DNA from: Lophium mytilinum
Taxonomy: Eukaryota
Length of the DNA: 64,000 nucleotides
Assembly (NCBI GenBank): GCA_010093605.1
Contig: MU004192.1
Span: 256,882 to 320,881, forward strand
Direction of reading: 5' to 3'
The notes beneath the pieces are model-generated. The model was given only the letters and a program-made list of their open reading frames with translations, was not told the DNA's origin and did no database searches. Below, piece by piece: positions 1 through 64,000 of the stretch. Every line of letters starts with the position of its first letter. Positions within the stretch are counted from its first letter, which is position 1. A program made the translations under genes and the position numbers.

Positions 1-338
1 CGGCGTCTGTGAGGAAACGCGAGCGAGACCGCGAACTCGCAGAGCAAGCGGGCAGCGGCCTCGTTTCGTTCTCGTTCAAAGGCGGGAAGCCGTTCCAACA
101 CGCCCACCCGCTCGCTCGGCATCCGACCATCCTGATGCTCGGGAGTGAGGGCAGCGGCATCAAGTCGAGTCTGATGGCCAGGGCGCATTTCAAGGTGGGC
201 ATTAGGGGCGCGAGGCTGATCGATGAGGTGGGCGTCGATAGCTTGAATGTTAGTACGGCGGCGGCGGTTTTGTGTGGGGAGTTTATGCGGAGGCCTCCGG
301 CTCCGGATAAGAGTGGTGAGGAGGGGTTCTTGTTTTGA
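1..338 (+). CDS. MRM1: SpoU/TrmH-family rRNA methyltransferase, 3' part (runs off the window), likely mitochondrial Mrm1/Pet56
   Basis: SPOUT motifs ILMLGSEGSGI and VDSLNVSTAAAVL; TGA at 336-338. Confidence 0.75.
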   Translation, partial: ASVRKRERDRELAEQAGSGLVSFSFKGGKPFQHAHPLARHPTILMLGSEGSGIKSSLMARAHFKVGIRGARLIDEVGVDSLNVSTAAAVLCGEFMRRPPAPDKSGEEGFLF

Positions 339-1074
339 GAGTGAGAAGTTAGATGTATGCATTGGGTGGGTGTTAGGAAAGGTGTAGAATACTGTAGTAT
401 ATTGGGTAGATGGTGTATCATATTGTATCTAAGCGCGTAACTAGATATGCATACTGGTCAATTTGCACCGAAATCGGGTGAGACGCTGCGGCTACGCATC
501 GCCGCAGCTTTGTAGAGAGAATCCAAATCCACAGATATAGCCGGGTTAAACAGCGTCATTGCGGGCGCATATTTCCACGGCACTGGAGATGCTTGACGGG
601 TCCGGTGCGGTTCACAGTCTCGTGGAAAAGGGTTGAGCACGTGATGTCTATGTGTCTTGTGACACGTAACCTGAATCTTTATATATAAGCGTCGTCCTCG
701 CCATTTAGACCAGTTGCACAAGAAGAGGCGGACAGGATCCTGATCAAAAATCCGGCAGTTCCGATTCATAGCATTGGGGCCGGCGGAAGGTTCAAAACCG
801 GTACCAGAATGGTTTAATGGTTTGGGGAGGAGGGTTGGGGCTTGCAAAATGCCAGTGGAGATACTGCATGGAGTAGGAGGCGTGGTTTGTAGTCTGTGAT
901 GATGATGACGACGAGGATCATTTCCCGTAGGTAGTGAAATTGTATAGGTGGCAGCATTGAGGTGGTGGTTAGCGTTTGTTGCAATGGCGGGGAGGATGAC
1001 TATATTTCGCTACTCTCGAGAAGCAAGATATGTTGACGGTGTTCATCATCTGCGGGTGGCGTGCAGAGGTGGCT

Positions 1075-2105
1075 CCTAACACTTTGGCCGCTTTTGTTGG
1101 AAGAACTTACGAATCTACCTGTGTGGAAATTTGGTTTTGCGGACGCGGCGTGTATGTTATATAACCTCAGGGAGCTTGATAGTTGAACGTTTTCTACAGC
1201 GGTAACATCGGGCTATGGCTCAATTATTACGAAGGTATGAATAGGCGTTGCGTGAAGCACCTCTTCGACGCTTTGGCCGACTTTGTCGGAAGAAGTTACA
1301 GATTGAACCGTGTGATCATTAGTTTCGTAGACGCGGCGCGGACGAAATGTAGCTTACGCGTAGTCCCAAATCAATTCTAATAGAATCTCGCGAATAAGGA
1401 TAGTATCTTCCATGCGTTAGAAAGTGCTCTGCCTCTGTACTAGAACGTCTCCTCCACGCTTTGATCGCCTTTGTTGGATAAAGTTACAGATCTAACCGTG
1501 TGATAGTTTGGTTTGCGGACTTGGGGTGTATAAAGCTTGCCTCCTCGTGCTTTATATTTTGGCGCCTTCTATAAAGTTGATAATGGAAACCGATTTACCT
1601 GTTAGCAAGCTTTAATTAAACACTGCGTGATTTTGGACGCTTTGGCCGGCTTTGTTGGAAAGAGTCATAGATCGAACCGTATGATCATCGATTTCGTAAA
1701 CGGGGGGCGGACGAAGTGTAGCCTACACACGGTCGCAAAGTCCTTCGAACGTAAGGTCCTGAAATACGTCCATGGTTTACGGGATTCGAGGGGACTGCTG
1801 AATCACGTTGTGGGGTGATTCTATCACGCTTTGGTGGCTTTAGTGAGAAGATGTTACAGATCGAACCGTGTGATCGTTTATTTTTTGGGCAACGGAGCGT
1901 AGATGAAATGTGGCCTACGCCGGACTTTAGATCACTTTCGATTCCTAAGCCCTCATATGTGGGCGAGGTACTTCAGCCCGTGGAAGTTAACGCGAGATAT
2001 CGTGAAGCACCTCCTACACGATTTGATCGCTTCAGTAGGAAGAAGTTATAGATCTGACCGTACGAACGTTTCATTCGCACACGCAGTGTGGAGGTAACTT
2101 GCACT
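1075..2105. repeat. Tandem array of six degenerate ~188-bp units, apparently non-coding
   Basis: Core resembling CTTTGGCCGNCTTTGTTGGAAGAAGTTACAGATCNAACCGTGTGATC begins at 1082, 1271, 1459, 1640, 1829 and 2021 (spacings 189, 188, 181, 189, 192). Confidence 0.9.
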
Positions 2106-2124
2106 CATTTCCGGCTTGTGCCCA

Positions 2125-4432
2125 TCATTCGTGTTTCGTTCTTTTCGAGGTGCCGCTCTTACTTTCTTCGACCGCCTCTGTCGGTCTCTTGTTCTTCCCA
2201 TCGTTCTGCGGGTTCGCCTCCACCTCTTCAACCCCATCCCCATACAACGTCCTTCCCACCTCAACCCCCTTCAGAGCCCCCTCCTGCTCCAAAATTTTCA
2301 ACAACTCCGTTACCACCCCATCCATTCCCTTCTTCGCTAACACACTCAATGCAACCGGCAATTTCTCCTTCGTTTGACTGATCTTCGAATGAAAGCCTAT
2401 CTCGCCAACCGGCACAGTCACATCAACGCAACCAGAGCAATACGAAATCCCATACAAACTAAAACCAGTCCAGAACAACGTATCCGTCCTCGGATTCACC
2501 TGATCACGATATGCCGGCGTGCCCCAAGCCTGCGGAAACACCAAGATGGGGATCGTGTCTGGGTCTTCATCCTCAGAAGGGGCCAGCAGAAAGTTGTTGA
2601 CCCAGTCACCGAAGCTTTTGAGAGCTTTCTCCGCGGCCGCGGTTTCAGCGGACGTTACTTTGGCACCGTATTCCAAACGTGCGGCGAGGATGGGCTCGAT
2701 AAATGGAGCACGGCCGGAGTTCTTGGCGGCGTAGGCTTCGCGGAGGGGTTGGACGATGTTGGTATGAATGGAGGGGTAGACGATGTGCTGGTAAATGAGG
2801 CCGGTTGCCTCGACTAAGTCGGCGGGAAGGTCGGCTGGGTGGGTGCTGGCCCAGAAAGCGTCTAGGGAGAAAGTTTGTCGGGTGACGGAGAAGGCGGACT
2901 CGAGGGTTGAGATTGTGGATTCGAAGATGGCGTCTGCTTCTGGCTGCTCTGTTACTTGATCAGGGTTCGGGAAGAGGCGGGGTGCGTCTGATGGAGAGGC
3001 CTTTGAGGAGCGAACAGGATAGAGGAGCTTGATCTTCCACTTATTCAACTGCTTGTGAGATGGAGTGCGCATTAATGGGAACTTTGAGTGGGCCATAGAT
3101 TTGGTGACAGCCTGGAGAGCTTGGGCTGTGCGGGCGAAGACGCCAGCCGTGTCCATTAAAGGCGTCACAATGATCCCTGAGCTATCCACAGATCCCAGGG
3201 AGGGCCTCATTCCGTAAAGGCCATTCACGCCAGCAGGGTGACGGATAGAGCCGCCAGTGTCGGTGCCAATCGTGAAATCTAACCATTCATAGGCGGCGCA
3301 AGCGGCTGCCGAGCCTGAGCTGGAGGAGGAAGGTTTTTGGAATCCATCTCCTCTAGGATTGAAAGGCGTTATCTCTTCGAATCTAAAGAATGTTAGCATC
3401 GCTTTTTATTCATGGTCGATTTCTAATACTCCATCCAAGCGCCTGAAGTGCTGACAAAGGGGTGTATGCAGATTCACAAAAGTCTATCAGGCACCACAAG
3501 GGCCCTTGACTTTAGAAAGAAGGAGAGGTTTCGGTCACTATACCTCTCTAGCGGATCCTGCCCATCGCCAAACTGAGTGCATCTCATCTTTCCAACCAGG
3601 ACAGCCCCATCTGCGATCAGCTGGTTGATGAAAGGGGCAGATGCATGGGCAGGGTCTTGGACGCTGCGGTACGCAAGGCTGCCTCCGCCTGTCTCAAGAC
3701 CCTTGACGTCAATGAGGTCTTTGACGGCGAAACGTAAGCCAGCAAGTGGTTTAATGCCACTTCTCTCCTCGGAATATAATCTAGAAGGCACAGCGATCCG
3801 CTTTGACAGAGTAAGCACGTAAATCTGTCCACAAATCGAAGGGAACTTACATCGGTTTGAAGCCATCCGTAAGCCTGATGAGGACGGTCGACGTGGAATT
3901 TACGACTTAGACTTCCGCCAATGAAGCACTGTTGGCTGTCTTCGAACAACCTCGATACGGCAAAGACGTCCCCTTGGGGATTCGCAACATAGGGGCCATC
4001 GGGAATCTTCTCATGAGTTCTGGGGCCGTGGTCCTTGATACTTGTGTACTCTAGGCGCTGTTCTATCCACGGTGAGGAACTCTTCTTTTGTTGTCCGGGG
4101 TTTGACCTATACCCAATGCTCGAACTGGCTCCTCGGATTATCTCAACTGTAGTTTACATCAGCACTCAATTTATATCGTGACTAGCGATTGTCGCACTAT
4201 CTGAAAAACCCTCATTCCAAACATCATCGAACGAAGCAAATTTGGCCTTGATGATATCGCGATAGGTGTTTTCGCGAAGGTCTTTACCAGAGCTCAAGGG
4301 CTTGTCCCAAGAGAAGAGCGTCAAGGGTGTGAAAAGAGGCGCATGGTCCTCTGACGGGTGAATGGAGAACGTAGGCTCCTCATGAACGAGGAAATCGGAC
4401 CCTCCAATGGTCAAAGTAGTTCTAGGAGCCAT
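2125..4432 (-). CDS. Amidase-signature family protein (GatA-like), multi-exon
   Basis: PLAGLRFAVKDLIDVKG (catalytic Lys), SSSSGSAAA and IGTDTGGSIRHPA (Ser-cisSer) spread over ORFs 3474-3866 and 2125-3399; ATG at 4432 (MAPRTTL); internal exon boundaries not all resolved. Confidence 0.88.
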
Positions 4433-4975
4433 GATGAGGTTCAAGAGCAGCGTGGCACCGTGGGTAATGAGATGAAGTGTATGTAGTCTATACGAGGCGC
4501 AGCTTTGCTAGTTTGGAAGTGGCCGGGCGGCTAGAATAGTGAGCACCTCATCCGGTCTAGATCTGCAGCATCGACACTTCTCCATCACTGCACTCCGCAG
4601 GCACTTTGGTATTGCCTTTGAGGGGGCCCATATGTCTCAAGAATTGTTCAGACTCGATGTCATTACCTCCGTTAGACCCGCGTGTGTTTTTACCATCTCG
4701 GTCGTCTTGACCGGCCGGTGGCGCAGCATACCCTTGACTGCCGGCCTACCGCTACGTAGGCGGTTAGCAGCCGTCCACCGACATCATGAAGAGCAAGGCT
4801 GAAACTTGGGGGCGGAAAGACGAGTTGCGGGAGATAATCCTCGACTCCCCAGATTGTAGCGCCTAGAAGCTATGCTGCTCCGTTTTCCTCGAGTCTTGCA
4901 CGCTATCTGCACCTTCTTAAAGATCATCTAATTCTATTTGGACGATATTCTCAGACCCGCATTTCCTTTCTTTTC

Positions 4976-6709
4976 ATGTCTACCAGCGTTTCAAATGTGG
5001 CGGGAGATGCAGACGAGACTCCTCGCGTTTTGAACGACCTGCTCTATCGCAAAATCCGCCAAGAAGCTTTCAACGACGTAGATGGCGCGACCTTTAGTCA
5101 CTTTTCGTGCGCAGATATCTATGATGCAGATGAGGCTGGGGGGGTGTACCACGCTGGAATGAACGACTTAGCTATAAGAGCGTCTATAGCAGTGAGTAGC
5201 TATCGCCCCGCGTCACGCGTCACCATATTAATGTCCCAAATCAGAAAGATATGGATCGAGAGAAGGGGCATCGTCCACGGCTCAAGATCTTGTGAGTCTT
5301 CCTTTTCTTGAAAGCAGTATTCTCGGCATCTTGCGATGCAATTGGTTTCTGGGAATCAAGCCTTGCATAAGACTCTAATAAATCCAGCTTCCTTGACGGC
5401 GTACCAAAAGATCCAAGCCGCCTCCCAATCACCTCAAGTCTCCTGGGAGAGATTTTCTCAACATACAAAGTCAACTCACGCTTCGCGGATTTCGTGCACC
5501 GCCAGCACATGCCTGGCCAAGCCTCGCAATCAACCACTTCTCTCGACCATGGTAAGTAGCCCTATCGCTCAATTCCCGTTATCCATTCTCTAAACTGGTC
5601 TGTCTTGTGAACAGAATTATGGTTCTCTGCTGTGATACGGTCACACGAGTCCTACCGTGGAAAGCGCACCGACCTATCACGCTCAGTTATCGATTGGCAA
5701 CGCTGCTGCATTTGGGGAGATCACCATGCAACCGGTGACTTCACTTACATGATATGGCGGTGTCCGCTCTATATCAAAGAGATGTTTCGGGAGACATTCA
5801 TAGGCCCCGATGGCTCCAACTTACTGTACCATCCTATGCTCGTCCACGCATTCTTGGCAGAAAACATCGTCGTTCACGCATACGACTTTCTGAAGTACTT
5901 CGCGGAGCCATTGTATTCGTGGGAGAACAAGGCCGACGAGTTGCGCACCGCAGAAGACTATACGCAACGCTCAAAAGCATTCCTTGCTCTCTCCCGCCAG
6001 ATACATCAGGTGGCTACTGACTATGACATCCTCGAAGCTACCATTGCGCATCTCCGGAAAGAATCGAAATGGTACAAAGAAGCGAAAGTAGCCGAGTCTT
6101 TTGATCCTTCCACCACGCGCAAAATGCACAGCGCGCAACGCATTCTTGACGAGATCTTCGAGAATCTAGCGAGAGAGGTCAAGCTAATTGGCACGTACAG
6201 TAATCTATACCTTGAGCGGGCCAAGATTGGGGTGGACGAATGTTTTGCAATGATGACACAGCGAGATTCGGAGGTTTGTCTTTTTTCAATTTGCTCCGTA
6301 ATTCTATTGTCTTTTCTGATCGTATCCACAGATCAACCTCCGCATGGCCGCTGAGTCCACCAATATGGCGCGTGCCTCCCAAGAAGACAACCGCTCTCTA
6401 CGCGTCATTCAAATCATTGGCGCCATTTTCCTTCCTGGCTCTTTCATCGCGTCCATCTTCGGCATGGGCTTCTTTACGACCAACGTAAATGACCAAGGCA
6501 ATGCGGTATTTTCTGCGTCGTCTAGATGGTGGATCTATCTCGCGGTTGCGGTACCAGTGACTATACTCATATTGATACTCATGGGCGCCTATCAGATGTG
6601 GAGTGATGCTCTGGCTAGGAAGAAGGAAAAATCGGATACGTTGGACGACGTGGAGGATATTATTGAGCAAATGAAGCGGAGTAGGAGTCGGGGAAGTAAA
6701 GCTGGGTGA
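4976..6709 (+). CDS. Fungal protein with C-terminal CorA-like two-TM module
   Basis: Exons ~4976-5191, 5244-5551, 5615-6273, 6332-6709 with GT..AG introns; C-terminus DNRSLRVIQIIGAIFLPGSFIASIFGMGFF...WWIYLAVAVPVT. Confidence 0.75.
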
Positions 6710-7373
6710 TTTCAAAGATACGGGGAGTACGCAAGGCGTTTATGAGAGAACGATCATGCAGTTCGATCGATAAAGCCTAAGGACCAAATTACGAAAGAGT
6801 GCACAGATACTCCGAGATATCAGCAAAAAAGAATCGATTGCAGGCTGTGCACTATGCTTCCGGTTCGACGAGAATTTCCAAAGTGGAGTTGAGTACCTGG
6901 TTTGGTCATACCTCCACCGATGATGCGCATCGCTCAACCACCAATCAACAACGCCATGCGACGCACACCGTGAACTCCAAGGCCTTCGATCATCCCGCTC
7001 AACATTATCCATGCCGTCCGAAATCCCCGCACCCTGGAGCTTGGTGGACATCTTGATTAGCTTGTTTCCTAATAACGTAAAGAAGCCGTCCTCCCACCCC
7101 AAAAAACGGCGCTAGAATCGCATCCTAGTCAACAAGCCAGGCCAAACAACGCGTGCATGTTCAATTGATAATGTCTAATTGGCATGTTCCTGACTATCCT
7201 TGAGGATTGGCACGTCATATTACTGTGCTAGGCTGGAGGCCTCGGTCGGAAGATGGGGGTAGCTCTTGCCAAGATCTACCTAGCTAGAGCTTGGATAGCT
7301 ACAAAAGATGGCCGTGGCCCGCCAGCACGCCGGGTAGTCCTTGAAGACAGCACTGCAAAATCAAATTGGCATC

Positions 7374-9483
7374 ATGAAGCTGCAATTGTTGACTCTTGTC
7401 TCTTCAGCTGCCCTCGTCAGCGCCAGCTACACCAAGAACCTCAATTACCGCAGTCCCTCAGAGCATCATCCTGCGCTCGGCGTATCAATCCACAAGGTTG
7501 TAAAGCGGAATAACCCCTCAAGCAAATGGGACCCGTCGAAGCTGAACTTTACCCATGGAGTAGCTTCTGGCGACCCTTTCCCTGACAGCGTAGTCCTCTG
7601 GACGAGAATTGCGCCCTCGGCTGATAACGACAAGTCCAACGTTACCGTTGAGGGATACGTGCCGCTATACAATCATGATACGGAAGAGTATGTTGCTACT
7701 TCCAATGCGCCAGTCTGTGTGCAATACAAGATTGCCACCGATAAGGGGTGCAAAAGTGTGGCGGACTCTGGAACGGTGTACACTTCCTCTGACATCGACT
7801 ATACTGTAAAGGTAAGTGAAATAGTCTCAGTCTTATTCGTTCTCTTTTGATAATGAATGAATTCTGTGTCTGACAATAATATGATTAGGTTGAGGCGAAG
7901 AATTTGAAGCCATACACCACATACTACTACCAATTCAATGTCTGCAATTCGAACAATGTCAGCCCGTTAGGGAGGACCAAGACGACACCTCATGCCGATG
8001 ATGACATTACCAAGGTTGGGATCGCTGTCTACTCTTGCTCGAACTTCCGTAAGACTCATGACTCAAAGCGTTTGCTATACGATGTACTAATCATTTTCAG
8101 CATTCGGTTTTTTCAACGCATACGGAAATCCCGTGCGAAAAGTACACAATGATTTGATTTCTCGTGCGATTAACGTGACTAACAGTCCACGCAGGACTCT
8201 GTAGACTACGTGGTCCATCTCGGTGACTATATATACGAATACGCGAACGGCGAATACGGCTGGGGCCAAACCATTGGCCGAGTCCCTCTACCTGACAAGC
8301 AAATTTACTCGTTGTATGACTACCGCAAGCGAATCGCAACCTACCGCACAGATCTCGATCTCGTTGCAAGCCATCAGCAATTCCCATGGATTCCCGTGTG
8401 GGACGACCATGAGGTTTCTGACAATACCTACCGCGATGGTGCGTCGGAGTTGAACAACACCGAAGCGTCTTTCGTTGAGGATGGTGGAGTCAGCGTCGAC
8501 CAGCGAAAAATGAATGCTGTTCGAGCGTACTTCGAGTGGATGCCGATCAGGTGCGACTCTTCTAGTCCTCATAAGCTTCATTACTGATCTTCAATAGACA
8601 AGTCGAAATGGACGACAACCTCCGCATTTGGCGCTCATTCTCTATCGGCAAAGTGCTTGACCTCATTATGCTCGACACTCGTCAGTACGATCGCTCCATC
8701 ACTGACCTCTACTGGAACACCGACTACGTCCACTCGATCTCCGACGACGCCGGGCGCAGCATGATGGGCAGCCGACAAGAAAACTGGTTCTACAACCAAC
8801 TCTCCTCATCCTCCTCGCGCGGCGCGGCATGGCGCATCGTAGGCAGCCAAACCGTCTTCAGCCGGCTCAACGAATCCGTCGCCTACGGCCTCGAGAACCC
8901 ACTCGACTACGACGCATGGGACGGCTACCAAGCCAACCGCAACCGCACGTTCCAGCACCTCTACAACAACAACATCGGCAACAACATCTTCCTCTCCGGC
9001 GACAGCCACGCGTCCTGGGTATCCGACCTCGTCTGGCTCGACGAAAAGACGTACGACCCCGCCACCGGCGCCGGCAGCATCGGCGTCGAGTTTGCGGGCT
9101 CGGCGGTGACGTCGCCTTGCCCGTATGGCGCGAATATCTCGATGGCGTTGGCGCACAATGCCACGCGGTTTTTGGTTGCTGCGAATGAGGAGCTGCAGTG
9201 GAGCGATATATACTACCGCGGCTATTACGAACTGCACATCTCGCCGAGCGAGGTCGAGGCTAAGTATTTTGGGCTGCCGACTGTAGTCACAAGAAATAGT
9301 TACGAGATCAGCCTGGCGAATTTCACGGTTAAGAGCGGGGCGAATAGGCTCGCGAGGCCGGTTGCGGGGGGATTTGTGGAGAGCGGGAGTTTGAAGACGG
9401 GGAAGACGGTTATGACGAATGCGACGGTGGATACGGGGAATGGGACTTGGTTTGTTAGTCATTTTGACTTGGAGGTTTTGTAG
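7374..9483 (+). CDS. phoD: Secreted PhoD-type alkaline phosphatase D, multi-exon
   Basis: Signal peptide MKLQLLTLVSSAALVSA; FTHGVASGDP, HLGDYIYEY, WDDHEV, LDTRQYDR, DAWDGY, LSGDSH motifs; short exon ~8101-8141 (FGFFNAYGNPVRK). Confidence 0.93.
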
Positions 9484-10378
9484 GTGGACGGGAAAGCCAT
9501 AGGGAGATGCGCATATGATACGAAAGAATATGAGGTTTTGTGGACCGGGGACAGCTAAGAACTGTAGAATTGACATCTTATGAACTCGACACTCCATATT
9601 AGATCGATCAGAGACAGTCGTTGCTGGACGACCCGAATTAGGCTATGGATTAAGGCTTAAATTGGCGTTGTTGAGATGTATAAACGGGAGCCAGTCCCTG
9701 CGATTTGAACTCGATTTGGGCATATTATTGCCAGGGCCTACAAATTGAACGATTCGCAATTGCCCATTGCACGACACGCTAAACCGGACGTTGAAATCCA
9801 GGGCTATTTGGGTTGTGCGAGATGTACTTAATGGGTGTATAATATTCCGGAGCAATGAATCTTCATATTTCAGAGAACACAACAAAGCTAAGAAAGCAGT
9901 AGCGGGAAAGGGTACAGATATCTTTGACAAGATACTGCATCTACCTCCGTCTCATGCGAGCAAGTTCAGTAGATTTAGAAAACGAAGATAAGGATATATT
10001 CGAGCAAGATCAGGGTATCCCAAACCGAATCCAATGACACCATGTAGCCAAGACAGCTTAGAAAAGCTTGAAATCCAAAAGACTAAACATGCAACGCTGC
10101 TAAACCAACCCTTTTGAACACCGCCTGATGTCGGCTCGCGAACGCCATGGTTACCCCTGTTTCGCCTGATGAAAGACGGCTGAAGCTATGAGCCACCACT
10201 TTTGCGAGCAAGCCGAGTCCTCTCTTGATAATGTGACGACGCGTAAAATCTTGTTTCGTTGCAAAGGGGGATGATTTCGAACCAAGGGTCCTGCAAGCCT
10301 TCGACGTGAGGCCAACAATCCAAACTCCTTTCCCAAGCTATTCGAACAACCGTTCGATCCAAGAAAGTCATGAAGTCG

Positions 10379-13300
10379 TCATCTCCCCTCCTCGACGATG
10401 TCCTCGAACCCCACACGCCCTCTTCCTCTAGGTTTGACCGCTGAGCTACCACGGCTGCCAATCCCTTGCGCTCTCAGCCGCCGCTCGAACGATGTGATTC
10501 CTCCAATAGGACCTCTTTCACCATCTCCTGGACCTGCTCTAGAAGCCGGCGGCGCGCTCGCAGCGCCGAAAGCTGGGTTGAACGCCGCATTTCCACCACC
10601 ACCGAGGAATGATACACCGCCGCCGCCAGCACCGAGCAGTCGTTCTCTCGCTAGGGCTCGAGCTGTGTTGCGTTTCGATGGTGTACGGAGGTATCCCGGG
10701 GTTGAGTTTAAGAAAGGCCTCTCTGGCTCGACTTCGGGCTCCTGGTTCACAATCTCAGCCTCGAGCTCCTGCTGTTCTGCGTCCGGATTCCGCGTCGAGG
10801 GACGTAATCCAGTAGACGCGGCAGCAGGTCCGCCACCGGCTTGATCAGGCGAAAAGGAGAGACTGAGATTCAGATCCGCGCCATCAAGGAACGCGTCGTC
10901 GTCGAATGCAGTCCAATTTTCCGCGCGCGCGATGGTATCTTCACCAAGTTCCTGCTCTTCAAGGCCCTCGCCCTCGTCAGTGACGGGGACAGGTCTTCGA
11001 CCTGGTCTAGGGCTTGGTGAGACGGCTCTCTGCGCTTCTCTTTTTCTAACCTGCTCACTCCAAAATCTGACCATGGCTCTGACATGCTTCTCCCAATTCC
11101 GCCTTTGCAGCGCAATGGCGCTGTCCTCTTGTCGTTGGAGCTGAAAGATGCGCCAGCGGAGCTTCTTGAGGCATGTCGCGGCACTTACAGCCTGGCTTTC
11201 CACCTTCAAGGCAACGGCCTGAGTTTCTAGTTCTTGCGCGTGTTGATACCGCTCAGTCCAGATCGTAATTGCGTGGAGCAACAGCTTTTGGGTGCGGAAG
11301 CGCTCAGCCTGGTGCTCAAGCGAAAGAATCTCGTTGCTGCGCTCGCGCCAGCCACCAAAGAGCGCAGTGGCATCTCTCCAGAGCCAGTTCTCGCGCAGTT
11401 CTACCGCTTGTCGCTCTTGCACAGCTAGCTGAGCAGTACGATCCCGCCATTTCCCGAGCATGCGTCGAGTAAGTCCCATTTTGGTGTCGCGGCGGACTTG
11501 GACATATGCGTCGCGGCGCTGAATACGGCGGGCGATGGTCTCTTGTTCCTCTCTCTGGACGCGGGAGTGCTGTGTAGCGTTGCGCCATTGGCTGATGGCA
11601 TGCTTGGTGGTTACGTAGTAGTTGGCCCGCTCGGCATCTTGATTTAGTTGAACAAGGTGGTCGTGACGATCGAATAACTTGTTAAAGGCACGCTGGGTGA
11701 TCTTGGGCTCGTATAAAGATAATGCAAGCGCATTCTGGTTTTGGCGAAATCTAGTTGTGTTTCTGAGCTTGGTGAGACAGCTTCGCATGAGACTTATAGT
11801 ACGGTCGACGGTAAAATTTTGCTCTGCGGTTTCCAGTCTTTGGCGTTGGTCTTGCGCTTTGGTAATCCATTGAGTAAAAGTAAATCGCTTAAGTCGAGTG
11901 TTGCGAACCCGAATGAACAAAGAAGCTCTGGATTCTAGGAGCCATTTGTATAGCACCTGTACTACCAATCGGTCGTTGATTCGTGAAGTCAAGATCTGGC
12001 AACGTAGATGGTCATTCCATGCCGTCAAAGCATTTCGAAGAATTCGTTGTTGATTTATGGCGGCAGCTTGTCGCGAGAGCTTTGCCTGGAGATGCCATGT
12101 CTGTAGGGCAGATCTGGCCACTCTGTTATCCTTCTGTTGCGACATTTGGGCCAATAGGGGCTTTAGTTGCGCCTGTTTTCGCAACGCACGGAAGGCTGTT
12201 GAGAGCAGTGCCTTGGTCCTAAACTCTCTCTGCAGAGGCTCCAGTCTTTGCACAGCTGATGTCTTTTCGCTCCACTGCCTAAGCGTGTTTCTCTGGACAT
12301 CATGCACTCTAATCTGCTGAACAAAATCCTCTCTTTCTCTCAACATCCTCGTCATACTGGCCCATCTCAAAAAGAACGACTTCTTGAGCCTACCAGCATA
12401 CCACCAGGGAGCTCGGCGTTCAAAAAACTGCCAGCTCCAACGCTGGTAATGGCGATAAACTAGGTTCTCCTGATAAACAGCGAGAGCCTGAACTTTCTGC
12501 TCTTCGATGGCGGCTGTTCTCTTCCGCCATATACCAAAAAACTTTCGAAGTCCTACTCTTCGGATCTTGAATTCATTCACAGCTGTGATTTCGCGCCACG
12601 CCTTGAAGTATTTGGTTCGTAGAATGTGCCTTCGCGCCTCGGATGTCCTCTTCACCTCGTCCGAAGCACATTGAGCCCAGTGCGAGAAAGCCTTTGAAAG
12701 CAAAAACAGGTTATACGTCCTACCGGCACGGCTCTCCTGGCGGGCCCAGAAGCGCTCTGTCTCTTTTTGCTGTTGCTTAGCTTTGAGTCCAGAGCGCCAC
12801 TCTTCGAAAGCATGCCGAACGGTCCAGGTACGGTGGTAGGAAATCGCCTTCAATTCAAGATTCTCCTCCTCTTCGCGGACCTGTGAAGCTGCATCGCGCC
12901 ACTGCTGAAAGTAGTTACGTGCGTTGATCTTCGTTCGATCGTACAGGAATGTATTGGCCCAGTCCAGCATTTCGGCTTCCGTAGGCCGGTATACGATCTC
13001 TAGGGGCACATATCGGCGCCCCGGATTTTGTTGTGCGTACTGATCGTGGTTTCGAACGGGCGCAATAGAGCCTTCAGACCCATCTGCAGAATAGCTATCA
13101 TGAAGTTGTGCGAGCGGATCTCCAGGATTCCGCCTAATCCTCAGACTGCCTTGGCTAGACACGGATCCAGTTCTCTTCGGCCGGTATGCTAAAGTATCAG
13201 ACACAGCCCTTTGGTTCACCCGGCCCCTAATCGGTAATGGCGGCAGCGCTCTCGACCGTGAATGCGATCGCGCGCGCCCTGCCACACCCTGATCCGTCGC

Positions 13301-13852
13301 GCGACTCGACGGTCTCTCGATGCCGTTCCCGTAGGTCGACAGGCGCCTCCGGGCAGCTGCATTGTCGTCTCCGCTGTGGTGTGTCGCGTCGTACATGGAA
13401 TTGAATGACGCGCGCCTGGATGGTGCTCTCCTTCCCTCCTGCGATGTACTAGCATATCCGTTGAGGCCATGGTGGTCGAGATTGCGCGTGATGTCCTCGA
13501 CTCCCTCTCCCTCTCTGTCAACCTCGATTTCGATCCCCATGCGCGCCAGCTTCGCCTGGAAGTGCGTGAAAAGATCCCCCCCTTCCCTTGGTCCCTCTTG
13601 CATATGAAATATGAAACGGATGAGGATGCGATCATGATCGGTGGTGAGGCCGTGGCGCGCGAGGACGGTCTCGTAGGCCGCATACAGGGCGTGGAATGGC
13701 GGCCCGGGGAGGCTTTGCGCCGCCGTGACGATCTCGTAGAGGATTTCAATGTCTACAATTTTGTATCAGTATGAACCCGGTAGAAGTGGAGAGGCTGGGT
13801 TTTTACCATCGTTGGAAAGGGGAGGCAGCTCATCGGTGGTGGAAGCTTGCAT
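10379..13852 (-). CDS. SFI1: Sfi1 spindle-pole-body half-bridge protein (centrin-binding Trp repeats)
   Basis: Long helical protein with many F/L-x-x-W-R/K repeats; exon 1 13852-13807 (MQASTTDELPPLSND) spliced over intron 13806-13753 to IEILYEIV...ALYAAYETVL, in frame with the 1074-aa ORF. Confidence 0.85.
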
Positions 13853-14198
13853 TCGAAGGGACTCGGGCGACAGACGCGGGTCCCCAAAGGCATAAGCGCG
13901 ACGTGGAAGACGTTTCGATCATGGAATGGCCAAGGCGGTGCGGAAAGGGCGATCGCGGGCAATTAAGCATTACTAGGGAAAAAGAAGAAGGAAAAAGAAA
14001 TGGTGGTGATGGCAGCAAGTGAAGTGGGTGTTTCGCTGCACGCGTGAAGGAGAGCAAGAAATGCGCTTGGGCCCTTTGTTGTTGCCAAGTTTTGCCAAGC
14101 CGGGCCTGTGCTTCGGCGCCATTCACTGCCTGTCGTTGTGTGGACGTCGTTGAGGATGAAACACCAGCCTACACCAAACCGATTTCCATCTGGCCACC

Positions 14199-14490
14199 AT
14201 GCCCTCCAAGACCCGTCCAATTGAGAAGTTTGCTACCGCCGTAGGGAAGTGCTCAGCGGAGGTGGGTACTTCACCTTCTCAATCTTTATATTCGCCTCCT
14301 CTGACGCATTCCATTGAAGGGAGCCGTCTATGGAAAGTGCATCGTTGCAGACTACCAAAACGTCACTAAAGACAAGTGTCTTACTGAGTTTCTGAAACTG
14401 AAAGACTGCTATCTGGTAAAGTAGTTCACTGCGATTGTCTGAAGTTAGACTCTAACGCTTTGATGGCAGGCCGCATACAAGAAACGGTGA
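14199..14490 (+). CDS. 59-aa twin CX9C protein, NDUFAF8-like complex I assembly factor (not in ORF track)
   Basis: Exons 14199-14261, 14320-14415, 14470-14490 give MPSKTRPIEKFATAVGKCSAEGAVYGKCIVADYQNVTKDKCLTEFLKLKDCYLAAYKKR with two exact C-x9-C motifs. Confidence 0.85.
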
Positions 14491-14845
14491 GGATTCATCC
14501 GAATAGACCATCTCAATCAGATATGGCGCGCCGCGGACGATGCATGTATGGCGCAATGTGGCGTGTAGGGGAATGAGAGTGCCTTTGCACAATCACTCTG
14601 CGTGTGGCTCCCAACTCTTGAATGACCTACTTGGGCTCCCCTGCAAAGCTGACAAAGCCATTTGTTATCGCGATCACTGTACAATAGACCATGTACATGT
14701 TACATGTTCCTGTAATCACGAAATAGACTGTAAACAGTGCATATGCTGTACTTCTTTTGAGCTAGCATAGCTTTGAAAGCTCTATCCTCAGGTATTCTAT
14801 GAACTCGTGCCGTCCTTTTCGACATCATCTCATCCTCTGTAACCT

Positions 14846-17800
14846 CTACAGCTTCACAAGCCTCAGCAGGAAATTCGCCTTGTGAATCTCCTGTTCTTCC
14901 TCTACGATGACGGTCTCGTCACTCTTGTCTGGGATCTTTCCTTCAACCTCCGTTGTGATATGCTTGTCAACGTTCCGCCTCAGAGCCTTCTCGAATATCT
15001 TCCCTTGGCTCGCGAAACAGGTCTCCAGACCGACATCTTCAGGGTCGCTGAGTACTTTGTACTCCATACCGACATCATCGGTAGCCACCAGTCCGGCCTT
15101 CTTCCGAAGATCTTGCACCCGACGAATGATTTCTCGTGCTAGGCCCTCTTGCACAAGCTCGGGGTAGCTTGCGACGTCAAGGACTGTGAAAATCAGCATC
15201 TTGCTATAGCTAATTGGTCGCCATCTGGAGACTCACCTATGAGAACGTCGTCGTCGGTGTTGAACTCTTGGTTCTTGCTAGCCTCATCCTCGCGCAGCCC
15301 ACGCTTGACGAGAAGGTCCTCCTTTTCAAGTTGGATACCATCAACAGTAATTTTCCCGCTACTCCGGAAATCCTTGACATCCTTACTAGTGAGGGACGGA
15401 AGAGCCTTCTTGACCTTCACCGCATCTTTCTTCAACTTCTTGCCAAGCACTGAGAAGTCAGCGGTCACGGAGTATTGCACCTTGTACTTGTCCTCGTCAC
15501 TTGAGAGGACGAGTTCCCGCACGTTCAGTTCGTCCAGAATGTATGTCTCGAGGCTCTTGACGTCGTCGAGATATTCTTGGTCGGGGTGAATGATGACGAG
15601 CGTCTTCAAGGGCGTCTTCAGACCGATGGTTCGTCGATCACGGCAGATACGACCGAGGTCGATTACAGTCTGCATACGGCTCACCTGCCGCTCAATGATA
15701 GGGTCAAATAGCTCCGATCGAACCTCGGGAAACGGTAGGAAATGCACACTGCGATCATCCTCTGCATGGAGCGACTGCGGAATATGAGGAAGTAGCCGCA
15801 AGTATATGTTGTCAGTGATGAACGGCGTGAAGGGTGCCAGTCCTCGGCACAGAGTGTACAAGACCTCGAAAAGGGTGTTGAGAGCATGCTTCGTATCGTC
15901 GAGACCATTTTCACCCTTTAAGCGACTTCGATTGAAGCGAATGTACCAATTTGTGGTGTTGTCGATAAGAGCTAGTAGACGCGGAACAACGGTATACAAT
16001 CGGTACGCAGCCATTTCCTCGTTGACGAAAGCGAGTAAAGACTGGCAAGATGCTAATATCCAGCGGTCCATGACATTGGTATTTGTCTTCTCAGCTGCAG
16101 GGTCAAACTCGAAATGCAGATCTGCAACTTTCTTCAGAAGTGACACCTGCTGCTCGAAGAACTGATGCGAATTCCAAAGAGGTAGCAAGACTTTAGAGAC
16201 GATTTCTTTCACACCTTTCTCGGAGAATCTGAGGGTTTCTGCTCGCACAACAGGACTGTTGATGAGATATAATCGGAGAGCATCAGAACCGTAGTTATTC
16301 ATCACCAAGCTAGGATCGGGATAGTTCTTTAGTCGCTTCGACATTTTCTTTCCGTCTTCCGCGAGCACAATGCCATTGACGACACAGTTCTTGAAAGGGA
16401 GCTCGCCAAAAAGGTGAGTGCCTAAGACAGTTAACGTGTAGAACCATCCTCGTGTCTGATCCAGGCCCTCGGCGATGAAGTCTCCTGGGAATGATGCCTT
16501 GAACTCTTCTACATTCTCGAAGGGATAGTGTTTGCTCGCATAAGGCATGCTACCAGACTCGAACCAGCAGTCGAACACTTCGTCTACGCGACGCAAAACG
16601 CCTTTGCCTTGCTTGCTAGGGATCGTAATAGGGTCCACGTGATCTCTATGGATATCGTCAAGGGCTGCATCAACGCCGGATAGCTCTTTCAGCTCGGCTA
16701 TGCTGCCGATGCAGACCATTTCCTTGAAGTCATCGCTAACCCAGATGGGTAGTGGTGTTCCCCAGAAACGATTCCGGCTAACCGCCCAGTCTCGAGAATT
16801 TGAGATCCAGTTGGCGAAACGCTTCTCCTTGACGAAAGATGGGACCCAATGAGAGCCTTCAATGTTCTCAAGCATCTTCGGGATGATGTCGGGAACTTTC
16901 ACAAACCACGAAGGCACTGCTCGGTAAATCAATGGAGTGTCGGAACGCCAGCAAAACGGGTAGCTATGCGTTATTTGACTGTCCACCACTAAGCGGCCCG
17001 ATGCCTTCAGATGTTTTATGATTCCCTTGTCGGCTTCTTTGACGTGTTGGCCGGCGAAATCGCTCACCACAGACGTAAATCGGCCAGCGTCGTCTACCGG
17101 ATTTGGAGGAGGGCGGCTTTCGTTGATGACTCCGTTATCTAACGCGACTTTGTAATCCTCTTCACCAAATGCGGGCGCTTGATGAACAATGCCAACACCT
17201 GAATCGGCCGTCACATATGTAGCGCTAATGACGCGGAATCCAACCTCTTTGAATTCCTCTTTGTAGTAGTCAAATAGCGGCTCGTATTCCCAACCGACCA
17301 TATCTTTTCCCTTGACCTTTTCCAGAATCTTGAACTTGGCTTTTTTGGGGTCTTTATATAGCGTCCTGAGGAGCGCTTCCAGTAGAACGTAATTTTTCCC
17401 CGACTTTTCGTCCGCAATCTTGATATATTCAAAGTCCGGGTGAACGCAAAGAGCCACATTGGAAGGTAGCGTCCACGGAGTTGTCGTCCAAGCCAATAGG
17501 CACGTCTTTTCGTCCTTGAGGAGAGGAAACGAGACGACCACGGCAGGGTCCTGGACGTCCTTGTAATTTTGAGTCGCCTCAAAATTGCTGAGTGGAGTTC
17601 CCAGGGCAGTCGAATATGGCATGACCTTGAAGCCTCGGTACACAGCATTCTTCTCCCACAGCTGCTTGAACACCCACCATTCGCTCTCCATGAATGATGT
17701 GTCCATCGTCTTGTAATCATTGTCGAAATCTATCCACCGCCCAAGCCGGTCAATGGTGGTGCGCCACTCTGTTGCATATCTCATGACAATGGCCCTACAG

Positions 17801-18260
17801 TCGGCGTTGTACTTTGCGATTCCGAATTTGTTGACGGCGTCTCGGCCTGACATTCCATTCTCCTTGTCGATTTCGTGCTCAATAGGCACACCGTGGGTAT
17901 CCCAGCCGAATCTCCGCTCGACGTATCGTCCCTTCATGGACCAGTATCTCGGAATGATGTCCTTGATAGTAGAGGCGAGTAGGTGGCCATAATGAGGCAA
18001 TCCGGTCGCGAAAGGCGGGCCATCTGAGAAACTTATTAGTCTGTAGCTCTAAGATATCTCCAAGTTCCATAGGACATGGTTAGGAAGAGCCAGCCATAGA
18101 GGCATGGAATGACTTGTTTGTACTGAGCGGGGGAGCCAAATTTACCGTAAAATGTGTATGGTTGTTTGCCCTTGGAGAGCTCAACCTGGCGGCCGAACGC
18201 GTCGAGTTCCTTCCAGCGCTTCAGGATACGCTCCTCCTCCTGGGGGAAATTGACGGACAT
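14846..18260 (-). CDS. ILS1: Cytosolic isoleucyl-tRNA synthetase
   Basis: Exons 18260-18146, 18023-15237, 15183-14846; DGPPFATGLPHYGH (HIGH), WTTTPWTLPSN editing motif, KMSKR (KMSKS). Confidence 0.98.
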
Positions 18261-18567
18261 GGCGACAGGTAGTGGGAAGGGAAGAAGAATGTCGTGTGGG
18301 GGAAGTTTGAAGCTCGAGTCATTGCTGCAAAGGCTGCCCCGCGGTGAGTCAAAGTTGGTGCCTGAGGCAACACCAGCCTTGCGCTGATCGAATTTCATCC
18401 CGCGCTAGAAATCCTCGAATAGGGGGGTCTAGACTACAACCATTCTAGTATTTAATTCGAAGGATGAAATGCCTGCTTACAGGCAACATTAGTCACTTTC
18501 CAACCTCTGTTCTTCATCTGTCGTTCCCCGTTCACTCTGTTTCCTTCCAGCACTCGGTGCTTTGATA

Positions 18568-19478
18568 ATGGCTTTCCTATTCATCGTCCTAATCTTCGTT
18601 GCATTATGTACGGCTTGGGTTGATGAGTTTCCGATCATTGCTCCATCGACTGTCCACGCTGGCACCTCATTCGATGTCACGATATCTGATACTTCTGTCT
18701 ACAATGATGCGACTACGTGGGTCGAGTCGCTCAGGATATATCTCGCAGCTTCTGCTGAAGACAAGCTCTCTGCAGACTTCTATGACTCTGACTGTCCGCC
18801 TTACCGTCATTAGACCATTCAGATATACATTTTTGCTAATGATGAGTTGTAGGCACATTGATTAAAGCCATAACTGTCTGCGATCCATCAATCACCGTAT
18901 ATGATCAATATGTACAGATATCGAATACAACTTTCAAAGTCAACATACCTGCGAATATTGGCCCCTCCGGTCCCCACTATGTCCTCAAATCTCAACTGAT
19001 TTAAACGGATGGATCGCGTTACGGCGCCACGCTCTCCTCCGATGTCTTTGACCTCACTAGCGCCACTGGAAATTGGACTTACACTCAGCTTCAAGGGTAC
19101 ACGCTATGGACTGCCGACGGCATTCCTTGTACCGGTTTCCCTTGTGTTAAGAGTTGCTCCGAGACTGCCCACGACGCTTACCAAAAGTCCAACAACGCCA
19201 GCGACTCCATCTATCAGGCGTGTGCTAATTCTTGTCCTGGTGTGGATATAAATTTCAACTCCTCACAGCAGCAGACGCAGCCAACGAGTACTCCTTCTCC
19301 GTGTCCTGCAAGGGCAAGCACCTCAATCGCGGTATTTTCTAGCTCCACTAGAACGGAGACTGGTATGGTGAACTCCGCGACACCTACGTCTGCTGTACAG
19401 AGTGCTAAGACTTTCTCAAAGTCATATTTGCAGTCTTCTGTCGCATTAGCGTTGGGTATTCTTACGTCTTATGTTTGA
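18568..19478 (+). pseudogene. Secreted, probably GPI-anchored Cys-containing protein interrupted by an in-frame TAA
   Basis: Signal peptide MAFLFIVLIFVALCTA; intron 18794-18852; exon 2 is protein-like in one frame to a hydrophobic C-terminus (SSVALALGILTSYV) except TAA at 19002-19004. Confidence 0.7.
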
Positions 19479-19879
19479 TAAACCAGTAATCGAGCATCTG
19501 CACCCTCTTGCCACTGCCACCGACGTCTTCACGCAATCCCGAGAACCTGAACAGATAACAACTCGTTATGATGAACAGCTGCTAAACTCTCTTGGTCACT
19601 TCACTCAGTGTCAAATAGGAAATCACAGAGCGTACGCGTAGGCCACGAGTGTGCAAGCTCGAAATCGCCTTCAATATGGACGCTGGTTGTAGGTTCGCGT
19701 AACGATGGACCACGGTTGACTTGACCACAACCCAAGCTTTTCAGACTCCAAAACAACTTATAAGGTGCTTTCAATATTCAGTCGTATCTCGAGCAATCAT
19801 CCCTCCACAATCTTGCGCTCTCCGCCCCTAGAGTGCGAGTTCCTCGCAAGAACCGCAGCCAGAGCCCGCAAACTCAGCC

Positions 19880-20771
19880 ATGATGCCTACCTTTCCACTC
19901 CTTGCCCTCCGCCCCCAAACAGCCAAGTTGCTCCAGCACGTCCGAAACCTCCCAACGGAGGTGCGGCTGATGATACTCGACCAAATCTACATCAGTGATA
20001 GACCTATTTCCGGCGGTTCTTTCGCGCTCTATCGTGCCTTACTCTACCATCCGGACGCTGAGATACTCAACCGAGCCCACAAGACGTTTTATGGAAGCAA
20101 CGTTTTCTTAGTCAAACAAAGGTACGTTGTTGATAACAGTCTTCCATCCAGCGCCACGGCAGATAGACTTCTCTGAATGCAAAGTGGCAGACCACGATTA
20201 TGCGCGAAGCTCTGTTGAAAACATGATGTACCGGTACATGCATGTCTAAGAGAGCCGAATAGCTCGTTCCTATAGCCGTCTACGAATCTACTTCTAATAA
20301 TCTAATAGGAAATTACACTCTGTCATCCGCCATGTTTTTCGTCGTTCGGATGCCCCTTGGATTCGGTGGTTGCTTTACGAAAGACGTACTTTTCGATTTG
20401 CCTCGGAATTTCTTCTGGGGCCACTTCTCCTCGACATGCCGTCCTACTACGTTCGATCACAGATACGGCGTCTCGAGTTGAATCTCGCTGGACTCCACAC
20501 AGAGCTCTGCACAGCGAGCCTGGTCAAAGACCTCGGTACCTACGGATTCAAGAGCTTAGAGTCTCTCAAGCTGGTCCTTCCAGATCTCTGGGATGACTCT
20601 CAACTTGCGATGTTTATTAGAATCATTCAAAATTGCGATATACACTTGGATACGAAAAGGAAGCCAAAGAGTGTAGAGGTCGTTATAAATTCAGCAAAAG
20701 TGTCGCCTGATGCTCGGAGAGGTGGGGGAAAGGCGATATGCAAACAGCTTACGTCAGGTTCTTCAGTATGA
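19880..20771 (+). CDS. Hypothetical protein with F-box-like N-terminal motif
   Basis: RNLPTEVRLMILDQIY motif; GTACGT donor at 20122 can join an acceptor at ~20308 in frame with ORF 20370-20771 (IRRLELNL...LESLKLVL). Confidence 0.45.
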
Positions 20772-21320
20772 TCAGTAGTAAGTCAGCTCAAGGTCTATCT
20801 TGATGGCGTTACCAAGGGTCTAGTACTATAAACATCCTACTCGCTTAGTATGGTGTCTCACAATATGCTAAAGTGTTCCAAAGACTGAAAAATAACTCCA
20901 AGTTACGAAAGAGAACCTCACGGTCGAGCCATTGCCAGCTCCTTGTAGTACATGTACACACCAATTTGTACACACCGATCTGCAGCAGATTTTTACTTAC
21001 CTGATCGGAACTGTCAACCAACAAATGGCTCGCCTACAAAACCTACGAAATCCCAAGCTTTTGATCAAACCAGAATATACAGTTGTGATGATTCGACGAC
21101 CACAGATGCACAAAATCACCAACACAGTGGCAATCTCGATCCCGGTCCAGAGGAACCCAGCACGAATCTTATAGCCTCGCGGGAAAGGATCAATCAAGCA
21201 GATTGGCGGCTGCGCTCGAATTTTAGAAATGCAAAGGCCAGCATCGGAAGGTTCACTTGTAATGCAGAGATGCGAAATTCTACTGAATTGCCCAAGCAGT
21301 ACCTGATAACTATACACAGA

Positions 21321-23398
21321 CTACGGCCCCGGCAACGTAGGTGTCTCCACCGGCGCCTTCACAAACCTCATATCCTTCAGGTCCTCCGAATAGTCTACCT
21401 CCTCGTCGCGCCCATCTACCCCACCCCAATACCACGTATTGTCTCGTCCATCCACGTCTCGCAGCGAGAAGCCGTTACCCAACCACGCCCACATATTCTT
21501 CCCATGATACGTGATCTCGTAGTCTTCGTATCGCGGAGTGGTCACGAGCTCGAAGCTGCGATCTAATTAGCTGCCGCACCTTTCGAACAATAGATGAAGA
21601 CTCACTACTGCGTCCTGCTCCCCGCAAACGTCATCGGCTTCCCATCAATCGTTCCGCCCTTCATCCAGCTCCTGCATGGCGTATCCCATACCAGTCGCTT
21701 CATCGTTAGATCCGCGTGCTCGCCATATTCCTCAATCACGTGCTGCTTCGGCGTAATCGTCTTGATATCCTCCAGCTGCATCTTATTGATCACCTGGATG
21801 ATGTATCGCGACAAGAACTCCATAGTCGGGAGCAGACTCGACTGGCCAACTGGTCCGTACGGCCCGTATAGCGTGAAGTAGTTTGGCATGTATGGCGCCG
21901 CAACGCCGAGGTAGGAGAGTGGCCGTTCCGTATAGATGTCTTGGAGGTTGTGGCCGTTCGCGATGATGGGGAAGCGCGAGACCCAGGAGGTGTTGAAGCC
22001 GGTAGCTAGGATTATGACGTCGACTTCGACTTCGTTGCCGTCCGGGTCGATGAAGCCTTTGGACGTGAGTTCTGAGAGGGAGGCGCCGCAGAAGGCGGTG
22101 ACGTTGGGGGCGACGAGGGCTTCTAGGTAGCCGTTTCCTGGGCTTCACAATCGTCAATCTCAGTATTCTCTAAGGAGGGATGCCACCGTCACTTACGTGG
22201 GCCGTTTGCAACCAACGGGGAAATTGGTAGGAGTCATGGCTTTCAGTAAGTCTGGTCGATCATGCAACTTTTCCCTCATTTGTGTCAAAGCAAATTCTCG
22301 AGATAAGTTGGTAATCGGGTGGTTCTTGTGAAGGGCGTTCCAGTTCGTCAGCTCTTGCTCAATTGCTTTCCGGTACTTGAGATAGTACACTGGGTCCTCG
22401 GCGAATCTCTTTTTTTGCTCCTCCGTATCTGCTGCGTGTCAGTTTTCCTTCATCGAGAAGCACAACGGAACCGTCAGCACTCACACTCTACATTCTGACC
22501 CTTTGGACCAGCATAGCTTGACGCAAAACCTGGCGTAATCCATGTAGGTGACCGAACCCAAGTATACAGCTTCGACGCCTTCTTCTGAATATTTGCGGTC
22601 AGCTGGATCCCGCTGGCACCAGTCCCAATGACCGCGACGCGCTTTCCCTCGAGCTCTAATCCAACGGGGTAATGCGCAGAGTGTGCTAGCGCACCCTTGA
22701 AGTCTTTTATTCCCTTAATTTTCGGCCATTCCCAGTAACTAGATCGCACGGTTAGGCCTCGTACTTCGAATTGGTGCCATTCGAGATACTCACTTGAATA
22801 TTCCAGAGCAGTTCAAGAGAATATCGGCCTCGTCCTCAAACGTCGTGCCATCTGTTAAGTTCTTGACTTTCACCACCCATTTTGCGCGATCTTCGTGCCA
22901 CTCCGCATGCTGGATCTCGTGTCGGAGCTTGATGTATTTCCGCAGGTTGTATTTTTCGACAACGAACTTGAAATACTCCAGAATCTCTGGCGCTTCCGAG
23001 TAGTACTTCGACCAGATCTTCGGTTCCCATGTGTACTGGTACGTGACCGAGGGGATATCGCAAGCGCAGCCCCTACATGCAAACTATCAATTTCGTTGGT
23101 CCTATTTTATACATAGCATAACTCTTCGGCGAACTCACGGATATACATTCTCGATCCATGTTCCCGACACCTCATCATTCTTCTCATAGAGCACTGTCTC
23201 CACGTTCTCCAGATCGTCCTGTGCGAACTTCGAAAAGTTGATCCCCGAAGCACCTGAACCGACGCAGATAATCTTCACGTGCCGTTTCGTGCCAGAAGGA
23301 CGCTCGTTCAGCGTGTAGCCATTCTCGTTCGTGGTCGGCCAGCCATACACGCTAGGCCTATCGGCCCACGAAACATCTGCGTCCGAGATCGAGCCCAT
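21321..23398 (-). CDS. FAD/NADPH flavin monooxygenase (BVMO/FMO-like, StcW/MoxY type), many introns
   Basis: GSGASG Rossmann motif, GTWIENVYP, FKGALAHSAHYP fingerprint, second Rossmann motif VAVIGTGASG, FPVGCKRPT, MPNYFTLYGP. Confidence 0.92.
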
Positions 23399-24510
23399 TG
23401 TCGTAAGTAGTACTTTCCAATAACACAGTATTCAAAGACAAATAGAAGAAAGGAGGAGCCAAAGTTTTAACGACTTCGAAAGTCCGTGCCAGTAGCTTTA
23501 AGTAAAACCGCCCAATGCCGGCCCTCTAACTAATTTACCCGCCACATGCTCTTTCATACGCCGATCGTACGAGCTGGATGTGGTTCGACCACCCGTCGAG
23601 CTGGACCATCGGTTGCTATTGTATCGTCGGTTGAGATGGTCGAATTCGGGAACTCGACGGATCCGAGCCGCAAACCCGGGGAACGGTAGATCGAGGCGTG
23701 CCGATGCGGGCCCTGGGTAGGCACCCCGCGATTTGGTAGTGGCATAGCTATTTTCCGTGTCTTCTAGCTTATGTGCGGAAGCACTGCGGAAAGGGAGACA
23801 GGAGACCGGTAACCAGTAAGCGAAATGGGATGTGGTGTTCCCGAAAAGTTCCTGAGGGGTGAAATCATGTGAAAAGCACGTGAGAGACTGATCGCCCCGA
23901 AGCCCAACACTCGCTTCCCTCCCTGAGTGAGCAACATACCTTGCCGAGAACCGATTTCATGTACTTTGACTTCAAACAACCCAGATAATATGCACTTGTC
24001 CGCTTTGTATTACCCTGTCCTCGAAGTATGAAGTTTACCTAAATGCTCTTAAGGAAGAGCCAATCGGAGCGACTCGATAAGGTAAGCGAGGTGTGCCGAT
24101 TGGGCCAAGCCGCAAAGGTAACGTAGGATATATGAGCTGTATGTTTGTGCTACCTCTGAACATCCGGAACCCCCTCCAGCGTTGAAATTCTGTTTCTATC
24201 ATCATCTTCACGCTTGCCTACGAGAGTCTTCATTTTCTCGCATAATAATATTCTTTCTTTACAGCACTACAGTTACCCTCATACTACTCACGACACTTAT
24301 CAAAGAGTCGTTCAAAACCTTAGAGCCTCACTGAATACTAGGATACTATCAGCAGTGTTACAGTATGGTGTTTAATGACGTGGCCGCGGAGGGCAGTTCC
24401 TCCGCTGTAGTACAGCATCGCAACAACTCAGCGGCGCAACGCTCCAAACTTATCGACTACACTCCGTTACTTTCACCCAGAGATGATTTGAGATCCTTTA
24501 AGCACCTAAA

Positions 24511-26691
24511 ATGCTCTGCGCCACTTGTGTCTCGATATTCCAAGGACCCTCCAAGGAAGGAATCCATCATCACAGCTTCGAGAACCTTGTAAAGGCAGCG
24601 GACTTGGGCTGCAAAATTTGTATTTGCTTGCATCGCCTTCGTGGAAAGCACGGCCCAGACGAAGTCGAGGAAAAGAAATGTCCATTTACCACTTTCAGCC
24701 TTCAAATTTCATGCAATGAGAATGCGCCGTTGGAATTCGAGTTCCGATCCACAGCTTCGTGGTTGCTTGCCCCGATGGAAAACAGAATTCAATTCCACAT
24801 TTCGAGGCCTGGGCCCTTACCCCACTGGTGGGCAGGATATCTTAAGGGGATCCAGCAGGACCTAATAACCGAGCCCTGGAACGTTAGAGAGGACAGTTTC
24901 AATACTAGGCCTATCCCGAAGAGCACTGGGAACGTGGAAGTGGCAGAGATTGGCCTAGCGTGGTTAAATACATGCCGGAACCATCACTCAGCATGTGAAT
25001 CCATCGATGAAACACGGCAACGGGACTACTACCCGAACAGAGTTCTTGATGTTGGAACTCTGGAGTCCCCCATCCTCCGTCTGATCACAACAAAGGTCGA
25101 ACTACCGGCTAAGGGCAATCGATATGCCACACTGAGTCATTGCTGGGGTGGCAATGCTTCATTCATTAGACTGTCAACCGAGAACATGGCTTTACTGAGC
25201 AAACAAATATCACTAGAATGTCTCCCGAAGAGCTTTACGGATGCAATAATAACTTGTCGGCGCCTTCGTATCCGATATTTATGGATCGACAGCTTATGCA
25301 TTCTACAATCTGGACCAGGGTCAGAAGAGGACTGGCAGACTCATGTTGCCGCTATGCATACTATTTACACCAACTGCGTACTGAACTTAGCTGTAGCTTG
25401 TGCCTCCAGTCCTGACCAAGGCGCTTTCGTTGATAGAAACTCCTCGTTTATCAAGACCACCTGCGTTTATGCGCCTGCCAGCATGAACTTTCACAACCGA
25501 AATGCCGATCCGAGCGATCCCCAAAGCGAAGATGAAGCAGACGGGACAGAGGAAGACAAGACAGGAAAAGCCAAGACAGACGAAACTGGGAGAGTCATTG
25601 CTAAGGACAAGCGAAAAGCACAACTTGAAGACAAAAGTCATGTTTGTAACATGGAAGAGTTTTGCCTGGCAACAATATTTACTGAGAGTTATGACTTTTC
25701 GTCCTCTCTTCATAGGCAACCCCTTTGGAAACGTGGCTGGGTGTTCCAAGAACGTCTGATGACCCCTCGAATGCTCGTATTCGGGGACGATCGAATCTAT
25801 TGGGAGTGTCATGAGCGAATACTGAACGAGTACTTGCCCACAGGCTTACCAGGCTCTGGGGAAGTACTCCAACTGCACAACCTCATACCATTCACGCTCC
25901 CAAGTATCGTCCTCCGTTCTGAACCACCACTCACCTTGACGGAGTATGAATCCTCTAGACTCTATGATGACTGGAACAATATTCTATATCACTACGCAAG
26001 AACCGATTTGACTTATCCGGAAAAGGACAAATTGGCTGCATTAGCGGCTATTGCTCAACGATTTGGTCGCGTTCTCCCTGGCAAGTATTGCGCCGGCCTA
26101 TTTGAATCTGACATTCACCTCGGTTTACTATGGTGGCAAATCGACATTTCTTGCAGGCTAGGACACTTTGCACACTCTAAGTGGACGTTTACATTCAGTT
26201 TTGATGGATACCGAAGCCCCAAATATCGTGCACCCACGTGGAGTTGGGCCAGCGTGGACACCACGTCGAGCTTGTTCGGTCCGCCTATTCACGTGCGCAA
26301 CCGCATTCCTAATCAGGTATTTCGTCGCACTCTGGCCAATGTTGAAAGCATATCAGTCGAACTAAACGAACCCCGAAACCCCTTTGGCCAGGTTCTCTCT
26401 GCCGAGCTTGTGATCAGCGGCACAATCATACATCTTTCATCCACGGATCTTGTCGACGACGACAACTCTCAAGCGCACTACCCAAACGAAAAGCTACTGG
26501 GGCTTTGCATTATAGAGGGCATGAAGCATTCAGGAAGCGTTGGGCACATTTCTTCTGAAGTATACGGTATATTCCTCACGCACGTCGGCTCCGATAAGTA
26601 CCAGCGTATGGGGTACTTCTCTTTGGTCGGACCTCAAGATAGCCGCTTTCCAACAGAAGATTATGAAAGGAAGACTATAACGATAATTTAA
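24511..26691 (+). CDS. Stand-alone HET (heterokaryon incompatibility, PF06985) domain protein, intronless
   Basis: YATLSHCWG, YLWIDSLCILQ, MHTIYTN, PLWKRGWVFQERLM, YRAPTWSWAS motifs; 726 aa. Confidence 0.92.
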   Translation: MLCATCVSIFQGPSKEGIHHHSFENLVKAADLGCKICICLHRLRGKHGPDEVEEKKCPFTTFSLQISCNENAPLEFEFRSTASWLLAPMENRIQFHISRPGPLPHWWAGYLKGIQQDLITEPWNVREDSFNTRPIPKSTGNVEVAEIGLAWLNTCRNHHSACESIDETRQRDYYPNRVLDVGTLESPILRLITTKVELPAKGNRYATLSHCWGGNASFIRLSTENMALLSKQISLECLPKSFTDAIITCRRLRIRYLWIDSLCILQSGPGSEEDWQTHVAAMHTIYTNCVLNLAVACASSPDQGAFVDRNSSFIKTTCVYAPASMNFHNRNADPSDPQSEDEADGTEEDKTGKAKTDETGRVIAKDKRKAQLEDKSHVCNMEEFCLATIFTESYDFSSSLHRQPLWKRGWVFQERLMTPRMLVFGDDRIYWECHERILNEYLPTGLPGSGEVLQLHNLIPFTLPSIVLRSEPPLTLTEYESSRLYDDWNNILYHYARTDLTYPEKDKLAALAAIAQRFGRVLPGKYCAGLFESDIHLGLLWWQIDISCRLGHFAHSKWTFTFSFDGYRSPKYRAPTWSWASVDTTSSLFGPPIHVRNRIPNQVFRRTLANVESISVELNEPRNPFGQVLSAELVISGTIIHLSSTDLVDDDNSQAHYPNEKLLGLCIIEGMKHSGSVGHISSEVYGIFLTHVGSDKYQRMGYFSLVGPQDSRFPTEDYERKTITII

Positions 26692-27295
26692 GCGGAAATA
26701 TGTTTTTGGTGGATAGGATATCTAGACTTGTTGATAGGAAGCGAGTCGCTGTTGCAAGGGAGTTCTAATAATGCTCTCTCACTAAACATCGTGTTACCTT
26801 TCTATATCAGCCCGATGTGCACATTTCCCAACCACCGCTTCTGACGTGACTTTGCGCTGCTGTGGCTGAGGGCGGCTTAGGTCAGGTCTGCTCATCCCGT
26901 CCTAGCTCACTGGCTACGGCGCAGTCTCAGATATACCTATTAGAGTTGTCAAGATTCAGCAGCATATGCAGACTTGGGAATCGCTCAAACGCTAGGGCTA
27001 TTCAGAAGGCAGCAGTCCAGTACAGGATATATCTACCTATGTCTATACTTGTCCAACGTCCGCCTTTTCTTCCTACCCGTTTACCCAACACTGCAATGCA
27101 AGTCCTGCACACCACAACCACAATCACGAAGCCATCCCCAACTCTTACTGGTGCAGAACCTTTCCATCTTGAACACCAAATATCCGGTTCCACCCGCCCC
27201 ACTCCACAGCCCGCGAGCTACTTCCGTGCGCCAGCTCCCACGAAAAAGAAATTTCAGAGCTCACTCCTATTAAATCACAACCATCACAAGCCCAA

Positions 27296-27538
27296 ATGTC
27301 CACTATAGAAGAGACAACCAAATGGCTAAGCCGCCACCCCGAAGTACTTGTCGGTCGCGACGCGCTCGAGCAAGCACGAGACAGCGTCGCCAACCCCGGC
27401 GACACCTTCGACATCGTCAACAAGCCTCTGCCAGACGTGGTTCTGATCCAGCAGTTTGATGCAGACACCAAAAAGCGCATGTGGGCGGTGGCGCTGATCA
27501 ATGACGAGAAGGCCGAGGCGTATTGCGCGCAGAGGTAG
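27296..27538 (+). CDS. Small hypothetical protein (~80 aa)
   Basis: Good start context (CCCAAATGT), TATA-like TATTAAA ~27268, coding-like codon use; no family recognised; a possible GT donor at the 3' end makes the C-terminus uncertain. Confidence 0.4.
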   Translation: MSTIEETTKWLSRHPEVLVGRDALEQARDSVANPGDTFDIVNKPLPDVVLIQQFDADTKKRMWAVALINDEKAEAYCAQR

Positions 27539-27985
27539 GACGGCGAGCAGGAGAACTGCTAGGCGTGTGAAGGCTTGAAGGAGCAAGAGCCTGATGGTTA
27601 CCTCTTTAGCGCTGCGCCTCAGGAGGTTGAGCACGAACACTAGGAGTGGCGCCGCGAGAACTTGGGTGTATCGTGAATGTAACGCCTAAGAAGGAAACCT
27701 ATCGGTTAATACACTTACTAGTAGCGAGAAGAGATTGCTTTGGTAGGGTATAGAGGTGATTTTCCTGGGGTGATAGGATTTTATTATCACCCTCTTATTA
27801 GAAGTATGTTCACAATCCATCTTTATTCAACTTCGAAGCGATGGCGCTAGTTCAAATGTCCCTAGATAGATGTACAGTAAAGCATTGTAAGTTACAGTAA
27901 AGACACTGACATGCTGTTAGACAGCGCCTCCATCTCGCGGATTGGAACAAGCAAACATTAGTCCTAATATATGCCATGTCCTAAT

Positions 27986-29718
27986 CTACCCTAGATTCGT
28001 ATAGGACTGTCCACAAGGGCCCGCCATGTTCCCCGTGCTTCTGAACGCTGGACTAGTATCCGGCCCATAGCTCAGTCCATTGAACGTGCCAACGGGGCAT
28101 GAGTCCGTGACGCCCACTTGCGACCCTGCGGCGGTGTTCGTAGCTACACTAACTACACATCCTTCATAGCTATAGAAGTATGCTGAAACGCAGTTCGCTA
28201 CTCCGAAGAAGCAGGTATTGCAGCAAGCCTGCACAGAATGCCCTTGTGGTGTGGCAAGGCCATACAACTGGTTTGCGATTCTGAGATTGGTCGAGGTGGT
28301 GGCATCTCCATACGTGGGTCCTTGATAGTTGGTGATTGGCGTTGCGCAGGCTGGAAGGGGTATTTGTCAGTACATTTATGTATCGGCGCGAAGAGGCAGC
28401 TTACGGTAGACAGTTGTGGTCGTAGTTGGGCTGGTATACACGGTGTCTGTCGCTGTCGTCGTAACTTCTGTTGTTGTGGGAAGTAGACTCAAGCATTCAC
28501 AGGATGCTGTTATGTCAGGCGTCGACGTTGGTGTTGGGCTGGGTGACGTGCTGCTGCTTTCTGGGGCAGTCGTAGTACTTAGGATAGTTGAACTACTTCC
28601 AGAGCTCTCTGATGTTGTGGTGATGCTCTCGAAAGCTGTGCTGGAGCTCTCGGTAGTAGATGGTGTGTTTTCAGGAGTTAATGAAGTGGTGTCGACAGTA
28701 GAAGAGGAGCTCTCGACAACGTTGCTTGAGCTTGAGCTGGAACTCTCCGAAGCAGAAGAGGAGCTTTCAAGAGTAGAGGTCACACTGGATTCCGGGGTGC
28801 TTGAAGAGCTGCTTGACTGCGCAACAACCGAGATGGTCGTAGAGGATGACGCGGATGATGTAGCTGAAGAAGATGAACTAGATGCGGAGATTGATGCTGA
28901 TAAAGACAAAGTTGACGAAACCACGGTAGATGAGATCACAGGAGTTGAGACCGGGGTAGACGAAGCCACAGTATGTGAAACCAGGGAATTTGGGGCAATT
29001 GTGGACTTAGAACTGCTCGCGTATGGTTTTTCTGTAGATTTAGTGCATGAGGTGGTACCATGATGCGACGTAAACGATGATTTAGAAGGGCTTTGAGAGC
29101 TCGACTTCTGCGTGGAAAACGTGCTCTTGCTTGTATGACGAGAAGACGGGGTGTGTATAGGTGTCGAAACCGCCTTCTTGAGCGTGCAGCTCGACTCTCG
29201 CGTGGAAAATGTACTCTTGCTTGTATGGTGAGAAGAAGGGGTGTGAATAGGTGTTGGAGCCGCCTTCTTGAGCGTACAGCTTGTACTTGATTTCTTGATT
29301 CCAGATGATTTATGCGTGCTGATGTATTTCTTGTACGACGGCGCTTTCGTGCTCTTACTCTCGGTGCATATGGAGGTGTGAGAAGGAACCGCTCTGCCAG
29401 CTATAGTCGGTGGGGGGTTCCCTGGCAGAAACACATAGCTGGTGCTCGTAACAGCGCCTGCAGAGGGCGAGGTGACGGTTGTTGTACTTTGCCGTAGGTT
29501 AGGTAATTATACAATAAGATTCGGGGTCATGGGGGGTACCTCGTCGTCGTAGTTGTGGTGTCAGAGACGCTGAGCAGGGTTGAACAATACTGAACGGGGT
29601 CTCCAATAGAGAACGGGGAAAAATCACAGAAGCTTTGTCGTCGCTGTCGAGTGATCGGGGATGTCAAAGCGAATGAGCCAAAAAGGACAGTGGCTGCAAT
29701 GAAAGTTAGGGGAACCAT
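27986..29718 (-). CDS. Secreted Ser/Thr-rich (mucin-like) protein with Cys-rich C-terminal domain
   Basis: Exons 29718-29540, 29486-28405, 28350-27986; signal peptide MVPLTFIAATVLFGSFALT, RQRR processing-like site, long S/T stalk, C-terminal ACCNTCFFGVANC...GC...CP...PCG. Confidence 0.8.
29098..29281. repeat. 90-bp (30-aa) tandem duplication inside the S/T-rich gene
   Basis: AGCTCGAC...GCCTTCTTGAGCGT at 29098 and 29188; encodes SCTLKKA(A/V)xTPIHTPSSxHTSKSTFST twice. Confidence 0.9.
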
Positions 29719-30907
29719 AACGAATGTGGTGGTAAAGCTACCGAAAGAGTGACGGAGAAGCGAGTGACGAAAAGAACGAGACGCTGTCAACAAGAATCGC
29801 AAACGATCAAAAGTAGGAGAGTGGGAAGAACGCGACTATTAGTTATTCTGTGATAAAGGGTTACGCTAAATAGGGTACCTAGTGATCTACCGCCGCCATA
29901 GCGTCAAGAAGCATCTCGACCACATCACTGGCACAGGCCACACAATAGTGCAACCTCATCAAATTCTAGTGTACCCCCAATCGAATACAAGAATGCAGCG
30001 GTGACTGCTACGTTTTCGGGCAAAGAGAGATTGTTGTGAGGCAAACCCAATTGCTTGATCGCGACCTTGTTCTATAAAGAAAACGAACAACGTACGCAGG
30101 CTTGTAGATGCGATCACTGTACCCAGAGAGTGCCTTGGGTCAAAAGCTTCTTTTTTCAAGCATCGGCGCCATGGTGATCCTTTTTGCTGAGCCTACACCA
30201 TTTTTGACATCTGTCAGTCCACTTTGGGACGAACCCCTGACTAGTCATGCAAGTCAATAAGCCTAGAACGCGGCTCAGCTACGCCACTGCGCCTCCAGAT
30301 CAAGCCCGATCTATACTCATAAATTCGTAGGAGATGCATACGGCCTCTTCTCAATCCCGGTGGTTTTAGGGGCTTAATGCGTCACTCGTATAGAGTCGTC
30401 GTATCGTTAGGGCTGGATTTCCTAGAGTGCGATCTGCTGAAAGCCACTCATTAGGCGCTATTATTCTTGCTAACTTCACCAAAAGAAAGCGGCACAATCG
30501 CTACCAGATTATCGAGGTGCTTCACGGAAGCTTTCCCACCAATTTGCTAAAAACGCCATGTCGCATTACTCTTCAAAGAACACCTCCATCCTGGAATCAT
30601 GGTGGAGGGTTAGAGTTTTTGGGAGGCTTTCTTTCTAAAGCCTTAGGTATATAGCGGAAGGAACCACTGACAGCGATCTAGCATAAGAGATGGCTGCGAT
30701 AGATACGAGATCACGCCGACCAAACGTAGATTAGCCTTAAGCTATGTTCTGTTACAGTAAGTTTACTCAAGAATCGGGGCCCCAAGATTGGAATCTAGCA
30801 AGAGCATGAGCAGCTCACTTCTCTGAACGGGAAAGGAAATTGGTTGGGCGCACACCGGGATATCATACTGTCTGTTATGAATTGGCGGAACTCGAAGGTA
30901 TTACATG

Positions 30908-32311
30908 CTACTCTCCGTCTCCTCCATCTGCTCCCGAACCTGCATCTGCCGGATCCGCCTGAGGGTCAGTATTCTTCCCAAACATACCGCCAAAGAAATT
31001 CGAAATCGTCTCACCACTCCCAAACGGGCTGGGGATAGGCACCCCCAACAACACCGCCGTCGTAACCGGAAAGATAATCTTCAGCGCCGCAAAGAGATAT
31101 TTGCTCGTGCCCTTGGCCCTCCTCCCCTTCTTCGAGCCCTCAGCCCCAGCACCACCATGGCCGCCTCCACCACCCCCATCCTCAGCCAGCACGGGCGACT
31201 GCGCCAGCTCCGCAATCTTCCGCTCAAGCAACTCCCTCTCCTCGAGCCTGATTTTCCCCTCGTTAGCTCGGACGAGCGCGACGGCCTGATCGAAGCTGAG
31301 TTCTCGCACCTTGGCCTGCCGCTGCATCTCGAGTTGCATTTCGCGGATGCGCGCCTCGAAGTCGTTTTCCATACGGCGCTTTTCCGCGCGGCGGTCGTAG
31401 CGCAGCTGCTCCTGCTGGCGGTGCACCTTGGAGAGCTCTTTGTCGAGCTTGCGCTGCTGCTCGTCGAGGATCTGCTGCATTTCCTCGTCGTGGTCTTTGA
31501 GCGCTTCTTGCATCTCCTGCTGGATCTTGGAGAGCTCTTCGGCGTGCTTTTCCGCCAGGCGCACGAGCTCTTCGTTGACGGTTTGGCCGGCGGCCGTGTC
31601 GATGAGCGATTTGTCTTCTTCGACGAGCTCGCGCTGGATCTTTAAGGTTACGGGGGCTTTTTGGAGGAGGGTGGAGACGATGTCTAGGGCGGATCTGCGT
31701 TCAGTGAGTCGTTTCATCGTCGAGCCTCGCGATATCATGCTGCCCCAGAAGTCTGGGGTAGTGCGGAGCTCCTCTTCTCTTTTCTCAGCCACATCCTGGT
31801 TCACTTCGCCCCAGAATGTTGTCGCGAGTATTACATTCTTGAGAGGTTCATTACCACAAAGTTGTCGAAACATCTTGAGATTTCGCAAGGCTGAGCCTTC
31901 CATGCGGACATTGACGAGACTGTGGAGATAGATAACGCCATTAAGTCGGGTATCTCCTTCGTAGGACTGTTTCAGCCATTTTGCAATGTCCTGGAGGACT
32001 TCGGTCTCGCTCTTGTTGGTGTCGTTAAAGCCCGGGGTATCGACCAAGTTTATGTTGTATCCATTGTAGTGGAAAGAGTAGCCCATTATCTCGGAAGTAC
32101 CTGCAGGCATTAGACACCTTGAGCGCAGCATCTTAGGGCTCGTATACTTACAGGATTGGAGATCATGGCCCACTTCAATATTCTGATTACCGCTGACAAG
32201 CTTGATAAAGCTGCTTTTTCCCGACCCAGTCACCCCCATCACGGCAATGAATGCCCATGGAGCGCCATCTACGGGCTCCTGGCTGAAGAATTGATCTGCT
32301 GGTAGTATCAT
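30908..32311 (-). CDS. AIG1/GIMAP-like P-loop GTPase with long coiled coil and hydrophobic C-terminal segment
   Basis: G1 IAVMGVTGSGKSS, G2 SCT (after removing 51-nt intron 32151-32101), G3 LVDTPGFND, LNGVIYLH, ATTFW; coiled coil; Gly linker; KYLFAALKIIFPVTTAVLLGVPIP; ATG at 32311. Confidence 0.88.
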   Translation of the reverse strand: MILPADQFFSQEPVDGAPWAFIAVMGVTGSGKSSFIKLVSGNQNIEVGHDLQSCKYTSPKMLRSRCLMPAGTSEIMGYSFHYNGYNINLVDTPGFNDTNKSETEVLQDIAKWLKQSYEGDTRLNGVIYLHSLVNVRMEGSALRNLKMFRQLCGNEPLKNVILATTFWGEVNQDVAEKREEELRTTPDFWGSMISRGSTMKRLTERRSALDIVSTLLQKAPVTLKIQRELVEEDKSLIDTAAGQTVNEELVRLAEKHAEELSKIQQEMQEALKDHDEEMQQILDEQQRKLDKELSKVHRQQEQLRYDRRAEKRRMENDFEARIREMQLEMQRQAKVRELSFDQAVALVRANEGKIRLEERELLERKIAELAQSPVLAEDGGGGGGHGGAGAEGSKKGRRAKGTSKYLFAALKIIFPVTTAVLLGVPIPSPFGSGETISNFFGGMFGKNTDPQADPADAGSGADGGDGE

Positions 32312-32805
32312 ATTTGAAGCCTTTCTTGAAGTTTCCGAACACCGACAGTCTCGCACGATTTTTAATAAAGCACGCAGCGCTCCGCCAAGCACTGCAGTGG
32401 CTATGCCGTGGAAGTTTCATGCACGTCGCGAGGCGTGACTGTCGCCTCCTCGTGATTGAGGCTGATGATTGATGTTGGGCTAGGCTGTCACAAGGCAACA
32501 AGGCGCCGAGACTTCGGATGTGACAGTTTGCTATCGTGCATTGCATTGCAGGCTGGCGGCCAATAGCTTCGCATTAGCTCCGAGGCTATGCATGGCTAGC
32601 CTGGCGAATGCTGCACTTCGCCATTAGGCGCGCCCGGGGGGCAAAAGACGCCCTTTTAGTGCCCCGGTTTGCTGGCTGCAGTGTTTTGTGCGAGTACAGC
32701 CAGGCCCAGATCGATTGGGGCAGGATTGCCAGAGAGCGCTAGCTGTTACACCAGGCATTCAGCGTCAGGAAGTAAAACAATGAACGTTGTGTATGAGAAA
32801 CCCTG

Positions 32806-34629
32806 CTAATGTTTCCACCCAGGCGGTTCGCCCATCCAACAAATAGCCTTCTTGAGCACGCTGCGAACCTCGTAATCGCCGTCGTCGTTTCCACGACTGA
32901 CCACAGCAGGATGCGTGACAACCAAGATGGGGAGTCCATCTAATCGCGCCGGGTTGTCGTTCAAATGCTTGTTATGAAGCTGATGAGCTTCAAGCAGCGG
33001 GTGGTTGTGTTTGAACACCTCTGGCAAATCTCCCTTGAACCTGCATTCAAGATCCCGCTTTTGTACCCATAGAGAGAACGATATCTGTGCTGCCCGTTTG
33101 GCAAACGAATGGAGGAGCTTCTCCGCAGCATCGCACCGAGGGCTCGTCATCAAGGGCTCAATGCCCGTCTGAAGGAACTCATCGCATACTACGATAGCGG
33201 CATTGTCTCGCGCTTCTTCGGTCCTCTTGTTTGTCTCCGCAGCGGCCTGTGGAGCCTTCTGACTTGAATTCGACGCAGGAGCGAGCAATCTCAATGTTTG
33301 AGCCCGCCATGCAAATGCCTCTTTCTTATCGACTGCCCATTCATTAGCATTCTGCCACCTGCTCAGTTGAAAGCTAACGGGGCATACCTTCTCGAAGCTC
33401 GTCGTAAAGCGTACTTAGCTCCGCAGCAATACTAGCACTTCTGGCATCATCGCCCTTGGCAGGCTTCACGTTAGAGAGCCTCTCGCCAATGAAGAAGAAC
33501 GGCTCCTCAAAGATTTCTGTATAGAGCTTGTGAAGAAGCCGAGCCTGCAAGAGCATCCACGATCTATCGTCTCCGACTCGAGGTGGAACTTTGCCGTGTT
33601 CAAGTCTAACCACGCAATCCAGGCAGCCCATCAAATTTGCTCTTTCATCTGGGGTCAACGCGACTCTAGACAGCAATGGAACTGCATAGGTCTTTGCCCA
33701 AGCCTTGATATCGAAGTCCAGACTCTTCAACTTACGACTAATGTCCTCGTTGGACTCGGGCATCCACTCCGCAGAGTCAATTTGACGAAATGCCCTCTCC
33801 TGCACTCTTCGAAACTTCTCTGCTTGTTGCTCCTGCTGGTCGGCCATTTGATTCATTTCCGCGCGAGCGAGCTCGAATTCGCGCTTCCAAGTTTGGGCTT
33901 CTTTGTTATATGTCACAGCTTGACTCTTCCATGCTTGAGCATCCTTGGACGTTTCATTCAGGCGTCGCTTCAATTCTTTGATGGTCGTCTCGTAATCGGG
34001 CTTGATCATTCGTCTCGGATCGTACCAGCTCGTCCCTTGGTCATGTGACGCTGCTGCCATTGCCGCTATTTGGGCTTCTCTATCAATATCGCTCGTCAAC
34101 TTTGAGGCATTTCCCGAATTTGCCAATTCGGACTTTGACAGTGGTCTTGGCGATGACATAGAGGCATTTGTTGTACTGGAAGTTCTGGTAGGCACACTAG
34201 AGGCGACATTTTGGGAAGGGGCCGGCTTAGACACCTTTCCCGAAGTCGGCCTTGACGAGCTTATAGATTTGAATTGCACATTGCCGTCTATAGATGCTGA
34301 GTTGGTCCGAGATACGGTTTTGATTGATTCCTTGGGTGCAACCTAAAATTGCATGAGCGGTAGTAGGCATGGAAAACTTGGCAATCTTACTTTGTGAATC
34401 TCATCATTTTCGAGTGCTTCCTCTACCTTTGAATTCGGCGTTTCCTGGTAAATTATGTTAGCCGCCCAATTCATTCTAATACTGATATAGAAAGAGCTGT
34501 ATATATGATCGGACCCTTGGCAGTCTCCGTCTCCGGTGAAAGTGAAGTACTGAACGAGAATTGAAGCTTGTCCATAGCATGAGACATGTCACCAACCTCT
34601 TCTCCATTTTCTAACTTTTCGCCGGACAT
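32806..34629 (-). CDS. Coiled-coil protein with GrpE/MIEAP-like C-terminal domain, multi-exon (5' end approximate)
   Basis: Exons include 34444-34391, 34342-33388, 33332-32806; S/T/P-rich N-terminus, coiled coil, AFAWRAQTLRLL, C-terminal FKHNHPLLEAH...ILVVTHPAVVSRG...VLKKAICWMG. First exon junction not resolved. Confidence 0.75.
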
Positions 34630-35568
34630 TTTGGCTTCAGCATCCATCAACAGCTTCAATCCTTGAACCGCACACCCGTCAAACTCCAAAATGCTTCAGT
34701 TTGTCAATCTTTGCTTTGTAATGGGGCCAAAGAGCGGCTAGATATATGAAGCAGATGACACTCAAGAGCCCGAGGGCATATACACAGTTTGGACTTTTCA
34801 GGTCAGCTGCGGAGTCCGTGCGATCAATGTTAATGATCGTCGAAGTCTGACGAGGTGGATTTATGAGGTACAGTTACGAACCAGGCTTAATGGAAAGTCA
34901 AGAAAATGAACGGTGCGCTGCGCCGCCTGCTGCGGAACGTTATCTGTAACGCTCTAGAATGTTCCCAATGAGTTATGGGGCCAGTGTCGGTCGAGTCTCG
35001 GGTATATGGGGCATATATGGCACGATAGGCTGCTCCTGGTGGACTCGAGACGCCTGCGCAGTGTCAAACTGCATAAGTGCTGTGTCGCGCGAGCCCAGGT
35101 GGTTGGGGGCGAACGTCGGCGTTCACAAGGCTGAAATTGTGACATGCTCTACTCGTGCAGCATGCAATGAACCCAGAATGGACGACGGGCGCATATTGCG
35201 ACTTTATCATGCAGGCTCGCTGCAACGCTGTCCAATGGAAATTTACTGGATGGCCCCAAGGTTTCCTTGGTGTTTCTGGTGGAGGCGGAGCTGGTTGGGG
35301 CGCGGTCGTTTGCAGCAGCTAGAGTCTAGCGAGTCCAAGGCTCTGCAGCGACCAGCGACCGCGCCTGGGTTCCAGATTTTGTGTTATCCAGGCGATACCC
35401 TCGGCCATGCTTGGTGATGGCCGAGTGATCCATCGAGGCTGACATCCTAGGCGTGCACAAGTTTGTCTTTTATTCGCAGGGCGTTGGAAAATACTTATCT
35501 GATCCGTTCCCTCTCGCTCCACTAGTGGCTGGAACAGAGCATTCGAGAGATACTCGAGAGGACTATCG

Positions 35569-37805
35569 ATGGCAGACCTGTATGAGAACCCGTGGGAAAG
35601 GCGAACGACCGTTCGAAAAGCGGCGCCGGGGACATGGAATAATGGTTCGCTGCTTTCTGCGCTGTCGTTGACAGACAGCAGCCACCGAATAATCATCGGA
35701 GTCGACTATGGCACAACTTACACAGGTAGGGATCTCAGAGCTCAACACTAGCAGTGTGCGCTCCATCCTCTAACACTTCTAAGGCATTTCCTATGTCGAC
35801 TCCTCGAAAACTAGCATCAACGATATCCACGTCATTAGAACCTATCCGGGCCCAGGTGGTGCAGACGCCGTCTGGAAGACGCCGTCGCGAATTGCCTACC
35901 GGAGCGAAAATCAAGAGTCCAGCACCAATCAATTCGGGTACCAAGTTACTCCAAAGATGACCAGCTATAGCTGGACCAAGTTGCTGCTCGATTCCAGGAC
36001 CCCAGCAACGGCTCATGATGATCCCGATCTGCAGAAATCAGAAGGCACAGGCATGCTCAGACTTCCCCAAGGCAAAACAGCGACAGAGGTAGCTGCCGAT
36101 TATCTTCGAGAGGTATACCGATGGACAGTCACAGAACTTGAGAAGCGTATCTCTCCAGAGGTGGTTCGCGAGACCCCGTTCGAATTCTGGTTCACGGTAC
36201 CTGCCATCTGGAGTGATGCCGCAAAAGCTTCGACTCAAGCCGCCGCACGCGCCGCAGGCTTTGCCTCGAGACCAGGAGACAAAATCTTTCTAATACCGGA
36301 ACCTGAGGCAGCTGGCGTATCCGTCTTGAAGGGTTTGACTCAAGAAGGACTATCAAACCAGGCAAAGCCAGGTGACGGCCTCTTGATATGCGATTGCGGT
36401 GGAGGCACTGTGGATATAACCACCTACAAGATTACCAGCGTCGCACCAAAATTAGCTTTCGAGGAACTAGTCGAGGGAGCCGGTGGCAAGTGTGGTTCCA
36501 CATATATCGATCGTCAGTTCCACCAATGGATGTCGCGAAAGTTTGGTGCTAGTTTCGATAAATTGAGGTTCGAGAAGAAAGGCCCAGGCAGTCGATTCAT
36601 GAAGGATTTCGAGGGCCACAAGAAGGATTTTGGATCTTCTGACGACCTCGACCAAGTATATGAGATCAACCTGGTGATGCCTGGCGTAAGCTATTCAATC
36701 GTATACGATGACGATGAATGTGTAGTCAAACTTACTGGGTACGAGATCATGCTCAACTTCTATCGAAAGTTTGTTAACAAGGGTCTAGGCGAGATATGCT
36801 CAGCTTTTTCGAACCAGTGGTGGACATGATCATCAGTCTTCTGGAGCAACAAATGCGACTAGCAAACCAGGCTGCAGGGACCTGCACGATTAATGTCGGT
36901 CTTCGCCTTGATGAACTGAGAAGCATCTTGCTGACATGACTTGTAGCGAGTTATCCTAGTCGGCGGTTTTGGAGATTCTCCTTTTCTCAACACCAAGGTT
37001 CGGGCATGGTGTAACAGGCAAGGAAGCATACGGCTCTTATGTCCAGAGCATCCGTAAGTTATTTTCACACTCTAAATTGGCCCGCCTTACTAAGCCCAAA
37101 TAGGCAAGCAGCCATTGTTCGAGGCGCTGCATTGCGTGGTCTTCTAGACATCGCACCGATTAGGAAGCGATGCCGTCGTCACTACGGTGTCGCATATAGC
37201 GCTACGTTTCGAGAAGGTGTCGATCCTGAGACTGACGTGAAGTACGATTCGTGGGATGGGCGAAAGCAATGCAACTCGAGAATGGATTGGCAAGTCAAAA
37301 AGGTTGGTCGAAATTCTGCAGAAGAAACACAATTACTCACAAGAGCCCTAGGGACAAGTCATCGACGAAAACACCCATATTTCCACAAGCGTACGGAGAA
37401 GTTACACAGCAGGCGATTCATTAATTCGGACTAAGACATTGTATTCCAGTTCATTTGAGAATCCGCCAGAGAGGAAGACGGACCCTGGTACGTCCAGTTT
37501 TGCTTGGCCTTTGAAAGAACAATGCTAATAGCAGCTTAGGCGTAGAAGTGGTTGGAACGATCCGGCATGTCATGCAACAGTCGCACTTGGCGAAGTTCGA
37601 ATCGAGTTACAAGAACGGAAAGTTGAGGTACAGACTCTGTTATGATAGAGAAGTAATACTAGGATCGAAGGAAGGGACATTACAGTTCAGGGTGACGTGT
37701 GACGGGGAAGAGCTCGGAACCGCGTCTATCGAGTATGCGAAGGATGAAGTCGCTCCAGGGGGAGGGTCACCCGCCTCTGCAGCGTCAGCCATGCATTATG
37801 TGTGA
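35569..37805 (+). CDS. Atypical Hsp70 (HSPA12-like actin-fold ATPase), multi-exon
   Basis: Phosphate-1 IIIGVDYGTTYTG, FTVPAIWSD, IPEPEAA, phosphate-2 LICDCGGGTVD, GGKCGSTYID, adenosine ILVGGFGDSPFL, AIVRGAALRG; no canonical lid or EEVD. Confidence 0.92.
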
Positions 37806-38233
37806 TACCCTTGGATTTTAATCAATTTCAAGCTTTGTGCCGCGACGCGTTTGCTTGATGGTGGTGTTGCTCAAAACCGACAAGCACCTGATAGGGAACA
37901 AGATAGCCAAGTGATTAGCATTGATTACAATATAACAGGTGCGCAGGAGAGAAAGAAGACGGTTAGATGGATGGAAGGAGTCTTCTAAAGCATGTACTCA
38001 AGAGTCGATGTTGTTGAGTTGCAAAGGGATGTGCCCGTGCCCGTGATCGGCTCGGCAAGACTTTCCAGGACCGCCGAATCCCGATCTTCTAGGCCTCCCG
38101 CCGACTCTCCTAGGTACCGTAGCCTGAAGGAGGCGCAGCAACATCAAAACAGTGTGAATGCCTGCGTCCTTCGCACCTCCAGCGTTATGTCCACGGACTC
38201 CTCAACCTCTCCAGCTTTCGCGTGTGCTTTGGG

Positions 38234-39756
38234 ATGAGTAGCACGCTCCATCCGCGGAAAGCCGGAAAAGGGTTCATACACACTGCGGGCAACGTTGCTC
38301 TCTGCATTATCGGTTGCCCAATCATTTGCCCACTTCTTTGCTTGGCGGTTATAATGAAGACAAATCGCTTATGGAAGGAGAACGATCCACGGATGAAACA
38401 AGACAAAAAAGCACTCGAGGCCTCTTATTTAAGGAAGCGCCAGAAATATGCCCCGGCTCCGCTCCTGCAAACGCGGCTACGTGCTCTTACTCTGAGAGCC
38501 TTTACAGCAGAACCAGGGGAGCTAGATCCTATGCCCGAAGAAGAAGATCAAGAGACGGGAGACTCGGCCGGGAAGCCGAGGAGACAGTCGACTATCGACA
38601 GCATCATTAGGAGGGCGAGGAGGCAATCCACCGCTGATAGCGTGAAAGGAAAGCCCCAGCGGGAATCGACCATGGATAGCTTCAGAAGTAAGCCTAGGAG
38701 ACAGTCAACTATCGACAGCCTGAAGAGCAAATCCAGGAAAGAGCCGGTTACTGTTGATCAACTTGGGAAAAGTGGCTTGTGGAAGCTACCGTTCGAGCTA
38801 CGGACGACGATATGGAAATACGCTCTCGGCGGCAATTACATACACATCCTGAAGAAGCGGGGCCGACTTGGCCATGCATATTGTCCCGCAAAGCACCCAG
38901 AAGTCTTTCCACGCGTGGATAGATGTTCGTATCCCATGAAAGATGGGTTCTCCGTTACCACGGCATTCCCTTTCAGGCAAAAGCCTCTGGGACTGATATC
39001 TACATGCCGGCAGATGTATGTCACCATGCAGTTGTAATTATGTTTTCAAATCACTGACTTGTTCGTAGATATTCGGAGACTATAGACATTCTGTACTCGC
39101 ATAACACCTTTTCGTTCGACGACCTTGACGCTTTGAACTGGTTTGGTCTTACTACCTTGCCACACAGACGCGAGCTGATAACCACCCTTCATTTCAAGTA
39201 CGAGCTTGTCAAGTCATTCCAAACCGTTCAGCCACAGCTACCTCCAAACGATACAAAGACCTGGATAGACGCCTGCAACGTTCTGGCTTCAATGTCCAAT
39301 CTTCAAGAACTAAGGATAGTCGTCGAAAGCCATTTCGGCTATAGCGCAAACAATGTGTTCCCATTATTCCCCGAGTTCCTAGACTATCTTTGTGATCTCT
39401 CGGTAGCCGGAAGATTCGATGTCCATGTCCCTTGGCCGAGAGATCATCCAGCAGAGTACAAGCTGGTCCCGGCGAAGGCACCATTCGAAGTGAAGCGCTT
39501 CGATAAGGGAGACTTACGTCTTGATGACTTACGTCTTCAGGACTTCGCGATTCCATTCACCGTTCAATGTCTGCATTGTGAGGAGTACACGGAGATCAAG
39601 AAATCCACGATTGGGTCCGCAATGAGGACGGAGTCAGATGGGACGACCGAGTTCTGGACGTATCACACCTATTGTGGAGGATGGATTGCGTTTACATCGG
39701 CTTCACGGGGAGATTACGCTGTCTTGCAGGGCGCGAAACGGGTTGTCGAAGCTTGA
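38234..39756 (+). CDS. DUF7730-like (F-box-like motif) protein with 13-aa repeats and C-terminal Yju2/CWC16-like Zn module
   Basis: LWKLPFELRTTIWKYALGG; across intron ~39016-39068 reads STCRQIYSETIDILYSHNTFSF; C-terminal FAIPFTVQCLHC...HTYCGGWI...YAVLQGAKR. Confidence 0.72.
38570..38740 (+). repeat. Four 39-bp (13-aa) tandem coding repeats
   Basis: GKPRRQSTIDSII / RRARRQSTADSVK / GKPQRESTMDSFR / SKPRRQSTIDSLK. Confidence 0.88.
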
Positions 39757-40949
39757 GGCGCGACCACTGACAGGACACGAGCGAGATCAGGCAAGCATCA
39801 AAAGTAAACCTCAACGGCTATTATGAAGGGCTTCGTAGATTAGAGTTACAGCTAGATGGTGTTGCTACTAGCAAGTCAGGTGTCAATGTAGACAGTAAAT
39901 CCAGCTAAGTGTAGTGTCTGTTCTTATGTCCTCTTCATATAGAGCAATCGAAATACAACGCTGGAAGTTGGCGAAGGACGGATCACCGGATAAACGTTCC
40001 GAGACTCAATCCCGGAGAGTTGCCAAAGACAATGCACCCCGTCCTACGGAGTAAAAGGAGGTGGAATAGCATGACTCGCGACGCAATTTCGGTCGTCCCT
40101 AGGTAACGGCAATTATGGAGTAATGCGCCACACAAATGGCTCCTTGCTCACCAGCCACAAGATGCTTGTCTAGACTGGTATACCTAGGTAGATAAATATC
40201 AAAGCGATAGGAGCTTCAAGGCGCATCGTGAGAAGCGGTTCTTCATCGGCTTCCGGTGACCCCGGAACGATCATTGCCTTGTACAGCTGCCGCCTCTGCA
40301 GGATTTCGCGGTGATGACAGCTGCAACGCATCACAGCGTCAGCTGGCAGCGCCTCGTGCCGCAGCGTTCCAGCTGCGGCGCCTGCAACGTCGCGGGCCTC
40401 CAATCGTCGAGATCTGAGGTTGTGAGGTGTTTGCTTGATTCGATTCGCCCGAGTCGTCGTGCTACAGTGTGAGGCGGAGAAGGTGCTGGATTATTCGATC
40501 TCACAGAGTCTGTCTTCCGTCCGCTCCAAAGAGGTCTTGAGGTTCTTCTGAAGTCACATCTGGCTTTGGGCGTCGGTTCGGGCGTCCAGGACTCTATGCA
40601 GAGCTGCAGATGGAGGGCAGCGGAAGAGGCGGCGTGTCCGTTCTGGCAACAGGCAAAGGTCTTGAGGCATTTCTGGGGATGTTATCAATTATAGCGAGCG
40701 ATACAGCCAATGGTGGAGCCTCTTTGTCATGCAAATGCACGTCTTGTGGCCGCATCGGGCGTAGTGACGAGGGCTTGGCGTGGCTGAAATCTGGGAGCAG
40801 CGGTACAATTCCCGCTGGCCATGATGCTCTCCCGCATCGCCCTAAAATCCTCTCCGCAACACCAATTGACCACTGCATGCTGCGTTTTCCTTCCCCTCTC
40901 TCAAACCCCTCCTATTTGATGCTCTTCTTCTCCTAGTGCTCGCTCCATC

Positions 40950-43900
40950 ATGCTGCGCGTCACTCTCCGGAAAGCTTGCACCGGCGCGAGATGCGCGCGG
41001 TCGAACTTCTCGACTTTCACCGGCACATCTCCAAACACCTCCCTGGCCTCGAAACGGCGAGCTCTAGGCGTTGTTCCTCGCTTTCAGCAGCATCGCCGCT
41101 ATGCTATTGCGGCCTCAGATACCGACAAGGGCGTGGTACGGGCTCCTTTCGCACCGTGGCGAACCTCGAAGCAATTCCTGAAGCTGACTCTCGACAGGAC
41201 CCCAACGACTCTTTCCTACAGGGCAATACCGCCAACTATGTCGACGAAATGTACATGTCGTGGAAACACGACCCTTCCAGTGTGCATATCTCATGGCAGG
41301 TCTACTTCCGGAACATGGAGGAAGGCGGCATGCCCGTGTCGCAGGCCTTCCAACCACCTCCGACCATCGTCCCAGCACCACACGGCGGCTTGGGCCCAGC
41401 GCTAGGTCCTGGCTTGGGCATGGTTGCTGGCGAAGGCAACGATGTCATGAATCACTTGAAGGTCCAGCTTCTCGTCCGCGCGTATCAGGCTCGAGGACAC
41501 CACAAGGCCAAGATTGATCCTCTAGGGATCCGGACGGAGGCGGAACAATTTGGATACAGCAAGCCGCCAGAACTCGAGCTATCCCACTACTCGTTCACGG
41601 AAAAGGACCTTGACCAGGAGTTCACTCTCGGCCCGGGTATCCTGCCCAGGTTCAAGACAGACACGCGGACGAAAATGACACTGCGGGACATCATCTCAGC
41701 TTGCGAGCGGTTGTACTGCGGGTCATACGGTATCGAATACATCCACATTCCTGACCGAGAGCAGTGCGATTGGCTTCGGGAGCGAGTGGAGATTCCTACG
41801 CCATACAAATACTCCGTGGACGAAAAGCGCCGAATTTTGGACCGCCTTATCTGGGGAACAAACTTTGAGAACTTCCTGGCTACGAAGTACCCGAACGACA
41901 AGCGATTTGGTCTGGAAGGTGGCGAGAGCTTGATTCCTGGCATGAAAGCGCTCATCGACCGCAGTGTCGACTATGGCGTCAAGGACATCGTCATTGGAAT
42001 GCCTCATCGTGGGCGCCTTAACGTTCTCAGCAACGTGGTCCGGAAGCCGAACGAGTCCATCTTCAGCGAATTCGCTGGAAGTTCTGATCCTTCCGACGAA
42101 GGCTCTGGAGATGTCAAGTACCATTTGGGCATGAACTTCGAGCGCCCCACACCATCTGGAAAACGCGTACAACTTTCCCTTGTCGCCAATCCTTCGCATT
42201 TGGAAGCCGAGGACCCTGTCGTGTTAGGAAAGACTCGTGCTATTCTTCACTACAACAATGATGAGAAAGATGCCAAGACCGCCATGGGTGTTCTTCTTCA
42301 CGGAGATGCTGCCTTCGCTGGTCAAGGTATTGTCTACGAGACTATGGGTTTCCACTCGCTCCCCTCATATCATACGGGAGGTACCATCCATATTGTCGTC
42401 AACAACCAAATCGGCTTCACCACCGATCCTCGATTTGCCCGTTCCACACCTTACTGCTCTGATATTGCCAAGGCTATCGATGCTCCCGTATTCCACGTTA
42501 ACGGCGATGATGTCGAGGCGCTCAATTTCGTTTGCCAGTTGGCAGCCGATTACCGTGCTGAGTTCAAGAAGGACGTTGTTATCGACATGGTCTGCTACCG
42601 GAAACAAGGCCATAACGAGACCGACCAGCCTTTCTTCACGCAACCGCTCATGTACAAGCGAATCGCGAACCACCCCCCAGCGCTGGACACTTATGTCAAG
42701 AAGCTCTTGGAAGAGAAGACCTTTACCAAGGATGATATCGAGGAGCACAAGTCTTGGGTGTGGGGTATGCTCGATGAGAGCTTCACCCGCAGCAAAGACT
42801 ACCAGCCGACTGCCAAGGAATGGCTCACCTCTGCTTGGAACGGTTTCAAGTCGCCAAAGGAGCTTGCTACTGAAGTCCTGCCCCATCTTCCCACCGCCGT
42901 CGAAAAGGAAAAGCTGGACCACATTGCTGAGACTATCGGTGGCGCGCCGGAAGGCTTCACTGTACACAAGAATCTAAAGCGTATTCTTGCTGGCCGCACC
43001 AAGACCGTAAACGAGGGCAAAAACATTGATATGTCGACCGCTGAGGCGTTGGCTTTCGGCACCATCGCTATGGACGGACACCACGTCCGAATTTCTGGTC
43101 AAGATGTGGAGCGCGGCACTTTCTCGCAACGTCATGCTGTTCTTCACGACCAGGAAACCGAGGCTACCTACACCCCACTACAGCATCTGGACAAGGAACA
43201 GGCCACTTTCGTGATTTCGAACTCGTCATTGAGCGAATTTGGAGTGTGAGTTTCACCTGTATTGATTTTTTGATACATTGCTGACATGATGTAGGCTTGG
43301 TTTCGAGTATGGTTACTCCCTGTCCTCGCCAAACGCTCTTGTTATGTGGGAAGCACAATTCGGTGACTTTGCAAACAACGCTCAATGTATCATCGATCAA
43401 TTTGTTGCGTCCGGTGAAGTCAAATGGCTACAACGTAGTGGTCTAGTCATGAGCTTGCCGCATGGTTACGACGGTCAAGGACCAGAGCACTCTTCGGGAC
43501 GTATGGAACGATACCTCCAGCTATGTAACGAGGATCCTAGGATTTTCCCTTCTCCCGACAAACTCGACCGCCAGCACCAAGACTGCAACATGCAGATCGC
43601 CTACCTCACAAAGCCGTCCAACTACTTCCACATCCTGAGGCGACAAATGAACCGCCAATTCCGGAAACGTAAGTGCACTGCAATCACATGTCTTCGAGCG
43701 ATGCTAACTCAAAAACTTAGCTCTCATTCTATTTTTCAGCAAGAGTCTCCTGAGGCATCCCATAGCGCGATCAGACATTGAAGAGTTCACCGGGGAGTCT
43801 CACTTCCAATGGATCGTTCCTGACGAAGGCCATGCCACTGGCGAGATCGATTCACATGACGAGATCAAGCGTGTCATTCTCTGCTCGGGTCAAGTCTACG

Positions 43901-44262
43901 CCGCGCTACACAAGGAACGTGCCTCGCGCGGTCTCAAGGACGTTGCCATTACTCGCATCGAACAGCTGAACCCCTTCCCGTGGCAACAACTAAAGGAGAA
44001 CCTTGACTCGTACCCGAACGCTCAGAACATCGTCTACTGTCAAGAAGAGCCGCTCAACGCCGGTGCCTGGAGCTTCACTCAGCCAAGAATCGAGACCCTA
44101 CTCAACAACACCGAGCACCACAGCCGCAGGCACGTCATGTACGCTGGCCGCAATCCCAGCGCCAGTGTGGCGACGGGTCTGAAGGCAGCTCACCAGAAAG
44201 AGGAGAAGGACTTGCTAGAAATGGCATTCTCCGTCAAACAGGACAAATTGAAGGGCGAGTAG
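40950..44262 (+). CDS. KGD1: Mitochondrial 2-oxoglutarate dehydrogenase E1
   Basis: Presequence MLRVTLRK; introns 41136-41197, 43246-43294, 43669-43720; [26 protein letters not shown] (TPP binding), [15 protein letters not shown] 44260-44262. Confidence 0.98.
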
Positions 44263-44654
44263 CTGGCGTCAACTGCAAATTAGGCGATGAAACACGCGAC
44301 CTTTGCACTAGCTTTCGTTAGCGTCGCTAGGTGTGTGGGTCTTTGAGCTTTGTATCTACTTTACTTTCCTGGACCCTGTGCATGCTTCTTTCTTGTTCTT
44401 TCTAGAATACGGATTGGCTGGTTTGTGTATTTTGAAACCGGGGTGCAGGCGGGGTTGCACTTGGGAGCGTGTTGTGGGAGAGCGGTCTGGGAATGTGTAT
44501 TTTTATTGCTGTACTCTTTCATGCATGATGTGTTGAATGCGCAAAAGTAACCATTTGTAATCTCGTTTCTCGTGATATCACTTCCTTGATCGTGTGAAAT
44601 TTCCCCGATCATCACCTTCCATAATTCAGATCAGACTCTCTTCTCATCTTAGTC

Positions 44655-46030
44655 CTACCCTACAAGCCCATCCTTCCCCTTCACAACCCCAAACGCCCCA
44701 CCCCCCTTCCCAAACATCGTCCTTAAATCCCCCACAATGAGCTCCGGGCATTCATACGCCGCGAAATGCCCACCCCGCTCATGCTTCCCCTCATAAACCA
44801 CCTCGCCCAGCGCCCTGCTCCACAGCGGCGGCAGCACATAGATATCTCGCGGGAAATGCCCCACGCCGATCTTCACGCCGGGCGTCCACCGCTGCGCCAG
44901 CTTCCACGCCGGCAGCCCGCTCGCATCCTGCGCATCGTGCGTATTCTCATAGTAGATGCGCGCGCTGGCCGCCGGCCCGGCTGTGGAGAAGTAGTACACG
45001 CTGACCCAGGTCAGCACCTCGTCATCCGTCCACGGATAATCGTCGGTCCAGTCGTGCAGTTTCTCGTAGATCCAGGCGAGCAGGCCGACGGGGGAGGCGG
45101 CGAGGCTGTAGCCCAGGGTCTGCGGTTTGGTGTTTTGGATGGCGCCGTAGCCTTGCCCGGAGGCGCGGAACCAGGCGCTGCGGGCGAGGCCGGCGTGTTC
45201 GGCGGTGGTGTAGGGGGTTAGGGCGTGTTGGAGGGAGAGGAGGGGGAAGGTGGTTGGGGAAGGGGGCCCATCCGGGTTGAGCATGTTGTAGTGGGAGGCT
45301 AGGCAGTGGGTGGGGTAGAGGCGGCCGATTGTGCGGGTTATCCACCAGCCCCAGTCGCCGCCTTGGGTTACTGGGGGGGTGTTAGTTGGAGGAGTTCTAG
45401 AGGGGTATGGGTGTTGTTGGTGGGGAAGAGGGGATAGGGGTGGGGTACCGTATTCGTTGTAGCCCAGTTTTAGCATGAGTTTGTGGCATGCTTCTGCGTA
45501 TTGTGGAAGTGCGAAGCCTTTCTTTCTCACGCCTTGGGAGAAGCCAAAGTTGGGGAGTGATGGGGCAACGACGTGGAAGGCCGGGAAGCCGTCCGAGGCG
45601 TTGGAGAGAAGCGGGAGGATCTTTGCTACTTCAAGGAAGCTGCCAGGCCCTTTTGATATGCTCTATTAGCCCAGGTATCACAAAGACTTTTGCCGCTGAA
45701 TGTAGCCTTACATCCATGGACAAACATCAATGGAATTGCGTTCTTGACAGGGGACTTCTGGTGCACAAAATGCAGGTCAAGATCTTCGAATCTGTCTATG
45801 GCTACAGAAGTTTTGAACTGGGGTAGTTCATTCATCTTTCTTTCTTCTGCTCGCCAGTCATATTTCTCGAGCCAATGGTTGGTCAGGCGTTTGATGTCTG
45901 CAAGTGGTGCGCCATAATCCCACTCGGCTCCGTCCAACTCGTTTGGGAAATCCGTCAAAGCCAATTTCTGATGGAGGCGGTCGAGAGACTCTTGCGGAAT
46001 AGACACTTTGAACGGTGTAATAGCAGACAT
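44655..46030 (-). CDS. Microsomal-type epoxide hydrolase (alpha/beta hydrolase)
   Basis: EHN N-terminus (YDWRAEE), HGWPGSF across an intron, TQGGDWG nucleophile, GGHFAAYE; 78-nt intron 45448-45371. Confidence 0.93.
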
Positions 46031-46640
46031 TGCTTTGAATGAGAGTCAGTATTTTGTAGGAATTCAAAGGTCTCTGAAAGATCGAAGAGTTGGATAGTGT
46101 CCTTTCGAGCTATAGAAGAGAGGCTTATATAGTCGATATAGTCATAGATGCTTGGTGGATTAGATCTCCCAATGATCTGCCTAGATGTTCGCAGATCCGC
46201 GGCTCCGACACGCGTGTATACTTCTCAAAGGGGCATTGTCAGCCTGACGTCAAGACGCTGACAAAGCCAGAGACTGGTCACGACAGCACGTGATTCCGTC
46301 AGCCTCGCTCACCCCATATCTATCAAATTGAGGTCGCCGACTTAATATAAACGGTCGGAACATACCTTAAATGGGCACAAGTGACCTGACTGAAGTATGG
46401 CGCCATCGGGGTTGGTTTGTTTCACTACACTCAGACCCATGTATTTGCAGCCATTACCCTTGCAACCTTCTTACACGCTTGCTACCTTTCTACGTTGCAT
46501 TCGGAGGACTTCATCCCAAAGCGACCCTAACGTATTACGCCCCCAAAGTCAATCTCCGACAATACATACATAGAATCCGGACATCTCCCAAATGGCTTCC
46601 TCGACCAATCTCTCCTTTCATCACTCTGCAGGCAGTTAAA

Positions 46641-48186
46641 ATGCATTCGTTAGCGTCCGTCATTCTTTTGGTTAGCGCAGGCACTCGGGCAGTGCATGGC
46701 GCAACCGTGTTCGCTCATTTCATGGTAAAAAAACCGATGTCTTCAGTCGCTAGACCATACCTACTAACACGTGAAATAGGTACAAAACTCGTATAGTTAT
46801 TCGCAGACAGAGTGGGAGACCGACATCAAATCGGCTAAGCAGATTGGAATCGACGGATTTGGTATGACTATTCATCATCTGTTCGAGGACCGAAGCTAAC
46901 TAATGCAAGCGTTGAACTGGGTGCCACCGGACTGCTCGACCTCGAATCTAGGATGGCAAGCGGATCGTATCGACGATGCCTTCACCGTCGCGGCAGCGCA
47001 GGACTTCAAGATCATGCACTCCTTCGACATGAACTACGCGTCTGGACAAGATGATTGCCCTACTGGAGTCGCATGGAACACATCCTACATGGTGGATAAG
47101 CTCTCGAAGCACGCGACAAGTGACGCTGCCTTCAAATGGAACGGTGATGTCCTGGTGTCCACTTTCGGAGGAGAACTCTACGGAAACGACTTCTTTGCGA
47201 GTTTGAAGAGTGCCGCATCTTCTGCGGGCCTCGGTATCAGCCTTGCACCAGCGCTTGACGATTACTCAATGGCAGCACAATCTGATCCGCAAACCGAAGC
47301 ATCCAAGGTCATCTCCGACTACCCTTCCGTGGACGGGTTTTTGAACTGGCAGGCTTGGCCTCTGAATGAGCACGCAAACCTTACGACCGCAGCTGACACT
47401 GCCTTCAAATCGGCTTTCTCCAACGCTGGCCGGACAGGCCCATACATCATGGGTAAGTAAATCGAAGCGGAGGACCGTTGTGTATATGGCTGACACGTGA
47501 CAGCGGTTTCGCCATGGCAATTCAAAGACCTGAACGAATGGGGAAACTGGCTTCAATACAGTGACACCCTCTTCGACTACCGATGGAAGGATGCTATCAA
47601 CACAGTGAAACCAGACATCATTGAGATACTCACATGGAACGACTTCCCCGAATCGCACTACATCCGCGATCTCCCACCCGCAAGCGAGACCGGACCAGCG
47701 TCCATGCAAATGGGCGATGCTGGCAGCTACGTCTATGGCATTGACCACTCTGGCTGGCGGGTCATTGCACAGTACTACATCTCTTGGTGGAAGACTGGCA
47801 GCGCACCGGCAGTGACAGAAGACCGTGTTGTGTATTGGTATCGCATCCATCCCAAGGGCGTCACTTGCTCAGGCGGCACTGCTCCTTCCAACGCAGACTT
47901 TCCGACCGATGCAGTCTTCGTGTGGGCTTTGATGACTTCAGAAGCCAACATTTCGACTACTGTAGGATCGAGCTTTAACTATGTATTCACGGCTGACGAG
48001 TCTGGCCCGAAGATGAACATGATCCCGTTCCCTACGGATCTCGGAAATGGGGTGTATCCTATGTTTGGTGTCGTAAGAGATGGCGTTACCGATCTGGCTG
48101 GGAATGGCAGCGTGGCCATCACATCGTCCTGCGCTTACCAAAACTACAACCCAGTAGTTGGTCTCGTCGGGGCTGCTTTGAGTTGA
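46641..48186 (+). CDS. GH71 alpha-1,3-glucanase (mutanase), secreted, multi-exon
   Basis: Signal peptide then VFAHFM, IGIDGF/ALNW, HSFDM, VSTFGG, VSPWQFK, EILTWNDFPESHYI, YWYRIHP. Confidence 0.92.
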
Positions 48187-48596
48187 AATAAGTATCGGTA
48201 AAGTCAGGATGCTATTGTGGAACTGCACAAAGCAGATGTCAGGACGTGTTTCTGATTTTTCTGGAAGCCGGATAGGAAGTCCGAAACGATCTAAAAGCTG
48301 TCTAATTTCGACTCATGGTCTGTGCATACTACCCACTTCTTCCGCTCTTCTCTTCTTGTACACAAATACACATTCACATATACATAGTTTTGCATTTATT
48401 CCGATCAAGCTTGTGCTAATTTAGCTAACGTGGGGGCATTCTACTACTGCACGATGGACCCTTGTCGCCGAGGTTGGGCTGAGAAGCCTGCACTCAGCCA
48501 GCCTTCATCACGCCTTTTTATTGATTTTTAATCTCTTCTATCCCCTTCATCAAGCAGAACCATATTCTTCCAGCGGAAGACAAGACGGCCTCCGCG

Positions 48597-50516
48597 ATGA
48601 AATACAAGTACAAGCCCATCACCCACCAAGATGGCATACGCTTGTTAGAGTTGCAGCCATGCGAGGATCTTTCCTCACCACTGTCCAGCCGACTCATACA
48701 TACTAAGATCTCATCTTGCAATGAAGACATATACACGCACTACACGGCCCTCTCTTATGTCTGGGGTAGTCCGGAAATGACCAAAAGAATCACAGTCGAT
48801 GGGTTCTCGTTGGGCATAACGGACAGCTTGTTCGCTGCTCTCCACGACCTCCGCGACCAGGCCCGCACACTCCTACTCTGGGCGGACGGGGTATGTATTA
48901 ACCAGAGCGATGAATTGGAGAAGACAGCTCAAATCAGAATCATGGGGGATATATACACTTCTGCGCGACATACTGTCGCGTACCTTGGACCTGCCAATCG
49001 TAACGACGAAGAGAGAATACTTCGATCCATGCGGCCGCCAATTACCAGCGCCATTCCTCCTAAAGAAGAAGCAAAAAACAGTTTGAACAAAAGACTAAGC
49101 CTCGCAGCGGATGCCAGACTAGACAAGATCCTCAGTAGGCAATGGTTTGGGCGCGTCTGGGTCTTCCAGGAGCTTGTTTTCTCTACCAACCCGTGGATTC
49201 AGTGCGGGCGAACGAGGGTGCGATGGGAAAGATTCTACCAAGCGCTAAAGAAAGAAAAGAGCGAAGGTGAAAAAAGTGGACAGACCTCAATATCGGAAGC
49301 ACCCACTGCTAGTATTGTGTCACAGATGCATGAAGCCTGGGAACACCACCACGGTAAAAGGCTCACATCGTACTCAGCCCCCGACAATACCGTCCTCTCA
49401 TACTACGCTGGAGAAAGCGTCGTTTTCGAAAACACGCTGATCGATTTGTTGCTGGCGAGAAGGGGGCTCGGGGTGACGGACCCGAAAGATATGGTGTTTG
49501 CTCATCTTGGATTCGCCACGGACGGCCACCTCTGGACAATAGGAATGGACTACTCGAGAACGGCTAGTCAGCTATTCCTAGACGTCGCTTGGTGGATCCA
49601 GAACTTGTATGGTCTTCCTACACTTTTTGCATGCGTTGGCGAGAGCATGGCAACAAGCCGCCTCGAAGGCCTACCGTCATGGGTGCCAGACTGGACTCAC
49701 AGAATACCGTTGACGTTGTCCGCAACCCGCCGTCTCTTTTTGAAAGCCGCGCAAGGGTACCGAAATGGCTCTCCATTGAACATACCTCGGAAATCCCGTG
49801 CAGTTCTGCAATACGGAGATGTCATTGGGTGTCACCTGAGCGTAAATGACGAAGTGCTACTTACCAGCCGCGAGCTATGGGTTCGAAACATCCCGAAGGG
49901 CATTTGCGACGGATTCAAGTACCATTTCATATCGGCGAAGAGACTTCTGGAAAAGCTCGACGAATACCGGCACAAGCCCCAATCGCGTCTACCACCTGAT
50001 ATCTTCCAATCACTTGACAATCAGTGGCCAAAGGTATATCAAGCTTGGAGATACGCAGTTCAAGATGACGAAATTCTACCGCCGCCAAAGACTTTAGGGG
50101 AATGGAAATCCTTGACGTCTGATTTTTTCAGAGGAAAGACTGAGACGGTCCCGGTGTACCTTGCCTATGCTCTTTGTGACGGCGCCAACGCTGAGGTTGT
50201 TGAGGGCAAAGTTCTGGCTAGACTTACTAGTGGTGCGCTGGCTCTTTTGCCGGCATCTACCAAGCCCGGAGACTTGGTTGCGTCGCTGCCTGCGAACTTT
50301 TCAGCTTACGAAGAGCCTTCCTCCTTTGTGTTCCGCCAACACCCGCTTGACGGACTTGCAAGCGAGAAAGATGAACTTGAAGAAAAAGCGGCTCAAGAAC
50401 GGCCCATCAAACACGTTACCCTCATAGGAGAGGGAGTTCGTGACTCCGCGGCGTCGTCCCATTATGTATCAGAATTCTACCAAGAGCCAGAAGAAGCATT
50501 GCTAGTAATCCGCTAG
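48597..50516 (+). CDS. HET-domain protein (HET-6-like), intronless
   Basis: IRLLEL, YTALSYVWG, LWADGVCINQ, MGDIYTSA, WFGRVWVFQELV, TDPKDMVFAHLG, LPSWVPDW. Confidence 0.92.
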   Translation: MKYKYKPITHQDGIRLLELQPCEDLSSPLSSRLIHTKISSCNEDIYTHYTALSYVWGSPEMTKRITVDGFSLGITDSLFAALHDLRDQARTLLLWADGVCINQSDELEKTAQIRIMGDIYTSARHTVAYLGPANRNDEERILRSMRPPITSAIPPKEEAKNSLNKRLSLAADARLDKILSRQWFGRVWVFQELVFSTNPWIQCGRTRVRWERFYQALKKEKSEGEKSGQTSISEAPTASIVSQMHEAWEHHHGKRLTSYSAPDNTVLSYYAGESVVFENTLIDLLLARRGLGVTDPKDMVFAHLGFATDGHLWTIGMDYSRTASQLFLDVAWWIQNLYGLPTLFACVGESMATSRLEGLPSWVPDWTHRIPLTLSATRRLFLKAAQGYRNGSPLNIPRKSRAVLQYGDVIGCHLSVNDEVLLTSRELWVRNIPKGICDGFKYHFISAKRLLEKLDEYRHKPQSRLPPDIFQSLDNQWPKVYQAWRYAVQDDEILPPPKTLGEWKSLTSDFFRGKTETVPVYLAYALCDGANAEVVEGKVLARLTSGALALLPASTKPGDLVASLPANFSAYEEPSSFVFRQHPLDGLASEKDELEEKAAQERPIKHVTLIGEGVRDSAASSHYVSEFYQEPEEALLVIR

Positions 50517-50664
50517 CCGGAAATCACCTCGAAGGTTGGCTCGAGTCAAGCACATCCACAAGCATCACAAATTTCCCTGTGCTGCCCTCCTTCCGCGCAA
50601 GAGCATGTTCCAAAACTAGGCAAGACATTGGGCGATATACGCGAATAGATTACGTCGAGCCTTT

Positions 50665-52918
50665 CTACAAGGTAGGTACATGCAAACTCGCTAAAAGTAG
50701 ATTAAGAATGCTAAAGAGACCCTCTCCTAGGATAAGCCCGCTCGCGAGAACCACGATGGGTGTCTCCGATCGCCCCTTGTATCGCCTCCACCATAAGCTG
50801 ATCAAGCCGCCGATGGTGCGTGCGAGGGTGAAGGAGGGGACGTTGTACATGCCTATCCCGTGTTAGCTAACAGCGTTTTGCCGATGGAAGGTGAAAAGCA
50901 AGAGAACAGTAACGCACCAACAGCGACAGCAATGCCGCCAGGGATCCAGTCGATCCACCACCCCGCCTGGCCAGCCTTCTTCCTCGCGACACCCCACACC
51001 CGCATCATCGTCGAGATGGCGAAGATGACGGCAGCGCCGGCGGCCCACTCGGTTACTTTGGGAGGCAGCCCCTTTCCGTTGACCAAGCGCGCTGTGAATA
51101 CCCACACGTATCCCGTGGGCACCTGGAATAAGCCTCCCGGGATAGTGTAGACATGTGTATAGAGCTTGTAAACCACAGCCGACAGGACAGCGCCAACGGC
51201 AGACCCTATAATTTGGCCCCAGAACTGTGCGTTCGGGGCCGCGCCGAGCAGATGTCCGGTCTTCAGGTCCTGCATCAGATCGCCGGCTTGGAGTGCTGCA
51301 GACTCGGAGATTGCGCCAGCGACGAGGTTGATGATGATCGCGTTCTTGGCTGCGGGGCCGGTTCTGGGTGTGACGAATGCGAAGACGAGCTGGGTGAGCT
51401 TTGAGATGCCAGAGACGGGGTTGAGATCTGTCTCGCCGAGTGCGCGGACGCCCATGACGGAGAGGAAGAGGGAGAGGAGAAGTGCGAGGATGGTGAGGTA
51501 GATTGGGATTAGAGAGGGGAAGGCGATGTGGACAGCGGCGATGCAGAGACCAAGTGACAGAATGAGACCGATTACTGTAGTACGCGTGGAAATGAGATGG
51601 GCTTCTGGTGCGTCTGGTTCATCATCGGATTGATGCCGCCTTAAAGATGGCACTGGGGAGTATGAAAGGCCTCTACTTTGGGAGCGCTTTGCTTCCCGCA
51701 GCTGATGGAAATACACGCGGGCGTAGAAGATCATGGGCCGAAGGATGAGCCAGCCTAGGCTGACAAGGGAGTCTGCGAGCATGATTGCGAGACTGACCCA
51801 TACGATCCAGCCTTTGCTTCCGGTCTCCCAGTCTTCTACTTCTCCGGGAGCCCATCCCTTGTGCTTTGCTAGAGGCGAGAGAATTCCCCAGCCAACGATG
51901 GCTCCGATCAGCATATGAAGCGTCGTAGCTGGGCCCATTATGATTCCTTGGCCCACATATGCGGGTGAGGGATTCAGAGTCCAGAGCCACTTGTGTGCTA
52001 AAGAAAGCCCAAAGATTGGGATATCGTGGAGCTGTGGGATGAAGTATGATATCAAAGTCTCGTAGAAGCATCAGTTCGGTCAACACGTTCAAGAAAGTAG
52101 AATAGACATACGTAGAGTGCAGACACAGCAAAAGCGATGACCAGAAGCCGAATTTTGGCTTTCCAGTCGTCGTCACTACCAAGTTCTACATCCTCCTCGT
52201 CTGTCTGCTTTCGAGTGCCAGTTTCCGCAGGCATGGAAGCTAGCAGCCCCTCTTGCTCCTCTTCACCAGGCGTATCTACCTCGTCTCTCCTGCGAGCCGG
52301 CGCAACCGCTGTAGACTTCTCATCCCCATGCAGCACCCGTATCATGAGCGCGGTAGCTGTCCCACTGGGAAACTTAAGCTTCTCCCGTATAATGACCTCC
52401 TTTCGGAGCGGCACCGCAAACACCACCCCAAAGAAACATATCCCCACCGCCCACACTATGAGCTTCCACAAGCTGATATCTAGCGGCCCGTTCTCCTCCG
52501 GCTTCAGTAGATAATTCAGCGCTGGTATGACCCCCACGAACCCACACCCCAACGGCATAGTCCCCGCGGCTCCTGCTACCGATTGCACGAGCACGTTCTC
52601 GACAGGCGTGAACGGGTAGTTGAGGGCGCGGGCGACGACTTTGAAGTAGGCGAAGCCGATGAGGGCGGAGGGCATGGCCATGCCGCTCACCCAGCCGGTT
52701 TGGAGGCCGAAGTACATGTTGGAGAAGCATATTACGACGCCGATGGCTAGGCCGACGAGGACGCCGCGGAGGGTGAAGTTCTGGGGCTCGTCGGCGCGGG
52801 AGGCGAGGAAGCGCTGGGCATTGCTCCGGGAACGCGGTATGGGATCTAGGTCTTCTTCTTCTTGGAGGCCGGGAGAGGAGGGCAGCTCGCTGGAGAGAGA
52901 GCCCCGATCGGGGGCCAT
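50665..52918 (-). CDS. OPT superfamily (YSL-like) oligopeptide transporter, 3 exons
   Basis: FTLRGVLVGL, YFGLQTGW, PFTPVENVLVQS, LKFPSGTATA, GETDLNPVSG, LMQDLKTGHL, ASGLILGEG; ATG at 52918. Confidence 0.95.
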
Positions 52919-53316
52919 AGCTTCGCCGGTGGCAGAGAGCTGGCGGAGGGGGATGGGGTGGTGGAGGGTGGACGTCAGGATGGCGGATGGAGAGGAGGTT
53001 ATGTACAAGAAGGATGCAAGAGCGGTAATAACACCCCGCAGCCCATTATTATGAATTACTAGCGAGATCAGTAGTAGTGGGATTGCGTGCGAAAGATGGG
53101 GTGCATCCAGGTGATGCAATAAATGCCAAAGCGCCGCAGTTCTACCGCAAGGGCGCGGAGGATTGGTAATTGGTTGGCGATCAACACCAAACATCTATCA
53201 CGAACCTTTTGCCATAGGTACACGTCGAGTTCACTTCACTTTGACACACGTCTCTCCTGTACATTGCAATGTTTTGAGTTTCTTTTCCAATTCAAGATAC
53301 CCCTCTGTCCACCAAT

Positions 53317-54540
53317 ATGAGCCTTCTTCTGAGGAGCATCGTGCTCCTCCTGGCGTTCATTGCCTTCACGTCCGCTGAACACACGTCGAACTGGGCCGTT
53401 TTGGTCTCCACCTCTCGCTTTTGGTTCAATTACCGCCATCTTGCAAATGTCCTCTCCCTCTACCGTACCGTCAAGCGGCTCGGGATCCCAGATTCACAGA
53501 TCATCCTAATGTTGCCCGACGATATGGCGTGCAACCCGCGAAACGCATTTCCAGGCACTGTCTACAACAACGCTGACCGAGCGCTCGATCTATATGGCGA
53601 CAACATCGAAGTGGACTACCGGGGATACGAAGTCACAGTGGAGAACTTCATCCGCCTGCTTACAGACCGAGTGGGAGAGGACATGCCTAGGAGTAAGCGA
53701 CTCTTGACGGATGACCGGAGTAATATTCTTGTCTATATGACTGGACACGGAGGCAACGAGTTCTTGAAATTCCAGGACGCCGAGGAGATCAGTGCGTTCG
53801 ATCTAGCGGACGCTTTCGAGCAGATGTGGGAGAAGAAACGGTACGCAGCATCCCTCTTGCGCTCTCACGCTACCTAAACTAATGTTGCTTGTAGTTACCA
53901 CGAAATGCTCTTCATGATTGACACCTGCCAAGCTAACACTATGTACTCCAAATTCTATTCTCCCAATATTCTCGCCACAGGAAGCTCCGAGATCGACCAG
54001 TCCTCTTACTCCCACCATGCCGACAACGATGTTGGTGTCGCCGTTATCGACCGATACACCTACTACAACCTCGACTTCCTTGAGACCCAAGTTCGCGAAC
54101 CGTCGAGTAAACTCACAATGGGGGATCTGTTTGATAGTTACGATGAAGAGAAGATACATTCACACCCTGGCGTACGATACGATCTCTTCAACGGTGGCGA
54201 GGCCGCTGCTAGGTCAAGACTGGTCATGGATTTCTTTGGAAACGTCCAAAATGTGGAGGTCGAGGGCGGGGTTGGGAATGAGACGGCGTGGCAAGAAGAA
54301 CTGCAAGCTATTGAAAGAATGATCAATGACGCAAGAAGGAGGCATAATGAGTCTCTCACGGTTTTACCCGAAGCCGAGCAGGCCCCAACGGAGAAAGTTG
54401 CAAGGCCGTCGTTGAAGAAAGAGGGCGCGGCGAGAGTCAACGCTGACGGTGGCTGGAGTAAACAGTTCGCAGGTGCGGCAGCTCTACTCGGCTGTGTCGG
54501 CGTATGGGCTGCTGGCTCGTGGCTAGAGTCTTCGAAATAG
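53317..54540 (+). CDS. GPI8: GPI-anchor transamidase catalytic subunit (peptidase C13)
   Basis: [22 protein letters not shown] (His), IDTCQA (Cys), C-terminal TM; one intron ~53841-53894. Confidence 0.97.
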
Positions 54541-54753
54541 TATGTCAAGAGGCGTGCCACAGAGTCAATCGCTATGGAATGTCATAATCATGAAGCGTTT
54601 AGACATTACGAGCTGCTACTTTGAGCTTGAACACCACTTGCAGGCAAATCCATCAACAAACCCAGCTTCTTCTTCCTGCGTCGGCTACACCTCGAGTTCT
54701 TTCTTTTCCAACCATGATTCAGACCATCAGCTACTCCAGCAACCCGCATTCTT

Positions 54754-55362
54754 CTACAAGAACACCTGCTTAACACTGACCGACTGACAAGTCGGATTCT
54801 CCGGTGGGAACTCTCCCAACGCCCATGCCAGCGTCTGATACGTATACCCCTCATAATACGTACTGCACACATACCAGCGATAGTAGGCCACATACGAGGT
54901 ACTGCCAACAATCGGAACGACGCGATCGTCAAAGTACCCCTGGATGTTCAGCAAACCGTTGCTGTCGAATGCCACTGACGTCGAGTCTTCAGTACCCGGC
55001 CAGAAGAGCGGCAGCGCGACGTTGGAAATCGGGTTGACATTCAGCGACAACGCTTCGGATTCGTTGAAGGTGCCGCCTGGAAGGACCCAGATAAGGTAGC
55101 CTGGGGCGCCAAGGGTCTCGTTGACCTCGCCGGCATTGGAAGAGGTGTTGTGGGTGTAGGTATTATAGGCCGGGTCGTGTGTACCACCGACACAGAGGCC
55201 TTCGATTGCAGCACCCTCATGGCAGGCATAGAGCAGCGTTCCGTTGAGTGTCGAGTTATCGGAGAGCACGACGAGACTGAAGGGGGCAGAGGGGACGTCG
55301 TATTGGGCGGCGACGAAGGCAGGGAGGAGGGCGAGGATGAGTGTGAATGATGAGAGTCTCAT
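54754..55362 (-). CDS. Small secreted fungal protein (~202 aa), function unknown
   Basis: Signal peptide MRLSSFTLILALLPAFVAA; LYACHEGAAIEGLC and RWYVC...LAW...NPTCQSVSV pattern of a conserved ascomycete secreted family. Confidence 0.8.
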   Translation of the reverse strand: MRLSSFTLILALLPAFVAAQYDVPSAPFSLVVLSDNSTLNGTLLYACHEGAAIEGLCVGGTHDPAYNTYTHNTSSNAGEVNETLGAPGYLIWVLPGGTFNESEALSLNVNPISNVALPLFWPGTEDSTSVAFDSNGLLNIQGYFDDRVVPIVGSTSYVAYYRWYVCSTYYEGYTYQTLAWALGEFPPENPTCQSVSVKQVFL

Positions 55363-56558
55363 TTTGATTATTGTATCGTCGGTATTGAAGCGACAGACTG
55401 AATGGAATAGTATGTCTTTTGCACTAAATGGCTCAGTTTTTTTGAATTGATACTGGGTATTGATCCTTCGAAACAAGATCCTCCCGCAGCTCTTTTATAG
55501 TTCGATTCAAATCTATACACCTCGCCATCACGACTTTGCCGGTACATACCATCACCTAGACACAAGAACATGTGCCTTGCTAGTCGGTCATGTGGTTCCC
55601 AATGACGTCCGGAAACACCGCGTCCGGACGGATCGACCTCGTATTCCAACGCTTTCGTCCTCCTGGAAAGCGCACCATGCAACCCTAGAAACCATGGCTT
55701 CGTGTTCGAATGGGGAAGTTAATAATTTGGAGTCGTGCCGAACTGCCGGCGAAACGATTACTCAACTCGTCTTTGATCTGCTGTCCCTAATGATTGCTTG
55801 CGTAGAGGTCAGGAGAGGACAGAACCGTGGGACCATGTACACTCGGGATGAGAGCTAGGTATTGATAATGGGGCGATCGGCGGGAGCCTCGGGAGTGGCG
55901 GCGGGCTAAATATATATGCGTTAATTCTGCGGGGAGCACGAGATTAGGAGGGATGTTATATCGATTTTCGGCACTGCCTGGTACTCACTGCATAGTCGCC
56001 TTCGCAGATAGCCTTGCGGATGGTATGGAGGGACACTTCTTTTGAGATGTTGGAGCACTTATACCTGTGGATATGCGACGCTTAGAACTACCGCCCGCTA
56101 ATGAGTATCAGTGCCGCCAAGGGTCTAAGACGAAGTGAGGAATTTTGTCGGGTTTCTAGCTTCGTTTTCTCACTTACGCATCCTTTCTTTCACTCTTAGA
56201 CGGACTGAATAATACCCAGAGACACCGTACTCAAAGATATTGAACGGTTGATTGACATGTTTTAGAAAGCATAAGGCAAGTGCCGCCTACATACATGAGT
56301 CACAAACTCCACGCTTCTTATCACTTTTCTACCCACTGTCTGATCGTCTCATCGTCACATTTCTTCATTGTTCATATTCCATACCTCTCATGCCGATTAC
56401 TCCGTGTCTAAGTCGTCTTGTCTGGCTTTTTGGGCCTTGGCCATGATAGCAAGGGTTATTTTTGCTCGATAGATCCCAGCATTATCAAGACGTGTGCTTG
56501 TATTATCATCGTTCGAATTGGCACGAGAAGACACCTAACGGTACTCCTCATTCCCGTA

Positions 56559-58103
56559 ATGCATAGTCGTTTTTGTCGCCCTGGCAGGCGGCCTTTCTTT
56601 TTCGTCTCTGTCCATTCCAGCCACGGGAATCCGGTCCCAACACGCTTCCAATTGGTATTAGCCGTATCGATTCTAGCTCTCCTTTGGATCATTTTTGCGT
56701 GCACGAGAGCAACCAATGTCGGATGTAAAATCACTACCCAAGGCAGTGCCGAAACAGTCCTTTTAACAGGAACCATTTTAACCTCCGAGGGCGCACTGCA
56801 CGATAGCCACATACTCATCCAGGCCGGCAAAATCGCCTGCGTGGGAAAACGTTGCATCCCAGAAGCCAAAACCAGGAAAGCCACGTTCGTCCACTGCACC
56901 AACTCAGTCATCTCCCCCGGCTTCATCAATCTACACGAACATATCGACAGCTCCACCATCAACCCCCTACTCGACCATGGCGTGAAAGTCAACCACCGGC
57001 ACGACTGGCGCATGGGAGCTAGGGGTAACGAGCGTCGCGAGACAGACATTAACGGCTCTGCCATTGACGCTGTGAAATGGGGCGAACTGCGCCACATCTT
57101 CTCGGGCACCACCTCAATCGTAGGCGGTGCCATGGCGTCTGGATTAACGCGGAATCTGGACTACGTAGCTGGTTTAGAGGCTGGCTTACACAACCCCTCG
57201 AGTACCTGGGCCGTATTTCCCCTCGACGATGCGAACGGCGTGCTGAGGAGCAGAGACTGCGATTACGGTCCTAACGCGACGACTAGCGAGACCGCGGGGA
57301 GGATCTACCGCTACATCGCCCATGTGGGCGAAGGCGTGGACGCAGAGGCAGCAAATGAGTTCCAGTGCTTGTCGAGCGAGACCTACGACGTGACGCCTGC
57401 GCCGGCAGGAGGAGGATTGAGCTACGACATCATCGCGCCGAACATAGCACTTGTGCACGCGCTCGGACTGACGGAGGCGGACTTCAATCTTGTTGCTAAA
57501 CGCGGTGCTCACGTCGTATGGTCGCCGCGGAGCAACGTTTTCCTTTACGGCAAGACGCTGAATGTCACCTACCTCCTGGAAGCCGGAATCAACGTCGCGC
57601 TGGGGACTGACTGGCTGCCCTCGGGATCCGCAACTATGGCAAGAGAAGCGGTATGCGCGTTATCGGTAACTAAGAAAAGCTACGAGAGAGCGATTGACTC
57701 GAAGACGATGTGGGAAATGATGACGATCAACGCCGCGCGCGCTGCTAGCTTCGAAGAGCACATCGGTTCGCTCGTTATAGGCAAACTCGCCGACATCGTC
57801 ATCTTTAGCACTTCTCCCTCCCTCTCCTACTATGACCCCTTCGCTCGAGCCATCTACGCCCCTGAAGAGAACGTGGAGCTGGTGATGCGCGGCGGGAAGG
57901 TCCTAGTCGCTGGAGCTGGACTGGAGGGCCTCGCAACTGGCGCCTGTGAAAGCGTCGCCTTTGGTGAAGTGATGAAGACGATTTGCGTAGAAGAAGAATT
58001 GGGTGCGAGCTATGTGGAGTTCGAGAAGAAGTTGGGAGGCGTCTATCCTGCGATCTTGTCTGGTGTGCCGCCGGACGAGCCGAGTTGTGAGCCGACTAGG
58101 TAG
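56559..58103 (+). CDS. Metal-dependent amidohydrolase superfamily protein with N-terminal hydrophobic segment, intronless
   Basis: PGFINLHEH (HxH), AHVGEG, VHALG, VWSPRSN, VALGTDW, MMTINAARA, GSLVIGKLADIV; first ATG at 56559. Confidence 0.88.
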   Translation: MHSRFCRPGRRPFFFVSVHSSHGNPVPTRFQLVLAVSILALLWIIFACTRATNVGCKITTQGSAETVLLTGTILTSEGALHDSHILIQAGKIACVGKRCIPEAKTRKATFVHCTNSVISPGFINLHEHIDSSTINPLLDHGVKVNHRHDWRMGARGNERRETDINGSAIDAVKWGELRHIFSGTTSIVGGAMASGLTRNLDYVAGLEAGLHNPSSTWAVFPLDDANGVLRSRDCDYGPNATTSETAGRIYRYIAHVGEGVDAEAANEFQCLSSETYDVTPAPAGGGLSYDIIAPNIALVHALGLTEADFNLVAKRGAHVVWSPRSNVFLYGKTLNVTYLLEAGINVALGTDWLPSGSATMAREAVCALSVTKKSYERAIDSKTMWEMMTINAARAASFEEHIGSLVIGKLADIVIFSTSPSLSYYDPFARAIYAPEENVELVMRGGKVLVAGAGLEGLATGACESVAFGEVMKTICVEEELGASYVEFEKKLGGVYPAILSGVPPDEPSCEPTR

Positions 58104-58679
58104 GAAGTGTGGACGGGTGGAGAAAATAGATGAGATAGATGGACTGGTTTAGAGGCGCCGCCAATAGTATGTTAAGATGGGCTCGAAGTCGCGCAGACTG
58201 GCTCCACTTTATGCTTCTTGCGGCATTGAAAACATCCGCATTCTAATGTTCTGATTTAGAGGCTCCACAAGTAAGATGGTAAAGATGGTCTACTTTGAGG
58301 GCTACGTCAAAAATACACTGAAATCGAGTCCAAATCACACAGACTGACTCCCGTTTACCTCCTCCCCTCCTCCTCCACCCTCGCATACCAACACCAAAAA
58401 CCCCTAGACAGCCTCATGAGAAGTACTAAATTCGCATACATAACCCTACAGAGAATCACGAAGAATATAGTGGCAAAGATGGCTGCTCCTACATCTAGAT
58501 ACCGTGTAAAGTCATTTCTGAGGCCCTATTAGGGCACAAAGGTTCTCACAAGTTCAAAGAGAGTCCAACTGTAACTTCTGAAGCCTGCAAACGTTCGTAG
58601 TGCTCAAACCATGCCTATATAATTACACTCAACCCTACTAATCACACAACCCACCCCCTTCCCAACCCCACCTCTCCCA

Positions 58680-59479
58680 TCACACCCTCTCCGTAACCCA
58701 AATGGCCGCCCGACACCCCCCCTTAATCACATCCGTCAACAACTCATACGGCCTCGCCTCCTTCGCATCATTCTCCACCGCAATATCCAAATGCTCCAAC
58801 TCCTCATCCCTAATCCGCCGCAACGTCCCCAACAACTCCTCCAACTCCGCCCCCAGGGTGTGGCCCTCTTTCCGCCGCTCATCCGCCCACTCCAACAACA
58901 CCCGCACTTGCTCGTTGTAGTGGCCCCCGATCTCGGTTTCTACGGCTTCCGTGCACGCCATCGCCGCCTCCCGCCCCATCAGCGCCGTGCCCCACCCCAG
59001 CGCCGTCGCCGCGACGCTCCAGACGGGGTACATGGCGGTCGGGCGGATGCGGTGCTTGGCGAGGAGGGTGTTGAAGACGGCGAAGTGCCCGGCTTCCTGC
59101 TCGTACATGTGGGTCATTAGCGGGCGCAGGTGCGGGTGGGCGCGCGTGAGGGGGGGCGTTTGGGCGGTGTAGATTAGGACGGCGGCGAGTTCGCCGGCTT
59201 GGTTGACGCGGAGCTGGGGGGGTGGTAAGTAGGTGTTGATATGGAGAGTGGAGAGGGTTGGGAGGGACGTACGGCGCTGTCGAGGTATTCTTTTTGGGAT
59301 TTGGTTAGGGGTTTTGATGGCGGGTTTGTGGAGGTGTTAGGGGCTGAGGTTGCGATTCGGGCTTTTTGGGTGACGGGGCGCCATGATGTCCAGTTTGGAG
59401 CGAGGAAGTCGAGGACGGGTAGGGATTGGGGACGTGGAGAGCGGCGGATGGCTTTGGAGGGGAGGAGGGCGAGAGACAT
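58680..59479 (-). CDS. COQ7: Demethoxyubiquinone hydroxylase Coq7/Cat5
   Basis: Exons 59479-59273, 59213-58680; LRVNQAGELAA, EQEAGH, ACTEAVETEIGGHYNEQ, IRDEELEH di-iron ligands. Confidence 0.96.
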
Positions 59480-59961
59480 TGGGGATGTAGAGGAGGGGGA
59501 ATTGATTTTATATACAGAATGTACAACAGCCTGAGTAAAGGAAATACAGTGACAAACGAAAGGTGGAAAGAAAGGAGTCGGAGCGTGTGGCGGCGTTGAT
59601 GCCATTCACCAGCAATGATGTCGTCGTTGAACTTAGAATACTTACCCAGGTAAACGGGAGGGAAGCTACGCCACTTGCGGGAACGCACGTGAACGGAATT
59701 TGAGAATCGTTGGCAATAATGACCCTAGGTGCCCACCCCACTATCCATCTCTTCCACTCCACAAGACTTTCTTTTAAACCCCCCACACAAACCACTCTGT
59801 AATAACCACTCGATACAGAGTGTCTCACTCTCCCGCGGGCCGTTTTTCCGTCAGTCTTCTTGAAAAACGTAAGCCATCCATCCCTTTAAGATCTATCTCC
59901 AACCTCCGCCTCCGCACCCGCTCACCACCACCAGTCTACCACCAGAGAACCCACAATAGGC

Positions 59962-60741
59962 ATGGACTCGATGCGGTCCCTGAACACCTCTTTGCCGTCA
60001 GCCTCCAGGCCAAATCCTCCACCTCAACCGGATCTGCATCAAGCCTTCCGATCCGCTGCGCTCTCCGTGACAAATCTCTACAAGACCGCCGCCGCCGACC
60101 AAACACGGGCTCATGGCGAAGGCTACCGGGAAGCCCTGGAGGACCTAATAGGGTTTCTCGACAGTAAAAACTTAGGGCTTGGAGATGGAGAAGGATGGAG
60201 GGTACGGCAATGGGCAACGGAGCGCCTAGACGGAGAACCCACGACCATGCAATCGACATCAGACAGTGACGAAGAGTCTGCCGAAGAGAAGCGAGCCCGC
60301 AGTTCATCGCCTATAATGGAGAGGAAGCAGAGCCCTGAGATCCAGTCGTCATCCCCGTCATATCGCCCTGAGCAGGATGCCCGACCAGAGTCAGCACCGC
60401 CAATGCCACCGCACGCCTCTACACCGCAAACCGTAACCGACATCACACCTCCGCGAGGTGACTTCACATTTACCACCCAACACGCATACCCGGCCAATGT
60501 TGAGAGCGAGATGGAGGCCTCGCCACCCACGACGATGCCCCCGATGAGAGTCGAGCTCCATCCACGTCGCACGTCTAATCGCCACCACAGCACCCGTCAC
60601 AACACACGATCGAACAACACGAACCTAGGCAACGGCGCCGGCTTCAAGCGACGACTACCCTTCAACGAGTACTTTGACCTTAGCGGGCCATGGAATGGGA
60701 AGGATGGATTAGGGGGAAGTAAGCGAGGCCGGTTCTCATAA
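59962..60741 (+). CDS. Conserved fungal nuclear protein, HAPSTR1/YJR056C-like
   Basis: LHQAFRSAALSVTNLYK...GYREALEDL helical N-terminus, disordered middle, basic C-terminus GFKRR...SKRGRFS; divergent from COQ7. Confidence 0.7.
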   Translation: MDSMRSLNTSLPSASRPNPPPQPDLHQAFRSAALSVTNLYKTAAADQTRAHGEGYREALEDLIGFLDSKNLGLGDGEGWRVRQWATERLDGEPTTMQSTSDSDEESAEEKRARSSSPIMERKQSPEIQSSSPSYRPEQDARPESAPPMPPHASTPQTVTDITPPRGDFTFTTQHAYPANVESEMEASPPTTMPPMRVELHPRRTSNRHHSTRHNTRSNNTNLGNGAGFKRRLPFNEYFDLSGPWNGKDGLGGSKRGRFS

Positions 60742-61181
60742 GGAGGACATGGCACTGAATTCACGATTAAGCGGGCGGCTGTTTTTTCTAGAAGCGGGTG
60801 CATATTTAAGAGGGGCGTGGTCTACCGGCACCATCAAAGTGGCCGGACGCATTGAGTGGCGTTGCATCTACAGGAGTTTCTTTCCGAACCTGCCGAGATA
60901 CCAGTCTAGGATGGCAGTTTGCATAGCATGAAGGCATGGCTTGATTTCTGCAAAGGAGATGAGATGCTATTGGGGCCAGCGATTCCCGTAGCCTACAATA
61001 CCCAATATACATACAGCATGATAGTACATAACAGATATTTAACGTTCGTGTGCTGATATCAAGTGACAACTATCTGACCATTAGCGACATTAAAATACGG
61101 CACTTTTTGATAGACTTACACGATCCCAATAAATCAATCCTAAACGCCGTCGCTGATGCAATGAACCATTCCATCCCGAAA

Positions 61182-61546
61182 TCACCTCAAAAGCCGATAG
61201 ATGCCCAATCCTACAAACGTAGCAGCTAGCCCAGTAATGCCCGCCTGTCTTGACTTCATTCCGAACATCGAGCCGCTCTTCAAGATGGTCGCCTGTTGCT
61301 GGCGTAGCTGCGAGTGGCCATTAAGGTATGTAAATGCACCCAGTCCCACGAAGACTCCGCCGCCTAAATGAAGTAGAACGGTTAGTACCAGCTTTCGGAC
61401 GATACAACGGGCATAGAAAATGTCCAGGGAATAGTCTTCTACCTACCCATCACGCGACATGGCAGACAGTCTTGGTATTCTTTTTGGCCCGTAGCGCCAG
61501 CCTGAGACTGCTGCATCAGAGGGACCGCTGTTGCATCGCTAGACAT
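61182..61546 (-). CDS. 93-aa DUF4536/DMAC1-like small mitochondrial membrane protein (not in ORF track)
   Basis: Exons 61546-61447 and 61363-61182 give MSSDATAV...QDCLPCRVMGGGVFVGLGAFTYL...RQAGITGLAATFVGLGIYRLLR; CxxC plus two TMs. Confidence 0.88.
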
Positions 61547-61791
61547 GTAGGACTGTAGGCGTTTGTGAAGTGTGTTTATGAGTTCAATGAGTTATTGGAT
61601 TGATGTCGGAGAGAGAACCTCAAGACCCTGGAGACGGAGGTGCTTGCGGCGGAACTTTGCCGAGACGACATCAACCACAGCTACGACATCATCACATTCA
61701 CTTCCCTGTCACAGGCTCAACATTCGCTCGCAGAACTTCATATCTGCCAGCCCGAATTTGCTCATGGGTCTAACCTCATCTCATTGCAAAC

Positions 61792-63653
61792 ATGAGTGCC
61801 ATAGAAGCGCTGTACATCTTCGATGAGCATAAGTCTGTCTCCGCCCTGCCCCTCCATACACCCCTCCATATGCTAACATCTTTACAGTGCCACTATACTG
61901 GAACATGTGTACCGGGGACGACCACCTACTGCGAGCGTCTTACTACCTCTCTACCTCTCACACCCCTCTCCGCAGCCATCCCTGATATATCTCCCAAATA
62001 CACATCCACCGGCGCTGGTATACTCCATAATACAAGACCGACTGCTCTTCCTCTCACCTTCATCGACGGAATCAGAACCGCTGCTGGTGCTCGAGTTCCT
62101 TCATCGTGTGGCAGATGCGCTCGAGGACTTCCTGGGCCCACCACTTCTGGCCAGCAAGATCGAGAGCTCCTATGATGTGGTGGCCCAGTTGCTCAGTGAG
62201 ATGTGTGATGGAGGGCTCGTATCAAATACGGAGCCCAATGCTTTAAGAGATGTTGTTGAAGCGCCCAATTGGGTCAAAGGGCTGCTTGGTGGTGTCGGGC
62301 TGCCTAGGTATGTTCGAACTCAATCTGCTTTCATCTCAGAGAGCTACAGTCATATGACCTTCTTTTCATATGCAATTTTGAGGATGATGTGCAGCTAACG
62401 AATGACACAGTTCTTCGCCCTCCCTAAATCCATCGTCTCAAACCCCCTTCTCCCTCCCAAGGCCGTCTCTCCCACGCGCCCCATCAGCCGCAGCCGCCAG
62501 TCCCGTCCCCTGGCGACGCGCAAACGTCCGACACACGAGCAATGAGCTCTACGTCGACATTGTCGAAACCCTCTCCATCACACTCGCGCCCTCAGGCCGG
62601 CCACTCTCCGCCCTTGCTTTCGGGACCGTCGCCTTCACAGCCAAAGTCTCCGGTGTGCCAGACCTAATTCTCCAGCTCAACGCTTCGGGAGGCATCCTCA
62701 ACACTATCTCCCTCCCCGTCTTCCACCCCTGCGTCCGACTCGGCCGCTGGAAGGAAAAACCCGGCGAGCTCAGTTTCGTCCCCCCAGACGGCCGATTCGT
62801 CCTCGCAGGCTACGAAGCCGACCTTCTAGGCGGCGACCACCTCTCCTCCTTCACGACCTCCTCGACCTCCAAATCCCTCGCCAACCTCAACCTCCCCGCG
62901 ACCGCCGACGTGCGCGTCTCCCTCGGCCCCACAGGCGCAGACTTCGAAGTCCGCCTCTCCATCTCGCCCCGCTTCCAAAACAAGCCCTCCGGCTCCTCAT
63001 CCTCATCCTCCGCCCGCGGCGGCATAGGCTCCCGCTCCGCCTCCGCCTTCTCCGCCACCGGCACCACAGCCCATCCCCACATCGAGGACGTCAAGGTCCA
63101 CATCCCCCTCCCCGCCGCCGTGCGCACCATCGCCGACCTCCGCGCCAGCAGAGGCGACGCGCAGTACGCGCCCGGCGACGCGGGGATCGAGTGGCGCGTC
63201 GCGGCCAAAGACGTCGCGGCGCTGCTAGCCAGCCACCACGGCGGCAACACCAACGCGTCCGCAACGCTCCGCGGTAGCGTCGTCGGCGAGGACGAGGAAG
63301 AGGAGGAGACGGCGCCGTCTGTGTCGCTCGAAGCGGGGAGTCGGTGGGAGTACGACGAGGACGAGAGTGGGAGCTACCAGACGTCTTCGGCCGAGCCGGT
63401 GCAGCAGCGGAATGGGAACGATAAGGGGGAGGCGGAGCAGCGGAATAAGCGGAGGGTCGCGCTGAATAAGGTGCTCATGCCTAGTTCGGCGACGGTGAGT
63501 TTCTCGGTCAAGGGGTGGTTGGCGAGCGGCATTCGGGTGGAGACGCTGATGGTGGATGTGAAGAGGAGTAAGGGGCTGGGGGCGGGGGTGACGCCGTATA
63601 AGGGGGTGAAGTATCTGACGGTTAGCAAGAGGGGGGTGGAGGCGAGGTGTTGA
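61792..63653 (+). CDS. APM3: AP-3 adaptor complex mu subunit
   Basis: MSAIEALYIFDEH, EPLLVLEFLHRV, EMCDGG...TEPNALRD, VPWRRANVRHTSNELYVD, FHPCVRL, LSFVPPDGRF, PYKGVKY; introns ~61833-61888 and ~62309-62410. Confidence 0.94.
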
Positions 63654-64000
63654 GAGCTAGGGGGGATGCATGGGAGGGAGGTGGTGGGGACAGGAGCATT
63701 TGTGACGATCATTGCATCCTGAATAAACTGTATATGAACAGTAGTCGCCCCTTTCTACGCTTCTTGCGGGAGTGACATGACCGCCCCTTAAAACCATACT
63801 TATACAACCTATCCACGTGCTATCCGCTTATCTAACCCTCGCCTTGGCACCTCAAATCTCCAGCCCTCCTCGCCTTCCAACACCTTTCCGCATGCAACTC
63901 CACAACCACACCTCCTATCCAGAATCTGACACCAGGACGTTCATCGCTAGGTCAGATAGTATTTTTAAGAAACGTCTTAGCAAGAGAGAATCGATGCCTC

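Follow-up and report, generated by a model that had tools for sequence, protein, structure and literature searches.

A conserved gene trio of filamentous ascomycetes encoding a divergent Hsp70, a coiled-coil partner and a GIMAP/AIG1-like GTPase

The window, i.e. the whole stretch of 64,000 nucleotides of Lophium mytilinum DNA that was analysed, harbors at positions 30908-37805 three spliced and transcribed genes, which encode a GIMAP/AIG1-like GTPase, a coiled-coil protein (referred to as the partner) and an Hsp70. The features of the locus are the following:

30908..32311, minus strand: coding sequence (CDS) of the GTPase, exons 32149-32311 and 30908-32097, intron 32098-32148
31040..31096, minus strand: hydrophobic C-terminal segment of the GTPase, residues 389-407, LFAALKIIFPVTTAVLLGV, predicted membrane anchor
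31247..31308, minus strand: alternative GTPase intron, 62 nt, within the CDS, joint 31246->31309
32806..34629, minus strand: CDS of the partner, coding exons 34596-34629, 34389-34443, 33388-34340 and 32806-33332
34630..35568, no strand: divergent intergenic region, 939 bp, with both 5'UTRs inside, presumed shared bidirectional promoter
35569..37805, plus strand: CDS of the Hsp70, exons 35569-35725, 35784-36738, 36789-36894, 36947-37053, 37104-37302, 37352-37487 and 37540-37805

Splicing was assessed with contigs from a single public run, whose label 'RNA?' is a guess; they contain the spliced joints of all six Hsp70 introns, of three coding introns and one 5'UTR intron of the partner (34794-34881, joint 34793->34882), and of the GTPase intron; the spliced introns of all three genes are bounded by GT..AG or CT..AC. 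The gene positions and the spacings of about 940 bp and 495 bp, which had been claimed in an earlier note on this DNA, are exact according to the gene models: Hsp70 and partner lie head-to-head with 940 bp between their start codons (35569-34629), and the GTPase start follows the partner stop at a distance of 495 bp (32806-32311). Contigs of this run span the entire region between the divergent genes, a putative promoter common to Hsp70 and partner, and transcription starts are unreadable from these contigs. The block had also been placed among accessory genes, which holds in part: one DUF7730 gene and two genes with HET domains are nearby, but a class I tRNA synthetase and 2-oxoglutarate dehydrogenase E1 are as well.

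The open reading frame of the GTPase comprises 467 codons (30908-32311), from which an in-frame intron of 51 nt (GTAAGT...CAG) is removed, resulting in a protein of 450 amino acids, in which the G domain at the N-terminus, a coiled coil and a Gly-rich linker precede a hydrophobic tail. The protein scores above the cut-off of Pfam MMR_HSR1 (25.4 bits, cut-off 21.9) and below that of AIG1 (21.8 bits, cut-off 27), and the best PDB matches of the family profile are GIMAP4 (9.2e-7) and GIMAP7. The family yields 522 matches at E<=1e-3. Across 30 homologues, the G1 box (M21, G22, T24, G25, G27 and K28, P0006 numbering) and the residues D70, P72, G73 and F74 of a DTPGF motif (same numbering) are invariant. 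Residues 389-407 represent the most hydrophobic 19-mer (mean Kyte-Doolittle value 2.13), and the tail aligns throughout the family with the consensus LLxxLxxxLxxxxxALLGxPxxxP. One contig (depth 35.9) shows the joint of the alternative intron, with 27 letters on its shorter side; removal of this intron would, as computed, shift the frame and yield an isoform of 324 amino acids in which both the hydrophobic tail and the last of the conserved helices are missing, and the frame kept in homologues is the one in which 31247..31308 is retained.

The Hsp70 is encoded by seven exons and consists of 641 amino acids. It is recognisable only in its ATPase domain, and the C-terminal part of about 190 amino acids matches no profile. 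The best PDB match is the ATPase domain of DnaK (9.7e-10), and Pfam HSP70 matches P0125, to which exon 2 is 98% identical, with 37.1 bits and only over profile positions 110-372 of 599. Among the positions that are invariant in 52 homologues are D46, E225-P226-E227-A228 and D256/G258-G259-G260-T261/D263, which sit in the motifs DYGTT, EPEAA and DCGGGTVD, respectively. The family yields 261 matches at E<=1e-3, and relatives are named 'HSPA12A/B' in their source annotations.

The partner (522 amino acids) is 100% identical to the annotated hypothetical protein P0001 (522 amino acids) and has 501 representative relatives at E<=1e-3. After a disordered Ser/Thr-rich N-terminus, the chain forms one long helix (residues 143-216), continues with a helical domain and ends in a small beta domain, and the AlphaFold2 model reaches a pLDDT above 85 in most 10-residue blocks of residues 150-520. 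The protein matches no Pfam family, and none of 66 fungal members and none of 10 short members matched Pfam GrpE or MIEAP. When the model was compared with 48,161 chains, GrpE occupied ranks 1-3 (Z 4.7, 4.6 and 4.4; rmsd 4.9-5.4 A; 107-116 aligned residues), and in a set of 998 ranks 1-2 (Z 4.8 and 4.1), with 107-117 residues aligned over both comparisons; according to the tool's own caution, Z values below 8 can reflect a common arrangement, and those of the partner are below 5. A Foldseek search returned nothing at E<=1e-3. The partner evolves fast: between two close genera it is 87% identical, versus 98% for Hsp70 exon 2, and at metagenome locus L001 27-43%, versus 68-82% for the GTPase.

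With regard to the individual proteins, the earlier description of an AIG1/GIMAP-like GTPase with coiled coil and hydrophobic tail agrees with the GIMAP matches and the MMR_HSR1 score, and that of an Hsp70 without EEVD or lid with the C-terminal end ...AMHYV and with the lack of a recognisable substrate-binding domain or lid. The label 'GrpE/MIEAP-like' for the partner was weakly borne out; GrpE leads the fold matches, but a match to MIEAP was obtained for a bacterial counterpart alone and for no fungal member.

Besides the window, we found the partner family in seven metagenome loci. The GTPase lies directly downstream of the partner in all five loci with enough downstream flank, and the Hsp70 is head-to-head with the partner in all three with upstream flank; as L002 and L003 are near-identical, these amount to about four independent loci, and the partner shares only 28-43% identity with that of the window. 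Similarity to the window is limited to the trio (30956-37736) and the flanks differ, e.g. GH6 and Mid1 in L002. Among the matches listed (the best 120 for each protein), 13 assemblies hold both GTPase and Hsp70, which are located on equal-sized contigs in 10 of them and on different contigs in three; since only the best 120 matches are listed, the linked copies may be other paralogues in these three. Wherever locus tags are numerical (5/5 assemblies among the matches listed: Bathelium, Penicillium canariense, Myotisia and two Elasticomyces assemblies), the spacing between Hsp70 and GTPase is exactly two tags. The arrangement of the trio, for which linkage across genomes had been set beforehand as a test, is thus far beyond chance.

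Congruence of trees had likewise been set as a test; for the 10 linked pairs, each of the four clades with strong support occurs in both the Hsp70 and the GTPase tree. One of these, uniting Myotisia and Elasticomyces LTR27 (SH-aLRT 100 and 99), cuts across the species tree and splits the two Elasticomyces copies, which points to a co-duplication of Hsp70 and GTPase. Paralogues of the module occur within one species, and the same architecture is found across Dothideomycetes and Eurotiomycetes.

The fold test, which covered the pair of Hsp70 and partner, resulted in ipSAE values (the model's own confidence) of 0.70, 0.70 and 0.71, compared to 0.00 for the best of three controls; among solved complexes, 51 of 78 attain the mark for binding, and among mismatched pairs 2 of 108. 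The models display 114-124 contacts with a partner pLDDT of 84 and a contact agreement between runs of at least 79%. The partner is thereby predicted to bind the ATPase domain of the Hsp70: the contacts are distributed over both lobes flanking the nucleotide cleft, with none on the C-terminal part, and involve Hsp70 residues 58-83, which come after the phosphate-1 motif, and 330-366, which align with DnaK residues of about 263-296. Contact residues of the partner, including the family-invariant R229 and Q232 (P0002 numbering), are more conserved than the rest (0.418 vs 0.335, permutation p about 0.02), and those of the Hsp70 less (0.450 vs 0.551). Linkage, trees and predicted interface, none of which speaks against it, support the proposed reading as a module of chaperone, partner and GTPase.

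Relatives of the fungal Hsp70 family, to which they are related at the family level judging from profile scores (fungal HMM up to 249.5 bits), are present in 80 bacterial loci (cassettes L008-L087), 71 of which contain a partner-like ORF. The HSPA12-like Hsp70 is followed by a MIEAP-like coiled-coil protein, and 61 of 72 partner-like ORFs start -200 to +400 nt from the Hsp70 end (typical gap 4 nt). In Nostoc, the counterpart of the partner scores 28.5 bits with Pfam MIEAP, above the cut-off of 27, and a dynamin-family GTPase comes next; together with Parabeggiatoa, where dynamin is found at L029, this gives two loci with a large membrane-type GTPase as the third gene, as in fungi. Other third genes encode patatin (four loci), a second Hsp70 (five loci), STAND+Schlafen, KAP, vWA and kinases. 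The cassettes share the family-specific Hsp70 motifs DCGGGTVD and T[VIL]PA[IV]WSDxA with the fungal module, and the bacterial partner resembles the fungal one in its coiled coil and a similar C-terminal motif. They differ in being co-directional and translationally coupled instead of head-to-head, and in their varying third gene. An hhalign comparison of the two partner groups gave a probability of 29.5% (P 5.7e-4, 39 columns), and 10.9% after trimming (P 0.0028), and partner ORFs made up 18 of the top 100 among 6,999 ORFs in a rank-enrichment analysis (P 2.8e-18), in which several alignments fall in helical regions outside the beta motif. These values render homology of the fungal and bacterial partners no more than suggestive.

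We consider it probable, at roughly 60%, that the trio represents a conserved and co-inherited module of filamentous ascomycetes, in which an Hsp70 with a dedicated exchange-factor-like partner is coupled to a membrane GTPase. The core would be the divergent Hsp70 ATPase and the partner gripping its ATPase domain, and the latter may set the ATPase cycle of this particular Hsp70 in the manner of GrpE, either as an exchange factor or as a clamp, because the predicted contacts lie on both lobes, as with GrpE; nucleotide-exchange factors such as GrpE bind both lobes flanking the nucleotide cleft. The GTPase, with its coiled-coil stalk and predicted hydrophobic C-terminal anchor, would place or trigger this machine at a membrane, most likely linked to the partner through the coiled coils of both proteins, and the module may serve in defence or membrane stress. 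The Hsp70-partner pair would be older than fungi; in bacteria, the two-gene cassette is kept and coupled to changing third genes, namely dynamin, patatin phospholipase, STAND/KAP NTPases or a second Hsp70.

Among known systems, the fungal module resembles DnaK-GrpE in that the gene of an Hsp70-type ATPase neighbours that of a protein combining a long helix with a C-terminal beta domain; GrpE chains are the best fold matches of this protein, and it is predicted to contact both ATPase lobes. However, the partner lacks a sequence relation to GrpE, is about three times larger, has an extra helical domain and matches its fold at Z below 5; in the Hsp70, a substrate-binding domain, lid or EEVD could not be recognised, and the module contains no J-protein gene, its exchange activity being putative. 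Bacterial conflict systems centred on GTPases (DO-GTPase/GAP1) with an HSP70 and GrpE theme, which are computational predictions only and many of which are described as acting near the membrane, also encode a TRAFAC-class GTPase together with a private Hsp70 and an exchange-factor-like protein (Kaur, Burroughs, Iyer, Aravind 2020 eLife, PMC7159879). In contrast, the fungal GTPase is GIMAP/AIG1-like and not of the DO-GTPase family, GAP1, FNIII, DnaJ and tubulin components were not encountered, and the module is eukaryotic, intron-bearing and divergently transcribed. As far as fungi are treated in the parts of that article considered here, they appear with NACHT/HET incompatibility only and not with such a module (PMC7159879), and we found no description of the fungal module in the literature. 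With regard to animals, the best relatives of the GTPase family with a solved structure are GIMAP4 and GIMAP7, although the GTPase of the window is below the AIG1 cut-off, and the likeness of the Hsp70 to HSPA12A/B is by source annotations of relatives. The function of HspA12 was called unknown in a 2026 review (PMC13580251), and no gene linkage or common cofactor of HSPA12A/B and GIMAP/AIG1 is reported in the papers considered here.

The same module could alternatively be a housekeeping or stress machine of an organelle membrane (mitochondrion, ER, peroxisome or lipid droplet) without a role in non-self recognition, whose Hsp70 and cofactor would assemble or dismantle GTPase scaffolds on the membrane. 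This appears rather unlikely, even though the architecture is constant across two fungal classes, the GTPase tail is conserved, core genes adjoin the module and a domain search of the three proteins revealed no toxin-like effector, hypervariable sensor or repeat domain. MIEAP, the one Pfam family met by the bacterial counterpart, takes its name from an animal protein of mitochondrial quality control. Patatin, STAND+Schlafen, KAP and vWA genes, which accompany the bacterial cassettes, are by contrast typical of conflict systems, and changing third genes beside a constant cassette are the pattern of such defence systems; the fast evolution of the partner, the paralogous copies within species, the unconserved flanks and the two nearby HET-domain genes argue in the same direction. 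The joint expansion of Hsp70 and AIG1 families in nematode and oyster is read as stress adaptation in the part of the source considered (PMC6872716), which would again fit an organelle machine.

It is similarly doubtful that the partner binds the Hsp70 without being an exchange factor, i.e. as a client, an adaptor recruiting the Hsp70 to the GTPase, or an ATPase lock, with the GrpE likeness being a mere common helix-plus-beta-sheet arrangement. The low Z values, the missing sequence relation and a helical domain of about 220 residues, which is much above the aligned length, are in line with this, and the long coiled coil and disordered N-terminus fit a scaffold. Clients would however bind the C-terminal part of an Hsp70, whereas the predicted contacts lie on both ATPase lobes and include the invariant R229 and Q232. 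That the genes are neighbours by chance or co-regulation only, as members of large expanded fungal families without joint function, is highly improbable: the family sizes and the listed members on different contigs in 3/13 assemblies would allow for it, but the trio is found in the same order and orientation where the partner is only 28-43% identical, and this explanation is already contradicted by the constant tag distance, the restriction of similarity to the trio, the congruent trees, the predicted binding and the recurrence of the pair in bacteria. Taken together, a trio kept together in many fungi and an Hsp70-partner pair in bacteria point to an undescribed molecular machine.

From the spliced joints with GT..AG ends that contigs of one public run contain at every intron, we conclude that the GTPase, partner and Hsp70 genes are transcribed and spliced in Lophium mytilinum and that the three gene models are confirmed; this single run is labelled 'RNA?', its contigs are spliced, and its depth is unfit for ranking genes. 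The same contigs revealed an intron in the 5'UTR of the partner gene (34794-34881), and the annotated hypothetical protein P0001 of Lophium mytilinum is 100% identical to the partner, i.e. the coiled-coil protein of the middle gene. The distances reported in the earlier note were exact, with 940 bp between the head-to-head Hsp70 and partner genes and 495 bp from the partner stop to the GTPase start. Together, the genes take up positions 30908-37805 of the window.

Gene models of the three-gene module (window positions).
Intron 32098-32148, minus strand: GTPase gene, an ORF of 467 codons with this in-frame intron of 51 nt (GTAAGT...CAG); the protein has 450 residues.
34629 to 32806, minus strand: coding sequence of the partner gene, 4 coding exons; the product is the 522-aa P0001.
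35569-37805, plus strand: coding sequence of the Hsp70 gene, 7 exons, 641 aa.

One contig carried, at lower depth, an extra joint of 62 nt in the GTPase gene (31247-31308, minus strand). Its splicing would yield a computed isoform of 324 aa that ends before the final conserved helix and thus also lacks the membrane tail, which could be a regulated soluble form or noise; GTPase relatives keep the unspliced frame across this stretch. The features observed around the module are listed below. GC skew was unusually high in 28001-30000 (0.217) and in 1-2000 (0.215).

Features in the vicinity of the module (window positions).
24502-26688, plus strand: HET-domain ORF (Pfam HET, 5.7e-27), about 4 kb off the region.
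28379-29506, minus strand: long ORF beside the GTPase gene, without a Pfam match.
28512-29063, plus strand: acidic low-complexity ORF rich in Val/Glu/Leu, opposite the preceding ORF.
38123-39753, plus strand: two ORF pieces directly past the Hsp70 gene, matching the two halves of Pfam DUF7730 (6.5e-11, 2.8e-19) and probably one gene with an intron; its N-terminal part is repetitive and RRQST-rich.
48525-50513, plus strand: HET-domain ORF (Pfam HET, 9.2e-30), about 11 kb off the region.

The arrangement of the three genes, which the earlier note had proposed to be one module, was found again outside Lophium. When metagenome contigs were scanned with ten relatives of the partner, seven loci were obtained (L001-L007), on each of which the three proteins were searched by tblastn. 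Wherever the downstream sequence sufficed (five loci: L001, L002, L003, L004, L007), the GTPase gene adjoins the partner gene downstream and on the same strand, and wherever upstream sequence was available (three loci: L002, L003, L004), the Hsp70 gene lies head-to-head with the partner gene; since L002 and L003 are nearly identical, these amount to about four independent loci, and L005 and L006 are too short to judge. Partner identity to the window is 28-43% in these loci, and tblastx similarity to the window is restricted to 30956-37736, which corresponds to the three genes. The flanks differ, comprising HET, DUF7730, OGDH and GH71 genes in the window and GH6 and Mid1 genes in L002. In L004 (1485-4562), the Hsp70 and partner matches are 3 kb apart, compared with less than 1 kb in the window, and an ORF without a Pfam match (2095-2586) sits between them, which may represent inserted sequence or else an extended, variable N-terminal part of the partner.

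Linkage was also apparent in annotated genomes. Thirteen assemblies occur in both lists of matches, which comprise the best 120 for the GTPase and the best 120 for the Hsp70, and in 10 of them both proteins come from contigs of equal length; in Teratosphaeriaceae CCFEE 6253, Lasiodiplodia hormozganensis and Scytalidium lignicola, the Hsp70 and GTPase among these best 120 are on different contigs. The locus tags of the two genes are exactly 2 apart in all five assemblies with numeric tags; in these five genomes the middle gene is seen as the tag gap, and its putative identity as a partner homologue is taken from the metagenome loci.

Locus tags of linked Hsp70 and GTPase genes.
Bathelium: M1822_008371/008373, tag difference 2.
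Penicillium canariense: N7482_002188/002190, tag difference 2.
Myotisia: FQN57_002304/002302, tag difference 2.
Elasticomyces LTR15: LTR15_007194/007196, tag difference 2.
Elasticomyces LTR27: LTR27_008927/008929, tag difference 2.

The GTPase and Hsp70 trees, calculated for ten linked pairs, have all four strongly supported clades in common. In both trees, the copies of Myotisia (Eurotiomycetes) and Elasticomyces LTR27 group together and apart from the LTR15 copy (SH-aLRT 100 and 99). From this congruence we conclude that the GTPase and Hsp70 genes were duplicated and inherited together. No third large protein was found in the fungal block.

The Hsp70 belongs to Pfam family PF00012, for which its Mytilinidion relative P0125, 98% identical to the window protein over exon 2, scores 37.1 bits (cut-off 20.6) and exon 2 of the window gene alone 19.4 bits. 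Across 52 Hsp70 homologues, D46, G258-G259-G260-T261 and D263 are invariant, while G48, T49, T50 and L410-G415 are conserved at ≥90%, and these positions fall within the phosphate-binding and adenosine motifs DYGTT, DCGGGTVD and LVGGFG. The protein appears to lie outside the canonical DnaK/Hsc70-type class, which combines a substrate-binding beta domain with a helical lid and, in cytosolic eukaryotic forms, a C-terminal EEVD, its Pfam HSP70 match being restricted to profile positions 110-372 of 599 and its PDB match to the ATPase domain of DnaK (residues 119-379, 9.7e-10). The C-terminus reads ...AMHYV, so that the EEVD motif is indeed missing, as had been noted before. None of the PADLOC models matched the Hsp70. 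Its assignment to the HSPA12 subfamily, which follows the annotation of relatives as 'HSPA12A/B', is tentative.

The partner was without a Pfam family, both for P0001 and when 66 members (E ≤ 1) and 10 short members (E ≤ 10) were scanned. In an exhaustive search, 501 representatives related to the partner passed E ≤ 1e-3, 214 of them also E ≤ 1e-10, with matches to residues ~150-516, and the nearest ESM Atlas cluster consists of 4,377 mostly ascomycete hypothetical proteins. We consider the 501 representatives, none of them in Pfam, a candidate new family of Hsp70 regulators. In the AlphaFold2 model (mean pLDDT 79.2), a disordered Ser/Thr-rich N-terminus is followed by a long helix (143-216), a helical domain and a small C-terminal beta domain; a short homologue limited to the globular part was predicted with a mean pLDDT of 91.9 and a pTM of 0.89.

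The description of the partner as GrpE/MIEAP-like, put forward in the earlier note, found weak support: GrpE chains are the top fold matches, with weak Z scores, but neither GrpE nor MIEAP matched in sequence. Both families were absent from Pfam scans of P0001 and 10 short members (E ≤ 10 for GrpE; PF16026 for MIEAP), and neither is among the 25 families listed as matched most often by 66 partner members (E ≤ 1). Against the PDB, Foldseek found nothing at E ≤ 1e-3, be it with the complete partner model or with its globular domain, and all that a wide structure search with the complete model brought up were coiled coils on the long helix. With the globular model, GrpE chains occupied ranks 1-3 of 48,161 (4ani_A, Z 4.7, rmsd 4.9 Å over 107 aligned residues; 1dkg_B, Z 4.6; 9bls_B, Z 4.4) and again ranks 1-2 among the first 998 chains of Foldseek (9a81_A, Z 4.8; 1dkg_B, Z 4.1), all of these Z scores being below the level that the structure-search tool advises for trust. 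We thus regard the GrpE likeness of the modelled fold not as membership but as a lead, in agreement with the binding site predicted below. Likewise a lead only, the nearest ESM Atlas cluster bearing any Pfam family is a MIEAP-bearing one (0.82). A weak match of PADLOC PbeC in the coiled coil of the partner was taken as coiled-coil noise.

Next to the linkage of the genes, a predicted complex supports binding of the partner to the Hsp70, an interface that the initial reading of the locus had anticipated. It was modelled for the Mytilinidion pair, with residues 37-641 of P0125 and residues 165-544 of the partner relative P0002, which come from contigs of equal length. The prediction reached ipSAE values of 0.70, 0.70 and 0.71, compared with 0.00 for the best of three controls; of 78 solved complexes, 51 attain this mark, and of 108 mismatched pairs, 2 do. 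The prediction comprised 114-124 contacts with a partner pLDDT of 84, and ≥79% of the contacts agreed between runs. These values express the confidence of the model and are no measured binding. On the Hsp70 side, the modelled contacts involve residues 37-39, 58-83, 170-183, 330-366 and 441-444. According to the alignment, residues 330-366 correspond to DnaK ~263-296, which we take to be subdomain IIB. Residues 58-83 come after the first phosphate motif and, assuming a constant offset, would presumably take in DnaK loop 28-34, which is needed for GrpE binding. The partner would contribute residues 225-265, a conserved R..QE.AF...W.P segment past the long helix, and 460-527 in the C-terminal beta domain. 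Conservation is higher at its contact residues than elsewhere in the protein (0.418 vs 0.335, permutation p ~0.02). Those of the Hsp70 are less conserved than the rest (0.450 vs 0.551), which fits a variable recognition surface and is not positive evidence for one.

The GTPase of the window belongs to Pfam MMR_HSR1 (PF01926; 25.4 bits, cut-off 21.9, residues 22-107); it scores 21.8 bits with AIG1 (PF04548), below the cut-off of 27, and PF04548 is present among the precomputed domains of many of its homologues. When a profile of 30 relatives was compared with the PDB, the best solved relatives were GIMAP4 (9.2e-7) and GIMAP7 (7.3e-6), followed by EngA, septins, IRGs and Toc, the GIMAP match spanning G1 to G3 only (profile positions 19-97). 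The 30 relatives conserve the G1 box (consensus MGVTGAGKS), a Ser-Cys-Thr switch motif and DTPGF, as well as the coiled coil and a C-terminal hydrophobic segment (residues 389-407 in the window protein). A dynamin-like defence GTPase (PADLOC LeoBC, 4.4e-6; LeoB, 2.8e-4) was rejected, as the match covers the coiled coil (residues 206-340) and not the G domain; it was likewise taken as coiled-coil noise. Two homologues from agaric Basidiomycota, P0031 and P0109, contain two tandem copies of the G domain and coiled coil per chain; the GTPase family therefore reaches beyond Ascomycota and has fused forms.

Relatives of the fungal Hsp70 were also encountered in prokaryotes. Bacterial and archaeal genomes were scanned with the fungal Hsp70 motifs DCGGGTVD and T[VIL]PA[IV]WSDxA, and the best 80 of 120 relatives were kept (L008-L087). 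Their hosts are filamentous cyanobacteria, actinomycetes, one Chloroflexi MAG and two Thiotrichales-type MAGs, and the fungal Hsp70 HMM scores up to 249.5 bits on them, far above DnaK. In the Nostoc locus L016, the Hsp70-like gene is followed after 11 nt by a gene for a 349-aa MIEAP-like protein, which reaches Pfam MIEAP with 28.5 bits (cut-off 27), and then by a dynamin-family GTPase gene. Relatives of this MIEAP-like protein are present in 71 of the 80 loci (72 ORFs), 43 loci being new detections with an HMM built on 28 of these ORFs, and only 1 of the 28 reaches Pfam MIEAP. Most of them (61/72) start between -200 and +400 nt from the end of the Hsp70-like ORF, with 4 nt as the commonest gap. 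The genes next to this bacterial pair vary between loci.

Genes neighbouring the bacterial pair.
Dynamin family: L016, L029.
Second Hsp70: L010, L012, L015, L017, L019.
Patatin-like phospholipase, downstream of the partner-like ORF (1.1e-26 to 2.7e-23): L046, L063, L078, L085 (Streptomyces).
STAND and Schlafen: L065.
KAP NTPase: L032.
vWA: L026.
Kinases: L025, L072, L087.
AAA+ ATPase, upstream: L008, L012, L023.

Patatin-like phospholipase domains are also frequent in fungi, at the N-terminus of NLR-type proteins. Conflict systems are described as having this pattern, in which the pair stays constant and its neighbours change and often resemble effectors (PMC7159879). In the cyanobacterial loci L008, L012 and L023 (~3700-14300), the genes form a tight co-directional operon, in which a two-domain AAA+ ATPase (860-910 aa) and an uncharacterised protein of 300-370 aa are followed by the Hsp70-like gene, the coiled-coil MIEAP-like partner, a further ORF (500-540 aa) and an uncharacterised protein of ~360 aa. 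Pfam identifies the further ORF as a second Hsp70 in L012 and gives no match for it in L008 and L023. The operon has the appearance of a separate, conserved multi-ATPase system.

Homology of the fungal and bacterial partners is only suggested by their sequences. No relatives of the fungal partner were found in bacterial or archaeal genome contigs by pattern search and tblastn, and hhalign of the fungal family with the single L016 protein matched the coiled coil only. When the fungal and bacterial partners were aligned by hhalign, a C-terminal motif, fungal LDGxPIxxVxHPAV...KAxVW and bacterial GxIxFTVxPGYxV...KAxVFT, was paired with a probability of 29.5% (P 5.7e-4), and after trimming with 10.9% (P 0.0028). 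From a pool of 6,999 ORFs including 72 partners, a fungal C-terminal HMM placed 7 bacterial partner ORFs among its top 30 hits and 18 among its top 100 (P 1.5e-8 and 2.8e-18), several of the alignments being in helical regions and not in the motif. The enrichment obtained with a 'globular' fungal HMM (18 of the top 30) was not counted, since coiled-coil columns were still in the alignment slice.

Of the possible accounts, the best supported is that of an Hsp70 with a dedicated cofactor, a pair conserved from bacteria to fungi, which in fungi is coupled to a tail-anchored GIMAP/AIG1-like GTPase. The cofactor would most likely set nucleotide exchange or lock the ATPase state by binding across the cleft, to which we assign a probability of about 50%, and the GTPase would most likely anchor or trigger the complex at the membrane. 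With regard to the purpose of this machinery, we lean slightly towards a role in defence or conflict, for which the bacterial neighbours, the fast-evolving partner, the paralogous copies, the unconserved flanks and the nearby HET genes can be adduced. A role in membrane or organelle stress is somewhat less favoured; it would be easier to reconcile with the constant architecture of the fungal trio and with its lack of an effector or sensor domain, both of which speak against defence.

Among the closest described systems is DnaK-GrpE, from which the fungal trio differs in that its partner has no sequence relation to GrpE. Another is the bacterial GTPase-centric systems with HSP70 and GrpE, which are computational predictions (PMC7159879). 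DO-GTPase/GAP1 systems (Kaur et al. 2020) are defined by a DO-GTPase and a GAP1 protein (GAP1-N/M/C); the fungal GTPase is nearest to GIMAPs. We would group the trio with systems in which a GTPase is coupled to an Hsp70 that has its own cofactor. In the full-text literature searched, from which subscription journals are mostly absent, neither a fungal Hsp70/GTPase gene module nor an Hsp70-MIEAP link was described. Dreissena proteomics was dropped as support for an HSPA12-MIEAP connection, the two proteins being merely co-listed in tables.

A much wider proposal, which we consider rather unlikely, is that HSPA12-type Hsp70s, far from being orphan chaperones, pair from filamentous bacteria to fungi, and possibly animals, with a co-inherited MIEAP-like cofactor that binds in the manner of GrpE and was missed by family databases. 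This pair would be the invariable centre of an ancient machine for defence or damage response, directed at membranes and with an output swapped by lineage, i.e. dynamin or patatin in bacteria and a tail-anchored GIMAP/AIG1-like GTPase in fungi. If true, this would suggest descent of animal MIEAP from an Hsp70 cofactor, and it would explain mechanistically why Hsp70 and AIG1 families have expanded together in molluscs and nematodes. Such an expansion is reported, in a nematode genome paper (PMC6872716), for the nematode and for oyster without a mechanism, and is cited there to Guerin et al., J Mol Evol 2019.

The function of HspA12 is called unknown in a 2026 review (PMC13580251), and GIMAP/AIG1 GTPases are termed 'mysterious' in the abstract of PMC7053062. 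The conserved gene order, the joint duplication history and an uncatalogued predicted Hsp70 binder tie these two groups of proteins together and offer a concrete, testable partner for an orphan class of Hsp70s. If the bacterial neighbours (patatin, STAND, KAP, dynamin) are a guide, this may be a further immune-type module common to multicellular bacteria and fungi, and the trio offers a simple three-gene fungal genetic system, bacterial counterpart included, for questions of function.

Follow-up and report, generated by a model that had tools for sequence, protein, structure and literature searches.

GrpE-type nucleotide exchange factors are found in bacteria, mitochondria and plastids, and cytosolic eukaryotic Hsp70s rely on other factors. 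The tumour suppressor Mieap (SPATA18), which p53 induces, and COST1, which regulates the ER and autophagy in plants, both act through mechanisms that are debated. Molluscs have much enlarged sets of both HSPA12 and GIMAP/AIG1 genes. The use of non-GrpE exchange factors by cytosolic Hsp70s is given as a known rule in the accessible part of one review (PMC4753570), and the accessible text of another paper states that every exchange factor engages the nucleotide-binding domain in its ADP-bound state and turns subdomain IIB (PMC10825016). The latter text also describes the GrpE interface of 1DKG, in which the beta-bundle contacts DnaK residues 28-33, 51-61 and 255-272 and the coiled coil contacts loop 131-134 (PMC10825016). 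Excerpts of further papers present Mieap as an IDR-containing, condensate-forming protein (PMC10845071) and the DUF641 protein COST1 as a coiled-coil dimer that forms a heterotetramer with RHD3 and boosts its GTPase activity, the COST1 C-terminal domain being modelled beside the GTPase domain (PMC13189119). In the same excerpt, the COST1 authors suggested that non-plant counterparts may exist and called for finding them (PMC13189119).

The locus analysed here lies in the window, a 64-kb stretch of Lophium mytilinum DNA, where the initial annotation had noticed the motifs AAQISFSLWVQ, VFKHNHPLLEAH, ILVVTHPAVVSRG and RSVLKKAICWMG at the end of a coiled-coil protein. All of them were recovered as quoted in the minus-strand translation of 32806-33332, which returned 174 residues in the frame starting at 33330. 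This stretch is the last of the four exons of a gene extending from 34629 to 32806 on the minus strand, and the spliced product is P0001, a 522-residue "hypothetical protein BU16DRAFT_540904 [Lophium mytilinum]", to which exon 4 is 100% identical over 174 aa. The exon lengths (33+54+955+527) add up to 1569 nt, equal to 522 codons and the stop, and the unspliced reading of intron 3 runs into stop codons while its splicing recovers P0001. Exon 3 encodes what remains of the disordered N-terminus, followed by the long helix and half of a helical domain. The domain to which the flagged exon belongs begins about 150 residues ahead of that exon, a point overlooked in the initial annotation. Judged on its sequence, the protein looks cytosolic, with a long, disordered and acidic N-terminus and no evident presequence. 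A mitochondrial location was set aside because the N-terminus is acidic (MSGEKLENGEEE...). The coordinates of all features are collected in Table 1.

Table 1. Features of the three-gene cluster, in window coordinates.
Feature	Positions	Strand	Remarks
Downstream GTPase gene	30908..32311	-	ORF; P-loop GTPase head, coiled coil, Gly-rich stretch, hydrophobic C-terminal segment
Exon 4 of the family gene (flagged stretch)	32806..33332	-	aa 348-522 and stop; helices 350-364, 375-401, 415-436 and C-terminal beta head
C-terminal beta head	32836..33054	-	aa 441-513; six short strands, one short helix (DSSP of model)
Intron 3	33333..33387	-	55 nt, phase 1, GT..AG, CTAAT branch-like site
Exon 3	33388..34342	-	aa 30-347 and base 1 of codon 348
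Long-helix end and first helix of helical domain	33691..33814	-	aa 206-246; conserved RxxQxxAF...WMP...W motif
Long helix	33782-33994	-	aa 146-216; limits from AlphaFold2 model
Exon 2	34391..34444	-	aa 12-29; acceptor AG 34446-34445 behind CTAAC branch-like site; donor GTAAGA from 34390
Exon 1	34597..34629	-	aa 1-11; ATG 34629-34627; placed by matching P0001 hexapeptides to the window translation; donor GT at 34596
Spacer between divergent start codons	34630..35568	.	939 bp
Atypical Hsp70, HSPA12-like, "actin-like ATPase domain-containing protein"	35569..37805	+	about 7 exons; splice sites read by eye

A profile search returned 877 fungal representatives of the family at E<=1e-3, 477 at E<=1e-10 and 83 at E<=1e-30, and P0001 itself scored 932 bits against the family profile in a full-domain match (profile positions about 205-516). 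A word-indexed homologue search with the A1 alignment returned 4 matches only, low-complexity words crowding out the rest. No Pfam model describes the family, and the ESM Atlas clusters at 0.91-0.96 are named "hypothetical protein", from Ascomycota and Basidiomycota. The alignment of 131 family sequences (A2) gave the consensus AAxLSxxLWTQ ... F ... AHxLH ... LDGxxIxxVxHPAV ... G..DG.DY....VWxKAxVW, in which L421, L435, P489 and G495 are conserved at >=90%, while R207, Q210, E211, A213, F214, W222, M223, P224, N227 ... W244 are invariant in A1. Taken at the level of these alignments, the motifs quoted in the initial annotation exceed chance, because they are kept in the consensus of a large family.

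An AlphaFold2 model built with A2 reached a mean pLDDT of 79.6, with 314 residues at >=90; from 5 sequences alone the mean pLDDT was 41 and the model was unusable. The former shows a disordered N-terminus, a 70-residue helix (146-216), a helical domain (227-436) and a C-terminal domain of six strands (441-445, 461-463, 485-488, 490-494, 504-508 and 510-513) with a short helix at 465-471. The predicted helices reach residue 436 and the strands come next, in agreement with the initial description of an ending placed after helical segments. The beta head carries F454, EAHxLH (462-467), LDG (478-480), HPAV (488-491), G495 and VLKKAICW (506-513). In its order of parts, the model also bears out the GrpE-type architecture initially proposed, from flexible N-terminus through long helix and helices to a small C-terminal beta head. 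By way of the long helix the protein may dimerise.

Several comparisons then addressed the proposal of a cryptic GrpE fold. The alignment of the last ~170 residues (A3) was compared by hhalign with 31 proteobacterial GrpEs, giving a score of 22.9 and a P of 0.011 at a probability of only 3.8%. The resulting 140 collinear columns set F454..H464 on FDPxxH154, family H464 standing opposite GrpE H154, and VLKKAVVW on LLRPAMV; in this comparison the GrpE-pattern ending claimed at the outset is in register for FxxxxxxEAH with FDPxxHxA and for VLKKAxxW with LRPAxV. On a column-trimmed GrpE alignment the real score was 22.6 against 11.5 for the reversed control, while column shuffles gave 11.9±1.8 (0 of 40 reaching the real score) and shuffles of 15-column blocks 15.9±2.6 (1 of 40). 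In an ESM Atlas structure search with the C-terminal fragment P0011, GrpE followed three fungal clusters as the sole named row, with a TM of 0.35/0.31, below the tool's bar, over 83 aligned residues (query 49-161). GrpE was also present in the VIA list for the AlphaFold2 model.

Direct searches for a GrpE match gave a different outcome. PF01025 matched neither the exon-4 protein at E<=1, nor 5 full-length members or 30 C-terminal sequences at E<=10, nor any of 84 members at E<=0.1, and a GrpE HMM run with filters off on the last 190 residues of the 131 members returned a median of -2.8 against -2.9 for the reversed sequences (one-sided P 0.15). The Foldseek check put forward in the initial annotation returned nothing from the PDB at E<=1e-3 for the AlphaFold2 model; its best matches (E 0.07), globins and designed helical proteins, were discarded as meaningless. 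Searched against PDB sequences, the exon and the A3 profile matched nothing but endoplasmin and de novo proteins, with E-values of 0.5 or higher. Of the cryptic GrpE fold, the order of parts, the in-register motifs and the Atlas neighbour stand, but a significant match by Pfam, GrpE HMM or Foldseek does not, and across sequences and models the apparent GrpE likeness has repeated but weak support.

The family protein also departs from GrpE in several respects. In the model, the long helix is separated from the GrpE-like part by an additional helical domain, ~130 residues in size, and the short helix 465-471 falls where hhalign puts GrpE segment 155-160, just past the FDPxxH motif. The long, acidic N-terminus differs as well, and the partner would be an atypical, apparently cytosolic HSPA12-like ATPase. 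The resemblance could stem from GrpE ancestry or be a similarity without shared origin.

The divergently transcribed neighbour was examined as the putative partner. Over exon 2 (35786-36736), this gene matches P0162 of Mytilinidion resinicola at 98% identity. The sources of homologues with ~50-56% identity call them heat shock 70 kDa protein 12A/12B, and most of these homologues carry PF00012, against which the window piece alone scored 19.4 bits (cut-off 20.6). The atypical, HSPA12-like nature of this neighbour had been overlooked in the initial annotation. A family member and an HSPA12-like Hsp70 occur on one contig in 11 of the 12 species with both species-named, "one contig" meaning contigs of identical length, a proxy that on Mb-size scaffolds is no proof of adjacency. 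Locus tags of the pair are consecutive in Bathelium (M1822_008372/008371), Penicillium canariense (N7482_002189/002188) and Vezdaea (M1814_004280/004279) and two apart in P. longicatenatum, and the pair shares contigs of just 20.5 kb in P. salamii and 61 kb in Penicilliopsis zonata. The species bearing the pair are several Dothideomycetes and Eurotiomycetes, plus Vezdaea. The 939-bp spacer may act as a shared bidirectional promoter.

Complex formation was evaluated by structure prediction from P0001 residues 205-522 and P0162, the Mytilinidion orthologue used in place of the neighbour, as a 1:1 pair without alignments. The score was 0.73/0.73/0.72 (best of 3 controls 0.00), with a contact agreement between runs of at least 79% and a partner pLDDT of at least 82. 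Of solved complexes, 51 of 78 attained the mark used for this score, compared with 2 of 108 mismatched pairs; for eukaryotes the figures were 39 of 65 novel solved pairs and 2 of 126 unrelated pairs. Neighbouring genes drawn blind passed in 7 of 44 cases. On the family side, the predicted interface comprises residues 206-243, the largest patch, plus 465-472, 496-498 and 505-507; on the Hsp70 side it maps to DnaK 20-34, 134-139, 257-277 and 357-363. The first three of these segments lie close to the published GrpE contacts 28-33, 131-134 and 255-272, so that the IA/IB loop and IIB regions agree, while the 51-61 patch has no clear match. The pass may stem from resemblance to GrpE-DnaK structures already solved. 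Family-side interface residues showed no excess conservation over other positions of the domain (one-sided P 0.06) and account for 4 of the 40 best-conserved positions, close to expectation. The tie to the neighbouring Hsp70 proposed in the initial annotation is supported by the conserved gene pair, the passing complex prediction and the modelled interface on the GrpE-binding patches, and the Hsp70 link is stronger than the GrpE link.

On this basis, by models and by analogy, our preferred reading, with the chances evenly balanced, is that the family protein is a dedicated co-chaperone of the divergently transcribed HSPA12-like Hsp70, with GrpE-like docking and exchange. On the pattern of GrpE and DnaK, the C-terminal head would join the base of the long helix in engaging the Hsp70-like ATPase at its nucleotide-binding domain, contacting the IA/IB loop and the IIB helix, and IIB held open would release ADP faster. 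The proposed exchange activity would be of the kind exerted by the eukaryotic cytosolic factors BAG, HspBP1/Fes1 and Hsp110, families that no sequence or fold search turned up. Literature searches for GrpE interface mutants returned nothing. In the accessible parts of the literature, we found no co-chaperone reported for HSPA12-type Hsp70s, and the partnership appears previously undescribed.

A third gene extends the cluster on its other side. A metagenome locus search with a single protein (P0031) as query led to L113, a 13-kb contig in which a 32-38%-identical family member has an Hsp70-like gene head-to-head on one side and a GTPase gene downstream on the other, the same order as in the window; the locus of L114 is identical to it. 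The contig and the window share the three cluster genes and nothing else. The GTPase counterpart in L113/L114 is 61% identical and has the equivalent place and orientation, and the window GTPase scored 25.4 bits against MMR_HSR1 (cut-off 21.9), with AIG1, Dynamin_N and Septin weaker. The place of the GTPase gene in the conserved cluster had been overlooked in the initial annotation. Its product, a membrane-type GTPase, probably belongs to the same module as a third partner.

The GTPase might instead be the main client, bound and stimulated by a dimeric scaffold of the COST1/Mieap type, with the Hsp70-like ATPase as an accessory or regulator and no exchange on it. In the single distant locus whose flanks could be read, the GTPase gene again follows immediately downstream, which agrees with this explanation, but the linkage is known from the window and one other locus. 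The COST1 dimer that stimulates RHD3 offers a precedent (PMC13189119, in the accessible excerpt), and a membrane-type GTPase gene conserved beside the fungal gene recalls it; plant RHD3 is atlastin-like, whereas the fungal neighbour is MMR_HSR1/AIG1-like, and the excerpt mentions no Hsp70 partner for COST1 (PMC13189119). The initial annotation had pointed to both plant GIL1/IRKI and animal MIEAP. By language-model features these are indeed the nearest named clusters (GIL1_IRKI_C, the nearest of all, at 0.80, 0.77 and 0.81, one cluster bearing both GIL1_IRKI_C and DUF641; MIEAP at 0.78 and 0.79, the nearest named animal family), but Atlas feature scores <0.9 are leads only. Profiles did not follow: PF24994 (GIL1_IRKI_C, which with DUF641, PF04859, marks the plant GIL1/IRKI/COST1 proteins) matched none of the exon-4 protein, 5 full-length sequences, 84 members and 30 C-terminal sequences, and the window exon (12.1 bits) and P0074 (15.7 bits) stayed below the gathering score of 27 bits of PF16026 (MIEAP). 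Sub-threshold MIEAP matches were seen in 1 of the 30 C-terminal sequences and 1 of the 84 members, with similar E-values for unrelated families; the two sequences nevertheless fall in register on the same part of the profile (59-152 and 57-167 of 195), and a disordered region, a coiled coil and a structured C-terminus are common to Mieap and the fungal family. The scaffold explanation would also leave the passing Hsp70-like complex unexplained. We hold it to be doubtful, although it is compatible with the co-chaperone reading.

A binder of the Hsp70-like ATPase that resembles GrpE by convergence, and is unlike it in descent and action, could be an adaptor, a client-recruiting factor or an inhibitor. 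Every GrpE similarity measure is sub-threshold, the family has its extra helical domain, and much of the predicted interface (206-243) lies outside the GrpE-aligned part, all of which suits convergence. Against it, the profile-profile comparison, the Atlas structure search on a different model and VIA on the AlphaFold2 model all surfaced GrpE and no other named family, and the predicted Hsp70-side interface coincides with the GrpE-contact regions of DnaK; we judge this explanation unlikely. Finally, resemblances and neighbourhood could be functionally meaningless, an unrelated coiled-coil protein lying beside an Hsp70-like gene by chance. HSPA12-like paralogues are many in fungal genomes (261 matches at E<=1e-3), therefore some chance adjacency is possible, and blind-drawn neighbours do at times pass the complex test. 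Yet the pair is kept in nearly all testable species and in a locus that has only the three cluster genes in common with the window, and the complex scored far above its controls, which makes coincidence highly improbable.

A wider reading, which we consider improbable, would unite the fungal family, Mieap/SPATA18 and GIL1/IRKI/COST1 in one eukaryote-wide superfamily of coiled-coil proteins. Their GrpE-derived head would bind partner NTPases at the nucleotide-binding domain and so adjust the nucleotide cycle of these partners, and the three-gene cluster of fungi would be the ancestral-looking linked form. Atlas rows with MIEAP are commonest in Mollusca. Coral and snail papers that mention GIMAP beside HSPA12 or mitochondria-eating protein offered no more than one table row and one entry in a reference list, which are not evidence. 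We found neither an Hsp70 partnership nor a GrpE likeness in the Mieap papers searched, and no paper linking Mieap, SPATA18, GIL1 or IRKI to GrpE, or HSPA12 to Mieap; a co-mention of Mieap and GrpE was rejected as unrelated by its title and the start of its abstract. If the link to Mieap, COST1 and GIL1 holds, it would provide a structural hypothesis, the docking of the head on a nucleotide-binding domain, and Mieap and COST1 would be predicted to use the same docking mode; the fungal protein would then be the first dedicated exchange factor for atypical HSPA12-type Hsp70s. The conserved divergent pairing of a GrpE-like protein with an HSPA12-like ATPase, if true, would give the atypical Hsp70 branch a testable partner, and the co-chaperone reading, if true, would supply a function for a family whose hundreds of fungal members are listed as "hypothetical proteins".

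The gene that contains the flagged stretch has four exons (see table), of which this one is the last, and GT..AG borders on every intron. The spliced product exactly matched P0001, the 522-aa "hypothetical protein BU16DRAFT_540904 [Lophium mytilinum]", and each C-terminal string quoted in the initial annotation was found in the exon 4 translation, confirming that observation. The Mytilinidion resinicola family protein (P0002) carries 16 additional residues (RCSSCTRLILLMQFQI) at the exact site of Lophium intron 2 (window 34343-34390), which look like a retained intron in the Mytilinidion gene model. Elsewhere in the window, GC skew reached +0.215 (1-2000) and +0.217 (28001-30000) against about -0.11 to +0.10 in the other 2-kb bins.

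Coordinates of the family gene and other features of the window
Feature	Position	Strand	Remarks
Exon 1	34629-34597	-	four-exon family gene, spliced product compared with P0001
Exon 2	34444-34391	-	four-exon family gene
Exon 3	34342-33388	-	four-exon family gene
Exon 4 (last)	33332-32806	-	four-exon family gene; flagged stretch
Atypical Hsp70	35569-37805	+	about seven exons, divergent from the family gene, 939 bp apart
GTPase ORF	30908-32311	-	467 aa, directly downstream of the family gene; also in L113/L114
Repetitive ORF	28512-29063		product rich in Val/Glu/Leu/Asp

A profile built from five close homologues was searched against 1.84 billion representatives and returned 877 proteins at E<=1e-3, of which 477 passed E<=1e-10 and 83 passed E<=1e-30. 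The source names, where given, were hypothetical proteins of Ascomycota, and the Atlas clusters scoring 0.91-0.96 to the family comprised both Ascomycota and Basidiomycota. The conserved domain spans residues ~205-516 of P0001 and therefore starts about 150 residues ahead of the flagged exon. C-terminal-only pieces of ~170 aa made up 29 of the 131 sequences in the family alignment A2; since three of them (P0011, P0045, P0076) share 90% clusters with longer mates of 340-440 aa (P0154, P0157, P0161), annotation has probably often divided the family gene, or cut it short, close to the conserved last intron.

AlphaFold2 modelling of P0001 depended on its input, as five sequences gave a pLDDT of 41 and A2 a mean pLDDT of 79.6, with 314 residues at 90 or above. 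The latter model showed a disordered region (1-145), a single helix (146-216) and a helical domain (227-436), followed by strands at 441-445, 461-463, 485-488, 490-494, 504-508 and 510-513 and a short helix at 465-471.

The initial annotation had read this C-terminus as a cryptic GrpE fold. Comparison by hhalign of the 30-sequence C-terminal alignment with 31 GrpEs (E. coli and 30 genomes from its phylum) returned 140 collinear columns with a score of 22.9 (P 0.011, probability 3.8%), placing F454 and H464 on the GrpE FDPxxH154 motif and VLKKAVVW on LLRPAMV; larger A2 slices kept this register with weaker scores. On the identical column-trimmed GrpE alignment the real score was 22.6, against 11.5 for the reversed alignment, 11.9+-1.8 for column shuffles (0/40 reaching the real score) and 15.9+-2.6 for 15-column block shuffles (1/40). 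A structure search in the ESM Atlas, starting from its model for C-terminal fragment P0011 (pLDDT 0.75), listed three fungal clusters first (TM 0.64-0.67), and the sole named row was a "putative Co-chaperone GrpE" at TM 0.35/0.31, below the tool's bar, aligning 83 residues within query 49-161, i.e., the last helix and the beta head. In contrast, Pfam GrpE matched none of the exon and family sequences scanned, family sequences scored no higher than their reversals with a GrpE HMM, and Foldseek returned nothing for the model at E<=1e-3; a wide VIA search gave a list taken up by coiled coils. Taken together, a GrpE-like C-terminal head, whether through homology or through resemblance, is plausible and slightly favoured.

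As to the MIEAP-like ending also proposed, no Pfam family attained its cut-off on the flagged exon. The only match, to MIEAP (PF16026), had E 0.2 and 12.1 bits and aligned residues 10-102 to profile positions 59-152 of 195. P0074 matched overlapping profile positions with 15.7 bits (cut-off 27 bits), and these two were the only sequences touching MIEAP (1/30 and 1/84 scanned); PF24994 (GIL1_IRKI_C) matched no sequence scanned. The nearest named clusters by language-model features in two separate queries were GIL1_IRKI_C (0.80, 0.77, 0.81) and MIEAP (0.78, 0.79), scores that, being below 0.9, the tool treats as leads only.

The main exon of the neighbouring Hsp70 is 98% identical to P0162, its Mytilinidion resinicola orthologue, and homologues at ~50-56% identity are labelled by their sources as heat shock 70 kDa protein 12A/12B. 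A family member and any of the best 120 of 261 Hsp70-like matches both bore a species name in 12 species, and in 11 of these the two lay on contigs of identical length, taken as a proxy for the same contig, Trichophyton interdigitale being undecided; six other named species, unrepresented among the best 120 of 261 Hsp70-like matches, fell outside the count. Locus tags were consecutive in Bathelium mastoideum, Penicillium canariense and Vezdaea aestivalis and two apart in P. longicatenatum, and the pair shared small contigs in P. salamii (20.5 kb) and Penicilliopsis zonata (61 kb). Rhizodiscina lignyota has two paralogues of each kind, family and HSPA12-like (P0015, P0018, P0174, P0176), on one 3.32-Mb scaffold, which hints at the pair duplicating as a unit.

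A 13-kb metagenome contig (L113; locus identical in L114) carries a family member 32-38% identical to P0001, head-to-head with an Hsp70-like gene (46% identical) and directly followed downstream by a GTPase that shares 61% identity with the window ORF; the arrangement and orientation of the three genes match those of the window. Its flanks (1-2085, 8200-13009) gave no tblastx match to the 64-kb window at E<=1e-5; only the three genes are thus common to both, indicating a conserved three-gene cluster rather than general synteny. The three genes are kept together in differing surroundings.

Complex prediction with P0162 and P0001 residues 205-522 gave scores of 0.73, 0.73 and 0.72 against 0.00 for the best control, with contact agreement between runs of at least 79% and partner pLDDT of at least 82; the score mark is attained by 51/78 solved complexes versus 2/108 mismatched pairs and, in eukaryotes, by 39/65 novel solved pairs versus 2/126 unrelated pairs. 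The predicted interface comprises P0001 residues 206-243 (long-helix base and next helix), 367, 465-472 (the stretch placed by hhalign on GrpE 155-160), 496-498 and 505-507 and, on the Hsp70-like chain, residues that correspond, through alignment with E. coli DnaK, to DnaK positions 20-34, 134-139, 257-277 and 357-363. In 1DKG, the GrpE beta-bundle contacts DnaK 28-33, 51-61 and 255-272 and the coiled coil contacts loop 131-134 (PMC10825016); three of these four patches coincide with the predicted interface, 51-61 having no clear match. The P0001 interface residues were not more conserved than the remaining domain (P 0.06; 4 in the top 40). The model supports binding of the family protein to the Hsp70-like ATPase, although likeness to solved GrpE-DnaK complexes may be the source of the passing score.

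The family protein may also, or instead, act on the membrane-type GTPase next door, by analogy with COST1, a possibility considered because the Atlas ties the family to GIL1_IRKI_C/DUF641 clusters and the adjacent GTPase is conserved. COST1, a plant DUF641 protein, is reported to be a dimer, to assemble with the membrane GTPase RHD3 into a heterotetramer and to raise the GTPase activity of RHD3; the C-terminal domain of COST1 is modelled beside the GTPase domain, and counterparts outside plants may exist (PMC13189119). The window ORF encodes a P-loop (GVTGSGKSS), a coiled coil, a Gly-rich stretch and, at the C-terminal end, a hydrophobic segment. Its tblastn match to the metagenome copy is broken around aa 71-81; an intron at this point is therefore possible in one of the two genes, and the window ORF may run across such an intron.

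A search of the literature outside subscription journals and supplements returned no description of the family, of a GrpE likeness of MIEAP/GIL1 or of a co-chaperone of HSPA12-type Hsp70s. The original proposal of a dedicated GrpE-type exchange factor is partly supported. The partnership of the family protein with the neighbouring atypical Hsp70 is well supported in silico, through the conserved pair and the predicted complex, and probable, a GrpE-like head is plausible, and a nucleotide-exchange activity of the family protein is tentatively suggested.
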